Position numbers and translations under genes: made by a program | Notes under the pieces: generated by a model | Databases searched by the model: none | What the model was told of the DNA's origin: nothing | What the model saw: the letters and a program-made list of their open reading frames with translations, nothing else | Shown: one piece after another, positions 1-64,000 of the stretch | Position numbering within the stretch: position 1 is the stretch's first letter | Layout of the letters: each line of letters begins with the position of its first letter | Assembly: GCF_036676645.1 (NCBI RefSeq) | Contig: NZ_JAKFCM010000018.1 | Span: 5,680-69,679 of the forward strand | Source: Ramlibacter sp. | Lineage (GTDB): Bacteria > Pseudomonadota > Gammaproteobacteria > Burkholderiales > Burkholderiaceae_C | Length of the DNA stretch: 64,000 nucleotides | Reading direction: 5' to 3'

Positions 1-177
1 CTCAGCCGGATAATGACTGCGCAGTTCGCGCAGCCGCACCGGCTGCGACAGGGAGGACTCGAATGCCGCACAGAGGCGGGGCTTGCAGACCCCGGCGGCT
101 CGCGGGACCACCGCCTCGGGCGGGCGGCCGCAGCCACGACCCATCCTGCCCTTCGCGCGATGACAGGCGCGCAGGGG

Positions 178-199
178 CACTTTCCCTATCCCACTTTCC
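178..199 (+). promoter_or_regulatory. Direct repeat CACTTTCC (178-185 and 192-199) upstream of the first gene; possible regulator site
   Basis: Exact 8-nt direct repeat with 14-bp periodicity in a locally AT-richer stretch 27-48 nt upstream of ATG 226. Function not demonstrable from sequence. Confidence 0.25.
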
Positions 200-225
200 A
201 TTTCACACCTGAAGAGGAGGACTCC

Positions 226-893
226 ATGTTCACCATCCCTGCAGCATCCACACCGATGCACCGTGCCCTGCACGCGTTCCAGCTCCCGTTTCCCCCCGAC
301 GAGCCCGAGGCCGATGGCAGCCGCGAAATCGCCATCGAAGACCTGACCATCCGCTGCTTGCGCAAGGCATCCGACATCCGGGAGCTGAGCCAGCTGCGCC
401 GGCAGATCGATCTGAGGGCGGCCGCTTCGGCGGACCCGCAGTTCGCCACCCGCGAAAAAAAAGAGACGAATTGGGCCGGGTGTTCGCTTTCGAGCTTCAT
501 GGCCGCCTGATCGGCACCATTCGGCTGGTCCCTCTGGGCCACGGGCTCACCTTGACCGAGCAGTTACTCCAACTTTCCGATCCCCGCGCGCTTTCCCGCT
601 GGCCCAGGGCCTGGGACGCCGGACGGCTGGTTGTCGCACCCGAGTACCGGGTCGGCCAGGATGTCCTCAAGCGCTGCCTGCACCTGACACTCACCGATCT
701 GCTCGAGCACGCGAATGTGCAACACCTCGTCGGCTCCTGCACCCACGTCCTCAGCCGCCTGTACCGCCGCTTTGGCTTTTCGTTGATCGCACGCGATGTG
801 CTCCTGCCCGGCACCGAAAAGACCTACTGCCTCATCCACGGTGAGGTCGAGTGTGTCCGCGAAGCCCTGACTCCCGCCGCTGCCGAGGTCTGA
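226..893 (+). pseudogene. GNAT-superfamily N-acyltransferase (LuxI/FeeM-like layout), reading frame interrupted at an A8 run
   Basis: ATG 226 is preceded by GAGGAGG (214-220). The frame-1 ORF (inside 13..510) and the frame-3 ORF 471..893 join into one sensible protein (..FATREKK/RDELGRVFAFELHGRLIGTIRLVPL..WDAGRLVVAPEYR..) only with a -1 shift inside AAAAAAAA at 455-462. Family call is from motif pattern only. Confidence 0.6.
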
Positions 894-894
894 C

Positions 895-3393
895 GTGAAC
901 GCGCTCCAACAATTCTGGTCACGGCACGTCTGGTCCCACTACGTCGCGCATGCGGAGTACATGCGCCACCTTCCCAAGGCGGTGGGCGTGGTGGGTGCGA
1001 TCGCCTTCCCGCTGTTCTACGCCTTGCACGAGCTGCGCGGCACCAAGGGTTACGACAGCGCCTGGCTGCGCGGCACCGCGGCGCTGCTGTGCCTGGGTTT
1101 GGCCTTGCGCGACCACTGGCCGCAACGCTTCCGGTCATGGTACGTGCCGTGGTCGTACTTCACCTACCTGTTCTGCCTGCCGTTCCTCATGGTCTTCCTC
1201 GCCCTGAAGAACGGCGGTGGCTCGGTGGCGGTCGCCAACACCTTCATGGGCATCTTCTTCCTGGTGCTGCTGACCGACTGGCGCAATACCGTGGTGATGG
1301 TGGTCGCCGGTGCGGGCGCCGCTACCCTGGCCTACATCGCCACGACACCGCAGCCCGCAATGCCGGTGGACTACCTGGGCCGGCTGCCCACGCTGATCCT
1401 GGTGATCATCGGTGGCAACGCGTTCAAGCTGTCGGAAAAGCAGATCCAGGCCGAGCGACTGGACGCCGCCACGGTGCTGGCCGGCACGATCGCGCACGAG
1501 ATGCGCAATCCGCTTGGCCAGCTGCGCCACAGCCTGGCCGGCATCCAGCGCACGCTACCGGGACCGGGTACACTGGGCCGGCTGAGCCCGCTCGTGCCCG
1601 ATCAGGTCGACAAGCTCTACGAACAGCTGGCCAAGGGTGAGCAAGCCATCGACCGCGGCCTGCAGGTGATCACCATGACGCTGGACGCGCTCAGTGCCAA
1701 GCCGCTGGACGCCGCCGCGTTCGACCTGCTGTCGGCCGAGGAAGTGGTGCGCAAGGCGGTTGACGAGTACGGCTACGACAGCGATGCGGCGCGCCAAAGC
1801 ATGCGGGTCGACGTCCAGCAGGATTTCCAGTTCCGCGGCGACGAAACGGCCTACCTGTTCGTCCTGTTCAACCTCATCAAGAATGCGCTGTACTACCTTG
1901 GCCCGTATCCCGGAACACAGGTGACGATCACGATAGGCGACCACCGGGTCACGGTGCGGGACAACGGTCCGGGCATCGCGCCCGACGTGCTGCCCACGCT
2001 GTTCGAGCCGTTCCGATCCGTTGGCAAGTCGGGCGGAACCGGACTGGGGCTGGCGTACTGCCGGCGCGTGATGATGGCGTTCGGTGGTTCGATCCGCTGC
2101 CAGTCGCAGCCCGGCGCCTTCACCGAGTTCATCCTCGAATTCCCGATCGTGGGCGAGCAGGCCAGGGAGCAGCACCACGCCAATGCGCTTGAAAAGGCGC
2201 GCGAGGCCCTCGCCGGCAAGCGGCTGCTGATGGTGGAAGACGATGCGGCCCAGCGTGCCCTCAACCGTCGCAAGTTGCGCCCGGTGGAGCTCGTGGTCGA
2301 CGAGGCCGCCGACGGCCAGCGGGCGCTGGACCTGCTGGCCCGCTACCCCTACGACCTGGTGCTGCTCGACCTGAACATGCCGGCGGTCGACGGCTACCAG
2401 GTCGCGCAGCGGCTGCGCCAGGGCCAGGCACCCGCCAACCGTTACGTCCGCATCGTCGCCCACACCAGCGAGCCGGCGCAGGTGGCCCGCGTCAAGACGC
2501 AGCGCGCCGGCATGGACGGCTTCGTCGCCAAGCCCTGCGCCCAGCTGCCGCTGGTGCAGGCGCTGGTGGCGGCGCTGCAGCGGCACGGGGCCGAGGTGGC
2601 GGCGCATGCGCTGACAGGCCGGCGCGTGCTGCTGGCCGACGACAGCGCCTACAACCGGCGCGCGGTGGCCGCCTACCTGCGCGAAGCGGGGGCCGAGGTG
2701 GTCGAGGTCGACCACGGCCAGGCGGTGTTGCAGGCACTGGCCGCGGGAACGGCCTTCGACGCCGTGCTGATGGACCTGGGCATGCCCGGCATGGGCGGGC
2801 TGGACACGGCCCGCGCCGTGCGCGCCAGCCGGCAGCCCTGGGCGCGCGTGCCCATCGTGGCGCTGACCGCGCATTCCGACGCGCCGGCCATGCAGGGCGC
2901 TCGCGAGGCGGGGATGGATGGCTTCCTGGTCAAGCCGGTCGAGGCCATGCAGCTGTACGAGGCGCTGGGCGCGGTGCTGGCGGGCGGTGCCGCCCAGGCC
3001 CAGCGCCCGGCGGTACCGGCTGCGGGCGGCGACGACGCGCCGCTGCTCAACGAGGCCCGGCTGCAGAGCTACTGCCGGCTCGGACTGCTGGACGAACTGC
3101 TGGCCGACTACCTGCCCGAGATCGCGCGGCTGGTCGGCCAGCTCGAGCAGGCAGCGCAGGGGCAGGACCTCGCCCGTGCCCAGGAAACCCTGCACTCGCT
3201 GCTGGGCATGAGCGGCGAGGCGGGCGCACTCGCGCTGTACCAGCTGGTGCGGCGGGTCTACGTGCCGGTGCTGGAGGAGAGGCGCTGGCCGTCGGACGCC
3301 GGCTGGCTGCAAAAGGTGCAGGCCCTGGCGGAGCGCACCGAGCAGGCGCTGCGCGACTACGGCGCACGCCAGCAGCGTTCGCAGGAGGCCTAG
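895..3393 (+). CDS. Hybrid sensor histidine kinase: 6 TM helices, HisKA, HATPase, REC, REC, HPt
   Basis: 832-aa ORF with GTG start 1 nt after the upstream TGA. Six hydrophobic segments lie in aa ~29-180. H-box AHEMRNPL; G-boxes DNGPGI/GTGLGLAY. Two receiver domains (DLVLLDLNMP, DAVLMDLGMP) and a C-terminal HPt-like LHSLLGMSGEAGA. Confidence 0.9.
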   Translation: MNALQQFWSRHVWSHYVAHAEYMRHLPKAVGVVGAIAFPLFYALHELRGTKGYDSAWLRGTAALLCLGLALRDHWPQRFRSWYVPWSYFTYLFCLPFLMVFLALKNGGGSVAVANTFMGIFFLVLLTDWRNTVVMVVAGAGAATLAYIATTPQPAMPVDYLGRLPTLILVIIGGNAFKLSEKQIQAERLDAATVLAGTIAHEMRNPLGQLRHSLAGIQRTLPGPGTLGRLSPLVPDQVDKLYEQLAKGEQAIDRGLQVITMTLDALSAKPLDAAAFDLLSAEEVVRKAVDEYGYDSDAARQSMRVDVQQDFQFRGDETAYLFVLFNLIKNALYYLGPYPGTQVTITIGDHRVTVRDNGPGIAPDVLPTLFEPFRSVGKSGGTGLGLAYCRRVMMAFGGSIRCQSQPGAFTEFILEFPIVGEQAREQHHANALEKAREALAGKRLLMVEDDAAQRALNRRKLRPVELVVDEAADGQRALDLLARYPYDLVLLDLNMPAVDGYQVAQRLRQGQAPANRYVRIVAHTSEPAQVARVKTQRAGMDGFVAKPCAQLPLVQALVAALQRHGAEVAAHALTGRRVLLADDSAYNRRAVAAYLREAGAEVVEVDHGQAVLQALAAGTAFDAVLMDLGMPGMGGLDTARAVRASRQPWARVPIVALTAHSDAPAMQGAREAGMDGFLVKPVEAMQLYEALGAVLAGGAAQAQRPAVPAAGGDDAPLLNEARLQSYCRLGLLDELLADYLPEIARLVGQLEQAAQGQDLARAQETLHSLLGMSGEAGALALYQLVRRVYVPVLEERRWPSDAGWLQKVQALAERTEQALRDYGARQQRSQEA

Positions 3394-3402
3394 CATCCCG
3401 CC

Positions 3403-4572
3403 ATGGAATCGGGCATCGCACGGGGCATCCTGTTCGTCGACGACGACGAGCGCTCGCGCAAGTGGTTTGCGCGCAGCTTCGGCGGCGAGTTCGACGTCGC
3501 CACCGCCGGCAGCGCCGGCGAGGCGCTGGCCGCCCTGGCCGAGCGCGGCGACCGCTTCGCGGCCCTGGTCACCGACTACCGCATGCCGGAGCAGGACGGC
3601 ATGGACCTGCTGTGCCGCGTGCAGCGCGAGCACCGCCACGTGGTGCGGCTGCTGGCCACGGCGTATGCGGAGAAGGACGTGGCCATCGCCGCCGTCAACC
3701 AGGGCCGGGTGCTGCGCATCCTGGAAAAGCCGCTGGAGGACGAGCCCACCCGCGAGGCGCTGCGCGAGGCGCTGGCCCTGCACCGCACCCAGGCGCTGGA
3801 GCGCGCCATCAACGAGAACCGCGCGGCGGCGCTGCGCGAGACGCTGGGGTTCCTGGCACACGAGCTGAACACGCCGCTGGCGACGGTGCGAGGCTGCGTG
3901 GCCAGCGTCGCCTCGCGCCACCTGCCGCCCACGCCGCAGTCGGCGCCGGGGATCGCGCGCTTCGAGGAACACCACCCTGGCGAGCTGCTGGCCGCGCTGG
4001 AGCGGGCCGAGCGGCGCGCGCAGTACTGCCAGTCGCTGGTGTCCACCTTCCTGCAGTCCGCGCGCGACGCCTATCCCGGCGCGGCGCCGCAGACGGTCGG
4101 CGCGGCAGCGCTGCTGGCGGCCCTGCGCGACGAGTTCCCGTTCGAGGACGGCGAGCGCGGCTGGGTCTCGTTCCGCGTGCAGCAGGACTTCCGCCTGCCG
4201 GGCCGCCGCGACCTGCTGTACCTGGTGCTGTGCACGCTGGCCAAGAACGCGCTGCAGGCGCTGCGCGAAGCGCCGCAGCCCCGGCTGGCGGTCGAGGCCG
4301 GCTGCGATGCGGGCGAGGGCGGTGCGCGGGGCTGGATCCGTTTCCGCGACAACGGCCCGGGCATTCCAGCGGCCGTCCTCGAGCGCCTCACGCGCGAGCC
4401 GGTCACCACCCGCGCCGCCAGCGGCGGCAACGGGATGGGCCTGATGTTCTGCCAGCGCGTGATGCAGGCGGCGGGCGGCGCCGTGCGCGTCGAATCCGCC
4501 GAAGGCGCGGGCACCACGGTGTGGCTGGACTTCCTGCGCTCGGTGCAGCCGGCCGAAGCGGCGCCGGCCTGA
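3403..4572 (+). CDS. Response-regulator receiver fused to histidine kinase (REC-HisKA-HATPase)
   Basis: 389 aa. REC motifs are ILFVDDD, TDYRMPEQDG and LEKP. H-box is AHELNTPL. ATPase motifs are DNGPGIP and GNGMGLMFCQ. Starts 9 nt after the upstream stop. Confidence 0.85.
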   Translation: MESGIARGILFVDDDERSRKWFARSFGGEFDVATAGSAGEALAALAERGDRFAALVTDYRMPEQDGMDLLCRVQREHRHVVRLLATAYAEKDVAIAAVNQGRVLRILEKPLEDEPTREALREALALHRTQALERAINENRAAALRETLGFLAHELNTPLATVRGCVASVASRHLPPTPQSAPGIARFEEHHPGELLAALERAERRAQYCQSLVSTFLQSARDAYPGAAPQTVGAAALLAALRDEFPFEDGERGWVSFRVQQDFRLPGRRDLLYLVLCTLAKNALQALREAPQPRLAVEAGCDAGEGGARGWIRFRDNGPGIPAAVLERLTREPVTTRAASGGNGMGLMFCQRVMQAAGGAVRVESAEGAGTTVWLDFLRSVQPAEAAPA

Positions 4573-4684
4573 GGCGCACTGTTCCGCGCGCGACGCCCGC
4601 ACGTGCGCGCTCGCCGGCAGCGCCGACATTTCGCCGTAGCATTGACCCTTTCCGGACCACGAAGCCGCAAGAGAAGGAGACGAC

Positions 4685-6313
<1,629 letters not shown>

Positions 6314-6436
6314 ATCCTGCCCCTGTCGCTGTCTCCTGCGCGATAGGAGGGCCGTGTCTTACGGGCATTCCCTGACGGTTGCGCTGCACAAAAAAATGTA
6401 CCCTGCGCGCACTACGAACCACCCAGGAGACACGAG

Positions 6437-7741
6437 ATGAGTTTCGCGCTGAGGCATGTCACCGTGGCTGCCGTGCTCGCCATGTGCGGCACCGGCCTTG
6501 CGTTCGCCCAGGCCGCCAGGCCGGCCCCGGCCAAGCCGGCCGCCCAGGCCGCTGCGCCGGCAACGGGTGGCGCGCTCAAGAACGAAACCGTGCGCATCGC
6601 GTTCATGGATCCTCTGTCCGGCCCGTTCGCCAACGTGGGCCAGAACCAGCTCAAGAGCTGGCAGTTCGCCGCCGAGCAGCTGTCCGGTCGCGCCCCGTCG
6701 GGCGTGAAGTTCGAGGTGGTCGGCTTCGACAACAAGGGTTCGCCGCAGGAAAGCCTGAACACGCTGAAGGCCGCCATCGACCAGGGCTTCCGCTACGTCA
6801 CCCAGGGCAATGGATCGGGCGCGGCCACCGCCATCCTGGACGCCGTCTCCAAGCACAACGCGCGCAATCCGGGCAAGGAGGTCGTCTACTTCAACTATGC
6901 GGCGGTCGACCCGGCCCTGACCAACGAGAAGTGCGACTACTGGCACTTCCGGCTGGACGCCGACACCTCCATGAAGATGGAGGCGCTGACCTCCTTCATG
7001 AAGGACCAGCCCAACGTCAAGAGCGTCTACCTGCTCAACCAGAACTACTCGCACGGCCACCAGGTCGCCAAGTACTTCAAGGACGCGATCAAGCGCAAGC
7101 GTCCGGACGTCAAGATCGCCGGCGAGGACCTGCACCCGATCGGCCAGGTCAAGGACTTCTCGCCCTACGTCGCCAAGATCAAGCAGTCCGGCGCCGACAC
7201 CATCGTCACCGGCAACTGGGGCCAGGACCTCACGCTGCTGGTCAAGGCACTGAACGACGCCGGCCTGAAGATCCCGATGTACACCTACTACGCCGGCGTC
7301 ACCGGCACGCCGACGGCGCTGGCCGCCGGCGGCGACAGCGAGGTGTACGTCGTTGCGTACGGCCACTCCAACCACACGGGCGAGCTGGGCAAGCTGGCCG
7401 CCGACTTCCACAAGAAGTTCAACGACGACTACTACACCTTCGCCACCTACAACGGCATCAACCTGCTGAACAACGCCATGGCCAAGGCCGGTTCCACCGA
7501 CCCGGTCAAGGTGGCCCGGGCGCTGGAGGGCCTGTCGGTCAAGAGCTTCGCCGGCGACGTGCAGATGCGCGCGTCCGACCACCAGCTGCAGCAGTCGATG
7601 TACATCACCAAGTGGCAGAAGGCCAAGAAGGGCGAGTACAGCGTCGAGAACACCGGCTACACCTTCGTGAACATCAAGCAGATGGATCCGTACGTGTCCA
7701 GCACGCCGACCAGCTGCCAGATGAAGCGCCCGGGGGCGTGA
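6437..7741 (+). CDS. ABC transporter periplasmic substrate-binding protein (Liv/branched-chain amino-acid type fold)
   Basis: 434 aa with an N-terminal signal peptide (VAAVLAMCGTGLAFAQA). Type-I periplasmic binding protein pattern, followed by permease and ATPase genes. Confidence 0.85.
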   Translation: MSFALRHVTVAAVLAMCGTGLAFAQAARPAPAKPAAQAAAPATGGALKNETVRIAFMDPLSGPFANVGQNQLKSWQFAAEQLSGRAPSGVKFEVVGFDNKGSPQESLNTLKAAIDQGFRYVTQGNGSGAATAILDAVSKHNARNPGKEVVYFNYAAVDPALTNEKCDYWHFRLDADTSMKMEALTSFMKDQPNVKSVYLLNQNYSHGHQVAKYFKDAIKRKRPDVKIAGEDLHPIGQVKDFSPYVAKIKQSGADTIVTGNWGQDLTLLVKALNDAGLKIPMYTYYAGVTGTPTALAAGGDSEVYVVAYGHSNHTGELGKLAADFHKKFNDDYYTFATYNGINLLNNAMAKAGSTDPVKVARALEGLSVKSFAGDVQMRASDHQLQQSMYITKWQKAKKGEYSVENTGYTFVNIKQMDPYVSSTPTSCQMKRPGA

Positions 7742-7748
7742 CGGCTCG

Positions 7749-7768
7749 CGCGCGGCTTTCGCCGCGCG
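7749..7768 (+). terminator. GC hairpin just after the binding-protein gene (CGCGCGGC-TTTC-GCCGCGCG)
   Basis: Perfect 8-bp stem with a 4-nt loop, 8 nt after stop 7739-7741. No U-tract follows, so it may be an attenuator or stabiliser rather than a full terminator. Confidence 0.3.
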
Positions 7769-7775
7769 ATTCGCA

Positions 7776-7932
7776 GGGGCTAGGGACTGGGGGCTAGGGA
7801 CTAGGGAAACAGCCAGCCTGTCCCTGTGTCGCCAGCCCCTTTTCATGATCGGGCCCCGGAATCTGCCGCCCTTTCCTGCATCCCGGACACCTGGCCGCCA
7901 GCCCTAGCCCCTAGCCCCCAGCCCCCAGCCCC
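7776..7932. repeat. 157-bp element bounded by 31-bp imperfect inverted repeats built of GGGGCTAGGG-type units
   Basis: Left arm 7776-7806 is GGGGCTAGGGACTGGGGGCTAGGGACTAGGG. The reverse complement of the right arm 7902-7932 is GGGGCTGGGGGCTGGGGGCTAGGGGCTAGGG, giving 28/31 matches by my alignment. The loop is 95 nt and the right arm ends at the TTG start of the next gene. Confidence 0.8.
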
Positions 7933-8880
7933 TTGGAATTCTTCACCATCTCCCTCCTGAACGGCATCAGCTACGGGCTGCTGCTGTTCATGCTCAGTTC
8001 CGGCCTCACGCTGATCTTCAGCATGATGGGGGTGCTGAACTTCGCCCACGCCAGCTTCTACATGCTGGGAGCGTATTTCGCGTTCACCACTGCGCAGCTG
8101 CTGGGCTACTGGCCGGCGCTGGTGGTGGCGCCGCTGCTGGTGGCCGTGCTGGGCGCGCTGTTCGAGAAGTACTGCCTGCGCCGGGTGCACAAGTTCGGCC
8201 ACGTCGCCGAGTTGCTGATCACCTTCGGCCTGTCCTTCATCCTGCTCGAGATGGTGCAGCTGGTGTGGGGCACGGGTTCGGTCGACTACCGGGTGCCGGA
8301 AGTGCTGGACGGGCCGCTGTTCACGCTCTACGGCACGCAGTTCCCGATGTATCGCGGCTTCATGATGCTGGTGGCGGTGCTGATGCTGGTGGCCATCTGG
8401 CTGCTGCTCACGCGCACCCGCATCGGCCTGGTGATCCAGGCGGCGCTCACGCACCCGCAGACCGTGGAGTCGCTGGGCCACAACGTGCCACGGGTGTTCA
8501 TGCTGGTTTTCGGCGGCGGCGCCGCATTGGCCGGACTGGCGGGCGTGATCGGGGGCAACGCCTTCGTCACCGAGCCGGGCATGGCGGCGACGGTGGGTTC
8601 GATCATCTTCGTGGTCGTGGTGGTCGGCGGCATGGGCTCGCTGTCGGGCGCCTTCCTGGCCTCGCTGCTGATCGGCGTCGTGCAGACCTTCGCCGTGGGC
8701 GTGGATGCGTCCATCCAGGGCGCACTCGACACCGTCGGGCTGCAGGTTTCATCCGACACGTTCGGGTACGCGCTGTGGAAGCTCAAGATCAGCCAGGTGG
8801 CTCCCATCCTGCCTTACCTGTTCCTCGTGCTGATGCTGATCTTCCGGCCCAAGGGCCTGCTCGGCACGCGGGAGGGCTGA
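7933..8880 (+). CDS. ABC transporter permease (LivH-type)
   Basis: 315 aa polytopic membrane protein (EFFTISLLNGISYGLLLFMLSSGLTLIF..). TTG 7933 is the only start after in-frame stop TAG 7912-7914, and no SD is visible. Confidence 0.85.
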   Translation: MEFFTISLLNGISYGLLLFMLSSGLTLIFSMMGVLNFAHASFYMLGAYFAFTTAQLLGYWPALVVAPLLVAVLGALFEKYCLRRVHKFGHVAELLITFGLSFILLEMVQLVWGTGSVDYRVPEVLDGPLFTLYGTQFPMYRGFMMLVAVLMLVAIWLLLTRTRIGLVIQAALTHPQTVESLGHNVPRVFMLVFGGGAALAGLAGVIGGNAFVTEPGMAATVGSIIFVVVVVGGMGSLSGAFLASLLIGVVQTFAVGVDASIQGALDTVGLQVSSDTFGYALWKLKISQVAPILPYLFLVLMLIFRPKGLLGTREG

Positions 8881-8884
8881 CGCG

Positions 8885-10288
8885 ATGAGCGCCCTGACCG
8901 ATACGCAGGAAGCGGCAGCACGGGAGAACACGCCCGTGGGCGTCCCGATGCCGGTGGCGGACACCCAGCCGGCACGTCTTCCCGCCGCGGGCGGGAAGAC
9001 CGGCTACTACGAATTCAAGCCCTACAACGTCGGGCGCTGGATCATCTGGTCCCTGTTCGCGCTGCTGCTGCTGGTGGCGCCGCTGGTGTTCACCAGCTCG
9101 CTGGCGCACACCATGCTCAGCCAGATGGGCATCGCGATCATCGTGTGCCTCTCGTACAACATGCTGCTGGGGCAGGGCGGCATGCTCAGCTTCGGCCATG
9201 CGGTCCATTCCGGGCTCGGATCGTTCCTGGCGATCCACACCCTCAACCTGGTCTCGGCCGGCACGCTGCCGCTGCCCGTCAGCCTGGTGCCGGTGGCCGG
9301 CGGCCTGGCCGGACTGGCGTTCGCGCTGCTGCTGGGATGGGTGACGACCAAGAAGGCCGCGACGCCGTTCGCCATGATCACGCTGGGCATCGGCGAACTG
9401 GTGTGGGCCTCCTCGCTGATGTTCCCCGAGTTCTTCGGCGGCGAGGGTGGCATCTCGGGCAACCGGGTCACGGGTTCCAAGCCATTCGGCGTCACTTTCG
9501 GGCCGCAGATCCAGCTGTACTACCTGATCGCGATCTACACCTTCGTCTGCACCGCGGCCATGTACGCGTTCACGCGCACGCCGCTCGGCCGCATGATCAA
9601 CGCGGTGCGCGACAACCCCGAGCGCGTCGAGTTCGTCGGCTACAACACCCAGATGGTGCGCTTCCTGGTGTTCTGCATCTCGGCGTTCTTCGCCGGCATC
9701 TCGGGCGGGCTGGCGGCGCTCAACTTCGAGATCGTCACCTCGGAGGTGGTGAGCGGCCCGCGTTCCGGCGCCTACCTGCTGTTCACCTTCCTGGGCGGCG
9801 CGACCTTCTTCTTCGGGCCGATCATCGGCGCCGTGCTGATGGTGCTGGCCTTCGTGCTGCTGTCGGAGCTGACCAAGGCCTGGCTCCTGTACCTGGGCCT
9901 GGTGTTCCTGTTCATGGTGATGTACGCGCCGGGGGGCATCGCCAGCCTGATCATGATGAACGTGCGCGTGGCCGCCTTCGGCCGCCTGCGCGACCTGTGG
10001 GTCAGCTACCTCGCGCTGGCCGCCACGGCGCTGATCACGCTGCTGGGCGCGGCCGGCATGATCGAGATGGTCTACCACCTCAAGCTCAACCCGGCGCTCG
10101 GGCCGGAGCTGCAGTTCCTGGGCACCACCCTCAACGCCCACGGGGTGGACAGTTGGTTCGGCTGCGCCTTCGTGATGCTCAGCGGCCTGGGCCTGTTCGA
10201 GCTGACCCGCCGCCAGTTCGTGCGCCAGTGGGGCGAGATCCAGGAATACATCGAGAAGGAAACCAGGCGTCGGGAGAGCCAACCATGA
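8885..10288 (+). CDS. ABC transporter permease (LivM-type) with N-terminal extension
   Basis: 467 aa with multiple TM segments, lying between the LivH-type permease and the ATPase genes. Confidence 0.85.
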   Translation: MSALTDTQEAAARENTPVGVPMPVADTQPARLPAAGGKTGYYEFKPYNVGRWIIWSLFALLLLVAPLVFTSSLAHTMLSQMGIAIIVCLSYNMLLGQGGMLSFGHAVHSGLGSFLAIHTLNLVSAGTLPLPVSLVPVAGGLAGLAFALLLGWVTTKKAATPFAMITLGIGELVWASSLMFPEFFGGEGGISGNRVTGSKPFGVTFGPQIQLYYLIAIYTFVCTAAMYAFTRTPLGRMINAVRDNPERVEFVGYNTQMVRFLVFCISAFFAGISGGLAALNFEIVTSEVVSGPRSGAYLLFTFLGGATFFFGPIIGAVLMVLAFVLLSELTKAWLLYLGLVFLFMVMYAPGGIASLIMMNVRVAAFGRLRDLWVSYLALAATALITLLGAAGMIEMVYHLKLNPALGPELQFLGTTLNAHGVDSWFGCAFVMLSGLGLFELTRRQFVRQWGEIQEYIEKETRRRESQP

Positions 10289-11067
10289 CGGCGGAGTACG
10301 CCCTGGAACTGCGCGAGCTGCGCAAGAGCTTCGGCAAGACGGAAATCATCCGCGGCGCCAACCTGGCGGTGCGCCCGGGCGAGCGGGTGGCGGTGATCGG
10401 CCCGAACGGCGCCGGCAAGTCCACGCTGTTCAACCTGATCAGCGGCCGCTTCGAGCCCAGCAGCGGCCAGGTGCTGCTCAACGGCCAGCGCATCGATGGC
10501 AAGCGGCCCTACGAGATCAACCGGCTGGGCCTGTCGCGCAGCTTCCAGATCACCAACATCTTCCCCAAGCTCAGCGTCTTCGAGAACCTGCGCTGCGGCG
10601 TGCTGTGGAGCCTGGGCTACCGCTACACCTTCTTCAAGTTCCTCGCGGGCCTGGATGACGCCAACGAGCGTGCCGAGCAGTTGCTGGAAATGATCCACCT
10701 GGAGCGCAAGCGCGACGTGCTGGCCATGAACCTGACTTACGCCGAGCAGCGCGCCCTGGAGATCGGGGTGACGATCGGCGGCGGCGCCGGCGTCATCCTG
10801 CTGGACGAGCCCACCGCCGGCATGAGCAAGAGCGAAACACGGCGCTTCATCGAGCTGATCAAGGAAGTGACTGTCGGCAAGACGCTGCTGACCGTGGAAC
10901 ACGACATGGGCGTGGTGTTCGGCCTGGCCGACAAGATCGCCGTCGTGGTGTACGGCGAGGTGATCGCCTTCGACACCCCGGAGAAGGTGCGAGCCAATCA
11001 GCGGGTGCAGGAAGCCTACCTCGGCTCGCAGGTCGCGGACGCGCAGGTGGGCGCGGGGGCTCATTGA
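10285..11067 (+). CDS. ABC transporter ATP-binding protein (LivG-type)
   Basis: ATG 10285 overlaps the upstream stop (ATGA). Walker A GPNGAGKST, signature motif region, and Walker B ILLDEP. It lies in frame inside the longer artefactual ORF 9145..11067. Confidence 0.9.
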   Translation: MTAEYALELRELRKSFGKTEIIRGANLAVRPGERVAVIGPNGAGKSTLFNLISGRFEPSSGQVLLNGQRIDGKRPYEINRLGLSRSFQITNIFPKLSVFENLRCGVLWSLGYRYTFFKFLAGLDDANERAEQLLEMIHLERKRDVLAMNLTYAEQRALEIGVTIGGGAGVILLDEPTAGMSKSETRRFIELIKEVTVGKTLLTVEHDMGVVFGLADKIAVVVYGEVIAFDTPEKVRANQRVQEAYLGSQVADAQVGAGAH

Positions 11068-11762
11068 TGCTGAAGATCGAGAACCTGCATGCCTTCTACG
11101 GCAAGAGCCATGTGCTGCACGGCGTGCACTTCGACGTGCAGCCCGGCGAGATCGTGGCGCTGCTGGGTCGCAACGGCTCGGGCCGCTCGACCACGGCCAA
11201 AGCCATCATGGGTATGGTCGAGTGCACCGGCTCGGTGGACTGGAAGGGCCAGCCCACCCTGGGCCGCAAGCCCTACGAGATCGCCCACCTCGGCATCGGC
11301 TACGTGCCGGAAAACCGCGAGATCTTCCCCACGCTGACGGTGCACCAGAACCTGATGCTGGGACAGAAGCGCGCCGGCCAGAAGGGCCGCTGGTCGTTCG
11401 ACGACATGTACGGGATGTTCCCGCGCCTGAAGGAGCGCCAGCACACCGAGGCCGGCGTGCTGTCGGGCGGCGAGCAGCAGATGCTGACGCTGTGCCGCAC
11501 CCTGATGGGCGACCCGGACCTGATCATCATCGACGAGCCCACCGAAGGGCTGGCGCCCAAGATCGTCGAACTGGTCGGCGAGTACCTCAAAAAGCTCAAG
11601 GAGCGCGGCCTGTCCGTGCTGCTGATCGAGCAGAAGCTGACCATCGCGATGACCGTGTCCGACCGGGCACTGGTGATGGGGCATGGCAGCATCGTCTTTC
11701 AGGGCACGCCAGACAGCCTGCGGGCCGACGCCTACACTCGCAAGGAGTGGCTGGAAGTGTGA
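11064..11762 (+). CDS. ABC transporter ATP-binding protein (LivF-type)
   Basis: 232 aa with Walker A GRNGSGRST, signature LSGGEQQ and Walker B IIIDEP. Has a 4-nt overlap with the upstream gene. Confidence 0.9.
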   Translation: MMLKIENLHAFYGKSHVLHGVHFDVQPGEIVALLGRNGSGRSTTAKAIMGMVECTGSVDWKGQPTLGRKPYEIAHLGIGYVPENREIFPTLTVHQNLMLGQKRAGQKGRWSFDDMYGMFPRLKERQHTEAGVLSGGEQQMLTLCRTLMGDPDLIIIDEPTEGLAPKIVELVGEYLKKLKERGLSVLLIEQKLTIAMTVSDRALVMGHGSIVFQGTPDSLRADAYTRKEWLEV

Positions 11763-11763
11763 T

Positions 11764-11876
11764 CACGAAGAAATCGCTGCGCGATTCCTTCGTGGTTCTG
11801 ATCAGTTGATGAAGGACCGGCAAAGCCGGAGCCTTCATCAAAGGGTGTCCGCGCTGCATGCTGTTCCGCGCGGACA
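11764..11876 (+). terminator. Three consecutive hairpins after the ABC operon
   Basis: Hairpin 1 (11764-11794) has a 14-bp stem with one mismatch and a 3-nt loop. Hairpin 2 (11806-11841) is TTGATGAAGG..CCGGC-AAA-GCCGG..CCTTCATCAA. Hairpin 3 (11846-11876) is TGTCCGCGC-N13-GCGCGGACA. None has a strong U-tract. Confidence 0.4.
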
Positions 11877-11923
11877 GTTCGACCTTCGGTCGTGGTCGGA
11901 GTCCCAGCCGTGACAACGCGGCG

Positions 11924-11951
11924 TTGCAGCGCAGCAAGCCTTTCCTAGAAT
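11924..11951 (+). promoter_or_regulatory. Sigma70-like promoter TTGCAG-N16-TAGAAT for the beta-oxidation genes, followed by palindrome GAACG-AG-CGTTC (11962-11973)
   Basis: The hexamers and their 16-nt spacing were read directly. The palindrome sits between the -10 hexamer and the SD AGGAG (11986-11990). Confidence 0.4.
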
Positions 11952-11997
11952 CGCCCGAAGCGAACGAGCGTTCTTTTTCTTTCCAGGAGCACCGCAC

Positions 11998-14100
11998 ATG
12001 ACGGCTGAATACAAGGTGCACGGCGACGTGGCCGTGATCACGATGAACAACCCGCCGGTCAACGGGCTGGGGCTGGCCCTGCGGCAGGCGTTTGCCGCCG
12101 GGCTGGAGCAGGCCAATGCCGATCCGGCCGTCAAGGCCATCGTGGTCACGGGCGCCGACAAGGCCTTTTCGGGCGGCGCCGACATCAAGGAGTTCGGCTC
12201 GCCCAAGGCGATCGCCGAGCCCAACCTGCTGTCGCTGATCCTGGCGCTGGAGAACTCGGCCAAGCCCACGGTGGCGGCCCTGCACTCGGTGTGCATGGGG
12301 GGCGGCCTGGAGCTCTCGCTCGGCTGCCATTACCGCATCGCCGCCCCCGGCTGCAACGTGGCGCTGCCCGAGGTCAAGCTGGGCCTGATCCCCGGTGCCG
12401 GCGGCACGCAGCGCCTGCCGCGCGTGCTGGGCGTCGAAACCGCCCTGAACATGATCGTGTCGGGCGAGCCGGTCAAGAGCGAGCTGCTGGCCCAGCAGCC
12501 CGGCCAGAAGCTGTTCGACCGCATGGCGGCTTCGCCCGAGTCGCTGCTGGAGGAGGCGCTGGCCTTCGCGCGCGAAGTGGCCGGCAAGCGCCCGCTGCCG
12601 CGCGTGCGTGACCTGCCGTGCAAGCACCCGCGCGGCGACGCCTACTTCCAGTTCGCGCGCAACATGGTCAAGGGCATGGCCAGGAACTTCCCGGCGCCGG
12701 GCAAGTGCGTCGATGCGGTCGAAGCCGCCACGAAGAAGAAGTTCGACGACGGCATGCTGTTCGAGCGCGAGATCTTCCTCAACCTCATGCTCACGCCCGA
12801 GAGCCGCGCGCTGCGCCACATCTTCATGGCCGAGCGCGCCGCCTCCAAGATTCCCGACGTGCCGGAAGGCACGCCCAAGCGCGAGATCCAGTCGGTGGCC
12901 GTCATCGGTGCCGGCACCATGGGCGGCGGTATCTCCATGAACTTCCTGAACGCCGGCATCCCGGTGACCCTTCTCGAGATGAAGCAGGAAGCGCTGGACC
13001 GCGGCGTCGCCACCATCCGCAAGAACTACGAGGCCCAGGTCAAGAAGGGCAAGCTCAAGCAGGACAAGTACGAGCAGCGCATGGCCCTGCTCAAGACCAC
13101 GCTGTCCTACGAGGACATCAAGGGCGCCGACCTGGTGATCGAGGCGGTATTCGAGGAGCTGGGCGTCAAGCAGAAGGTGTTCGAGACGCTCGACAAGACC
13201 ATGAAGCCCGGCGCGATCCTGGCCTCCAACACCTCCACGCTGGACGTCAACAAGATCGCCGCCTTCACCAAGCGCCCGCAGGACGTGGTCGGCATGCACT
13301 TCTTCAGCCCGGCCAACGTGATGAAGCTGCTGGAGGTGGTGCGCGGCGACAAGACGGGCAAGGACGTGCTGGCCACCGTGATGGCGATCGCCAAGAAGAT
13401 CCGGAAGACCGCCGTGGTGTCCGGCGTCTGCGACGGCTTCATCGGCAACCGCATGATCGAGCAGTACAGCCGCCAGGCCGGCTTCCTGCTGGACGAGGGC
13501 GCCACCCCGCAGCAGGTGGACAAGGCCATCGAGAAGTTCGGCTTCGCCATGGGTCCGTTCCGCATGGGCGACCTGGCCGGCAACGACATCGGCTGGGCGA
13601 TCCGCAAGCGCCGCGCCGCCGAGCGGCCCGACATGAAGTACAGCCGCACCGCCGACAAGCTGTGCGAACTGGGCCGCTTCGGCCAGAAGACCGGCGCCGG
13701 CTGGTACGACTACCAGCCCGGCAAGCGCGACGCGATTCCTTCGAAGCTGGTCGAGGACATGGTCGCTGCGCACCGCAAGGAACTCGGCATCGAGCCGCGC
13801 AAGATCTCCGACGAGGAAATCGTGCAGCGCCTGGTGTTCTCGCTGGTCAACGAGGCCGCGCACATCCTGGAGGAGGGAATCGCCTCGCGTGCCAGCGACA
13901 TCGACATGGTGTACCTGACCGGCTACGGCTTCCCGATCCACCGTGGCGGCCCCATGCTGTATGCCGACCAGGTCGGCCTGTTCAACGTCATGCAGGCCAT
14001 GAAGCGCTTCCAGCGCAATCCGCGCGACGATGCCGCCTTCTGGGAGCCGGCGCCGCTGATCAGGAAGCTGGTGGCCGAAGGCAAGGGACTGACCGGCTGA
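11998..14100 (+). CDS. Bifunctional enoyl-CoA hydratase / 3-hydroxyacyl-CoA dehydrogenase (FadB/FadJ-like)
   Basis: 700 aa. Crotonase-fold N-terminus (FSGGADI, MGGGLELSL) and an NAD-binding GAGTMGGGI dehydrogenase C-terminal half. Confidence 0.9.
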   Translation: MTAEYKVHGDVAVITMNNPPVNGLGLALRQAFAAGLEQANADPAVKAIVVTGADKAFSGGADIKEFGSPKAIAEPNLLSLILALENSAKPTVAALHSVCMGGGLELSLGCHYRIAAPGCNVALPEVKLGLIPGAGGTQRLPRVLGVETALNMIVSGEPVKSELLAQQPGQKLFDRMAASPESLLEEALAFAREVAGKRPLPRVRDLPCKHPRGDAYFQFARNMVKGMARNFPAPGKCVDAVEAATKKKFDDGMLFEREIFLNLMLTPESRALRHIFMAERAASKIPDVPEGTPKREIQSVAVIGAGTMGGGISMNFLNAGIPVTLLEMKQEALDRGVATIRKNYEAQVKKGKLKQDKYEQRMALLKTTLSYEDIKGADLVIEAVFEELGVKQKVFETLDKTMKPGAILASNTSTLDVNKIAAFTKRPQDVVGMHFFSPANVMKLLEVVRGDKTGKDVLATVMAIAKKIRKTAVVSGVCDGFIGNRMIEQYSRQAGFLLDEGATPQQVDKAIEKFGFAMGPFRMGDLAGNDIGWAIRKRRAAERPDMKYSRTADKLCELGRFGQKTGAGWYDYQPGKRDAIPSKLVEDMVAAHRKELGIEPRKISDEEIVQRLVFSLVNEAAHILEEGIASRASDIDMVYLTGYGFPIHRGGPMLYADQVGLFNVMQAMKRFQRNPRDDAAFWEPAPLIRKLVAEGKGLTG

Positions 14101-14181
14101 CCGTCCGATGCTCAAGCGCGTCCTCGCAACCTCAACTCGCCGCGCCCTGACAACCGAAATCCCGCAAGAAAGGCAATCCCC

Positions 14182-15357
14182 ATGACCCAAGCCGTCATCG
14201 TCTCCACCGCCCGCACGCCCCTGACCAAGAGCTGGAAGGGCGCCTTCAACATGACGCACGGCGCCACGCTCGGCGGACACGTCGTCAGGCACGCGGTCCA
14301 GCGTGCCGGCATCGAGCCCGGCGCGGTCGAAGACGTGCTCATGGGCTGTGCCAATCCCGAAGGCGCCACCGGCTCCAACATCGCGCGCCAGATCGCGCTG
14401 ATGGCCGACCTGCCGATCACCGTCTCCGGCATGACCATCAACCGGTTCTGCTCCTCCGGCCTGCAGACCATCGCCATGGCCAGCCAGCGCGTGATCGCCG
14501 GCGAGGGCGAGGTGTACGTGGCCGGCGGGGTGGAAAGCATCTCGTGCGTGCAGCAGGAGATGAACCTGCACATGATCAAGGACCCGGACCTGGAGCAGAA
14601 GAAGCCCGAGATCTACTGGTCCATGCTGCAGACGGCCGAGCAGGTGGCCAAGCGCTACGGCATCGGCCGCGACGCGATGGACGAGTACGGCGCCGCCAGC
14701 CAGCAGAAGGCCTGCGCCGCCCAGGCCGCCGGCAAGTTCGAGGACGAGATCGCGCCCATCACCGTCAAGGCCGGCGTGGCCGACCCGGTGATGGGGCTGC
14801 GCACCAAGGAGGTCACCGTCAGCAAGGACGAGGGCCTGCGCGAGGGCACGACCAAGGAAGGCATCAGCGGCATCAAGCCGGCGCTGCCCGGCGGCGTGAT
14901 CGCGGCCGGCAACGCCAGCCAGTTCTCCGACGGTGCCGGCGCCTGCGTGGTGGTCAGCGAGGGCTATGCATCCAAGCACAACCTCAAGCCGATCGGCCGC
15001 TTCCTCGGCTTTGCCGTGGCCGGCTGCGAGCCCGACGAAATGGGCATCGGCCCGGTGTTCGCCGTACCCAAGGTCCTGCACAAGCTCGGACTGAAGGTCG
15101 GCGACATCGACCTGTGGGAGCTGAACGAAGCCTTTGCGGTGCAGGTGCTGTATTGCCGCGACAAGCTGGGCATCCCGGCCGACCGGCTGAACGTGAACGG
15201 CGGCGCCATTGCGGTGGGCCACCCCTACGGCGTGTCGGGGCAGCGCCTGACCGGCCACGCGCTGATCGAGGGCAAGCGGCGCGGCGCCAGGCGCGTCTGC
15301 GTGACCATGTGCATCGGCGGCGGCATGGGGGCCGCGGGGGTGTTCGAGGTGCTTTGA
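14182..15357 (+). CDS. Acetyl-CoA C-acyltransferase (thiolase, FadA-like)
   Basis: 391 aa with thiolase motifs NRFCSSGLQ (active Cys), [12 protein letters not shown] and CIGGGMG. Confidence 0.9.
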
Positions 15358-15399
15358 AAGAGCCAGTCATGGCGGGGCTCGACGGGACCCCAGGGGCAT

Positions 15400-15500
15400 G
15401 TCATTGCGGGCTTGACCTGCAATCCACCTCCAGGACACGAAACGACGCACCGCTGCAGGCTGGCACCTGGGGATGGAACCCGGCTTGCGCCGGGATGACA
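15400..15500. repeat. Inverted pair of REP-like palindromic units (GTCAT..hairpin..TCCA)
   Basis: Unit A (15400-15427) is GTCATTGCGGGCTTGACCTGCAATCCA. Unit B (15471-15500), reverse-complemented, is GTCATCCCGGCGCAAGCCGGGTTCCATCC. Both have an internal hairpin and they sit in opposite orientation in a 180-bp intergenic gap. Confidence 0.55.
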
Positions 15501-15536
15501 CCCAGCACGGTGACATGCAACAGGGCTTGATCCGCG

Positions 15537-17369
15537 ATGTCCTCCCTTCGTCCCACCCTCGACTTCCTCCTCTACGACTGGCTGGAGGTCGACCAGCTCG
15601 CCGGGCGCGGGCGCTTCGCCGACCACTCGCGCGAGACCTTCGACGCCGTGCTGGACACCTGCGAGCGGATCGCGCGCGAGAAATACGCGCCGTTCAACCG
15701 GCTGGTCGACACCGAGGAGCCGCGCTTCGACGGTGAGAAGGTGATCCTGCCGCAGGCGACCCAGGACGCCTGGGATGCCTATGCGGGCTCCGGCATGCTC
15801 AGTGCCGCGCAGGACTACGCCATCGGCGGCATGCAGTTGCCCTACACGGTCGAGGCCGCGGCCGGTGCCTTCTTCGCCACCGCCTCGGTCAGCATCGGCG
15901 CGGGCCTGCTGACGGTGGGCAATGCCAACCTGCTGATGGCGCACGGCACGGACCTGCAGAAGCAGGTGTTCGCGGCCAACGAATTCGGCGGCCGCTTCTC
16001 GGGAACCATGTGCCTGTCCGAGCCGCAGGCCGGCTCGTCCCTGTCCGACGTGGCCACGCGGGCCGTGCCCGACGGCGCCGGTTTCGAGGCCGACCCGCTC
16101 GGGCCGCGCTACCGCCTGAGCGGCAACAAGATGTGGATCTCGGCCGGCGAACACGAGCTCACAGAGAACATCGTCCACCTGGTGCTGGCCAAGATCCCCG
16201 GCCCGGACGGCAAGCTGGTGCCCGGCACGCGCGGCATGTCGCTGTTCATCGTGCCCAAGAAGCTGGTGGACACGCAGGGCCGGCTCACCGGCGAGCGCAA
16301 CGACGTCGCCCTGGCCGGCCTCAATCACAAGCTGGGCTGGCGCGGTACCACCAACACGTTGCTGAATTTCGGCGAGGGCAAGTACCCGGTGCGGGGCGGC
16401 GCCGGTGCCATCGGCTACCTCGTCGGCAAGCCTGGCGAGGGCCTGCGCTGCATGTTCCACATGATGAACGAAGCGCGCATCGGCATCGGGATGGCGGCCA
16501 CCGCGCTGGGCCTGGCCGGCTACTACGCCTCGCTCGACTACGCGAAGAACCGACCGCAAGGCCGCCCGGTCGGGCCGGCGGGCAAGGACCCCGCGCAGCC
16601 GCAGGTGCGCATCATCGAGCACGCCGACATCAAGCGCATGCTGCTGGCGCAGAAGTCGTACGCCGAGGGTGCGCTCGCGCTGATGCTGTACTGCGCGCGC
16701 CTGGTCGACGAGCAGCACACCGGGCCGCAGGACGCGGCCGACGAGGCCCGGTTGCTGCTCGAAGTGCTGACCCCCATCGCCAAGAGCTGGCCGAGCGAGT
16801 TCTGCCTGGAAGGCAATTCGCTGGCCATCCAGGTCCATGGCGGCTACGGCTACACGCGCGACTTCCCGGTCGAGCAGTACTGGCGCGACCAGCGCCTGAA
16901 CATGATCCACGAGGGCACGCACGGCATCCAGGCCGCCGACCTGCTGGGCCGCAAGGTGGTGATGGAGGGCGGGCGCGGGCTGCAGCTGCTGGCCGGGCGC
17001 ATGACCAGCACCATCGAAGCCGCGCTGCACCGGGCCGACCTGGCGGCGCATGGCAACGAGCTGGCCCGCGCCCTGGAGCACATCGGCGACGCGACACGGG
17101 CCGCCTGGGCCGCCGGCGACCCCGCCATGGCGCTGGCCAACGCCGTGCCCTACATGCAGGCCTTCGGCCACCTCGTGATCGCCTGGACCTGGCTGGACGT
17201 CTTGCTCAGCGTGCCGGCCGAGGCGGGCGCCCGCAGCGCCGCCGAAACCGGGCGCGTGCACGCCGCGCGATACTTCTTCCACTACGAACTGCCGAAGATC
17301 GGCGCGTGGCTGCGGGTGGTCGAGACGCGCGACCCCACCTGCGCCCACATGCCGGAAGAGGCGTTCTGA
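15537..17369 (+). CDS. Large acyl-CoA dehydrogenase (about 600-aa FadE/AidB-like class)
   Basis: 610 aa with ACAD N/M/C domain pattern (MCLSEPQAGSSLSD, GLNHKLGWRGT, HGGYGYTRDFPVEQYWRDQR). Confidence 0.85.
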   Translation: MSSLRPTLDFLLYDWLEVDQLAGRGRFADHSRETFDAVLDTCERIAREKYAPFNRLVDTEEPRFDGEKVILPQATQDAWDAYAGSGMLSAAQDYAIGGMQLPYTVEAAAGAFFATASVSIGAGLLTVGNANLLMAHGTDLQKQVFAANEFGGRFSGTMCLSEPQAGSSLSDVATRAVPDGAGFEADPLGPRYRLSGNKMWISAGEHELTENIVHLVLAKIPGPDGKLVPGTRGMSLFIVPKKLVDTQGRLTGERNDVALAGLNHKLGWRGTTNTLLNFGEGKYPVRGGAGAIGYLVGKPGEGLRCMFHMMNEARIGIGMAATALGLAGYYASLDYAKNRPQGRPVGPAGKDPAQPQVRIIEHADIKRMLLAQKSYAEGALALMLYCARLVDEQHTGPQDAADEARLLLEVLTPIAKSWPSEFCLEGNSLAIQVHGGYGYTRDFPVEQYWRDQRLNMIHEGTHGIQAADLLGRKVVMEGGRGLQLLAGRMTSTIEAALHRADLAAHGNELARALEHIGDATRAAWAAGDPAMALANAVPYMQAFGHLVIAWTWLDVLLSVPAEAGARSAAETGRVHAARYFFHYELPKIGAWLRVVETRDPTCAHMPEEAF

Positions 17370-17405
17370 TCCTGCACCCAAGAAATCCCAACGGAAGCGC
17401 GAACC

Positions 17406-18197
17406 ATGACCCGTAAAGTCCAGCAACTCTTCGACCTCACCGGAAAGACCGCCCTCGTCACCGGCGGCTCGCGCGGCCTCGGCCTGCAACTGGCGCATGC
17501 GCTCGGCGAGGCCGGCGCGAAGATCATGCTGACTTCGCGCAAGGCTTCCGACCTGGAGGAGGCGGCGGCCGAGCTGCAGGCGGCGGGCATCGATGCCCGC
17601 TGGATCGCCGCCGACGCCTCGCGCGAGGAGGACATCCGCCGCATGGCCGAGGAGACGCTGCAGCGCATGGGCGACATCCACGTCCTGGTCAACAACGCCG
17701 GCGCCGCCTGGGGCGCGCCGGCCGAAGACCACCCGGTGGAAGCCTGGGACAAGCTGATGAACCTGAACGTGCGCGGCTATTTCATCCTCAGCCAGCACGT
17801 CGCCAAGAAGAGCATGATTCCGGGCAAGGGCGGCCGCATCATCAACATCGCCTCGATCGCCGGCCTGGGCGGCAACCCGCCGGAGATGCAGACCCTGGCC
17901 TACAACACCTCCAAGGGCGCGGTCATCAACTTCACGCGCGCGCTGGCCTGCGAGTGGGGCCGGTACGGCATCAACGTCAACGCGATCTGCCCCGGCTTCT
18001 TCCCCAGCAAGATGACGCGCGGCACGCTGGAACGGCTGGGCGAGGACCAGCTCGCGGCGCATGCCCCGCTGCGCCGGCTGGGCGACGACGAGGACCTCAA
18101 GGGCACCTGCGTGCTGTTCGCCTCCGATGCCGGCAAGCACATCACCGGCCAGTGGCTCGCCGTCGACGGCGGCGTCAGCGTCGTCACAGGCGGTTGA
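17406..18197 (+). CDS. SDR-family oxidoreductase
   Basis: 263 aa with TGGSRGLG cofactor motif, NNAG, and catalytic YNTSK. Confidence 0.85.
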   Translation: MTRKVQQLFDLTGKTALVTGGSRGLGLQLAHALGEAGAKIMLTSRKASDLEEAAAELQAAGIDARWIAADASREEDIRRMAEETLQRMGDIHVLVNNAGAAWGAPAEDHPVEAWDKLMNLNVRGYFILSQHVAKKSMIPGKGGRIINIASIAGLGGNPPEMQTLAYNTSKGAVINFTRALACEWGRYGINVNAICPGFFPSKMTRGTLERLGEDQLAAHAPLRRLGDDEDLKGTCVLFASDAGKHITGQWLAVDGGVSVVTGG

Positions 18198-18200
18198 CCG

Positions 18201-18632
18201 ATGCCCGATTTCGGCGCCGTCATCCCCTTCGTCCACCACATGGGCTTCGAGCTGGAGCGGATGGAAGGTGGCGAGTCGCAGATCGCGTATGCGGCCAGGC
18301 CCGAGCACCTCAACTCCTTCGGCGTCACCCACGGCGGCGCCGTGATGACGCTGATGGACGTGGCCATGGCCGTGGCCGCGCGCAGCATCGAGAAGGACAT
18401 GGGCGTGGTCACCATCGAGATGAAGACCACCTTCATGCAGCCCTCGCGCGGGCCGCTGCGCGCCCGGGGCAGGCTGATGCACCGCACCGCCACGATGGCT
18501 TTCTGCGAAGCCACCCTCAGCGACGAAGCCGGCCAGGCCTGTGCGCACGCCACCGGCACCTTCAAGTACGTTCCACGCCTGCCGGTCGGCCGCAAGGGCA
18601 CGCAGGCCTTCAACGTGATATCCACAGACTGA
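18201..18632 (+). CDS. PaaI-family (hotdog-fold) thioesterase
   Basis: 143 aa. The pattern NSFGVTHGGAVMTLMD is typical of PaaI/4HBT class II thioesterases. Confidence 0.75.
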   Translation: MPDFGAVIPFVHHMGFELERMEGGESQIAYAARPEHLNSFGVTHGGAVMTLMDVAMAVAARSIEKDMGVVTIEMKTTFMQPSRGPLRARGRLMHRTATMAFCEATLSDEAGQACAHATGTFKYVPRLPVGRKGTQAFNVISTD

Positions 18633-18648
18633 AACCGAGGACACGCCC

Positions 18649-19665
18649 ATGCCCGCCAACCGCCAGGTCCTGCTGGACAACCGCCCGAAGGGCGAAGCCA
18701 CGGTCGACAACTTCAAGCTGGTGAGCAGCCAGACGCCACCGCTGCAGGACGGGCAGGTGCTGGTGCGCCATCACTACCTCAGCCTCGATCCCTACATGCG
18801 CGGCCGCATGAACGAAGGCAGGAGCTACGCGCAGCCGCAGCCGCTGGGCGAGGTGATGATCGGGGGCACCGTGGGCGAGGTGGTGGAGAGCCGCCATCCG
18901 AAGTACCAGCCCGGCGACCAGGTCCAGGGCATGGGGGGCTGGCAGGAGTACAGCGTGGTGGATGCCGGCCAGCCCGGCGCCCTGCGCAAGCTCGATACGA
19001 CCCGCGTGCCGCTGTCGCATCACCTCGGCGCGGTGGGCATGCCCGGCGTGACGGGCTGGTACGGGCTGGTGAAGATCATCGAGCCCAGGGCCGGGCAGAC
19101 CATTGCCGTCAGCGCCGCCAGCGGCGCCGTGGGCAGCGCGGTCGGCGTGCTGGCCAAGGCACGCGGCTGCCGCGCCGTGGGCATCGCCGGCGGGCCGGAC
19201 AAGTGCCGCTACGTCACCGAGGATCTGGGCTTCGATGCCTGCATCGACTACAAGCAGCACGCCGACGCCGCATCGCTGTCCCGCGCGCTCAGGCAGGCCT
19301 GCCCGGACGGCATCGATGGCTATTTCGAGAACGTCGGCGGCATGGTCATGGACGCAGTGATGCTGCGCATGAACGCCTTCTCGCGCATCGCGCTGTGCGG
19401 CATGATCTCGGGCTACGACGGCCGGCCGATCCCGATGTCCTACCCCCAGCTGATGCTCACCAACCGCATGCGGGTCGAAGGCTTCATCGTGAGCGAGCAC
19501 ATGGAAGTCTGGCCGGACGCGCTGAAGGAACTGGGCGAGCTGGTGGGCAGCGGCAGGCTGCGTCCGCGCGAGACCGTCGCGCAGGGGCTGGAGTCGGCGC
19601 CCGAGGCCTTCCTGGGGTTGCTGCGCGGGCGCAACTTCGGCAAGCAGCTGGTCAAGCTCGTGTGA
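18649..19665 (+). CDS. NADP-dependent oxidoreductase (medium-chain dehydrogenase/reductase, alkenal/enone reductase-like)
   Basis: 338 aa with an AASGAVGSAVG nucleotide-binding motif. The N-terminal FKLV..P..G.VLV pattern is as in YncB/CurA/PTGR-type enzymes. Confidence 0.8.
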   Translation: MPANRQVLLDNRPKGEATVDNFKLVSSQTPPLQDGQVLVRHHYLSLDPYMRGRMNEGRSYAQPQPLGEVMIGGTVGEVVESRHPKYQPGDQVQGMGGWQEYSVVDAGQPGALRKLDTTRVPLSHHLGAVGMPGVTGWYGLVKIIEPRAGQTIAVSAASGAVGSAVGVLAKARGCRAVGIAGGPDKCRYVTEDLGFDACIDYKQHADAASLSRALRQACPDGIDGYFENVGGMVMDAVMLRMNAFSRIALCGMISGYDGRPIPMSYPQLMLTNRMRVEGFIVSEHMEVWPDALKELGELVGSGRLRPRETVAQGLESAPEAFLGLLRGRNFGKQLVKLV

Positions 19666-19679
19666 AGGAGGCGGGCGCC

Positions 19680-20714
19680 GTGCAGCCGCGCAAGGGCGAG
19701 GAGCGGGAGGACCTGCGACCCGGCTCGCGCAACGCGCAGGCTCGCCGCCTGCTCACGCCGCAAGAGCTGGCGCCGCTGACGCGGCTGTCGTCCTGGCGCT
19801 CGGCGCTGTCGATCGCGCACACCTTCGGGCTGGTCGCCTTCGCCCTGGCGCTGGCCATCGCGACCTGGCCGGGCGCGTGGATGCTGCTGTCCATCGTGGT
19901 GATCGGCATCGCCCAGCACGGCCTGTTCATCCTGGCGCACGAAGCCGCGCACTACCGGCTGTTTCCCGGCCGGGCCGCCAACGACTTCTTCGGCCGGCTG
20001 ATCGGCATGGTGGGCGGCGTGTCCATGTGCACCTACCGCGTCACGCACCGGCTGCACCACAACAACCTGTACACGGAGGAAGACCCGGACACCGCCATCC
20101 ACGGCGGCTACCCGCGCGGCAAGGCGTACCTGCTCAGGAAGCTGGCGCGCGACCTGGCGGGGCTGAACGCCTGGAAGACCTTTGCCTATTTCTTCGGTGC
20201 GCCGGCGATCAACGACGACACGAAACGCGAGATCCGGCCGCTGGACGACACCTCGCCGGAGCTGCGCGCCGCGGCCCGGCGCGACCGCCTGTGGGTGGCG
20301 GGCTTCCACGTGGCGGCCCCGGCCCTGGCCCTGGCCCTGGTGGGGGCGGGCTGGCGCGGCCTGGCGATGTATCTCGTGCTGTGGGTCGTGCCGCTGGTCA
20401 CGGTGCTGCAGCCCATCCTGCGCCTGCGCGCCATCTGCGAGCACGGCGCCGCCGGCGACCTGAGCTCGCCCCTGACCGCGGCGCGCACCAGCCGCACGGT
20501 GGGCTCCTGGCCCAATCGGCTGGCCCGGCTGGTGCTGTTCCCGCACCACGTGAACTACCACGTGGAGCACCACCTCTACCCCGCAGTGCCGCACTACCAC
20601 CTGCCGGCCTTGCACCGCCTGTTGCAGGACAAGGGCGCGCTGGATGCGGCCGAGGTGCGCGATTTCACGGATACCTGGCACCTGGTGTTCGCCGCCAGGA
20701 GGTCCGATGGCTGA
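19680..20714 (+). CDS. Membrane fatty-acid desaturase family protein
   Basis: Histidine boxes HEAAH, HRLHH and HVEHH, plus TM segments. GTG 19680 is preceded by AAGGAGG (19665-19671); GTG 19662 is an alternative start. It lies in frame inside the longer ORF 19203..20714. Confidence 0.8.
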   Translation: MQPRKGEEREDLRPGSRNAQARRLLTPQELAPLTRLSSWRSALSIAHTFGLVAFALALAIATWPGAWMLLSIVVIGIAQHGLFILAHEAAHYRLFPGRAANDFFGRLIGMVGGVSMCTYRVTHRLHHNNLYTEEDPDTAIHGGYPRGKAYLLRKLARDLAGLNAWKTFAYFFGAPAINDDTKREIRPLDDTSPELRAAARRDRLWVAGFHVAAPALALALVGAGWRGLAMYLVLWVVPLVTVLQPILRLRAICEHGAAGDLSSPLTAARTSRTVGSWPNRLARLVLFPHHVNYHVEHHLYPAVPHYHLPALHRLLQDKGALDAAEVRDFTDTWHLVFAARRSDG

Positions 20715-20729
20715 AGACAAGGACACCGG

Positions 20730-21677
20730 ATGACCGAGCTGATCCTGCACCACTACCCGGAATCGCCCTTCGCCGAGAAGGTCCGCCTGGTCCTGGGGCA
20801 CAAGAAGCTGGCCTGGAAGTCGGTGCACATCCCCGCCGTGATGCCCAAGCCGGACGTGGTGGCCCTCACGGGCGGCTACCGCAAGACGCCCCTGCTGCAG
20901 GTCGGCGCCGACGTGTACTGCGACACGGCCCTGATTGCCGACGTGCTGGAACACGTGCAGCCCGAGCCGGCGCTGTACCCCGCGCACCTCAAGGGCGTGG
21001 CGCGCGTGTTCGCGCAGTGGGCCGACAGCACACTGTTCTGGGCCTCCATGACCTACAGCATCCAGCCCCGGTCGATGGCGCAGGTGTTCTCCAGCGGCGA
21101 GGCGGGGCAGGCGTTCGCGGCCGACCGGAAGGCCATGCGCACCAACATGACGCATTTGCGCCTTGGAGACGCCACTTCGGCCTACCGCTCCTACCTGCGG
21201 CGGCTGGCCCACATGGCCGACGAGCACGATTTCCTGTTCGGGTCCGAGGCCTGCGTGGCCGATTTCGCGGCCTACCACCCGCTCTGGTTCACGCGCACGC
21301 GCACGCCGGCGGTGGCCGACATCCTGCAGCCCACCCCCTCGCTGCTCGAGTGGATGGAGCGAGTGTCCTCGGTCGGCCACGGCCGCTTCGAGCCCCTGGA
21401 TGCCGCCGATGCCGTCGAGGTGGCGCGCCGCGCCGATCCGGAGCCGGCCGGCCGCAACCTGCTGGTCGACAGCGCCTTCCAGGACGACCACGGCATCCCG
21501 CTGGGCAGCCGGGTGACCGTCTCGGCCGAGTCCTTCGGCCCCGAGGCCACCGAAGGCGAATTGATCGCCGCCACCCGCACCCACTACAGCCTGCGCCGCG
21601 AGGACCCGCGCGCCGGCACCGTCCACGTCCATTTCCCGCGCGTCGGGTACGTCCTGAGAAAGGCAGAAACGGCATGA
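20730..21677 (+). CDS. Glutathione S-transferase family protein
   Basis: 315 aa with an N-terminal thioredoxin-like GST pattern (LHHYPESPFAEKVRLVL, KTPLLQ). Confidence 0.7.
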   Translation: MTELILHHYPESPFAEKVRLVLGHKKLAWKSVHIPAVMPKPDVVALTGGYRKTPLLQVGADVYCDTALIADVLEHVQPEPALYPAHLKGVARVFAQWADSTLFWASMTYSIQPRSMAQVFSSGEAGQAFAADRKAMRTNMTHLRLGDATSAYRSYLRRLAHMADEHDFLFGSEACVADFAAYHPLWFTRTRTPAVADILQPTPSLLEWMERVSSVGHGRFEPLDAADAVEVARRADPEPAGRNLLVDSAFQDDHGIPLGSRVTVSAESFGPEATEGELIAATRTHYSLRREDPRAGTVHVHFPRVGYVLRKAETA

Positions 21678-22579
21678 TCGACGACTTCAAGGGCAAGACC
21701 GCCGTGCTGACCGGTGCCGGTTCCGGCTTCGGGCTGGAGTGCTCGCGCATCGCGGCGCGGCTGGGCATGAACCTGGTGCTGGCCGACGTGCAGCAGGACG
21801 CGCTGGACCGCGCGCGAGCCGAGATGGAACAGGCGGGCGCGCCGGTGCTGGCCCGCCGCGTGGACGTCTCCAGGGCCGCCGAGATGGAGGCATTTGCGCA
21901 GGCGGTGCAGGAGCGCTTCGGCGCGCCACACTTCGTCTTCAACAACGCAGGCGTCGGGGCCGGCGGGCTGCTGTGGGAGAACAGCGTTGCCGACTGGGAG
22001 TGGGTGCTGGGCGTCAACCTGTGGGGCGTGGTGCACGGGGTGCGCCTGTTCACGCCCATGATGTTGGCGGCCGCCAGGGCCGACCCCGCCTGGCGTGGCC
22101 ACATCGTCAACACCGCCAGCATGGCCGGCCTGCTGACGCCGCCCAACATGGGCATCTACAACGTCAGCAAGCACGCCGTGGTGGCGCTCACCGAGACCCT
22201 GTACCAGGACCTGCGCCTGGTCACCGACCAGGTCGGCGCCAGCGTGCTGTGCCCGTACTTCGTGCCGACCGGGATCCACCAGAGCGAGCGCAACCGCCCC
22301 GGCGAACTGGCGCCGGGCCAGCCGACCCGCAGCCAGCTGATCGGGCAGGCGATGAGCGACAAGGCGGTCAGCTCGGGCAAGGTCACGGCGGCCGAAGTGG
22401 CGCAGAAGGTGTTCGACGCGATCGCCACGGACCGGTTCTACGTCTTCAGCCATCCCAAGGCGCTGGGCAACGTGCGCAGCCGCATGGAGGCCATCGTGGA
22501 CATCCGCAACCCACCCGATCCGTTCCTGGAGCGCCCCGACGTGGGCGTGCAGTTGCGCAGGGCGCTGCGGGAGGATTGA
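21674..22579 (+). CDS. SDR-family oxidoreductase
   Basis: ATG 21674 overlaps the upstream stop. Motifs are TGAGSGFG, NNAG and YNVSK. It lies in frame within artefactual ORF 19877..22579. Confidence 0.85.
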   Translation: MIDDFKGKTAVLTGAGSGFGLECSRIAARLGMNLVLADVQQDALDRARAEMEQAGAPVLARRVDVSRAAEMEAFAQAVQERFGAPHFVFNNAGVGAGGLLWENSVADWEWVLGVNLWGVVHGVRLFTPMMLAAARADPAWRGHIVNTASMAGLLTPPNMGIYNVSKHAVVALTETLYQDLRLVTDQVGASVLCPYFVPTGIHQSERNRPGELAPGQPTRSQLIGQAMSDKAVSSGKVTAAEVAQKVFDAIATDRFYVFSHPKALGNVRSRMEAIVDIRNPPDPFLERPDVGVQLRRALRED

Positions 22580-22588
22580 GGGCAGGGC

Positions 22589-23140
22589 ATGGCCGCCGCC
22601 GCCGGTTGCTGCCTGTTCGACACGGCGATCGGCCGCTGCGGCATCGCCTGGCTGGCCGACGGCACCATCGACGCCGTGCAGTTGCCGGAGACGACCGACG
22701 CGCGGACGCTGGCCCGCATGCGGCGCTGGTGCGGCCCGGCCGGCGTCGCGCAGCCGCCGGCCCGTGTCGCGGCGGTGATGGCGCGCGTCCAGGCCCTGTT
22801 GCGGGGCGAGCGCGACGCGATGCTGGACGTCCCGCTGGACTACGACGGCGTGCCGCCCTTCCAGCAGCGCGTCTACGAGCTGGCCCGCGCGATACCGCCG
22901 GGGCAGGTGCGCACCTATGGGGAGCTGGCGCGCGAACTGGGCGAGCCGCGGGCGGCCCGCGCAGTGGGTCAGGCGCTGGGGGCCAATCCCTTCGCCCCCA
23001 TCGTGCCCTGCCACCGCATCCTCGCCGCGCATGGCGGCAGCGGTGGCTTCTCGGCCGAGGGCGGCACGCGCACCAAGCTGCGGATGCTGGAAATCGAGGG
23101 CGCCCCGCTCGGGCCGGACGGGCCGGGGTTGTTCGACTAG
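22589..23140 (+). CDS. ogt: Methylated-DNA--protein-cysteine S-methyltransferase
   Basis: 183 aa with active-site motif IVPCHRI and a preceding helix-turn-helix region (TYGELA). Confidence 0.85.
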   Translation: MAAAAGCCLFDTAIGRCGIAWLADGTIDAVQLPETTDARTLARMRRWCGPAGVAQPPARVAAVMARVQALLRGERDAMLDVPLDYDGVPPFQQRVYELARAIPPGQVRTYGELARELGEPRAARAVGQALGANPFAPIVPCHRILAAHGGSGGFSAEGGTRTKLRMLEIEGAPLGPDGPGLFD

Positions 23141-23179
23141 CGGCGTGTCGTGCGGGGGCCTGGCCCGCCCAGGGCAGGG

Positions 23180-23764
23180 CTATCGCCCGTGCGGCGCGTG
23201 CACGGGTTCGGGCTCGACCACCCGACCCTGCGGGGCGTAATCGGCCCGTCCGGGCATCGCCGGCTCGACGCGCTCCACGCGTTCGACCCGCGGCCCGCCG
23301 CTGTCCAGCCGCCGCTCGAGCTCACCCAGGCGCGAGGTCAGCAGGTGGTACATCTGCTCCAGCTGGTTGCGCAATTCGCGATGGTGCTGCGAGAGCGTCT
23401 TGTCGAGCTCGACGTTGGCCGTCTGCTCGCGCTGGCGCGTCTCGCGCAAGTGGTTGTCCAGCAGGCCGCGCAGGTCCGTGAAGCGCGAGGCCTCGGCCTT
23501 GTCCGCCAGGTCCCGTTGCGCCTGCAGCTGCTTGGCATGCTGGCGCGACTCCATCAGGCTGTTCGTCCGCATGGAGGCGGCGCTGGCCAGGAACACCAGC
23601 AGGGTCAGGCCCAGCAGCGTCAGCAGGATCAGGCCGAGCGGCGCGGTGGCCTGCACCACGCCGAAGGTCAGCTGCGTGGGCTGGGTGATCTGGGACCAGT
23701 TCTGGGCGGCAAAGCCGGCCACCACGAGGATGGCGAGCGTCAGGAGCAGCATTCGGGCGCGCAT
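23180..23764 (-). CDS. LapA-domain-like inner-membrane protein with coiled-coil tail
   Basis: Start chosen at MRARMLLL (ATG 23764) with SD GGGAGA. Two N-terminal TM helices are followed by a Q/R/E-rich helical region. The longer ORF extending to 24022 is rejected. Confidence 0.6.
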   Translation of the reverse strand: MRARMLLLTLAILVVAGFAAQNWSQITQPTQLTFGVVQATAPLGLILLTLLGLTLLVFLASAASMRTNSLMESRQHAKQLQAQRDLADKAEASRFTDLRGLLDNHLRETRQREQTANVELDKTLSQHHRELRNQLEQMYHLLTSRLGELERRLDSGGPRVERVERVEPAMPGRADYAPQGRVVEPEPVHAPHGR

Positions 23765-23918
23765 CGTGTTCTCCCGTGCAAAGGATGGGCAAAAGGCCGA
23801 AGGGGATCGACTGCATTCTCGGAAGAGCCCGGCCCCCGCGGCTGTCAGCCACAACCCCGAATCGCTGTGCGGACCCTGTGGCAAACTCGCGCTCCGCCCG
23901 GAAGCCCCAGCAGTACCC

Positions 23919-26240
<2,322 letters not shown>

Positions 26241-26244
26241 GCCC

Positions 26245-27336
26245 ATGGCGCGCGCCCTCCGCCTGTACGCCGGCCCGCGGGCGCGCCGCCACGTCGGGCA
26301 GCACGGCCTGGGGCCGCAGGACGTCAGCGTGGTGCCGGGCGCAGCGGGCGGACCCAAGGGGCTCATCCTCGGTCCGCTGGACCGCTTCCTCTTCGGCGAG
26401 TGGCTGCCGCAGTCGCGGCAGCCGGTGCACCTGGTCGGGGCCTCGATCGGCGCCTGGCGCATGGCCACCGCCTGCCTTCATGATCCCGTGGCCGCCTTCG
26501 AACGCCTGGAGCGCGACTACATCGCGCAGGACTACGTGCTGGAGCCGGGCCGCAAGACGCCGACCGCACGCCACGTCAGCGAACGGTTCGCCGCCAACCT
26601 GGTCGACTTCTATGGCGGGCGGGTGCGGCAGGTGCTGGACCACCCGCGCTACCGCGTGCACATCGTCACGGCGCGCGGCCGCCACGTGCTGTCGCGCGAG
26701 CACCGCTGGGGGACGCCGCTGGGTTACCTGGGCGCCTGGCTGTCCAACGGCCTGCACCGGCGCGCCCTGTGCGCCTGGCTGGAACGGGTGGTGTTCTCCT
26801 CCGGGCCGGCCCCCGGCGCGCTGAGCCTGCCCTTCGACGACCAGGACTACCGCACGCGGCAGGTGCACCTGACCGAGGCCAACTTCGACCTGGCACTGCA
26901 GGCGAGCTGCTCCATCCCCTTCCTGCTGCAGGCCGTCCACGACATTCCCGGCGCGCCCCCGGGTGCGTACTGGGACGGCGGCATCACCGACTACCACCTG
27001 CACCTGAACTACGCCGCGGCCCACCCGCAGGGGCTGGTGCTCTATCCGCATTTCCAGAAGGCGGTGGTGCCCGGCTGGCTGGACAAGACCTGGCGCTGGC
27101 GGCACGGCGCGACGGCGTTCCTGGACAACACCCTCGTGCTGGCGCCCGATCCGCGGTGGGTGCAGGGGCTGCCCAACGGCAAGCTGCCGGACCGCACCGA
27201 CTTCACGCGCTACGGCACCGACCTGGCCGCACGGATGAAGGTGTGGCAGGCGGCGGCGGCGGCGAGCCGGCAGCTGGCGGACGAATTCGCGCAGTGGCTG
27301 GAGCGGCCGGACCCGGGGCGGGTGGAGGCGTTGTAA
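26245..27336 (+). CDS. Patatin-like phospholipase family protein
   Basis: 363 aa with the GxSxG nucleophile elbow (GASIGA) and a later DGG motif (WDGGITD). Confidence 0.7.
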   Translation: MARALRLYAGPRARRHVGQHGLGPQDVSVVPGAAGGPKGLILGPLDRFLFGEWLPQSRQPVHLVGASIGAWRMATACLHDPVAAFERLERDYIAQDYVLEPGRKTPTARHVSERFAANLVDFYGGRVRQVLDHPRYRVHIVTARGRHVLSREHRWGTPLGYLGAWLSNGLHRRALCAWLERVVFSSGPAPGALSLPFDDQDYRTRQVHLTEANFDLALQASCSIPFLLQAVHDIPGAPPGAYWDGGITDYHLHLNYAAAHPQGLVLYPHFQKAVVPGWLDKTWRWRHGATAFLDNTLVLAPDPRWVQGLPNGKLPDRTDFTRYGTDLAARMKVWQAAAAASRQLADEFAQWLERPDPGRVEAL

Positions 27337-27347
27337 GCCTCGGCTGC

Positions 27348-28484
27348 CTACATCGAAGCCGCCAGCATCTCCTCGTAGTCCTGGACGCTGGCGATGCGCG
27401 GATTCGTCTTGTGGCAGTGGTCGGCCAGGGCGCCTTCGATGACCTTGCCGAACGACCCGCGCTGGACGCCCATCGCGGCCAGGCCCTTGGGCAGGCCCAG
27501 GCGCGCATTCATGTCGCGGATCGCTTCGGGAATGTCGTTGCCGCCGGACAGCCCCATGGCGCGCGCCATGCGGTCCAGCCGCCGGTCCTTGCGCACCGAT
27601 TCGGCCTGCGCGTTGAAGCGGACCACCGCCGGCAGGAACATGGCGTTGAGCGTGCCGTGGTGCAGGCGCGGATCGACGCCGCCCAGGCTGTGGCTGAGCG
27701 AGTGCACGCAGCCCAGTCCCTTCTGGAACGCCATCGCGCCCTGCATGGAGGCGCTCATCAGGTTCAGCCGGGCCTCGCGGTCGCTGCCGTCGCGGGTGGC
27801 GCGCTCGATGTGCGACCAGCCGCGCTCCAGTCCGTCGAGCGCGATGCCGTCGGCCGGCGGGTTGAAGGCCGCCGACATGAAGGTCTCCATGCAGTGCGCG
27901 ATGGCGTCCATGCCGGTGGCGGCGGTGAGCTTCGGCGGCAGCCCCAGCGTGAGTTCGGGGTCGCAGATGGCGGCCTTGGGCAGCAGGTTCCAGGAGTGGA
28001 AGCCGAGCTTGCGGTGGTCGTCCACGATGATGATCGCGCCGCGCGCCACTTCGCTGCCGGTGCCGCTGGTGGTGGGCACCGCGATCAGCGGCGCGGCCTT
28101 GTCGGTGATGCGGGTCGAGCCGCCCTCGATGGTGGCGTAGCGGGTGAGCGGGCCCTCGTGGGTGGCCGCGATGGCCACGCCCTTGGCGCAGTCGATGGCC
28201 GAACCGCCGCCGACGGCGACCAGGCCGTCGCAGCGGTTGTCGCGATAGACCTGCACGGCGGCGCGCACCGCCGCCTCGGTCGGATTGGAAGGCGTCTGGT
28301 CGAACACCGCATGCGGCAGACCCTGCAAGGCATCGATGGCCTTCTGCAGCACGCCCGCGGCCTTCACGCCGGGGTCGGTGACGATCAGCGGGCGGGTGAT
28401 GCCCACGCGCTGGCATTCCTCCTTGAGCAGGCGCACGGCGCCGAAATCGAACTGGACTTGGGTCAGGTAGTAGATCAGGGCCAT
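27348..28484 (-). CDS. Iron-containing (group III) alcohol dehydrogenase
   Basis: 378 aa with motifs GGGSAIDCAKG and the His-rich metal site (HCMETF, HSLSH). Confidence 0.85.
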   Translation of the reverse strand: MALIYYLTQVQFDFGAVRLLKEECQRVGITRPLIVTDPGVKAAGVLQKAIDALQGLPHAVFDQTPSNPTEAAVRAAVQVYRDNRCDGLVAVGGGSAIDCAKGVAIAATHEGPLTRYATIEGGSTRITDKAAPLIAVPTTSGTGSEVARGAIIIVDDHRKLGFHSWNLLPKAAICDPELTLGLPPKLTAATGMDAIAHCMETFMSAAFNPPADGIALDGLERGWSHIERATRDGSDREARLNLMSASMQGAMAFQKGLGCVHSLSHSLGGVDPRLHHGTLNAMFLPAVVRFNAQAESVRKDRRLDRMARAMGLSGGNDIPEAIRDMNARLGLPKGLAAMGVQRGSFGKVIEGALADHCHKTNPRIASVQDYEEMLAASM

Positions 28485-28651
28485 GGCAGGGTCGGTCGTA
28501 AGATGACTCTTCCCACTTTAGCCCAGAGGAGCTGACGCATGCATGGGCGCTTCCGTCCCCTTGTCGCGCTCGTGGTCGGGACGGGGGCGCTCGCGCGCCC
28601 GCGCTGCGCCGCCCGCCTGCCGGATGCGCAGCCGGCCAGCATCCGAACCCC

Positions 28652-29608
28652 GTGAGCTTCCTGCCCGAATACCCGGAACTGACCCCGACGATGCGCTCGG
28701 TGCTCGAGCGCATGGCGCGGGTGCGGCGCGAGCCGCTGCACCTGCAGACGCCCCGGCAGGCGCGCGCCGCGTACGAAGGCTCGGCCGACGTGCTGGAGGT
28801 GCCGCGCCGCCCGCTGGGCCGCATCGAGGACGTGACCCTGCCGGCACGGGATGGATTCCGCCTGCCGGCCCGCATCTACCAGGCCGACGACCGCAGCCGC
28901 GGCGTGCTGCTGTACCTGCACGGCGGCGGCTTCACCATCGGCAGCGTGGACACGCACGACATCCTGTGCCGCGAGCTGGCCGCAGGGGCCGGCTGCGCGG
29001 TGGTGTCGCTCGGCTACCGGCTCGCGCCGGAGCATCGCTTTCCGGTTGCGGTGGAAGACACCTGGGATGCGTTGCAGTGGATCGCGGACCGGCGCGCCGG
29101 GTTCGGCTGGAGTGCCGCCGAGCCGATCGCAGTGGGCGGCGACAGCGCCGGTGGCACGCTGGCGACGGTGGCGGCGCTGCATGCGCGCGACCTGGGCCTG
29201 CCCTTGTCGCTGCAGCTGCTGTTCTACCCGGGCACCGCGGCGCGGCAGGACAGCGGTTCGCACCGCCGCTACCAGCAGGGGCTGGTGCTGGAGCAGTCCC
29301 ACATCGACTATTTCTTCGGCCATTACATAGCCCTGGACCTGCGCGAGGACTGGCGCTTCGCGCCGCTGAATGCGCCGGACGTGGACGGGGTCGCGCCGGC
29401 CTGGATCGGCCTGGCCGGCTGCGACCCGCTGTTCGACGAAGGGATCGCGTACGGCGATAAACTTCGCCTCGCCGGGGTGGCCGTCGAGCTGGAGGTCTGG
29501 CCCGGCGTCACCCACGAGTTCATCAAGATGGGGCGGGCGCTGCCCGAGGCCCGGCAGGCCCATGCGGCGGCCGCCCGCGCCCTGGCCCAAGCCTTCCGCA
29601 CGCCATGA
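28652..29608 (+). CDS. Alpha/beta-hydrolase esterase/lipase (HSL family IV)
   Basis: 318 aa with oxyanion motif HGGGF and nucleophile GDSAGG. GTG start. Confidence 0.8.
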   Translation: MSFLPEYPELTPTMRSVLERMARVRREPLHLQTPRQARAAYEGSADVLEVPRRPLGRIEDVTLPARDGFRLPARIYQADDRSRGVLLYLHGGGFTIGSVDTHDILCRELAAGAGCAVVSLGYRLAPEHRFPVAVEDTWDALQWIADRRAGFGWSAAEPIAVGGDSAGGTLATVAALHARDLGLPLSLQLLFYPGTAARQDSGSHRRYQQGLVLEQSHIDYFFGHYIALDLREDWRFAPLNAPDVDGVAPAWIGLAGCDPLFDEGIAYGDKLRLAGVAVELEVWPGVTHEFIKMGRALPEARQAHAAAARALAQAFRTP

Positions 29609-30477
29609 AACGAGACGACTTCCGCTTCTTCCACCGCCTGCGCGTGCGCTGGGCCGAGGTGGACATGCAAAGGATCGTGTTCAACGCGCACTACCTGATG
29701 TACTTCGACACCGCGGTGGCCGACTACTGGCGCGCGCTGGCCTTGCCTTACGAGCAGGCCATGCACCAGCTCGGCGGCGACCTGTACGTCAAGAAGGCGA
29801 CGGTGGAATTCAATGCTTCGGCGCGCATGGACGACCAGCTCGACGTCGGCCTGCGCTGCGGGCGCATCGGCAATTCATCCATGCTGTTCGAGGGCGCGAT
29901 CTTCCGCGGCGAGCAGCTGCTGATCACCTGCGAGCTGGTCTACGTGTTCGCCGATCCGGCCACCCAGACGTCGCTGCCGGTACCGCCGAAGCTGCGCGAG
30001 ATCCTCGGCGGCTTCGAGGCCGGCGAGCCGGTGGTGCAGGTGCGCACCGGATCGTGGCCGGCGCTCGGCGCCGACGCCCGCGCCGTCCGCACCCGCGTGT
30101 TCGTCGAGGAGCAGCGCATCCCGGCCGAGATGGAGTGGGACGAAGCGGACCAGGCTGCCCTGCATGCCGTGGCCTACAACCGGCTGGGGCAGGCGGTCGC
30201 GACCGGCCGCCTGCTCCAGCCCGAACCGGGCGTGGCCCGGATCGGCCGCATGGCCGTGCTGCAGGTGCTGCGCGGTTCGGGCGTCGGGCAGCAGGTGCTG
30301 CACGCACTGCTCGACGCCGCCGCGCAGCGCGGCGACCGTCGTGCGGTCCTGCACGCGCAGCGCACGGCCCAGGGCTTCTATGGGCGCCTGGGCTTCCACC
30401 CCGAGGGCGAACCCTTCGACGAAGCGGGCATTCCGCACATCGGGATGGCGGCGGCGCTGCCGCTGGCGGTGCGCTGA
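29605..30477 (+). CDS. Fusion of YbgC/FadM-type acyl-CoA thioesterase (N-terminal) and GNAT acetyltransferase (C-terminal)
   Basis: 290 aa. The N-terminal hotdog pattern is VRWAEVDMQRIVFNAHYLMYFD. The C-terminal GNAT motif A region is RMAVLQVLRGSGVGQQVL. Confidence 0.75.
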   Translation: MKRDDFRFFHRLRVRWAEVDMQRIVFNAHYLMYFDTAVADYWRALALPYEQAMHQLGGDLYVKKATVEFNASARMDDQLDVGLRCGRIGNSSMLFEGAIFRGEQLLITCELVYVFADPATQTSLPVPPKLREILGGFEAGEPVVQVRTGSWPALGADARAVRTRVFVEEQRIPAEMEWDEADQAALHAVAYNRLGQAVATGRLLQPEPGVARIGRMAVLQVLRGSGVGQQVLHALLDAAAQRGDRRAVLHAQRTAQGFYGRLGFHPEGEPFDEAGIPHIGMAAALPLAVR

Positions 30478-30484
30478 TCGCCGG

Positions 30485-32773
30485 ATGGCCAAGCGAAGGC
30501 GGGCCGCGGCGAGCGCAAAGCCCGTGGGTGGCGGGGCGGCGCACCCAGCCGACTTCCGCGGCCCGGCCGCGGTGACGGCGACGGGCGAGGCCGGCAGCCC
30601 GGGGGTCGTGCTGCTGCTTGCCGCCGCGATGGCGCTGGCGCCCGCGGCGGGCGTACCCAACGAGCTGATGCTGCAGGACACGCTCAAGTCCATCCTGGTG
30701 TCCTTTGCCGCGCTGCTCGCGGCGCTGCTGTTCTTCTGGGGGCGGCGCGGTTCGGCCGATCCGGTGCGCTGGCACCCGGTGGCCTGGCTGCCGCTGCTGT
30801 TGACGGCCTACGCGCTGGGCAGCATGGCCTGGTCGCACACCTACCTGGCGGCGGTGGAGGCGATCCGCTGGTTCGTGTTCGCCCTGCTGCTGTGGCTGGC
30901 CCTGAATGGCTTCACGCGCGAACGCCTGCCCTGGGTGGCCTGGGGCGTGCACGCCGGCGCCGTGGTCGCATCGCTGTGGACGGCGCTGCAGTTCTGGGGG
31001 GATTTCCGCCTGTTCCCGCAAGGGCCGAACCCGGCCTCGACCTTCGTCAACCGCAACTTCTTCGCCGAGTTCGTGGTGTGCACGCTGCCGTTCTCGGCGC
31101 TGCTGCTGGCGCGCGCCCGAAGCACCGGCGCTGCTGTCGTGCTGGCGGCAGGCACTTCGCTGGTGGTCGTCGCCATCCTGATGACCGGCACCCGTGCTGC
31201 CCTGATCGCGCTGTGGCTGCAGCTGCTGCTGGTGCTGCCGGTGGTGGCCTGGCGCCTCGTCGTTCCCCCCGCGCGGGCGATGCCACGGGGCTCCGGGGCG
31301 GCCTGCCTTGGCGAGCGCAGCAAGACCCTGTTCGACCGTGCGCGCTGGCCCGCCAGCCGCCGCGCCATCGTCGCCGCCGTCCTCGTCGGCGCCGTGACCG
31401 GCATGGGCCTGGTGCCGTCCGGCAACCCCAGCATCCTCGAGGAAGGGCGCGGGACCACGGCCCTGGAGCGCGGCTTCACGCGCACCGCGTCGATCCGGCC
31501 CGCCGATCCCTCGCTGCAGATGCGCCAGGTCATGTGGAGGGCCACCTTGCGGGTGATCGAGGCCCGCCCGCTCACCGGCGTGGGCGCCGGCGCGTGGGAG
31601 GCCGAGGTGCCGCTTTACCAGGCGGACAGCCAGCAGCTCGAGACCGACTACTACGTGCACAACGAGGTGCTGCAGTTGCTGGCGGAGTACGGGCTGGCCG
31701 GTGCGCTGTTCCTGGCAGGGCTGCTCGGCTACCTGCTGTCGGCCGCCTGGCAGACCTGGCGGCTCGCGGGCGGCACCGGGGCCGGCGAAGGACCCTGGCG
31801 CGCTGCGGCCCTGTCCAGCCTGCTGGCCCTGCTGCTCGTCAGCAACGTGGGCTTTCCCTGGCGCATGGCGTCCACCGGCGCACTGTTCGCGCTCTGCCTG
31901 GGATTGCTGGCGGCCTCCGATGCGCGGCTGGGCCTTCCGGGCAGATCCGGTGTTCGCCGGCTCGGATGGAATCGCGGCCGCAATGCCGCCGCGCTGGCCG
32001 CCACGATCGCATGCCTGCTGCTGGCCGCCTTCATCACGCAGCAGGCCGCCCAGGTCGAGCGCAAGATCGTGCAGGCCAGCCAGATCGCCCTGCGCATCAG
32101 TGCGTCGGGCCGGCCCAACGATCCGCGCTGGGCGCCGGCCAAGGCCCGCCTGCTGGCGTTGACGCGCGAGGCCATCGCCATCACGCCGCACTACCGCAAG
32201 ATCACCCCCGTCGTCGCCGACGAGCTGGCGTCCTGGGGCGACTGGCGCAATGCGACCTGGATCTGGGAATCGGTGCTGCAGTCGCGCCCGCATGTGGTGG
32301 CGATCCTCACCAACGCCGCGCGCGGGCATGCGGCCATGGGCGAACCCGACCGCGCCTTCGAATACCTCGCCCGCGCCAAGGCGATCGCACCGCAGGCGCC
32401 CTCGGTGCTGTCGCTGGAGGTGATCCTGCTGTCGCGCTTTCGCGATGTGCGCGAGGCCCTGCCCGTCGCCCGCGCAGCGCTGGACAGCGGCCGCCACGAC
32501 GCGGATCTGGTCACCAATGCCTTCCTGATCGGCTGGCGCAGCGGCGACCATGCGCTGGCGGAAAGGGCGATGGCGACCTGGCTGCGGGAGTATCCGCAGA
32601 CCCGGGTGGCCGCCCATGTGCAGCTGGGCCTGTACCGGCTGGACGCCCGGCAGGACGAGGCCGGCGCGCTGCAAGCCTGGGGCCGCGCCTACTCGCTGGC
32701 AGGCCCTGGCCAGAAGCAGGGCGTGCTGCAGCAGGTGCCGCCGCCTTATCGGGCGCGGGTCGCGGCGGAGTGA
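30485..32773 (+). CDS. O-antigen ligase (Wzy_C) domain membrane protein with C-terminal TPR-like region
   Basis: Start at ATG 30485 (MAKRRRAA); the upstream extension from 30164 overlaps the previous gene and is rejected. It has many TM helices, the TGTRAALIAL/GVGAGAW Wzy_C-like core, and a helical-repeat C-terminus. Confidence 0.7.
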   Translation: MAKRRRAAASAKPVGGGAAHPADFRGPAAVTATGEAGSPGVVLLLAAAMALAPAAGVPNELMLQDTLKSILVSFAALLAALLFFWGRRGSADPVRWHPVAWLPLLLTAYALGSMAWSHTYLAAVEAIRWFVFALLLWLALNGFTRERLPWVAWGVHAGAVVASLWTALQFWGDFRLFPQGPNPASTFVNRNFFAEFVVCTLPFSALLLARARSTGAAVVLAAGTSLVVVAILMTGTRAALIALWLQLLLVLPVVAWRLVVPPARAMPRGSGAACLGERSKTLFDRARWPASRRAIVAAVLVGAVTGMGLVPSGNPSILEEGRGTTALERGFTRTASIRPADPSLQMRQVMWRATLRVIEARPLTGVGAGAWEAEVPLYQADSQQLETDYYVHNEVLQLLAEYGLAGALFLAGLLGYLLSAAWQTWRLAGGTGAGEGPWRAAALSSLLALLLVSNVGFPWRMASTGALFALCLGLLAASDARLGLPGRSGVRRLGWNRGRNAAALAATIACLLLAAFITQQAAQVERKIVQASQIALRISASGRPNDPRWAPAKARLLALTREAIAITPHYRKITPVVADELASWGDWRNATWIWESVLQSRPHVVAILTNAARGHAAMGEPDRAFEYLARAKAIAPQAPSVLSLEVILLSRFRDVREALPVARAALDSGRHDADLVTNAFLIGWRSGDHALAERAMATWLREYPQTRVAAHVQLGLYRLDARQDEAGALQAWGRAYSLAGPGQKQGVLQQVPPPYRARVAAE

Positions 32774-32780
32774 ATCGCCC

Positions 32781-33698
32781 TCAGATGTCGGCCAGCAACT
32801 CGTAGGGCAACGGCAGCAACTCCAGGGGCGGCCCATCGGCGGCGCCGGCCGTGAGCCCGCCGCCTTCGGCCGCGCTCACCTGCATGGACGCAATGGCATC
32901 CCAGCCACCGCCAGGCGCGGGCGCGGCCTGGGCGACCAGGCCGCAGGGCTGCCCGGCGTCGCTCTCGCGGAAGACCTCCTGGCCCGCCTGGAGCGGTGCG
33001 GCCGAGTGCACGATGTAGCCACGCCGCTTGAGCGTGCCGCGGAACTGGCTGCGCGCCACCACCTCCTGGCCCGGGTAGCAGCCCTTCTTGAAGTTCACGC
33101 CGCCGACCGATTCGTAGTTCAGCATCTGGGGCACGAAGGCCTCGGTGACCGGCGCGGTGATCGTGGCGACGCCGCTGCGCACCTCGCCCCACAGCCAGGC
33201 AGCGGGTGGCAGGTCGGCGGCTTCCGGCAGCGGCTCGCCGGCCGGGGCCACCCAGAGCGCCCGCGGCTGGCCATCGGCCGGGTACAGCGCCACCCCCTGC
33301 GCGGCTCCCGCCACCCGCTTGCTCCAGGGCTCCGCTGCACCCTGCAGTGCCACCCGGGCGGCGGCGCCCGCCAGGCCTTGCAAGGCGAAGTCCTGCGTCG
33401 CATCGGCGAGCTGGACCTTGCTGCGCAGCACGAACATGGACAGCCGCCTGAGCGTGGGCGCCAGCAGGTCGAGCGACAGCACCAGCAGGATGTCCTGTGG
33501 CGACAGGGCCATGCCCACCATGCTGGCCAGCATGCGTCCCTTGGGCGTGCAGAACGCCGCCAGCCGGGCCCGGTCGGGCGGCAGCAGCACGAAGTCCTGG
33601 GTCAGCTGGTTGTGCAGGAACCGCGCGGCATCCTCGCCCCGGGCGCGGATCACGCCCAGGTGCGCAAGAGGACAGCGGCCTTCGAGGGCAGGGGACAT
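32781..33698 (-). CDS. ygfZ: Folate-binding protein YgfZ (aminomethyltransferase-like)
   Basis: 305 aa with the characteristic KGCYPGQE motif and N-terminal FLHNQLTQD. Confidence 0.85.
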
Positions 33699-33745
33699 CG
33701 CTCCATTATCATGGCCGGTCCAATCCTTCCGGGTGTTCAGGGACA

Positions 33746-34741
33746 GTGGCGCGCTTGCTCAAGACGGTATTCCTGCTCGGCGCGCTGGCCGTGCTGGCGC
33801 TGGCCGCAGCCGGCTGGTGGTGGGTCAACCAGCCGCTTCGGCTGCCCGCGGCGACCGTCGACCTCTCGGTCGAGCCGGGCACGCTGCCGCGATCGGTGGC
33901 GCAGGCCGTGCGCGATGCCGGCGTCGAGGTCGATCCGGACCTGCTCTATGCCTGGTTCCGCGTATCCGGGCAGGGCCGCAAGATCAAGGCCGGCAGCTAC
34001 GAGCTGGAAACCGGCATCACGCCGCGCCGGCTGCTGTCCAAGCTGGCGCGCGGCGAAGAGAGCCTGCGCGCAGTCACGCTGGTCGAGGGCTGGACCTTCC
34101 GCCAGATGCGGTTCGCGCTGGCCCGGGAGGCAGACCTCAGGCACGACACCGACGGCCTGGACGATGCCGCCGTCATGGCGCTACTGGGGCGCGCCGGCCA
34201 GCATCCCGAAGGGCGCTTCTTCCCGGACACCTACGCGTACTCGCGCGGCAGCACCGAGTCGCACCTGCTGCAGCGGGCGATGCGCGCCATGGACAAGCGG
34301 CTGCAGGCCGCCTGGGCGCAGCGGGCGCCGCAGACCGCCGTCAGGACGCCCGAGGAAGCGCTGATCCTGGCCAGCATCGTGGAGAAGGAAACCGGCCGCG
34401 GCGACGACCGGCCGCTGGTCTCGGCCGTCTTCAACAACCGGCTGCGCGTCGGCATGCCGCTGCAGACCGACCCGACCGTGATCTACGGCATGGGCGCCGC
34501 CTTCAAGGGCAACCTGCGCAGGATCGACCTGCAGACCGACACGCCCTGGAACACCTACACCCGCCCGGGGCTGCCGCCCACGCCCATCGCCATGCCCGGC
34601 AAGGCCTCGCTGCTGGCGGCGGTGCAGCCGGCGCCCAGCAAGGCCCTGTACTTCGTGTCGCGCGGGGACGGCAGCAGCCATTTCAGCGACTCGCTCGACG
34701 AGCACAATCGCGCCGTCAACAAGTACCAGAGGGGCCGGTGA
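33746..34741 (+). CDS. mltG: Endolytic murein transglycosylase MltG (YceG family)
   Basis: GTG 33746 starts [11 protein letters not shown] (TM anchor). YceG motifs include LASIVEKET and [10 protein letters not shown]. Conserved position upstream of tmk. Confidence 0.85.
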
Positions 34742-35382
34742 CGCCAGGCTTGTTCATCAGCTTCGAAGGCATCGACGGTGCCGGCAAGTCCACCCACGTG
34801 CAGGCGCTGGCGCAGGCCTTCCGCGAGGCCGGTCGGGCGGTGGTGCTCACGCGCGAGCCGGGCGGCACCCCGCTGGCCGAGCAATTGCGCGCATTGGCGC
34901 TGAACGCGCCGATGGATCCGCTCACCGAGGCGCTGCTGATGTTCGCGGCGCGGCGCGACCACCTGCAGCAGGTGATCGAGCCGGCACTGGCGCGCGGCGA
35001 CGTGGTGCTGTGCGACCGGTTCACCGACGCCACCTTTGCCTACCAGGGCGCGGGTCGGGGCTTCGACCTGGCGGTGCTCGGCCAGCTCGAACGCTGGGTG
35101 CAATCGGTCGACGCACTGCCCGCCGGTCAGCTGCGGCAGCCGCAGCTGACGCTCTGGTTCGAGATCGATCCGGACCTTGCGGCGCAACGGCTGGCCGGCG
35201 CCCGCGCCCCCGACCGCTTCGAGTCGCAGCCAGCCGGGTTCTTCCGCCGGGTGGCCCAGGGCTATGGCGACCGGGCCCGGGCCGAACCCCGGCGCTTCGC
35301 CCGGATCGACGGCAGCCAGCCGCGCGAAGCCGTGTGGCAGCAGGTACTGGCGGCCGTGCGGCGAAAGGGGTGGCTGGCGTGA
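34738..35382 (+). CDS. tmk: Thymidylate kinase
   Basis: GTG 34738 overlaps the mltG stop. P-loop is [11 protein letters not shown], followed by a DRF motif. Confidence 0.9.
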
Positions 35383-36374
35383 GCGGGCTGCCGCCCTGGA
35401 TCGCGCGGCAGGCCCGGGCGCTGCTGGCCCAGCGCGGCCACGCCTGGCTGCTGCAAGGCCCTTCCGGGCTCGGGCACTACACGCTGGCACTGGCGCTGGC
35501 CCGCGCCTGGCTGTGCGAGCGGCCGTCGGCGCAGGGCGCCTGCGGCGAGTGCGGCAGCTGCCATGCCGTCGAGGTGCGCACGCACGCCGACCTCTGCGTG
35601 CTGATGCCCGAGACGGTCATGCTGGAGCTGGGCTGGCCGCTGTCCGAGGCGGCGCAGAAGGAGATCGACGACAAGAAGCGCAAGCCCAGCCGCGAGATCC
35701 GCGTCGACGCGATGCGCGATGCCGTGGAGTTTTCCCAACGCACCAGTGCGCGCGGCCGCGGCAAGGCGGTGCTGGTCTACCCGGCCGAGCGCATGAACAA
35801 CGTCACCGCCAACGCGCTGCTCAAGACGCTGGAGGAGCCGCCCGGCGACGTGCGCTTCGTGCTGGCCAGCGAGGCGGCCCACCAGTTGCTGCCGACCATC
35901 CGCAGCCGCTGCCTGGGCCACACGCTGCACTGGCCCGAGGCCGCGGAGAGCCTGGCCTGGCTGGCGCAGCAGGGTGTCGACGGGGCGCAAGGGCCCGGGC
36001 TGCTGCGGGCGGCCGGCGGCCGGCCGGAGGAGGCACGGGCGCTGGCCGGCGCGGGTCGGGGCGCGCACGACTGGGCGCAATTGCCCAAGGCGCTGGTCAG
36101 TGGCGACGTGGCCGCGCTGGCCGATTGCACGCCCGCCCAGGCCATCGACGTGCTGCAGAAGATCTGCCACGACCTGCTGGCGCTGCGCGCCCAGGGTTCG
36201 CCCCGGTTCTTCGACGCCGCCGACCTGCCGCGCCCGGCCTCGTACGAATCGCTCACGGCGTGGTGGCGCGAACTCGTACAGGCCAGGAAGACGGCGGAAC
36301 ACCCGTTCAACGCCGGCCTGATGCTGGAGGCGCTTGTGAGCCGCGCCCGGGCGGCCCTACACTCGCAGCCTTGA
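35379..36374 (+). CDS. holB: DNA polymerase III subunit delta-prime
   Basis: GTG 35379 overlaps the tmk stop. Features are [11 protein letters not shown], a zinc module [20 protein letters not shown] and SRC. Confidence 0.85.
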
Positions 36375-36384
36375 AGCCCCTGCC

Positions 36385-36741
36385 ATGAGCGCCGCCAGCA
36401 GCCCCCGCCCCAGCGTCATCCAGCTCGCCATCAAGGAGAAGGCCGCGCTGTATGCGGCCTACATCCCGCTGTTCGCCGACGGCGGCGTGTTCATCCCGAC
36501 CACGCGCGACTACAGGCTGGGCGACGATGTCTACGTGCTGCTGTCGCTGCCCGAGGACCCGCAGCGCTACCCGGTGGCCGGCAAGGTGGCGTGGGTGACC
36601 CCGCCGCGCGCGGCCGCCAACCGCACCCAGGGCGTGGGCGTGCGCTTCCCGGCCGACGAGAAATCCCGGCTGCTCAAGGTCAAGATCGAAGAGATCCTGG
36701 GCGGCCATCTCGCGTCCGAGCGGCCGACCCAGACCATCTGA
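36385..36741 (+). CDS. pilZ: PilZ domain protein (type IV pilus PilZ-like)
   Basis: 118 aa. Its position between holB and tatD is typical for pilZ in beta/gamma-proteobacteria, and it shows the PilZ-like pattern LSLPEDP..GKVAWVTP. Confidence 0.7.
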   Translation: MSAASSPRPSVIQLAIKEKAALYAAYIPLFADGGVFIPTTRDYRLGDDVYVLLSLPEDPQRYPVAGKVAWVTPPRAAANRTQGVGVRFPADEKSRLLKVKIEEILGGHLASERPTQTI

Positions 36742-36783
36742 CCGCCCGCGGGGCAGGGCGCCGCGCTGGTGCATCATCGGCGG

Positions 36784-37590
36784 ATGTTCGTCGATTCGCA
36801 TTGCCACCTGAGTTTCCCTGAACTGTCCAGCCGGCTGGACGAGATCCGCACCGCCATGGCGCAGGCCGGCGTCGACCGGGCGCTGTGCATCTGCACGACG
36901 CTGGAGGAATTCGGGGCCGTCCACGCACTGGCCACGGCCCATGACAACTTCTGGGCGTCGGTGGGCGTGCACCCGGACAACGAAGGCGTCACCGAGCCTT
37001 CGCAGGATGACCTGCTGCGGCGCGCCGCCCTGCCCAAGGTGGTCGCGATCGGGGAAACCGGGCTGGACTATTACCAGATGGACGAGCGCAAGGGGGGCCG
37101 CAGCGTGGCCGACCTGGGGTGGCAGCGCGAGCGCTTCCGCACCCACATCCGCGCCGCGCGCCGGTGCGGCAAGCCGCTGATCATCCACACCCGGTCAGCC
37201 TCGGCCGACACCCTCGCCATCCTGAAGGAAGAGGGCGAGGACGGCTCCGCGGGCAGCGCCGGCGGCGTCTTCCACTGCTTCACCGAGACCGCCGCAGTGG
37301 CCCGGGCGGCGCTCGACCTGGGCTTCTACATCTCGTTTTCCGGCATCCTGACCTTCCGCAACGCGGCCGACCTGCGCGAGGTGGCGTCATTCGTGCCGGA
37401 AAACCGGCTGCTGATCGAGACCGACAGTCCCTACCTGGCCCCGGTGCCGTTCCGCGGCAAGACCAACGACCCCTCGCTGGTCGTGCACGTCGCACGGCAG
37501 GTCGCGGAGGTGCGCGGCCTGGCCGTGGAGGCCGTCGGGGAGCTGACCAGCCGCAACTTCGAGCAGCTCTTCAAAGGGGTTGCAGCATGA
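36784..37590 (+). CDS. TatD-family metal-dependent hydrolase
   Basis: MFVDSHCHL start at ATG 36784 (GTG 36769 is an alternative). Motifs are GETGLDY, IHTR and ETDSPYL. Confidence 0.85.
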   Translation: MFVDSHCHLSFPELSSRLDEIRTAMAQAGVDRALCICTTLEEFGAVHALATAHDNFWASVGVHPDNEGVTEPSQDDLLRRAALPKVVAIGETGLDYYQMDERKGGRSVADLGWQRERFRTHIRAARRCGKPLIIHTRSASADTLAILKEEGEDGSAGSAGGVFHCFTETAAVARAALDLGFYISFSGILTFRNAADLREVASFVPENRLLIETDSPYLAPVPFRGKTNDPSLVVHVARQVAEVRGLAVEAVGELTSRNFEQLFKGVAA

Positions 37591-38246
37591 GAAATTACTT
37601 CAAGTTCATTGCCTATCTATCTGTATTGGTTAGTGTTTCTATCGCTCACGCCGGATCCTACGAGGACTATTTCGCGGCCGTGAAGAAAGACGATCCGGCG
37701 GCCATCACCGAGCTGCTGCAGCGTGGATTCGACCCCAACACGCCCAGCCCCGACGGCCAGCATGCGCTGTACCTGTCCCTGCGCGACGGCGCCACGAAGG
37801 TGGCGCAGGCGCTGGTCGCCTGGCCGGCCACCCAGGTCGACGGCCGCAACAGCCACGACGAGACTCCGCTGATGATGGCGGCGCTCAAGGGGCATGCAGA
37901 GATCGCCCGGCGGCTGGTCGCGCGCGACGCCGACGTCAACAAGCCCGGCTGGGCGCCGCTGCATTACGCCGCCACCGGCGGGCACCTGGCGATCATGGCG
38001 CTGCTCCTGGAGCACCACGCCTTCATCGACGCCGAGTCGCCCAACGGTACGACGCCGTTGATGATGGCCGCGCACTACGGCACGCCGGACGCCGTGAAGC
38101 TGCTGCTGGACGCGGGCGCCGACACGGCCATGAAGAACCAGCTCGGCCTGACCGCCATCGACTTCGCGAAGCGCGCCAACCGGCCGGACGCCGCCGAGCT
38201 GATCGCCCAGCACATCCGAAGCCAGCAGCCGCGCGGCAAGTGGTGA
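37587..38246 (+). CDS. Secreted ankyrin-repeat protein
   Basis: ATG 37587 overlaps the tatD stop (ATGA). It has a signal peptide ending SIAHA and ankyrin motifs (TPLMMAALKGH, APLHYAATGGH, TPLMMAAHYG). Confidence 0.8.
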   Translation: MRNYFKFIAYLSVLVSVSIAHAGSYEDYFAAVKKDDPAAITELLQRGFDPNTPSPDGQHALYLSLRDGATKVAQALVAWPATQVDGRNSHDETPLMMAALKGHAEIARRLVARDADVNKPGWAPLHYAATGGHLAIMALLLEHHAFIDAESPNGTTPLMMAAHYGTPDAVKLLLDAGADTAMKNQLGLTAIDFAKRANRPDAAELIAQHIRSQQPRGKW

Positions 38247-38370
38247 GATTGTCGAGCTCGGCTGGAGTGCGGCCGACCCTGGGCGGACCGGCGGGGCGGG
38301 ATCCGGGCCGGCGTGGGCGAACGGCCCATCCTTAGCAAGGCCTGAATAGCGGAGGGGCTTTACCCCCTTT

Positions 38371-38396
38371 CAAGATAGCAATCAATTACTATCTTG
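38371..38396. promoter_or_regulatory. Inverted repeat CAAGATAG-N10-CTATCTTG, candidate TetR operator
   Basis: Perfect 8-bp arms read directly. The repeat ends 4 nt before the tetR ATG (38400) in an AT-richer patch. Confidence 0.5.
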
Positions 38397-38399
38397 CCC

Positions 38400-39002
38400 A
38401 TGCACCTGAACAGCCTGCCCGCGGAAGAACGCCGAGCCGTCACGGTCGAGGCCGTGGTGGAACTGGCCGGTGAACAGAACCCCAGCGACATCACCACGGC
38501 CGCCATCGCCCGGCACATGCACCTGACGCAGGGTGCCCTGTTCCGGCACTTCCCGAGCAAGGACGCCATCTGGGAGGCCGTCATGGACTGGGTGGCGCAG
38601 CGGCTGCTCGACCGCGTCGACAAGGCGGCCGCCGGCGCGCCTGGGCCCCTTGCCGCGCTGGAGGCGATGTTCATGAGCCACATCGACTTCGTCGCCGAGC
38701 ACCCCGGCGTGCCGCGCATGATCTTCGGCGAGCTCCAGCGCCCGGCCACGTCGCCCGCCAAGCGGATGGTGTGCGCGCTCATCGAGCGTTATGGGGAGCG
38801 CCTGCAAGCCTTGCTGGAGCGGGGCAAGGCCAGCGGGGAACTGGCGCCCGGACTGGATTGCGGGGCCGCGGCCACGCTGTTCATCGGGACCATCCAGGGC
38901 CTGGTGATGCAGTCGCTGCTGGCCGGCGACGTCGAGCGCATCCGCAGCGATGCGCCGGGGGCCTTCGCCATCTACCGCCGCGGCATTTCGGGGGCGGCAT
39001 GA
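38400..39002 (+). CDS. TetR/AcrR-family transcriptional regulator
   Basis: N-terminal HTH is ITTAAIARHMHLTQGALFRHFPSKD. ATG 38400 is preferred, with TTG 38394 as an alternative. It is the first gene of the efflux operon. Confidence 0.85.
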   Translation: MHLNSLPAEERRAVTVEAVVELAGEQNPSDITTAAIARHMHLTQGALFRHFPSKDAIWEAVMDWVAQRLLDRVDKAAAGAPGPLAALEAMFMSHIDFVAEHPGVPRMIFGELQRPATSPAKRMVCALIERYGERLQALLERGKASGELAPGLDCGAAATLFIGTIQGLVMQSLLAGDVERIRSDAPGAFAIYRRGISGAA

Positions 39003-40150
39003 AGATCCCGCACCTGCAGCGGCCCACCAAGGCGCTCCTGGCGGGGGTGGTCCCGCTGGCCGCCCTGTTCCTGTACGTCGCGGTGCGTTCCGGCCCGCTG
39101 GCGCCGGTGGCGGTCAGCGTCGTGCGCGTCGAGTCGCAGGCGGTCGCCCCGGCGGTGTTCGGCACAGGGACGGTGGAGGCCCGCTACGTCTACAAGATCG
39201 GCCCGGTGGCGGCGGGGCGCCTGCAGCGCCTGGACGCCCAGGTGGGCGACCGCGTCCGCCCCGGACAGGTGCTGGGCGAGATGGACCCGGTGGACCTCGA
39301 GGAGCGGCTGCGCTCGCAGGCCGCCCTGCTGGATCGCGCGCAAGCGGTTCTGAGGGAAGCCGAAGCGCGGCAGTCCCATGCTGCCAGCCAGGCGGTGCGC
39401 TACGAGCAGCTGTTCGCCGTGCGCACCGTCAGCGAGGAAGCCCTGCACGCGAAGCAGCAGGAATTGCGCATCGCCGAGGCCGCGCTGGCCGCGGCGAAGG
39501 CCGACCTGGCGCGCAGCCGCGCCGATGGCCAGGCGCTGGCGGCGCTGCGCGCCAACCTGCGCCTGCTTGCACCCGTCGAGGGGGTGGTGACGGCGCGCCA
39601 TGCGGACCCGGGCACGACCATCGTCGCCGGCCAGCCGGTGGTCGAGGTGATCGACCCGCGCACGCTCTGGGTCAACGTGCGGCTCGACCAGCTCAGCGCG
39701 TCCGGGCTGCGGGAGGGCCTGCCCGCCCGTGTCGAGCTGCGCTCGCGCGTCGGCCAGGCCGTGCACGGCCGCGTGCTGCGGCTGGAGCCCAAGGCCGACG
39801 CCGTGACGGAGGAAGCGCTGGCCAAGGTGGTCTTCGACGCATTGCCACAGCCCCTGCCGCCCATGGGCGAGCTGGCGGAGGTCACCGTGCTCCTGCCACC
39901 GGCTCCCCCCGCGCCGGTGGTGCCGAACTCGGCCCTGCGGCGCGAAGGCGGCCGCACGGGTGTGTGGCGGGTGGTCGACGGGGAACTCCGCTTCACGCCG
40001 GTCACGCTGGGGGCATCCGACCTGGACGGGCACGTCCAGGTGCGCTCGGGGCTGCAGGCCGGCGACCGGGTGGTCACGCACAGCGCGAGCGCGTTGACCG
40101 CCCGCTCCCGCATCCACGTCGTCGACCGGATCGCCCAGGCGCGGCCATGA
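38999..40150 (+). CDS. Efflux periplasmic adaptor (HlyD/MFP family)
   Basis: ATG 38999 overlaps the tetR stop. It has an N-terminal TM anchor, coiled-coil hairpin region and beta-barrel pattern. Confidence 0.8.
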   Translation: MKIPHLQRPTKALLAGVVPLAALFLYVAVRSGPLAPVAVSVVRVESQAVAPAVFGTGTVEARYVYKIGPVAAGRLQRLDAQVGDRVRPGQVLGEMDPVDLEERLRSQAALLDRAQAVLREAEARQSHAASQAVRYEQLFAVRTVSEEALHAKQQELRIAEAALAAAKADLARSRADGQALAALRANLRLLAPVEGVVTARHADPGTTIVAGQPVVEVIDPRTLWVNVRLDQLSASGLREGLPARVELRSRVGQAVHGRVLRLEPKADAVTEEALAKVVFDALPQPLPPMGELAEVTVLLPPAPPAPVVPNSALRREGGRTGVWRVVDGELRFTPVTLGASDLDGHVQVRSGLQAGDRVVTHSASALTARSRIHVVDRIAQARP

Positions 40151-41352
40151 TCAGCCTGGCCGGGCGGGACATCCTGCATGCCTGGGGGAAGTTCGTCTTC
40201 ACCGGGGTGGGACTGGGGCTGCTGATCGGCGTGACGCTCACCATGGCCGGCCTGTACCGGGGCATGGTGGACGACGGCAAGGCGCTGCTCGACAACAGCG
40301 GCGCCGATCTCTGGGTGGTGCAAAGGGACACCCTGGGGCCCTACGCCGAGTCCTCCAGCCTGCCCGACGACAGCTACCGCGCCCTGCTGGCCATGCCCGG
40401 CATCGAACAGGCGGCCAACGTGACCTACCTGACCATGCAGGTGCGCAAGGGCGAGGCCGACGTGCGCGCGATGGTGGTCGGGATGGCGCCGGCGACCGCC
40501 GCAGGCGCGCCAGGCTGGCCGCGCTACCTGGTGGAGGGGCGCCACATCACGCGCGGCCACTACGAGGCGGTTGCCGACATCGCCACCGGGTTCGGCATCG
40601 GGGACCGGATCACGATCCGGCGCAACCGGTACACGGTGGTGGGCCTGACCCGCCGCATGGTCTCGTCCAGCGGCGACCCGATGGTGTTCGTCCCGCTGAA
40701 GGACGCGCAGGAGGCGCAGTTCCTGAAGGACAACGATGCGATCCGGAAGGACCGGCGCCGCACCGAGGCCAATCCGGACTTCAACCGCCCGTCGGTTCCC
40801 GGCCTGCTCGAGTCGATCATCGATTCGCGCTCGTCCAACGCCTATGTCAACGCGGTCCTGGTCACGCTGGAGCCCGGCCATGACGCCGACCAGGTCGCCG
40901 GCGCCATCCGCCGCTGGAAGCGGCTGACCGTCTACACCCGGGCGCAGATGGAAGCGATCCTGGTCGGCAAGCTGATCGCGACGTCCGCCCGGCAGATCGG
41001 CATGTTCCTGGTCATCCTGGCGCTCGTCAGCGCCGCGATCGTCGCCTTCATCATCTACACGCTGACCATGGACAAGATCCGGGAGATCGCCGTGCTCAAG
41101 CTGATCGGCACCCGCAACCGGACCATCGCCGGGATGATCCTGCAGCAGGCGCTCGCCCTGGGCGTGATCGGCTTCGCCGTGGGCAGGATCACCGCCACCT
41201 TCTCCGCCCCCGTGTTTCCCAAGCACGTGCTGCTCGTGCCGCAGGACTCGGTCGCCGGCTTCCTCGCCGTACTGGCGATCTGCGTGCTGTCCAGCGTGGT
41301 GGCGATCCGCATGGCGCTGAAGGTGGACCCCGCCGAGGCGATCGGGGGCTGA
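40147..41352 (+). CDS. ABC efflux permease (FtsX/MacB-type, permease only)
   Basis: ATG 40147 overlaps the upstream stop. TM1 is followed by a large periplasmic domain and then three C-terminal TM helices (FtsX topology). Confidence 0.8.
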   Translation: MISLAGRDILHAWGKFVFTGVGLGLLIGVTLTMAGLYRGMVDDGKALLDNSGADLWVVQRDTLGPYAESSSLPDDSYRALLAMPGIEQAANVTYLTMQVRKGEADVRAMVVGMAPATAAGAPGWPRYLVEGRHITRGHYEAVADIATGFGIGDRITIRRNRYTVVGLTRRMVSSSGDPMVFVPLKDAQEAQFLKDNDAIRKDRRRTEANPDFNRPSVPGLLESIIDSRSSNAYVNAVLVTLEPGHDADQVAGAIRRWKRLTVYTRAQMEAILVGKLIATSARQIGMFLVILALVSAAIVAFIIYTLTMDKIREIAVLKLIGTRNRTIAGMILQQALALGVIGFAVGRITATFSAPVFPKHVLLVPQDSVAGFLAVLAICVLSSVVAIRMALKVDPAEAIGG

Positions 41353-41354
41353 GC

Positions 41355-42061
<707 letters not shown>

Positions 42062-42065
<4 letters not shown>

Positions 42066-43582
42066 CAGGCATCGCCCGGGCATCCATCGCACGCGCCGCG
42101 CGCCGTCGCACCGCTGCTGCATGGGGCTGCATGCTGGTCCTGGCCGGGTGCGCGTCCGGCCCCGACTTCGTGCCGCCGGCAGCGCCTTCGTCAGCCGGCT
42201 ATGCAGCCACGCCCGTCACCCCCCTGACGGCGTCGGCACCGGCGACTGCGCTGGGCGGCGCGCAGCGCCTGGATCCCGAGGCGCCCGTCGATGCGCAGTG
42301 GTGGCGCGGCCTCGGCTCCCCCCGGCTCGACGCGCTGGTGGAACGCGCCAGCCGCAACAGCCCGACGCTGGCGGCAGCCCGGGCCACCCTCGCGCAGGCC
42401 CGGGAACGGCAGGCCGCGCGGGCCGGCGCCCATCTCCCGCAGGTGGACGCAGGTGCATCCGCGCAGCGGCAACGCCCGGGCCCGGGCACTGCCGGATCCG
42501 CCGGCGGCAGCCCGCAGGCGTTCGACCTGTACGGCGCTTCGGTCGCGGTGAGCTATCCGCTCGACCTCGCGGGCGGCAATCGGCGGGCGCTGGAGGCACT
42601 GGCGGCCCGCGCGGATTACCGCCGGTACGAACTGGAGGCCGCGCAACTCGCGTTGGGCGGCACCGTCGCGGCGACGGCGATCGCGCAGGCGCGGCTGGCC
42701 GGCCAGGTCGCCTCCACCCGGGACATGGTCGCCGCGCAGGAGGAGCAACTGGGCCTGGTGGAGCAGCGCTCGCGGCTGGGGCATGCGGCGCTGAACGAAG
42801 TCCTGGCGATCCAGGCCCAGCTGGAGAAGACCCGCGCCGACCTGCACCTGCTGCGCAAGGAACACCAGCACAACCAGCACCTGCTGGCCACCCTGGTCGG
42901 CGCCGAGCCGGGCGAGGGCGGCCTGCCGGCGTTCACGCTGGATGATTTCGTCCTTCCGGCGGTGCTGCCCCTGGCCTTGCCTTCGCAACTGGTGCGGCAG
43001 CGGCCCGACATCCGCGGCGCCGAGGCGCTGCTGCGCGCCGCCAGCGCGGAATACGGGGTCGCAGTGGCGGCCCTGTACCCGCAGGTCACGCTGAGTGCAA
43101 GCGCGGGTTCCCAGGCCCTGTCCACCGCGGCCCTGTTCGGAAGCGGATCGGCCGCCTGGGCGCTGGTCGCGCAGCTCACCCAGCCCCTGTTCCGGCCGGG
43201 CCTGGCGGCCGAAAAGCGTGCCGCGCTGGCGGCGTTCGAGGCCGCGGCGGCCAACTACCAGACGGTGGTCCTGGAAGCCCTGCGTGGCGTGGCCGATGTC
43301 CTGCGCTCGGTCGAGCAGGACGCCCACGCGTTGCAGTCACAGGCGGTCGCGAATTCCGCCGCCCAGGCCGCGCTGCAGCTGGCCCGCCAGCGCCACGCCC
43401 TGGGAGCAGCCAGCTACCTGGAGGTCCTCGATGCCACGCGCGAGGCGCAGCAGTCGGGGATTGCACTGGCTGCTGCGCAAGCCCGCCGGCTGCAGGACAC
43501 CGTCTCGCTCTACGTGGCGCTGGGCGGCGCTGCGCCGACGGAGGCCGGACCATCGGCTTCGCCAGGGACTGCATCGCCATGA
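42062..43582 (+). CDS. Outer-membrane efflux lipoprotein (NodT/OprM family)
   Basis: ATG 42062 overlaps the upstream stop. It has lipobox LVLAGC and the two-repeat OEP pattern. Confidence 0.85.
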
Positions 43583-43614
43583 TCGACGACCTGTCCAGGG
43601 GCGCCTCCTCGTGA

Positions 43615-44835
<1,221 letters not shown>

Positions 44836-44841
44836 GGTGAA

Positions 44842-45495
44842 TCAGAACTGGTACTTCAGGCCGATGGTGAAAAGGGTCTGGTCGCCGCCGCGGCCGACCG
44901 AACCGTCGAGCTGCACCAGGGGCGCGACCAGCCCGCGCAGCCCGGCCTGGAGGGTCGGCCGGGTGTGGCGGGCGCCGAACCACTCGATGTGCGGTGTCAC
45001 GTGCCCGATCTCCCGCTCGTAAGCCACGCCCCAGGTGGGCGCAGCGGGCTCGTGCCGCGGCTTGCTCGCGCCCAGGTTGAAGTGGAAGCTGCCGAGCGGC
45101 TCGGAATTGCAGGTGAGCAGTCCGTTCAGGTAGGCCGCACTGCCATCCCCGGAGGCCCGCGAGGCGCCCGCGACCAGGCCGGCATTGCAGCCGCTGGATG
45201 CGGAAGGCGTGGCCTGCCACTTGGCCTGCACGGCCGTGAGGGTCTGCCTGGCCACGCTGTCCTGCGCGAGCAGGGCGCCGAGCTCGAGCCCGCGGATGGG
45301 AGCGTAGGCAGGCGCCACGTTGAACAGGCGGGCCCCCTCGCTCCCGGCAACCCAGGTCTCGAGCTGGCCGCGCCCGGGCTCGTTGACGTTCGCGTCGTCG
45401 ACGGCGAGTGGGCGGCCGGCGTGGGCTCCCACGGTCGATCCAGCCACGCAGGCAACCAGCAGCAGATGCCGCAACGAAGCGATGCGAGATGGCAT
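44842..45495 (-). CDS. Putative outer-membrane beta-barrel protein (MetA-pathway/transporter-like)
   Basis: Start at MPSRIASLRHLLLVACVAGSTVGAHA (ATG 45495, SD GAGGAA). It has alternating beta-strand patterns and a C-terminal ..GLKYQF aromatic terminus. Confidence 0.5.
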   Translation of the reverse strand: MPSRIASLRHLLLVACVAGSTVGAHAGRPLAVDDANVNEPGRGQLETWVAGSEGARLFNVAPAYAPIRGLELGALLAQDSVARQTLTAVQAKWQATPSASSGCNAGLVAGASRASGDGSAAYLNGLLTCNSEPLGSFHFNLGASKPRHEPAAPTWGVAYEREIGHVTPHIEWFGARHTRPTLQAGLRGLVAPLVQLDGSVGRGGDQTLFTIGLKYQF

Positions 45496-45609
45496 CGGTC
45501 TGTTCCTCGGGGCGAGAAGCGGAGTCACGGCATGGGAGCGGAGCGAACGGGTCGCGAACGACCCGGTAGCCTGCGGGCACTTCGTCGCTCGCCCCCGGCT
45601 TGCGATGGG

Positions 45610-45897
45610 TCACATCAGCTCGTGGATGACGCGCTGCCTGGCCGCCTCCAGGGCTTGCCGGCGGGCCTCGGCGCGCGCTTCATCGTTCTCGGGAACGGTG
45701 GGCGTCTGCAGCGAGGCGGCTTCGCTGGTCACCGGCAGGGTGCCCGCTTTGCGCGCCGCCAGGTAGGCGTCCTGCACCGCCTGGCGGGAAAGCACGCTCT
45801 GGTACGGCGTGCGGTTGGCGAGTTCGTCGCTGGCTTCGTTGGCGAAGGAGGACATGGCGGTGGCGACCAGTAGGCCGAAGACGACTGCTGCTTTCAT
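45610..45897 (-). CDS. Small secreted protein, DUF4148-like
   Basis: 95 aa from ATG 45897 (SD AAGGA). Signal peptide is MKAAVVFGLLVATAMSSFA, and the motif SRQAVQDAYLAARKAG resembles the DUF4148 core. Confidence 0.6.
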   Translation of the reverse strand: MKAAVVFGLLVATAMSSFANEASDELANRTPYQSVLSRQAVQDAYLAARKAGTLPVTSEAASLQTPTVPENDEARAEARRQALEAARQRVIHELM

Positions 45898-45985
45898 GAT
45901 TTCGATCCTTTGGGACAAGTCTTGGGTTGCTGACGGCGGGCGGCTGGCCCGCCGTCCAGGAGCCGATCGGTTCGTGCTCGCATGA

Positions 45986-46012
45986 TGAAACGAGCCGTGC
46001 GCGCGAATGTTC
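45986..46012 (-). promoter_or_regulatory. ECF-type promoter GAACAT-N13-TCGTTTCA upstream of the DUF4148-like gene
   Basis: On the minus strand, GAACAT lies at 46012-46007 and TCGTTTCA at 45993-45986. Sequence and spacing are identical to the motif at 48393-48419 and match the general ECF GAAC-N16-CGT architecture. Confidence 0.6.
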
Positions 46013-46106
46013 GTCCGATGCTGCGTGTACCAAGCAAAGATCAAGAAATCCGCAAGAAGGACGGGCCGATGGCCCCAGCCGGGTGCAGCGAACGAGCGCG
46101 CGCGGG

Positions 46107-46556
46107 CTACTCGCCGTGCAGGTTTCGCTCGTCGACGGCAGGCTGCGGCTGCTGCAGCAGCAACCGGACCAGCGCCTCGCGCTGCTGCGGCTGCAGCAAC
46201 TCACGCTCGCGCAGGAGCTGCTCGATGACGCGCCTTTGCTGCCGCGCCTGCAACTCTGCGATGGCCGCACGATTGGCCTCGATCGCCTGCGGATCCGGCT
46301 GCGCCGCGAAAATCGCGTGGATCAGTGCTTCCCGTCGCCGGCCGATCTCCTGCCATTCCGCGTCCAGCTCGGCCGTGAACGGCGCTTCCAGCTCCTTCCA
46401 GCGACGAGCCTGGTCCGGGTCGAGCTGCAGCTGGCTGGCGATGTCCGCCGGGCCGGCACTCGCATGGCGGTGGACCTGGTAGGCCGTCGCGAGCACCGCG
46501 CCCAGGTTGAACAACACCGAAAGGGCCAGCAGGTAGGCGAGGGTTCCGCGCTTCAT
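46107..46556 (-). CDS. Periplasmic CpxP/Spy/ZraP-like (LTXXQ-type, heavy-metal-sensor-like) protein
   Basis: 149 aa from ATG 46556, 1 nt after the anti-sigma stop. It has an N-terminal TM/signal segment and two LTXXQ-like motifs (LDPDQ, LQPQQ) in a helical Q/R/E-rich protein. Confidence 0.6.
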   Translation of the reverse strand: MKRGTLAYLLALSVLFNLGAVLATAYQVHRHASAGPADIASQLQLDPDQARRWKELEAPFTAELDAEWQEIGRRREALIHAIFAAQPDPQAIEANRAAIAELQARQQRRVIEQLLRERELLQPQQREALVRLLLQQPQPAVDERNLHGE

Positions 46557-46557
46557 G

Positions 46558-47007
46558 TCACCTCCCGCACGAGGGCAGGCCGGCGCAGAGCTGGCGGACG
46601 GGCTCGGCGGCAAAGACCGACATGCCCGAGCGGTCCGCCACCGCACCGCCCACGAACAGCGACAACCCCAGCACGGAGCCGGCCGTCAGCGCGGCAACGC
46701 CGCCCAGCACGCGCGTGCCCCACTGCGACAAGCCTTGGCCGCCGTACCAAGCGCGCATCCATCGGCGCGGCCGTGGCGGGCGGCGCGGCAGGCTAAGCAA
46801 GACGGCCTCGGCGATTCCGGGATCGACCACGCTCTGCCGCAGCGGCGCCAGCTCCTGCCGGAGCTGCGCGAAGGCATCCCATCGGGACCCGCAGCGCGGA
46901 CAGCAGGCAACGTGCCGCCGCAGACGGGTGGCCTGGTTCCCGGCTTCGCCGTCGAACAGCGAACAGAGGTCTTCATCGGAAGGGCAGCAACCGGCTTGCA
47001 TGTTCAT
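46558..47007 (-). CDS. Anti-sigma factor (zf-HC2 type), single TM
   Basis: ATG 47007 overlaps the sigma stop (ATGA). The H-x3-C-x2-C motif is HVACCPRC. One TM helix (VLGGVAALTAGSVLGLSLFVGG) is followed by a short periplasmic tail with C-x6-C. Confidence 0.75.
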   Translation of the reverse strand: MNMQAGCCPSDEDLCSLFDGEAGNQATRLRRHVACCPRCGSRWDAFAQLRQELAPLRQSVVDPGIAEAVLLSLPRRPPRPRRWMRAWYGGQGLSQWGTRVLGGVAALTAGSVLGLSLFVGGAVADRSGMSVFAAEPVRQLCAGLPSCGR

Positions 47008-47558
47008 GAGTGGACCCTCTGGTAGCGTTCGGCGAGCGCTGCGCGCGCACGGGCCAGCCTCGACTTGACCGTCCCATCGTTGATGCCCAAGGCGGCAGAG
47101 ATCTCGCCGTAGCTCAGTCCTTCGACTTCGCGTAACAGGACCACCTCCTTCAGGTCGACTGGCAGCCTGTCCAGCGCGGCCTGCAATGCAGCCATGGCCT
47201 GCTTGGACTGCAGGCGCTTGTCGGGCCCTTCGTCCGGCGACACGACGTCGTAGTCGTCGCCGATCGGCTCGAACCTCACCACTTTCCTGCGCCGCAGCAG
47301 GTCGAAGGCCAGGTTCGATGCGATCCGGTACAGCCAAGCCTGCACATGGCCGCCGGGATCCGACTCGCCCAGTGCCTCCCATCCCTTGAGGAACACGTCC
47401 TGCGCGAGCTCCCGCGCTTCCTCGCGCGAGCCGGTCAGGTTGAACAGGTGGCGGTTCAGTGCGCGTTCGTGCCGGCGGACCAGCTCGCCGTAAGCGGGCG
47501 TGTCGCCCGCACGGGACCTGGCCACCAGCTCGGCGTCGCTGCACTCGTTAACCGACAT
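47004..47558 (-). CDS. ECF (group IV) RNA polymerase sigma-70 factor
   Basis: 184 aa from ATG 47558 (MSVNECSDAELVARSRAGD). Region 2 is AQDVFLKGW..WLYRIA and region 4 is VLLREVEGLSYGEISAALGINDGTVKSRLARAR. Confidence 0.9.
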   Translation of the reverse strand: MSVNECSDAELVARSRAGDTPAYGELVRRHERALNRHLFNLTGSREEARELAQDVFLKGWEALGESDPGGHVQAWLYRIASNLAFDLLRRRKVVRFEPIGDDYDVVSPDEGPDKRLQSKQAMAALQAALDRLPVDLKEVVLLREVEGLSYGEISAALGINDGTVKSRLARARAALAERYQRVHS

Positions 47559-47660
47559 CGGGTTCCCCGCCGCGCCCGCGCGCCGCAGGAAGGAGTGGAT
47601 AGCGTAGGAAGGCGGCGGCGCTCGCATGTTTGATCGGTGTCAAGGAGGCGGCCGCTTCGT

Positions 47661-48308
47661 TCAGTGCGCGTGTTCGACCTTCTTCGCGCCCGGAGCTTCC
47701 ACGGGCGCGCCGGCTCCGGCGTGCGCATCCGCCGTGGCGGCCGCCCCGTGCAGCCGCTCGACGTAGTGCACGTAGTCCACGTAGGCGTTCACGTGCGCGC
47801 GGGCCGCCCGCACATCGTCCGGGTTGTATGCCCGGGTGGCCTGCACGCGGTCGAACTTCTCGTGCAGGCCGTGCTCGGCACCGTCGAAGATCATGCGCGC
47901 GACCGGCTTGAGCTGTCCGCTGGCGATGGACTTGTCGGCGGCGGCGACGGCGGGCTCGATCTGGCCGGCGGGCTTCAGGCCGGTGTAAGGCGCGCCTTCG
48001 CCGGCGCGATGCACCCGCACCAGCGCCTCGAAGAACGACTGGTCGGCCAGGTCCCTCGCGGTTCCACCGTGCTTGCGCACCGCGACCGCACGCTCGAACG
48101 CGTGGCGGATCTCGGCCTCATCCTTTTGCTGGACCCATCCAAGGACCAGGTTGACGTTGCCGCTGTCCAGCGCCTGGCGGGCCTGGCTCACGACCGGGCC
48201 GTCGAGCGTGTCGCAGTGGGCCTGCGCCGCCGTGCCCCAGGTGAGGGCGACGGCGGCGACCATCGCCCCGAAGAACTTGCTGTACGGTGAGCGAATGACG
48301 GAGTTCAT
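47661..48308 (-). CDS. Secreted hypothetical protein (possibly DUF6448-like), predicted mature N-terminus His-Cys
   Basis: 215 aa from ATG 48308 (SD GAGGA). The signal peptide ..VALTWGTAAQA is followed by HCDTLDGPV. The C-terminus is His/Ala-rich and ends VEHAH. DUF assignment is from memory only. Confidence 0.65.
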   Translation of the reverse strand: MNSVIRSPYSKFFGAMVAAVALTWGTAAQAHCDTLDGPVVSQARQALDSGNVNLVLGWVQQKDEAEIRHAFERAVAVRKHGGTARDLADQSFFEALVRVHRAGEGAPYTGLKPAGQIEPAVAAADKSIASGQLKPVARMIFDGAEHGLHEKFDRVQATRAYNPDDVRAARAHVNAYVDYVHYVERLHGAAATADAHAGAGAPVEAPGAKKVEHAH

Positions 48309-48392
48309 GATGATCTGTCCTCGAGTTGCGGAAGGCGCCACGCGGCCTTTTCGAGGTCGTGGCGCGAGCGGATGAAGATCCAGGCTCGCCCG

Positions 48393-48419
48393 TGAAACGA
48401 ACGAGCGCCGCGCATGTTC
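48393..48419 (-). promoter_or_regulatory. ECF-type promoter GAACAT-N13-TCGTTTCA upstream of the secreted His-Cys protein gene
   Basis: On the minus strand, GAACAT lies at 48419-48414 and TCGTTTCA at 48400-48393, about 85 nt upstream of ATG 48308. It has the same two blocks and spacing as 45986-46012. Confidence 0.6.
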
Positions 48420-48742
48420 CGCCGCCCGCTGCGGAATTAGCGGATGTCAAGAAAAGCGAGGCCCGGCGCTGCGCACCCGCAGTGCGGCGGCGCGGAGCCA
48501 CGGGAGCCCAGCCGCGATTGAGTCGGGGATCGCGTCGCGGTAGGTGGTCCTGAGGGCTGGCACGGCGCGCTTCCGCTCTGGTTGATTTGACTTGATACGA
48601 TGTGCGTTATGTAAAATTATAAAGACGCCAACACACTCGTCCTTGTGACAGCAGCCCACTCTTGCGTGCGGCCCCTGGCGGACCCAAGTCTCCTTCTTTA
48701 GAAGTCGCACGACGCACACCTGCGCGCCGCAACACCAGGGCT

Positions 48743-48883
48743 TCAGCTGTGCTTGGGCGGTTCCCCGACCGGCGGAATCTGGTCCGGTGCAGGCGGATCG
48801 CGCACCTCCGGCTCCGAGCCCGTCGGCGGCGGCGTGGGCGGCGGCGGGATCGAAGGATCGCGCGGAACGTCATGGGCACGCAT
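48743..48883 (-). CDS. Possible 46-aa proline-rich micro-protein
   Basis: MRAHDVPRDPSIPPPPTPPPTGSEPEVRDPPAPDQIPPVGEPPKHS. Third-position G+C is high over this stretch, as in the real genes here, but the SD is weak and no homology check was possible. Confidence 0.35.
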   Translation of the reverse strand: MRAHDVPRDPSIPPPPTPPPTGSEPEVRDPPAPDQIPPVGEPPKHS

Positions 48884-48959
48884 GCCCGTGCGCCGGGCTG
48901 CGCGATCCGGACCCTGCAGTGCCAGGAGAAATGCCATGCCGCCAGCATGAGCCGAAAGC

Positions 48960-48983
48960 AAGCCGTCCGGCGTCGGACGGCTT
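48960..48983 (-). terminator. Hairpin downstream of the LysR gene (10-bp stem, 4-nt loop)
   Basis: AAGCCGTCCG-GCGT-CGGACGGCTT read directly. On the minus strand it is followed by GCTTTCGGCTC, a weak U-tract, and it lies 64 nt after the lysR stop. Confidence 0.45.
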
Positions 48984-49046
48984 CGCCATCAGTCGGCACC
49001 GGACCATCCAGCGCGATGCTCAGCCCGGCCTCGCGCGGCTCGGCAG

Positions 49047-50027
49047 CTACCCATCGCGTTCGATGGCCAGGTCCGTTCCCACGAGCCCCTGGGGGTGCTG
49101 CCGCACTGGCCGCAGCAGCGGGATGGCGGGTCCGGTGGCGCGATAGTGCTCGCAGATGGCGTCGACCAGGGCGCGCGCGAAGGCCGGCAGCGCTTCCCGG
49201 TCGCGCACCAGGATGTAGCGCTCGCGAACACTCCAGGCATCCGTCAGTTCGACCAGCGCCAGGTTCATGGCGTCTCGATTGCGCCGCGCCGCACTTTCGG
49301 GCATGACGCCCACCCCGACGCCGGCGCCGATCATCCGGCACATGGCCTCGAAACTGCTGAGCTGCACGCGCAGCTTGAGCCGCCGGCCCATCTGCTGTGT
49401 CACCGCATCCAGGAAGGCCTGGAGGGTGCTGCCCTCGTGCATGCCCACCGCGTCCTCCTGCAGCGTCTCGACGAAGGAGATGCGCTTGCGGCGGGCCAGC
49501 CGGTGCCGGCGCGCGGTCACCAGGACCAGCCGATCGGTGCTGAAGTGGAGGGTGCGCAGGCCCAGCGTGTCCAGCGGCCCCGCCACGATGCCGAGGTCGG
49601 CGCGTCCGTCGAGCACGCCGCGCGGGATCTCAGCGTTCGGTTTCTCCTGAAGGTCCACGTTCACCCGCGGGTTCGCGGCCAGGAAGGCCGGCAGGATCTC
49701 CGGCAGGAAATCGGTGACCGCGGTGGTGTTGGCGAACACCCGCACGTGGCCGCCCAGCCCGTCGCCGTATTCCAGCAGGTCGGCCCGCAGCCGATCGGTC
49801 TGACGCAGCACGCCGCGCGCATGATGCAGGAACGCCTCGCCGGCGGGGGTCAGGCTGACGCCGCGCGCCTGGCGCACGAACAGCGGCAGGCCGGACTGCC
49901 CCTCCAGCGCCTTGATGCGCGCGCTCGCCGCCGCCAGCGACAGGTGCTGGCGGCCCGCGGCCCGGGTGAGATTGCCTTCCTCCGCCGCCGTGACGAACAG
50001 GCGCAGGTCGGTCAGGTCGAAATGCAT
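49047..50027 (-). CDS. LysR-family transcriptional regulator
   Basis: 326 aa with N-terminal wHTH (LRLFVTAAEEGNLTRAAGRQHLSLAAASARIKALE). It is divergent from the catabolic cluster. Confidence 0.9.
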   Translation of the reverse strand: MHFDLTDLRLFVTAAEEGNLTRAAGRQHLSLAAASARIKALEGQSGLPLFVRQARGVSLTPAGEAFLHHARGVLRQTDRLRADLLEYGDGLGGHVRVFANTTAVTDFLPEILPAFLAANPRVNVDLQEKPNAEIPRGVLDGRADLGIVAGPLDTLGLRTLHFSTDRLVLVTARRHRLARRKRISFVETLQEDAVGMHEGSTLQAFLDAVTQQMGRRLKLRVQLSSFEAMCRMIGAGVGVGVMPESAARRNRDAMNLALVELTDAWSVRERYILVRDREALPAFARALVDAICEHYRATGPAIPLLRPVRQHPQGLVGTDLAIERDG

Positions 50028-50045
50028 CGATGAGGCAGGCCAGGG

Positions 50046-50076
50046 ACAGAGCCTTCAGTCTAGCCGAAGGCTCTGT
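50046..50076. promoter_or_regulatory. Perfect 11-bp inverted repeat ACAGAGCCTTC-N9-GAAGGCTCTGT in the divergent lysR/catabolic promoter region
   Basis: Read directly. It lies 19 nt from the lysR start codon and 14-50 nt from the candidate starts of the downstream gene. Confidence 0.5.
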
Positions 50077-50125
50077 TGCAAATTCGCAGATGGTGCCGCG
50101 CCCCGCGAAGAGGCACCATCCCGGG

Positions 50126-51013
50126 ATGAGTGCCCCTCCGCCCGCGAGCGCCATCGACGCGCAGACCCTTGCGCACCTGCAAGGCTGGGTGGGCCGGACC
50201 GAGACCCTGGACGATGCCGTCACGCCGGTGCCGATCCGGGCCCTGTCGGCCACGCTCGACCTGCCCTCCTCCGACGTCCCCACCGGCGCCCTGCCGCCGC
50301 TGTGGCACTGGCTGTACTTCCTGCCGCTGCACCGCCAGGGCGAACTGGGCGCCGACGGCCACGCGCGGCTCGGCGGGTTCCTGCCGCCAGTGCCGCTGCC
50401 GCGCCGCATGTGGGCCGGCGGCCGCCTGCAGTGGGAGCCCGGCAACCCCTTGCTCGTGGGCGATGCGATCCGGCGTCTCTCCCGGATCGAATCCGTCCGG
50501 TACAAGGCCGGCCGCAGCGGCGACCTGCTGTTCGTGCTGGTGCGCCACGAAATCCACAACGCACGCGGCCTGTCGCTCACCGAGGAACACGACATCGTGT
50601 ACCGGGCGATGCCGCAGGCGGGCGACCCGGTTGCGCCGCCGGTGGCGGCGGAGCACGACGCTCCCTGGCAGCGCGAGATCGTCCCCGACCCGGTGCTGCT
50701 GTTCCGCTACTCCGCGCTGACCTTCAACGGCCACCGCATCCACTACGACCGCCGCCACGTCACCGAAGACGAGGGCTACCCGGGCCTGGTCGTGCACGGT
50801 CCGCTCATCGCCACCCTGCTGGTCGAACTGGTGCGGCGGCACGCGCCGCAGGCGTTCGTGCGCCGATTCGAGTTCAAGGCCGTGCGGCCCACCTTCGACC
50901 TGAACCCCTTCCAGGTGAAGGCCCGGCCTTCGTCCGACGGCGGATCCGTGCGGCTCTGGGCGCAGGACCATGAAGGCTGGCTGACCATGCAGGCCACGGC
51001 CACGCTTGCCTGA
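50126..51013 (+). CDS. Double-hotdog MaoC/HTD2-like enoyl-CoA hydratase (itaconyl-CoA-hydratase-like)
   Basis: Motifs are WHWLYFLP, MWAGGRLQW, and FNGHRIHYD..EGYPGLVVHGPL. The start is ambiguous: ATG 50126 is used, with ATG 50090 as an alternative. Confidence 0.65.
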   Translation: MSAPPPASAIDAQTLAHLQGWVGRTETLDDAVTPVPIRALSATLDLPSSDVPTGALPPLWHWLYFLPLHRQGELGADGHARLGGFLPPVPLPRRMWAGGRLQWEPGNPLLVGDAIRRLSRIESVRYKAGRSGDLLFVLVRHEIHNARGLSLTEEHDIVYRAMPQAGDPVAPPVAAEHDAPWQREIVPDPVLLFRYSALTFNGHRIHYDRRHVTEDEGYPGLVVHGPLIATLLVELVRRHAPQAFVRRFEFKAVRPTFDLNPFQVKARPSSDGGSVRLWAQDHEGWLTMQATATLA

Positions 51014-51031
51014 CGAAACGAAGACTCCCCG

Positions 51032-52192
51032 ATGAAGAACACCCCCGACGAGTACCAGGAGATCCGCGACGCCGTGCGTGCGCTGTGTGCGGACTTTCCA
51101 CCCGAGTACCACCGCCAGGTGGACAGCGAGCGCGCCTATCCCGAGGCCTTCGTCGATGCGCTGACCAAGGCCGGCTGGCTGGCGGCGCTGATCCCCGCCG
51201 ATTACGGCGGCTCCGGCCTGGGCCTGGCCGAGGCCTCGGTGATCATGGAGGAGATCAACCGCAGCGGCGGCAACGCCGGCGCCTGCCACGGCCAGATGTA
51301 CAACATGGGCACGCTGCTGCGGCACGGCTCGCCGCAGCAGAAGCAGAAATACCTGCCGAAGATCGCCTCCGGCGAGTGGCGCCTTCAGTCCATGGGCGTG
51401 ACCGAGCCGACCACCGGCACCGACACCACCAGGATCAAGACCACCGCCGTGAAGAAGGGCGACCGCTATGTCGTCAACGGCCAGAAGGTCTGGATCTCGC
51501 GCATCCAGCACTCCGACTGGATGATCCTGCTGGCGCGCACCACGCCGCTGGCCGAGGTGAAGAAGAAGTCCGAGGGCATGTCGATCTTCATGGTCGACCT
51601 GCGCCAGGCCGAGAAGAGCGGCATGGCCGTGCGGCCGATCGCCAACATGGTCAACCACGAGACCAACGAGCTGTTCTTCGAGAACCTGGAGATTCCGGCC
51701 GACAACCTGATCGGGCAGGAAGGCCAGGGCTTCAAGTACATCCTGGACGGGCTGAACGCCGAGCGCACGCTGATCGCGGCCGAGTGCATCGGCGACGGCT
51801 ACTGGTTCCTCGACCGGGTGACGAAGTACGTGGGCGAGCGCATGGTGTTCGGCCGCCCGATCGGGCAGAACCAGGGCGTGCAGTTCCCGATCGCCGAGAG
51901 CTACATCGAGGTGGAGGCCGCCAACCTGATGCGCTTCAAGGCCTGCCGCCTGTTCGATGCCGGCCAGCCCTGCGGCGCCGAGGCCAACATGGCCAAGTAC
52001 CTGGCCGCCAAGGCGTCCTGGGAGGCGGCCAACGCCTGCCTGCAGTTCCACGGCGGCTTCGGCTTCGCCCACGAATACGACGTCGAGCGCAAGTTCCGCG
52101 AGACCCGCCTGTACCAGGTGGCGCCGATCTCCACCAACCTGATCCTGAGCTACGTGGCCGAGCACGTGCTCGGGATGCCGCGATCCTTCTGA
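51032..52192 (+). CDS. Acyl-CoA dehydrogenase
   Basis: 386 aa canonical ACAD (GVTEPTTGTD, catalytic-base region FHGGFGFAHEYDVERKFRETR). Confidence 0.9.
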   Translation: MKNTPDEYQEIRDAVRALCADFPPEYHRQVDSERAYPEAFVDALTKAGWLAALIPADYGGSGLGLAEASVIMEEINRSGGNAGACHGQMYNMGTLLRHGSPQQKQKYLPKIASGEWRLQSMGVTEPTTGTDTTRIKTTAVKKGDRYVVNGQKVWISRIQHSDWMILLARTTPLAEVKKKSEGMSIFMVDLRQAEKSGMAVRPIANMVNHETNELFFENLEIPADNLIGQEGQGFKYILDGLNAERTLIAAECIGDGYWFLDRVTKYVGERMVFGRPIGQNQGVQFPIAESYIEVEAANLMRFKACRLFDAGQPCGAEANMAKYLAAKASWEAANACLQFHGGFGFAHEYDVERKFRETRLYQVAPISTNLILSYVAEHVLGMPRSF

Positions 52193-52203
52193 GACGGGGC
52201 ACC

Positions 52204-53394
52204 ATGGCATCCGCCCCCCGCCCGCTGGACGGCATCACCGTCGTCTCCCTCGAGCACGCCATCGCGGCGCCGTTCTGCACGCGCCAGCTGGCCGACCTGG
52301 GCGCGCGCGTCATCAAGGTCGAGCGCCCCGGCGTCGGTGACTTCGCGCGTGCCTACGACAGCCGGGTCAAGGGTTTGGCCTCGCACTTCGTCTGGACCAA
52401 CCGTTCCAAGGAGAGCCTGACGCTGGATCTCAAGCAGCCCGGCGCTCTCGCCGTGCTGTGGCAACTGGTCGCGCGCGCCGACGTGCTGGTGCAGAACCTC
52501 GCCCCCGGCGCCGCCGCCCGCATGGGCCTGGGCTACGAGGCCCTGCGGCAGCAACACCCGGGGCTGGTGGTGTGCGACATCTCCGGCTACGGCGAGGACG
52601 GTCCGTATCGCGACAAGAAGGCCTACGACTTGCTGATCCAGAGCGAGGCCGGCTTCCTCTCGGTCACCGGCTCCTCCGAGGCGCCCAGCAAGGCCGGCAA
52701 CTCGGTGGCCGACATCGCGGCCGGCATGTACGCCTACACCGGCATCCTGTCGGCCCTGCTGCTGCGCAACAAGACCGGCGAAGGCAGCCATGTCGACGTC
52801 TCCATGCTGGAGTCGCTGGCCGAGTGGATGGGCTATCCGCTCTACTACGCCTTCGACGGTGCGCCGCCGCCGCAGCGCACCGGCGCCTCGCACGCGAGCA
52901 TCTACCCTTACGGCCCCTTCCAGGCCGGCGATGGCGGCACCGTGATGCTGGGCCTGCAGAACGAACGCGAATGGAAGCTGTTCTGCGAAGTCGTCCTGCA
53001 GGATGCCGCCGTGGCCGTGGATCCGCGCTTTGCCAGCAACGCCGCGCGCAGCGAACATCGTGAAGATCTCAAGGCACTGATCCTCGCCGCCTTCGCCACG
53101 CTGAGCACGCAGGCCGTGCTGGAACGGCTGGACCAGGCGCAGATCGCCAATGCGCGCATGAACGACATGGCGGGGCTGTGGGCCCACCCGCAACTCGCCG
53201 CCCGCAGGCGCTGGCGCGAAGTGCAATCGCCGGCCGGCGCCCTGCCCGCCTTGCTGCCGCCCGGCCGCGCCAGCAGCTTCGACTACCGCATGGACCCGAT
53301 CCCGGCGCTGGGCGAACACACCGACGCCATCCTGCGCGAACTGGGCCTGGGCGATGCCGAGATCGACGCGCTGCGCCAGGGCGGCGCCATCTGA
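52204..53394 (+). CDS. Family III CoA-transferase (CaiB/BaiF)
   Basis: 396 aa starting at ATG 52204. N-terminus is LDGITVVSLEHAIAAPFCTRQLADLGARVIKVERP, and the catalytic Asp region is YDLLIQSEAG. Confidence 0.85.
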   Translation: MASAPRPLDGITVVSLEHAIAAPFCTRQLADLGARVIKVERPGVGDFARAYDSRVKGLASHFVWTNRSKESLTLDLKQPGALAVLWQLVARADVLVQNLAPGAAARMGLGYEALRQQHPGLVVCDISGYGEDGPYRDKKAYDLLIQSEAGFLSVTGSSEAPSKAGNSVADIAAGMYAYTGILSALLLRNKTGEGSHVDVSMLESLAEWMGYPLYYAFDGAPPPQRTGASHASIYPYGPFQAGDGGTVMLGLQNEREWKLFCEVVLQDAAVAVDPRFASNAARSEHREDLKALILAAFATLSTQAVLERLDQAQIANARMNDMAGLWAHPQLAARRRWREVQSPAGALPALLPPGRASSFDYRMDPIPALGEHTDAILRELGLGDAEIDALRQGGAI

Positions 53395-53416
53395 CCGACC
53401 CACCAGGAACACGAGC

Positions 53417-54805
53417 ATGACCTCCCGAACCGCCGAACTGGCCGCGTTTGCCGCCGGCCTGACATTCGAAAGCATCCCGCCGGCCGTGGTGCAAAAAGCC
53501 GAAGACCTGCTGGTCGACTGGTTCGGGTCGGCGGTGGCCGGCAAGGGCTCCCGGCCGGTCGAGACCATTGCCGATTTCGCCAGCTCGATGGGCCCGGCCC
53601 AGGGGCCGGACGGTGGCGCGGAGCTGCTGGTGCGGCGCAGCTTCACCTCGCCCTACTTCGCGGCCATGGCCAACGCCGCTGCTTCGCACGTCGCCGAGCA
53701 GGACGACGTGCACAACGGCTCGGTGTTCCATCCGGCCACCGTGGTCTTTCCGGTCGCACTGGCGCTGGCGCAGGCGCGCGGCGCCAGTGGCCGGCAGTTG
53801 CTGGCGGCGGCCGTTGCGGGCTACGAGGTCGGCATCCGCGTCGGCGAGTTCCTCGGCCGCTCGCACTACAAGGTCTTCCACACGACCGGCACGGCCGGCA
53901 CGCTGGCCGCCGCCGCCACCGCCGGCCACCTGCTCGGGCTCGATGCGGCCCGCATGCGGCATGCGTTCGGCTCCGCGGGCACCCAGGCTGCCGGCCTGTG
54001 GGAGTTCCTGCGCACGGCGGCCGACAGCAAGCAGCTCCACACGGCCCATGCGGCGGCAGCCGGCCTGATGGCCGCGTGGATCGCCAAGGACGGCTTCACC
54101 GGCGCGGCGGAGATCCTGGAAGGCCCGCAGGGTATGGCCGCGGGCATGTCGTCGGACGCCGACCCGTCGCGCCTGGACGACCGCCTGGGCACGCGCTGGG
54201 CCCTGGCCGAGACCTCGTTCAAGTACCACGCGAGCTGCCGCCACACGCACCCGGCCGCCGACGCGCTGCTGCAGGTGATGCAGCGCGACACGCTGAATCC
54301 CGAGGACATCGAGCGGGTCGTGGCCCGCGTTCACCAGGGGGCCATCGACGTGCTGGGCCCGGTCAAGCACCCCGCCAGCGTGCACCAGAGCAAGTTCTCC
54401 ATGGGCACCGTGCTCGCGCTCGCCGCGCGCTTCGGACACGCCGGGCTGCGCGAGTTCGACGAGCACTACCTCGATGCGCCGACGCAGGCGCTGCGCGATC
54501 GCGTGACGATGGAACTGGACCCCGAGGTGGATGCGGCCTATCCGCAGCGCTGGATCGGCAAGGTCGAAGTCCACACGCGCAACGGCCGCGTGCTGCACGG
54601 GCGTATCGATGACCCCAAGGGCGACCCGGGCAACACGCTCAGCCGCGACGAGATCACCGCCAAGGCGCTGCAGCTGGCGGCCTGGAGCGGCGGTGCCGAC
54701 GCGCGGGAGATGCGGGCTGCCGTGGACGCCCTGTGGCTGGTCGCGCGCTGGCCGCGGGTGGGTCCGCTGCTGGCGCGCGCGCCTGGCGCTCCGCACAAGC
54801 CCTAG
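53417..54805 (+). CDS. MmgE/PrpD-family protein
   Basis: 462 aa from ATG 53417 (SD AGGAA). The pattern ELAAFAAGLTFESIP..VVQKAEDLLVDW and the overall length are typical of the family. Confidence 0.8.
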   Translation: MTSRTAELAAFAAGLTFESIPPAVVQKAEDLLVDWFGSAVAGKGSRPVETIADFASSMGPAQGPDGGAELLVRRSFTSPYFAAMANAAASHVAEQDDVHNGSVFHPATVVFPVALALAQARGASGRQLLAAAVAGYEVGIRVGEFLGRSHYKVFHTTGTAGTLAAAATAGHLLGLDAARMRHAFGSAGTQAAGLWEFLRTAADSKQLHTAHAAAAGLMAAWIAKDGFTGAAEILEGPQGMAAGMSSDADPSRLDDRLGTRWALAETSFKYHASCRHTHPAADALLQVMQRDTLNPEDIERVVARVHQGAIDVLGPVKHPASVHQSKFSMGTVLALAARFGHAGLREFDEHYLDAPTQALRDRVTMELDPEVDAAYPQRWIGKVEVHTRNGRVLHGRIDDPKGDPGNTLSRDEITAKALQLAAWSGGADAREMRAAVDALWLVARWPRVGPLLARAPGAPHKP

Positions 54806-54870
54806 GACGCGCCTAAGTACTTCCCCCGCAGCGGCCCGAGGCCGATTTGCCTAGGATGTGCGGGTTCTGA

Positions 54871-55917
<1,047 letters not shown>

Positions 55918-55934
55918 GGAAACCACACAGGAAA

Positions 55935-55959
55935 GGCCCGGTTCCCGGGCCCTTTTTTT
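55935..55959 (+). terminator. Intrinsic terminator/attenuator between dctP and dctQ
   Basis: Stem GGCCCGG (55935-55941), loop TTC, stem CCGGGCC (55945-55951), then C and a T7 run (55953-55959). It is preceded by AAA and ends 4 nt before the dctQ ATG. Confidence 0.7.
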
Positions 55960-55963
55960 GCCC

Positions 55964-56497
55964 ATGCGCTGGCTCGAATATTTTGAGGAAGGCCTGGTCA
56001 TCGTCCTGATGGCGGCCATGACCGTGGTCACCTTCATGCAGGTGGTCGCCCGGTACGTGTTCAACTACAGCTTCGTGTGGGCCCTGGAGCTGACCGGCGT
56101 CCTGTTCGCCTGGCTGATCTTCATCGGCATGTCCTACGGTGTGCGCGTCGGCGCCCACATCGGCGTCGACGTGCTGGTCAAGGCACTGGGCGCGAAACCG
56201 GCGCGCATCGTGGGCTCGATCGCTGCCGCGCTGTGCATCGTCTATGCCCTGATCGTCACCTGGGGCGGCTGGCAGTACGTCAGCAAGATGTACGACGTCG
56301 GCATCCTGATGCAGGACATCCCGGTCGCGCAGTGGATTCCCCGACTGGTGGTGCCGCTGGGCTTCGCGCTGCTGGCCTTCCGGTTCGCCCAGGTGCTGTG
56401 GCGGCTGGCCACGGGCCAGGAAGCCCACCTGCTGGGCGATGAGGCGCAGGAAGCGCTGAAGATGCAGGAAGAAGAAGCGGCGGAGGTGCGCAAGTGA
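55964..56497 (+). CDS. dctQ: TRAP transporter small permease (DctQ)
   Basis: 177 aa from ATG 55964 (TTG 55958 lies within the T-tail). It has four TM helices. Confidence 0.8.
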   Translation: MRWLEYFEEGLVIVLMAAMTVVTFMQVVARYVFNYSFVWALELTGVLFAWLIFIGMSYGVRVGAHIGVDVLVKALGAKPARIVGSIAAALCIVYALIVTWGGWQYVSKMYDVGILMQDIPVAQWIPRLVVPLGFALLAFRFAQVLWRLATGQEAHLLGDEAQEALKMQEEEAAEVRK

Positions 56498-57771
56498 CCA
56501 TCGCCGTCCTGTTCATCCTGCTGTTCGTGCTGATGGTGCTGGGCATGCCCATCGCCATCGCGCTGGGCCTGTCCTCGCTCGCGACCATCATGCTGTTCGC
56601 GCAGGACTCGCTGGCCTCGCTCTCGCTCAAGCTGTACGAGACCTCCGAGCACTACACGCTGCTGGCCATCCCCTTCTTCATCCTGGGCGGCGCGTTCATG
56701 ACCACCGGCGGCGTGGCGCGCCGCATGATCCGCTTCGCCAATGCCTGCATCGGGCACCTGCGCGGCGGGCTGGCCATGGCCTCGGTGATGGCCTGCATGC
56801 TGTTCGCCGCGGTATCGGGGTCCTCCCCTGCCACGGTGGTGGCGGTCGGCTCCATCGTGATCGCGGGCATGGTCAAGGCCGGCTATCCGCAGAACTTCGC
56901 CGCCGGCGTGATCTGCAACGCCGGGACGCTGGGCATCCTGATCCCGCCGTCCATCGTGATGGTGGTCTATGGCGCGGCAACCGAAACGTCCGTCGGCAAG
57001 CTGTTCATGGCCGGCGTGATCCCGGGCCTCCTGCTCGGCCTCATGCTGATGGTGGCCATCTACGTGCGGGCCCGCATGCTGGACCTGCCAAGGCAGCCCG
57101 CGGCATCGATGCGCGACATGCTGACCTCGGGGCGCGATTCGCTCTGGGGCCTGCTGCTGGTGGTGATCATCCTGGGCGGCATCTACGGCGGCATCTTCAC
57201 GCCGACGGAAGCCGCGGCGGTCGCGGCCGTGTATGCGTTCATCATCGCCGTGTTCGTCTACCGCGACATCGGCATGCGCGACGTCCCGCGCGTGCTGCTG
57301 GAGTCGGGCAAGGTCACGATCATGCTGATGTTCATCGTGGCCAACGCGCTGCTGTTCGCACACGTGCTGACCACCGAGCGCATTCCGCAGACCATCGCCG
57401 AGACCATCGTTGGCTGGGGCATGCCGGCCTGGCAGTTCCTGGTGGTGGTCAACATCCTGCTGCTGATCGCCGGCATGTTCATGGAGCCCACCGGCATCAT
57501 CCTGATCCTGGCGCCCATCCTGTTCCCGATCGCCACCCAGCTGGGCATCGACCCGGTCCACCTGGGCATCATCATGGTGGTGAACCTGGAGATCGGCATG
57601 GTGACGCCGCCGGTCGGCCTGAACCTGTTCGTCACCGCCGGCATCACGCGCATGTCCATCATGGCCGTGGCGCGTGCCGCCCTGCCCTGGACCCTGGTGC
57701 TGCTGGCTTTCCTGATCTTCATCACCTACGTGCCCGCGGTGACGCTGCTGCTGCCGAACATGCTGTTCTGA
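56494..57771 (+). CDS. dctM: TRAP transporter large permease (DctM)
   Basis: 425 aa. GTG 56494 overlaps the dctQ stop (GTGA). Polytopic membrane protein. Confidence 0.9.
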   Translation: MTIAVLFILLFVLMVLGMPIAIALGLSSLATIMLFAQDSLASLSLKLYETSEHYTLLAIPFFILGGAFMTTGGVARRMIRFANACIGHLRGGLAMASVMACMLFAAVSGSSPATVVAVGSIVIAGMVKAGYPQNFAAGVICNAGTLGILIPPSIVMVVYGAATETSVGKLFMAGVIPGLLLGLMLMVAIYVRARMLDLPRQPAASMRDMLTSGRDSLWGLLLVVIILGGIYGGIFTPTEAAAVAAVYAFIIAVFVYRDIGMRDVPRVLLESGKVTIMLMFIVANALLFAHVLTTERIPQTIAETIVGWGMPAWQFLVVVNILLLIAGMFMEPTGIILILAPILFPIATQLGIDPVHLGIIMVVNLEIGMVTPPVGLNLFVTAGITRMSIMAVARAALPWTLVLLAFLIFITYVPAVTLLLPNMLF

Positions 57772-57781
57772 GCCGCCCCGC

Positions 57782-59899
57782 TCAGCGCGCCGTGGACCCG
57801 TAGCTCGCCACGCCGAAGCGGCGCCAGACCGCCAGCACCAGGCCGGCCACGGCCAGCACGGCCAGGGCCAGCAGGGACCAGCGCAACCCGTCGGGCTCTT
57901 CCAGCACGTCGCGCACACGGCCGGCCAGCAGCAGTGCCAGCAGGATCGGCGGCAGCAGGCCGACGGCGGTTCCGATCAGGAAGTCGCGCGGCCGCACGCG
58001 CGAGGCACCCGCCACCAGGTTCAGCTTGGGGAACGACGCGATCGGCAGCAGCCGCAGCGCGGCGATCGCCAGCGGCCCGTTGCGCGCCAGTCGGCGCGTG
58101 ATCTCGTTCAACCGGGCACCGGCGATGCGGCGCACCGCGCCGCGGCCGATCAGGCGGCCGGCCGCGTAGTTGACCGCGGCGCTGAGCATCGAGCCGGCCC
58201 CGGCGAACAGCGCCGCTGCCAGCGGGTCGTAGGCGAAGCAGGTGGCGACGATCAGCAGGGACACCGGCACCCCCAGCAGGCCGGCCAGCACGTACCCGCC
58301 CAGCAGGGCCAGCGGCGCGGCAGGCGCATCCGCCAGCCGGAACAGGGGCTCGGGCGAGAGCCATTCGCGCAGGGGCGTCCAGCGCCAGGCCATCGCGAAG
58401 ACCGCAAGCCCGAACAGCACGAACGCGAAGCCGACCACCCGGCTGGCCATCGGGCGCGCAAGGTCCGGCGGCACGAACTCCTGCATCAGGACCTCCGGAT
58501 CGGCGGGCCGCTCGGGGTCGATCAGCGCGCTGGCCGGCAGGATGACTTCCAGTTCGGGCGTGATCGGCGGGTCGATCGGCAGCAGCGTGCGGCCCGGCAC
58601 GCGCAGCGATTCCACCGCCGGCACCAGCCGGCCGCCGTGCCGCGCAATCGCGCCGGCCAACGCCTCCGGGGTGCTGTCCAGGTGCTCGGCCAGCAGGCGG
58701 TTGCGCAGGCCCGCAATCGCCTGACGGATCCGCTCGTCGCCGCCCGCCTCGATCGCCAGGTTGCACTCGGTGTCGAAGCCCATCGACCGGTTGTTGAAGT
58801 TGGCCGAGCCCACGCTGCACAGCTCGTCGTCCACCACCAGCACCTTGCTGTGCACGTTGAGCAGCTGCTCGGCTTGCAGCCCCGGGACGTACGGGTAGAA
58901 AAGGCGGTAGCAGTCGTGCTCGTCGGCGGCCTCCAGCCGCTGGTGCAGCCGCGCGCGCAGCGCGCCCATGGTGCGCGCCTCCAGCCAGCCCTCCTCCGTC
59001 AGGCGCGAGACCACCAGCACGTCGGGCGGCTGCGGCCCGCGCAGCCGCTCCTCCAGCGCGCTGCCGATCCCGCTGGAGCTGAAGTACTGGTTCTCCAGGT
59101 ACAGCGTGGCGCGTGCCGCCGCGATCGCATCCAGGTACAACTGGCGGATCTCCTCCACCGCCGGCCACGACGGCCAGCCCGGGTCGGTGCGGGCGATCGC
59201 CACGGGCAGGTCGGTCACCGCCGGCCGCACGTGCGGCGGCCACGGATCGTGCGCCACGGCGCTGCCCGGCGGCAGGGTCCGCTCCCCCAGGCGCTCCCAG
59301 CGCTGGCGACACAGCTCCCCCAGCGCGCGCGCCACGTCGCCATCGACCACGGCCTGCACGTCGTGGTTGGGGCGGGCCTGCCGCCCCTGCACGTCCAGCC
59401 GGTACGGCTGTTCGCGCCGGTGTTCGGGCGTGTCCCAGCGCCCGTGGGTCAGGTCCAGCCCGCCTACGAAGGCCACCGCGTCGTCGACCACGATCACCTT
59501 CTGGTGGTGCGACGCGCTGGGCGGGTGGCGCGCGTCGAGCTGGAAACGCAGGCGGGGCCGCGGACCGGCGCGCCAGCCGAGCTTGTACAGCGGGTACCAC
59601 TTGCGATCGCCCGCCATGACCACCGCGAAATCCCAGCACAGCACGTACATGCGCAGTTCGCGGTTGCGCCGCACCACCTCCTGCAGGAAGGGGCCGAGCG
59701 CGCGCGGCCAGCCGTCGTCGGGTCCGCCGGGGACCAGTTCGACGTCGGTGTCGATGTCCCAGCCCAGGATGAAGACGCTGTGGCGGGCGCGTGCGATCGC
59801 CGAGCGGACGGCCGCGAAGTAGTCGGCGCCGTCCACCAGGAAGGCCAGCCGGCGGGCCCGTTCGATGCGCCAGCAGTTGCGGCCGGGCTGGAGAAGCAC
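57782..59899 (-). CDS. Fusion protein: phospholipase D/cardiolipin-synthase-like (two HKD motifs) plus C-terminal VTT/DedA (TVP38/TMEM64) membrane domain
   Basis: HKD motifs are HHQKVIVVDD and HSKVLVVDD..GSANFNNRS. The C-terminus has about 5 TM helices with a VTT pattern. GTG 59899 is chosen because it lies 10 nt after the ftsH stop, and the ORF extension to 60043 would overlap ftsH. Confidence 0.75.
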   Translation of the reverse strand: MLLQPGRNCWRIERARRLAFLVDGADYFAAVRSAIARARHSVFILGWDIDTDVELVPGGPDDGWPRALGPFLQEVVRRNRELRMYVLCWDFAVVMAGDRKWYPLYKLGWRAGPRPRLRFQLDARHPPSASHHQKVIVVDDAVAFVGGLDLTHGRWDTPEHRREQPYRLDVQGRQARPNHDVQAVVDGDVARALGELCRQRWERLGERTLPPGSAVAHDPWPPHVRPAVTDLPVAIARTDPGWPSWPAVEEIRQLYLDAIAAARATLYLENQYFSSSGIGSALEERLRGPQPPDVLVVSRLTEEGWLEARTMGALRARLHQRLEAADEHDCYRLFYPYVPGLQAEQLLNVHSKVLVVDDELCSVGSANFNNRSMGFDTECNLAIEAGGDERIRQAIAGLRNRLLAEHLDSTPEALAGAIARHGGRLVPAVESLRVPGRTLLPIDPPITPELEVILPASALIDPERPADPEVLMQEFVPPDLARPMASRVVGFAFVLFGLAVFAMAWRWTPLREWLSPEPLFRLADAPAAPLALLGGYVLAGLLGVPVSLLIVATCFAYDPLAAALFAGAGSMLSAAVNYAAGRLIGRGAVRRIAGARLNEITRRLARNGPLAIAALRLLPIASFPKLNLVAGASRVRPRDFLIGTAVGLLPPILLALLLAGRVRDVLEEPDGLRWSLLALAVLAVAGLVLAVWRRFGVASYGSTAR

Positions 59900-59909
59900 G
59901 CCCGGCCCC

Positions 59910-61925
59910 TCAGGCCGGCAGCGGCCGGCCCGGCAGTTCCGGCGCCGGCGGCAGGCCGGTGACCTGCAGGATCTCCTGCTCGCCGACCGTCTCGCGCTCC
60001 AGCAGCGCCGCGACCAGCGCATCGAGCGCCGGCCGGTGCGCACGCAGCAGGCGCTTGGCCTCCTCGTGGCACTCGTTGATGATGCGGCTGACCTCGGCGT
60101 CGATGAGGCGCGCCGTCGCCTCGCTGAAAGGCTTGTCGCCCGTGAATCCGGCAGGGCCGCCCAGGTAGGGGTTCTGGCGCGGCGCCAGCTGCACCATGCC
60201 GACGGCGTCGCTCATGCCCCAGCGCGTCACCATGCCGCGGGCGACCTGCGTGGCCTGTTCGATGTCGTTCTCCGCGCCGGTGGTGCGGGTGCCGTACACC
60301 ACCTCCTCCGCGGCGCGGCCGCCGAGCATGCCGACGATGCGCGCCCGCAGGTAGGCCTCGGGGTAGTTGTAGCGGTCGGTGGCGGGACGCTGGTAGGTCA
60401 CCCCCAGCGCCTGGCCGCGCGGCACGATGCTGACGCGGTGCACCGGGTCGGCGCCCGGCACCAGCAGCCCCAGGATGGCGTGGCCGCTCTCGTGGTAGGC
60501 GATGCGCTCGCGGTCCTCGGGGCCGAGCAGGAGCGGACGCTCGGGGCCGAGGACGATCTTCTCCAGTGCGTCCAGGAAGTCCTTGTGCCGCACTTCCCGC
60601 TCCTCGCGCCGGGCCGCCAGCAGCGCCGCCTCGTTGGCGAGGTTCTTCAGGTCGGCGCCCGAGAACCCGGGCGTGGCCGACGCCAGCTCCTCCAGGTGCA
60701 CGTCGGCCGCCAGCGGCACCTTGCGCGTGTGGACCTTGAGGATGGCCTCGCGCCCGACCTTGTCGGGCAGGTTCACCACCACCCGGCGGTCGAACCGGCC
60801 GGGCCGCAGCAGCGCGCGATCCAGCACGTCGGGCTGGTTGGTGGCCGCCAGCACGATGATGCCTTCCCGCCCGGTGAAGCCGTCCATCTCCGTCAGGATC
60901 TGCTGCAGGGTCTGCTCCTGCTCGCTGGCGCCGCCGATCGCCATTGGGCCGCGGGCGCGGCCGATCGCGTCGATCTCGTCGATGAAGATGATGGCGGGCG
61001 CGTGTTCGCGCGCCTGCTTGAACAGGTCACGCACGCGCGCGGCGCCCACGCCCACGATCATCTCGACGAACTCGGCCGCGCTCATGGAGAAGAACGGCAC
61101 CCCCGCCTCGCCCGCCACCGCCTTGGCCAGCAGGGTCTTGCCGGTTCCCGGGGAGCCGACCAGCAGCACGCCCTTGGGCGCCGTGCCGCCGAGGCGCGTG
61201 TACTTGTCGGGCGACCGGAGGAAGTCCACCACCTCGACCAGTTCGTTCTCGGCCTCGTCGATGCCGGCCACGTCATCGAAGGTCACGCGGTGGTCGCCCT
61301 CCGTGTCGTAGCGCCTGGCCTTGCTGCGGCCGATGCCCATCAGCCCGCCCATGCCGCCGATCCCGGTGCCCTGCGAGGCGCGGCGGTACAGCCAGACATA
61401 GAACGCGATGATCAGGATGGCTGGCCCGAACCCGAACAGCAGGGTGGCCCAGGCGCTGCCTTCGCGGATCGGCACGGCGCTGATCTCCACGCCATGGTCG
61501 ATCAGGAACTGCTCCAGCCCCGGGTCCACGAAGGCGGGCAGCTCGGTGGTGAAGACCGCCGACGTCCGCGGCGTGGCCTGCTGCTGCCACTGGCGGGGCG
61601 CGAGCGGCTTGTCCTCCTGGCTCGCCGCGTTCGCCGCGGCCGCGGGCGGCCAGGTCACCGGTGCGGCAAATCGACCTTCGATGCTGGTGCCGCGGCTGTA
61701 GATCACTTCCACGTTGCGCTTGCCCGCCTCGGCCTTGAACACCGTGTAGGGCACCGTCATTGGCTCGCCTGCCCCGGGAAACAGCAGGCGCACGAGCAGG
61801 TAGTTGCCCAGCACGATGGCGACGAAGATCAGCCAGGCCTTGCGCGGCGGGATCCGCGGCGGCAGCCCGGGAGCGCCGCCCGGGCCCGGCCGGCCCGGGG
61901 CAGGCACCGGCGGCCTTCCGTTCAT
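59910..61925 (-). CDS. ftsH: ATP-dependent zinc metalloprotease FtsH (paralog with Pro-rich N-terminus)
   Basis: 671 aa with Walker A GSPGTGKT and Walker B IIFIDEID. It also has an SRH region and the zinc motif HESGHA. Two N-terminal TM helices. Confidence 0.9.
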
Positions 61926-62248
61926 GCCGCCTCGCGCGCGCCCGCAGGCGGCGCGGCACGGGATGCCGGGGCGTGGGCGGGTGGCGGGAACGAAAACGGC
62001 TGCATCGGCACGGGCGGCTAGGCCGGATCACTCTAGCAAAGCACGGCGCATCCGGGGGTTGGGGGGCGGCGTCCCGCTGCATCGCCCCGGGCCCTGAAAC
62101 TTATCGAGAGCCCTGTTCACGACTCGTAACCATCGTCGTCATGACGCTGTCGCGTTTTGGCGCAAACCTGTGGATTCCACGCTTGTGCCGGTGGGCGATG
62201 CCGCCTACCTTGTCCCTTCCAACTGCATCACCAGAAAAAACAACGACC

Positions 62249-62593
62249 ATGCGCTGGTTCAAGGCCAACCTCCGCAACAGCCTGTACGGCCTGCTCGGGC
62301 ATTCGCAGCCGCCGAGCGCATCGACCCTCGACAACCGCCTGGAGGACATCCGCGAAGCGATGCTCGAGCTGATCGGCGACAGCGGGTCGCAGGAGTTCCC
62401 GCATCTCATGCGCCGCATTCGCTATGCCGGCGAGATCCAGGGCCTGTGGTACCTGCGCGGCGACCTGATGGCGGCCCTGGCCGCGCGCCACGGGGAGACT
62501 GCCGCACGCGAGCAGGTCGCCCGCATCACCGGCCTCTTCAAAGGGCTGCTGCCCCCCGGTCTGGCGACCCGGCCGAGCCCCTTGCTGGGGTAG
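62249..62593 (+). CDS. Hypothetical protein (114 aa)
   Basis: ATG 62249 starts MRWFKANLRNSLYGLL. Codon bias is consistent with coding, but no recognisable domain. The upstream part of ORF 61760..62593 is rejected. Confidence 0.5.
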   Translation: MRWFKANLRNSLYGLLGHSQPPSASTLDNRLEDIREAMLELIGDSGSQEFPHLMRRIRYAGEIQGLWYLRGDLMAALAARHGETAAREQVARITGLFKGLLPPGLATRPSPLLG

Positions 62594-62634
62594 CCGCCCG
62601 TCCCCGCGCGAGCGGGTGGCGACCGGCCCGTCGC

Positions 62635-63546
62635 TCAGTGCCGGTGGCCCCAGAGCAGGAACGCGTCGCGGCCCTCCACGGCCAGGTGCACTTCGGCGCC
62701 GACCGGCAGCGCGACCTTGGTGGGCACATGGCCGAACGGCAGGGCGGTGAAGACCGGCGCGCGCACCTGGCTGCGCAGCCAGTCGATCACCGTGCCGAGC
62801 TTGAACCCCTTGTCGTGCGGCGCCGGCTTGTAGTTGGTGAAGTGGCCGAAGACGATGGCCTTCTGCCGGCCCAGCACGCCGGCGTACAGCAGCTGCGTCA
62901 GCATGCGTTCCACGCGGTAGGGGTGCTCGTGCACGTCCTCGATGAACAGGATGCCGCCTTCGATGCGCGGCAGCCAGGGCGTGCCGGCCAGCGTGACCAG
63001 GATCGCCAGGTTGCCGCCCCACAGCACGCCGTGCACGGGGCGCATGGCCTCGACCCGCTCGGACACCGGCAGCCGCCAGCCGGCGCCCTCGCCCTGCCCG
63101 CTCACCAGGTCGCCGAAGCAGGCCTGCATCACCTCGTCGGGCTCGCCCTCGGTGCCGAAGTCCTCGCCGACCGCCGGGCCGGCCCAGGTCACGGTCCCGG
63201 TCCTGGCCAGCACCGCGCACTGGAACGCGGTGAAGTCGCTCAGGCCGACCCAGCGCATGCCCTTGCGCACCGACTGGTCGATCGCCTTGTACGGCAGTCG
63301 CGGCAGCAAGCGGGTCAGCCCGTAGCCCCCGCGCGTGATCAGCGCGACGTCGGCGCCGCTGGCGGCGGCGCGGCCGATCGCCGCCAGGCGCGTGTCGTCG
63401 TCGCCGGCAAAGCGCATGTGGGTGGCGAAGGTCGCCGGATCCAGTTCGACCTCGTGGCCAGCGGCCTTCAGCCGTGCGATGCCGCGCCGCACGGCGGCCT
63501 TGTCGCGCACGGCGCTGGATGGGGAGTAGACGTAGATGTGGCTCAT
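62635..63546 (-). CDS. ldcA: LD-carboxypeptidase (muramoyltetrapeptide carboxypeptidase family)
   Basis: 303 aa from ATG 63546 (MSHIYVYSPSS). Motifs are TRGGYG, the nucleophile region GLSDFTA, and a C-terminal FGH. Confidence 0.8.
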   Translation of the reverse strand: MSHIYVYSPSSAVRDKAAVRRGIARLKAAGHEVELDPATFATHMRFAGDDDTRLAAIGRAAASGADVALITRGGYGLTRLLPRLPYKAIDQSVRKGMRWVGLSDFTAFQCAVLARTGTVTWAGPAVGEDFGTEGEPDEVMQACFGDLVSGQGEGAGWRLPVSERVEAMRPVHGVLWGGNLAILVTLAGTPWLPRIEGGILFIEDVHEHPYRVERMLTQLLYAGVLGRQKAIVFGHFTNYKPAPHDKGFKLGTVIDWLRSQVRAPVFTALPFGHVPTKVALPVGAEVHLAVEGRDAFLLWGHRH

Positions 63547-64000
63547 CAGGCGTGGAAGTATCCCACTGCCTGTCGCGCCACCGCGTCGCCGTGCTCCGGC
63601 ACGAAGTGCCCGCCCTGCTCCACCCGCATCGGCTCGGGGCAGCCGCGGATCTCCTGGCGCAGCGCCTGCATCACCGGCACGCCGAGCACGGGGTCCTGCA
63701 CGCCGATCGCCATCAGGCTGCGGCCCTGCCACTCGTTGCGCCAGAACGTGCGTGCGCGCCGCGACACTTCTGCGCCCTCGGAGTCGGGCCGTTCCGGCAC
63801 CATGGCCGGAAAGGCGCGCAGCGCCGCGCGGTGGCCCCGATCGGGGAAAGGCGCGTCGTAGGCCGCGCACTCCTGCGCCGTCATGTGCGGATTGCCGCGC
63901 GCGAACAGCCGGCCGACGCCGAACTCGGGGTTCTTCGCGCACATTTCGCGCCAGGCGACAAAGCCCGGGCTGAGCGGCGCGTCGCCGGTGGCCAGCAGGG
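63546..64000 (-). CDS. Haloalkane-dehalogenase-like alpha/beta hydrolase, C-terminal part (gene continues beyond the window end)
   Basis: The C-terminus ..MQALRQEIRGCPEPMRVEQGGHFVPEHGDAVARQAVGYF resembles the DhlA-type C-terminus as I recall it. The frame stays open to position 64000, and the stop overlaps the ldcA start. Confidence 0.7.
   Translation of the reverse strand, partial: LLATGDAPLSPGFVAWREMCAKNPEFGVGRLFARGNPHMTAQECAAYDAPFPDRGHRAALRAFPAMVPERPDSEGAEVSRRARTFWRNEWQGRSLMAIGVQDPVLGVPVMQALRQEIRGCPEPMRVEQGGHFVPEHGDAVARQAVGYFHA

Follow-up and report, generated by a model that had tools for sequence, protein, structure and literature searches.

The window, a stretch of 64,000 nucleotides from Ramlibacter sp., harbours three tightly linked genes on the + strand, located exactly where an initial annotation had placed them (226 to 4,572). 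A Shine-Dalgarno-like GAGGAGG (214..220, +), read directly from the sequence, precedes the start codon of the first gene, encoding a FeeM-like GNAT protein and putative signal synthase, by 5 nt, and R. henchirensis has a matching Shine-Dalgarno/start arrangement ahead of its synthase gene. Only 225 nt of the window precede the GNAT gene, so that comparisons of the left flank refer to other loci. The zero frame of the gene, ORF-a (226..510, frame 1), runs from ATG 226 to TGA 508-510. Its residues 1-79 are common to the full-length GNAT protein, and its unshifted reading is a 94-aa product ending in a 15-residue tail after the slip site. The predicted -1 recoding site is an A8 run (455..462) containing an in-phase slippery heptamer, A_AAA_AAA, at 456-462, and embedded in a conserved G-A8-GAGA(C/T) at 454-467. 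The full-length GNAT reading needs one base of this run to be read twice, equal to a -1 shift. The -1 frame part, ORF-b (462..893, TGA 891-893), supplies residues 80-222 of the fusion with the motifs GTIRLVP, WDAGRLVV and RLYRRFGF. All GNAT motifs listed earlier (LRRQIDL, EKK/RDE, GTIRL, WDAGRLVV) are present.

The start codon of the second gene lies 1 nt downstream of the synthase stop. This gene (GTG 895 to TAG 3391-3393) encodes a hybrid kinase of 832 aa, consisting of a CqsS/LqsS-type six-helix membrane sensor domain (895..1449, aa 1-185) and a cytoplasmic part with DHp, HATPase, REC1, REC2 and HPt domains (1450..3393). The third gene (3403..4572, ATG 3403) encodes a REC-HisKA-HATPase protein of 389 aa, here called the REC-kinase, with receiver Asp58.

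Family and fold of the putative synthase

The fused 222-aa GNAT protein scored 35.5 bits against Pfam FeeM (PF21926; gathering cut-off 27), the sole Pfam family above its cut-off, and FeeM was the best Pfam family in 24 of 27 GNAT relatives. The protein thus falls outside the housekeeping acetyltransferase families, as had been proposed. The initial annotation had described it as LuxI/FeeM-like. The FeeM half of this description stands; LuxI membership (PF00765, Autoind_synth) was rejected, the score of 11.6 bits (E 0.2) lying below the cut-off of 24. The model of the PEP-CTERM/exosortase-associated acyltransferases gave no match either, no NCBIfam family matching the GNAT protein at E <= 1. 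Sequence searches of the PDB gave no significant match, the best being the AHL synthase TofI (E 0.14).

As modelled by AF2, the fused protein forms a single GNAT domain (pLDDT 85.9) in which beta1-alpha1-alpha2 come from ORF-a and the helix spanning the junction has pLDDT 94-97. The top Foldseek match of this model was FeeM (2G0B, E 3.4e-7, TM 0.57-0.70), with serotonin and spermidine acetyltransferases within a factor of ~5 of this E-value and LasI at rank 47. From its Pfam family, the protein is a putative acyl-transferring enzyme of the FeeM type, which would move a long acyl chain from acyl-ACP to an amino acid.

The receptor kinase and the REC-kinase

Hydropathy and Pfam analysis agree with the kinase architecture described before. 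Six hydrophobic segments (~aa 29-47, 57-73, 86-106, 111-129, 133-151 and 162-180) are followed, directly past helix 6, by the H-box AHEMRNPL (aa 200-207) and then by the HATPase (aa 315-418) and receivers; Pfam assigned HisKA, HATPase_c, two Response_reg domains and Hpt. The phosphosites are H201 in the H-box (codon 1495-1497), D492 (REC1), D627 (REC2) and H767 (HPt). A likeness of the N-terminal helices to CqsS had been suggested in the initial annotation, and sequence comparison bears it out. In BLASTP the kinase matched two Vibrio proteins, P0281 at an E-value of 1e-25 and P0287, which NCBI names CqsS, at 2e-20; its membrane part by itself reached 7e-14 against Vibrio CqsS, and hhalign of the N-terminus with the Vibrio CqsS sensor gave a profile-profile probability of 99.5%. 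Members of the kinase family are also called CqsS in the JGI annotation. These alignments show homology between the six-helix N-terminus and the sensor domain of Vibrio CqsS; no match to a transporter or MASE domain was found for it.

Pfam identified Response_reg, HisKA and HATPase_c in the REC-kinase, in agreement with the domain order proposed earlier, and no output domain in the kinase genes of the module, also as proposed. The phosphoryl group of the HPt domain is probably passed to the REC-kinase. Most loci of the Ramlibacter and Caenimonas types have a REC-kinase orthologue after the kinase gene, as do 6 of the 12 metagenome contigs with enough downstream sequence; L003, L008, L009, L013, L026 and L030-L035 lack one at this place.

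Linkage and joint divergence

The CqsS-like kinase gene neighbours the GNAT gene in 33 of 34 genome loci and in 48 of 51 metagenome contigs; of the 16 loci in which the junction was measured, 10 show a 4-nt overlap between the stop codon of the one and the start codon of the other. The three-gene synteny suggested by the initial annotation therefore holds for the GNAT-kinase pair, the REC-kinase joining it in some loci but not in others. The neighbouring genes in the window are for fatty-acid activation and beta-oxidation. The rpfB-like role envisaged for the adjacent fatty-acid ligase was not upheld as a general feature, linkage of the pair to such a ligase not being general across the genome loci.

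GNAT identity follows sensor identity (partial r 0.69), the corresponding value against kinase-core identity being 0.06; both were obtained from 16 non-independent loci. Compared with locus L010, the window is 88-97% identical from ~1950 to 6300, except for one 150-nt bin (83%) and an intergenic stretch (84%), whereas the GNAT, sensor and DHp regions are only 43-75% identical. Similarly, L010 and L001 differ by a divergent GNAT and sensor between flanks that are well conserved on both sides. Locus L005 carries tandem cassettes ahead of one REC-kinase. In about one third of related cassettes a heme-oxygenase-like iron enzyme adjoins the GNAT gene, as would fit a tailoring step.

A conserved recoding site in the GNAT gene

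The initial annotation treated the frame break in the GNAT gene as damage to be repaired and thereby overlooked the main feature of the locus, a conserved A8 recoding site. No other run of A>=8 exists in the 64 kb window, where A7 runs are expected 0.22 times. The sequence G-A8-GAGA recurs without change 118 times (113 of these unique), in 27 genome occurrences, L028 and 90 family metagenome contigs. The 27 genome occurrences place it at the same codon across Ramlibacter, Caenimonas, Acidovorax, Polaromonas and Paraburkholderia. It was found in 90 of 90 family metagenome contigs, and a -1 shift is required in all 82 metagenome contigs with a detectable ORF-a. The scan pattern permitted A7 to A10, and no A7, A9 or A10 allele occurred among these 90 contigs; among the genomes the only exception in run length was L002 (A7), which is error-prone. 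The third codon position is least conserved in the zero frame before the run and in the -1 frame after it. Some GNAT relatives are in frame. These are nested among the frameshifted GNATs and are single chains without an indel at the junction, and they write the same E-K-K-R-D with GC-rich codons (GAA AAG AAG CGC GAC). In relatives the distance from the run to the zero-frame stop varies between 12 and 255 nt, and the length of the ORF-a tail is not conserved.

Stimulatory elements are not obligatory for -1 recoding, and transcriptional slippage needs none. An upstream SD-like motif was present at only 9 of 113 junctions, the 60 nt after the slip site gave a mean z of -0.31 for downstream structure, and an Rfam search at the site returned no match. 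Recoding efficiency may therefore be low, and for the same reason ribosomal and transcriptional slippage are indistinguishable here. On the combined evidence of sequence and structural model, the frame break is best explained as conserved recoding, by ribosomal -1 frameshifting or RNA-polymerase slippage, with a predicted 222-aa product.

Alternative explanations

Several other explanations of the frame break were considered. The GNAT gene is interrupted in the window, and some assemblies do contain real errors or decay, as in L002, where A7 coincides with a split REC-kinase, and in L028, which has one frameshift more. On this view the gene would be a pseudogene in decay, or the A8 run an artefact of sequencing or assembly, leaving the kinase as an orphan CqsS-type receptor for signals produced elsewhere. 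This is extremely improbable, as run length, phase and flanking bases are identical in the 118 independent occurrences from varied genera and projects, both frames retain coding constraint, and the two GNAT halves are modelled as one folded domain. Homopolymer tracts are classical contingency loci, and DNA polymerase also slips on poly-A (PMC3711429), so that slipped-strand mispairing might toggle A8 (off) and A9 (on) in populations. The uniform run length in metagenomes, and in genomes apart from L002, makes such phase variation very unlikely, as does the origin of the in-frame lineages by GC-rich recoding rather than by an extra A. A split enzyme, in which ORF-a and ORF-b are separate polypeptides that together form the GNAT domain and the purine-rich run serves as ribosome-binding region of ORF-b, would agree with the TTG and GTG soon past the run in the window (471, 483) and in some relatives, and with the 140-aa ORF-b that gene callers routinely predict. 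However, no ATG, GTG or TTG is present within -6 to +10 codons at 54 of 113 junctions, AAAGAGA matches the anti-SD poorly, and neither the single-chain in-frame relatives nor the variable ORF-a tail would be expected from two separate products. This explanation is considered improbable, though slightly less so than the preceding two.

A stronger competitor, still clearly the less likely one, accepts a functional pair in which the GNAT protein is not a signal synthase. It would act in lipid or amine modification, signal inactivation or receptor acylation, and the sensor would read an exogenous or metabolic lipid. The fold search, which does not separate FeeM from small-molecule acetyltransferases, the failed LuxI membership and the nearby fatty-acid activation and beta-oxidation genes are compatible with such a role. 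Against it, ligase linkage is not general, and an enzyme and sensor that diverge together among close relatives, tandem cassettes and optional tailoring enzymes form the pattern of a cognate signal and receptor rather than of a housekeeping modification. The preferred reading, given a probability of about 0.55, is that the module is a synthase-receptor signalling cassette with a recoded synthase, its chemistry and the ligand-receptor relation being deduced from homology and gene arrangement. The GNAT-kinase pair of Comamonadaceae and related Burkholderiales behaves like, and is a candidate for, a rapidly diversifying cassette for signalling between cells, of which no published description was found in the literature searched. 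The data support the signalling-module interpretation of the initial annotation, at the level of a deduced function.

Proposed mechanism

According to this signalling model, translation of the synthase would begin at ATG 226, and the majority of ribosomes would end at TGA 508-510. A minority may reach the -1 frame at A_AAA_AAA (456-462) through tandem tRNA-Lys slippage; alternatively, RNA polymerase may insert a ninth A into the mRNA. The shifted product would be the 222-aa FeeM-like acyl-transferring GNAT protein, which is proposed to couple a fatty acyl group, from acyl-ACP or acyl-CoA, to an amino compound, yielding a lipophilic N-acyl signal. Recoding might hold synthase output low or conditional. 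The CqsS-type six-helix domain of the downstream kinase would pick up the signal within the membrane, and ligand binding would, by analogy with CqsS, shift the kinase/phosphatase balance. The phosphorelay is predicted to run from H201 via D492/D627 and H767 (HPt) to Asp58 of the REC-kinase, whose own kinase would act on a regulator encoded elsewhere.

Comparison with known systems

The closest counterparts of the receptor belong to the alpha-hydroxyketone quorum-sensing systems CqsA/CqsS of Vibrio and LqsA/LqsS/LqsR of Legionella, whose receptors likewise join a homologous six-helix sensor to a histidine kinase with receiver. Colinear motifs shared by CqsS/LqsS and this kinase are FPxxY, YE/D..LR, RDxxP, CLPF, LxN and AHEMRNPL. 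In the CqsS/LqsS systems the receptor gene adjoins the synthase gene (PMC3376566), as the receptor gene here adjoins that of the candidate synthase. However, the place of the gene for a PLP-dependent acyl-CoA transferase of the CqsA/LqsA kind is taken here by a FeeM-type GNAT gene, and no Aminotran_1_2 gene was found in L001, in L002 or among the 10 window ORFs tested. The kinase also has two receivers and its own HPt, more than CqsS, and is followed by a REC-kinase where Cqs/Lqs use LuxU/LuxO or LqsR. The kinase core scored best against the model of LuxN, from the LuxM/LuxN system of Vibrio harveyi, but the sensor domain is not LuxN-like. The LuxI-type TofI shares weak colinear motifs with the GNAT protein (ERDxYD/EKKRDE, RLLP/RLVP and WELSRF/WDAGRL).

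The FeeM-type synthases of N-acyl amino acids have Pfam family PF21926 and the best structural match in common with the GNAT protein, and some enzymes of this family are also found near two-component systems. Unlike the known FeeM-family systems, the cassette has no exosortase-associated acyltransferase match, acyl carrier protein or fee-type cluster, and its GNAT protein has a CqsS-type kinase partner and a recoding site. Poly-A recoding on A_AAA_AAA or longer runs fuses two ORFs by a -1 shift, as here, in IS1/IS3 transposases, dnaX and the magnesium chelatase cluster, the last in Pseudomonas, Burkholderia and Delftia (PMC3711429). Reporter -1 efficiencies on A runs were 10% (A7), 40% (A9) and 63% (A11) (PMC3711429). 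The GNAT site is absent from the supplements of that survey and differs from the poly-A sites above in that the gene encodes a candidate signal synthase, the run has the fixed length A8 and no stimulatory element was detected.

In its pattern of variation the cassette resembles the pherotype cassettes agrBDC of Staphylococcus and comQXP of Bacillus, where conserved flanks enclose a hypervariable block made up of the gene that produces the signal and the sensor-encoding portion of the receptor-kinase gene. These are systems of Gram-positive bacteria with peptide signals, unlike the present cassette, which combines an acyl-transferase with a CqsS-type receptor.

Gene organization

The module comprises three genes on the + strand. 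The gene of the GNAT protein, a FeeM-like candidate synthase, lies in two frames: ORF-a, preceded by GAGGAGG at 214-220, runs from ATG 226 to a stop at 508-510, and ORF-b, in the -1 frame, ends at TGA 891-893. It is followed by the gene of a hybrid kinase of 832 aa (GTG 895 to TAG 3391-3393) and by that of a REC-kinase of 389 aa (ATG 3403 to 4572). The raw sequence and the ORF table agree on these genes and junctions, which are those of the initial annotation. Pfam assigns HisKA, HATPase_c, two receivers and an Hpt domain to the kinase, and a receiver, HisKA and HATPase_c to the REC-kinase, with no output domain in either, as had been described. Hydropathy analysis likewise bore out the six closely spaced N-terminal helices of the kinase: six hydrophobic segments lie within aa 25-180, and the H-box follows directly after the sixth, at aa 201. 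The two receivers carry their Asp at 492 and 627, and the HPt domain its His at 767. Positions 1-6000 of the window yielded no sigma-70-like promoter, no intrinsic terminator and no Rfam family.

Elsewhere in the window, a gene for a PAS-HisKA-HATPase kinase (43618-44835, -) adjoins a 228-aa ORF on the same strand (44842-45528, -); these form a separate two-component pair. An ankyrin-repeat protein of 375 aa (37119-38246, +) and a patatin-like phospholipase of 363 aa (26245-27336, +) are encoded amid beta-oxidation genes, among which a thiolase (14182-15357) and an acyl-CoA dehydrogenase (51032-52192).

The GNAT protein

For the GNAT protein a single Pfam family exceeds its cut-off, FeeM (PF21926; 35.5 vs 27 bits), and 24 of 27 relatives likewise score best with FeeM. 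Autoind_synth, the LuxI family, remained under its cut-off (11.6 vs 24 bits). The earlier description of the protein as LuxI/FeeM-like thus holds for FeeM and fails for LuxI. Foldseek ranked FeeM (2G0B) first, with ordinary acetyltransferases close behind and LasI at rank 47. NCBIfam gave no match, and PDB sequence searches with the single protein and with a family profile returned nothing significant; the top match, the AHL synthase TofI, was insignificant, and in it EKKRDE, GTIRLVP and WDAGRL align with LuxI-family motifs. We accordingly place the predicted protein in the FeeM branch of the acyl-transferring GNATs.

A probable conserved recoding site

The two GNAT frames join at cgc GAA AAA AAA GAG acg, in which a run of eight A residues (A8) occupies 455-462. 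Reading one A twice gives ...ATREKK-RDELGRVFAFE.... Database relatives are mostly 140-aa calls covering the second part only; a few of 195-235 aa run through E-K-K-R-D-E in a single frame. Ramlibacter henchirensis has the identical A8 and the same overlapping ORF pair. A scan at protein level, limited to one genome per species, yielded 33 true relatives, in which the run, where present, is GAAAAAAAAGAGA, always at the same codon. At 27 occurrences the main part of the GNAT continues, in the -1 frame, a zero-frame ORF of >70 codons upstream, whose own stop lies 12 to 255 nt beyond the run. A pattern scan of metagenomes that permitted A7 to A10 returned 120 contigs, of which 90 were family members by tblastn. 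Exactly A8 was present in all 90, and a -1 shift was required in all 82 with a detectable ORF-a. The other 30 matches, with A7 or interrupted runs, were rejected as chance hits.

Among 113 unique junctions, the codon position that is conserved least tracks the zero frame before the run and the -1 frame after it, and 54 of these junctions have no ATG, GTG or TTG nearby in the -1 frame. In-frame relatives, which serve as natural controls for the site, encode the same residues as GAA AAG AAG CGC GAC or GAC AAG AAA AGG GAC. They are dispersed among the frameshifted members in a rough NJ tree, the outgroup of which is a more distant in-frame subfamily. In the window, with DNA of about 66-75% G+C, the A8 run is the only A tract of at least eight residues. 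The only other A7 runs lie at 6390-6396 (+), which is intergenic, before a Peripla_BP_6-type binding-protein gene (6437), and at 55953-55959 (-), just past a DctP-type gene (54904-55917). In the AlphaFold2 model the 222-aa fusion is a single GNAT domain (pLDDT 85.9, pTM 0.80), with ORF-a residues 36-83 forming beta1-alpha1-alpha2 and a confident helix crossing the ORF-a/ORF-b junction.

Other readings of the interruption would be an error, decay of the gene, phase variation, or an enzyme made of two chains. All of these are poor explanations, because A8 is conserved, the constraint switches frame at the run, many junctions lack a start codon for a second chain, in-frame relatives exist and the model is that of one domain. 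The A8 run is therefore very probably a conserved recoding site. The initial annotation had treated the frameshift as something to be repaired; this supposed defect is the most solid new result. Single loci show further anomalies. In Ramlibacter sp. MMS24-I3-19 (locus L002) A7 stands at 7986-7992 in place of A8, and the REC-kinase gene (10953-12124) is split into 326 + 68 aa; in R. terrae (L028, 5852 onwards) A8 is accompanied by a second frameshift deeper in the GNAT gene. Homopolymer errors in assembly, or decay limited to these loci, are the probable causes.

The heptamer A_AAA_AAA (456-462) is phased correctly for a tandem slip by -1. No conserved SD-like element upstream of A8 or structure downstream was found in the 113 junctions or with Rfam. 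Either a ribosomal -1 frameshift or slippage of RNA polymerase to A9 could produce the full GNAT protein, since an A9 transcript would encode the identical protein. In another -1 poly-A cluster, measured with sequences from Pseudomonas, Burkholderia and Delftia, the -1 product amounted to 10%, 40% and 63% for A7, A9 and A11; the GNAT family is absent from that published survey (PMC3711429). A review of recoding brings up quorum sensing in a single case, FseA of a Mesorhizobium ICE, where the frameshift is +1 (PMC5009743). Full-text literature searches found no paper tying frameshifting to an autoinducer synthase. A8 adds a clear new example of recoding that is conserved in a bacterial gene outside mobile elements, and it accounts for pipelines calling these genes truncated 140-aa "N-acetyltransferases".

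Linkage and cassette copies

Of 34 genome loci, 33 have the CqsS-like kinase gene directly after the GNAT gene, and the remaining one is too short to judge; the two genes are also adjacent in 48 of 51 sufficiently long metagenome contigs. The GNAT stop and kinase start overlap by 4 nt at 10 of 16 measured loci. The distant in-frame subfamily also has a kinase, a shorter one, next to the GNAT gene. This subfamily (L026, L030-L034 and protein P0119) has the junction DPVKDALG, in frame and without an A run, and its CqsS-like kinase is alignable only up to the first receiver. Next comes the REC-kinase, but only in the majority of loci of the Ramlibacter and Caenimonas types and in half (6 of 12) of the long metagenome contigs, so that of the proposed three-gene synteny the GNAT-kinase pair stands generally and the REC-kinase only in part of the loci. 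Actinoplanes and Micromonospora loci (L036-L066) were set aside, their match being a short RLYRRFGF stretch only.

The downstream AMP-ligase gene had been likened to rpfB. It occurs only in part of the REC-kinase-bearing, Ramlibacter-type loci, with a desaturase intervening in L002, and is the first gene of a liv-ABC and beta-oxidation block that is itself conserved; as a general property of the module the analogy was discarded. Motif ATAATGAnnGCGCAG upstream of the GNAT gene was found in the window and R. henchirensis and at no other locus, and thus reflects mere relatedness. Motif CTCAGCCnnATAATGAnnGCGCAGnTnGCGC (window 1-60; R. henchirensis locus L001, 7663-7710) lies at differing distances from the start codons and is absent from 96 other loci.

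Several cassettes (GNAT plus kinase) per genome are common, and several genomes carry at least two. One locus (L005, 1-7488) has a tandem GNAT1-HK1-GNAT2-HK2, with an A8 site in each, before a single REC-kinase and ligase. Loci L012 and L030 share one contig, and L009 and L020 one MAG. A heme-oxygenase-like iron enzyme of about 220 aa (PF14518) is encoded directly before or after the GNAT gene at 35 related loci (L002 7127-7783; L003 6462-7127; L008 6470-7126; L019 about 6483-7154; and 30 metagenome loci, e.g. L071, L108, L128). In the PDB it is related to 3DDE (E 4e-49) and more remotely to the mangotoxin enzyme MboA; the window has no such gene. This enzyme may be a tailoring step altering the signal in some cassette types, and such an optional enzyme beside the GNAT gene fits small-molecule biosynthesis.

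The CqsS-like sensor

For comparison, a CqsS sequence was used purely as a probe to fetch real Vibrio proteins: P0281, which matches 88% of the probe at 100% identity, and P0287, which bears the NCBI name CqsS. The window kinase matches these over the six helices plus H-box with BLASTP E values of 1e-25 and 2e-20; its membrane part alone matches Vibrio CqsS at 7e-14, and the profile-profile probability for the sensor is 99.5%. The sensor is thus almost certainly homologous to CqsS, as the resemblance pointed out in the initial annotation had suggested. The membrane domain of the family, searched as a profile, matched 1023 proteins, two with the JGI name CqsS and many of about 430-450 or about 650-760 aa, lengths resembling those of LqsS and CqsS. 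A word-indexed homologue search with the sensor domain gave only 5 fragments, and tblastn against plasmids no match. The motifs common to the window sensor and CqsS lie chiefly in helices 1-3, the region described as the shared ligand-binding core of CqsS/LqsS receptors (PMC3376566).

Paired divergence of GNAT and sensor

The window and the related locus L010 share 88-97% nt identity from about 1950 through REC-kinase and ligase, except for one 150-nt bin (83%) and an intergenic bin (84%), and just 43-75% across the GNAT, sensor and DHp region. Protein identities are 50% for GNAT, 44% for the sensor, 82% for the kinase core, 96% for the REC-kinase and 97% for the ligase. Between L010 and L001 the left flank is 86% identical, most of the kinase, REC-kinase and ligase 78%, the stretch farther on 91% and GNAT 67%; the 5' sensor region is unalignable. 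Among 16 loci GNAT identity follows sensor identity (Spearman 0.58; partial r 0.69 given the kinase core), a correlation that is no more than suggestive, since the pairs among these loci are non-independent; GNAT and kinase-core identity do not correlate (partial r 0.06). GNAT and kinase probably, though by no means certainly, form a cognate synthase-receptor pair. Such cassette-like divergence hints at strain-specific "dialects", known mostly in Gram-positive peptide systems.

Proposed function and comparison with known systems

A minority of translation events would yield full-length synthase, the product of which may be a lipophilic N-acyl compound; N-acyl amide chemistry is a tentative assignment. 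The CqsS-type sensor would bind this product, and a phosphorelay could run from H201 via D492/D627 and H767 to Asp58 of the REC-kinase and on to a regulator. The module may represent an unrecognised Gram-negative quorum-sensing class (probability roughly 0.4), in which an N-acyl autoinducer, neither AHL nor hydroxyketone, is made by an acyl-transferase of the FeeM/LuxI superfamily and read by a CqsS-type receptor, synthase and sensor co-diversify into specificity types, and synthase output is set by an ancient conserved site of programmed -1 frameshifting or transcriptional slippage. If so, A8 would be the first recoding event inside an autoinducer synthase. The FeeM match, CqsS homology and linkage all favour the core reading of the initial annotation, a GNAT synthase with a CqsS-like receptor, as a candidate function. 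Its suggestion that the system is undescribed agrees with full-text searches, which found no literature joining CqsS or LqsS to GNAT, FeeM or N-acyl amino acid synthases. What appears new, judged from sequence, is the pairing of a known receptor family with a new class of synthase and, besides, a new instance of recoding.

To our knowledge, every CqsS-type receptor described so far goes with a CqsA-type synthase and a hydroxyketone signal. Were this fold also served by another, unrelated class of synthase, the chemistry of membrane-sensed autoinducers would be broader, and the cassette would give soil and freshwater Comamonadaceae their own signalling system. With FeeM the window GNAT has its family in common but not its genomic context. 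In its diversification the cassette resembles the agr and comQXP pherotype cassettes. The window system would be comparable in working to CqsA/CqsS and LqsA/LqsS, but it has no CqsA-type partner and its relay architecture differs.
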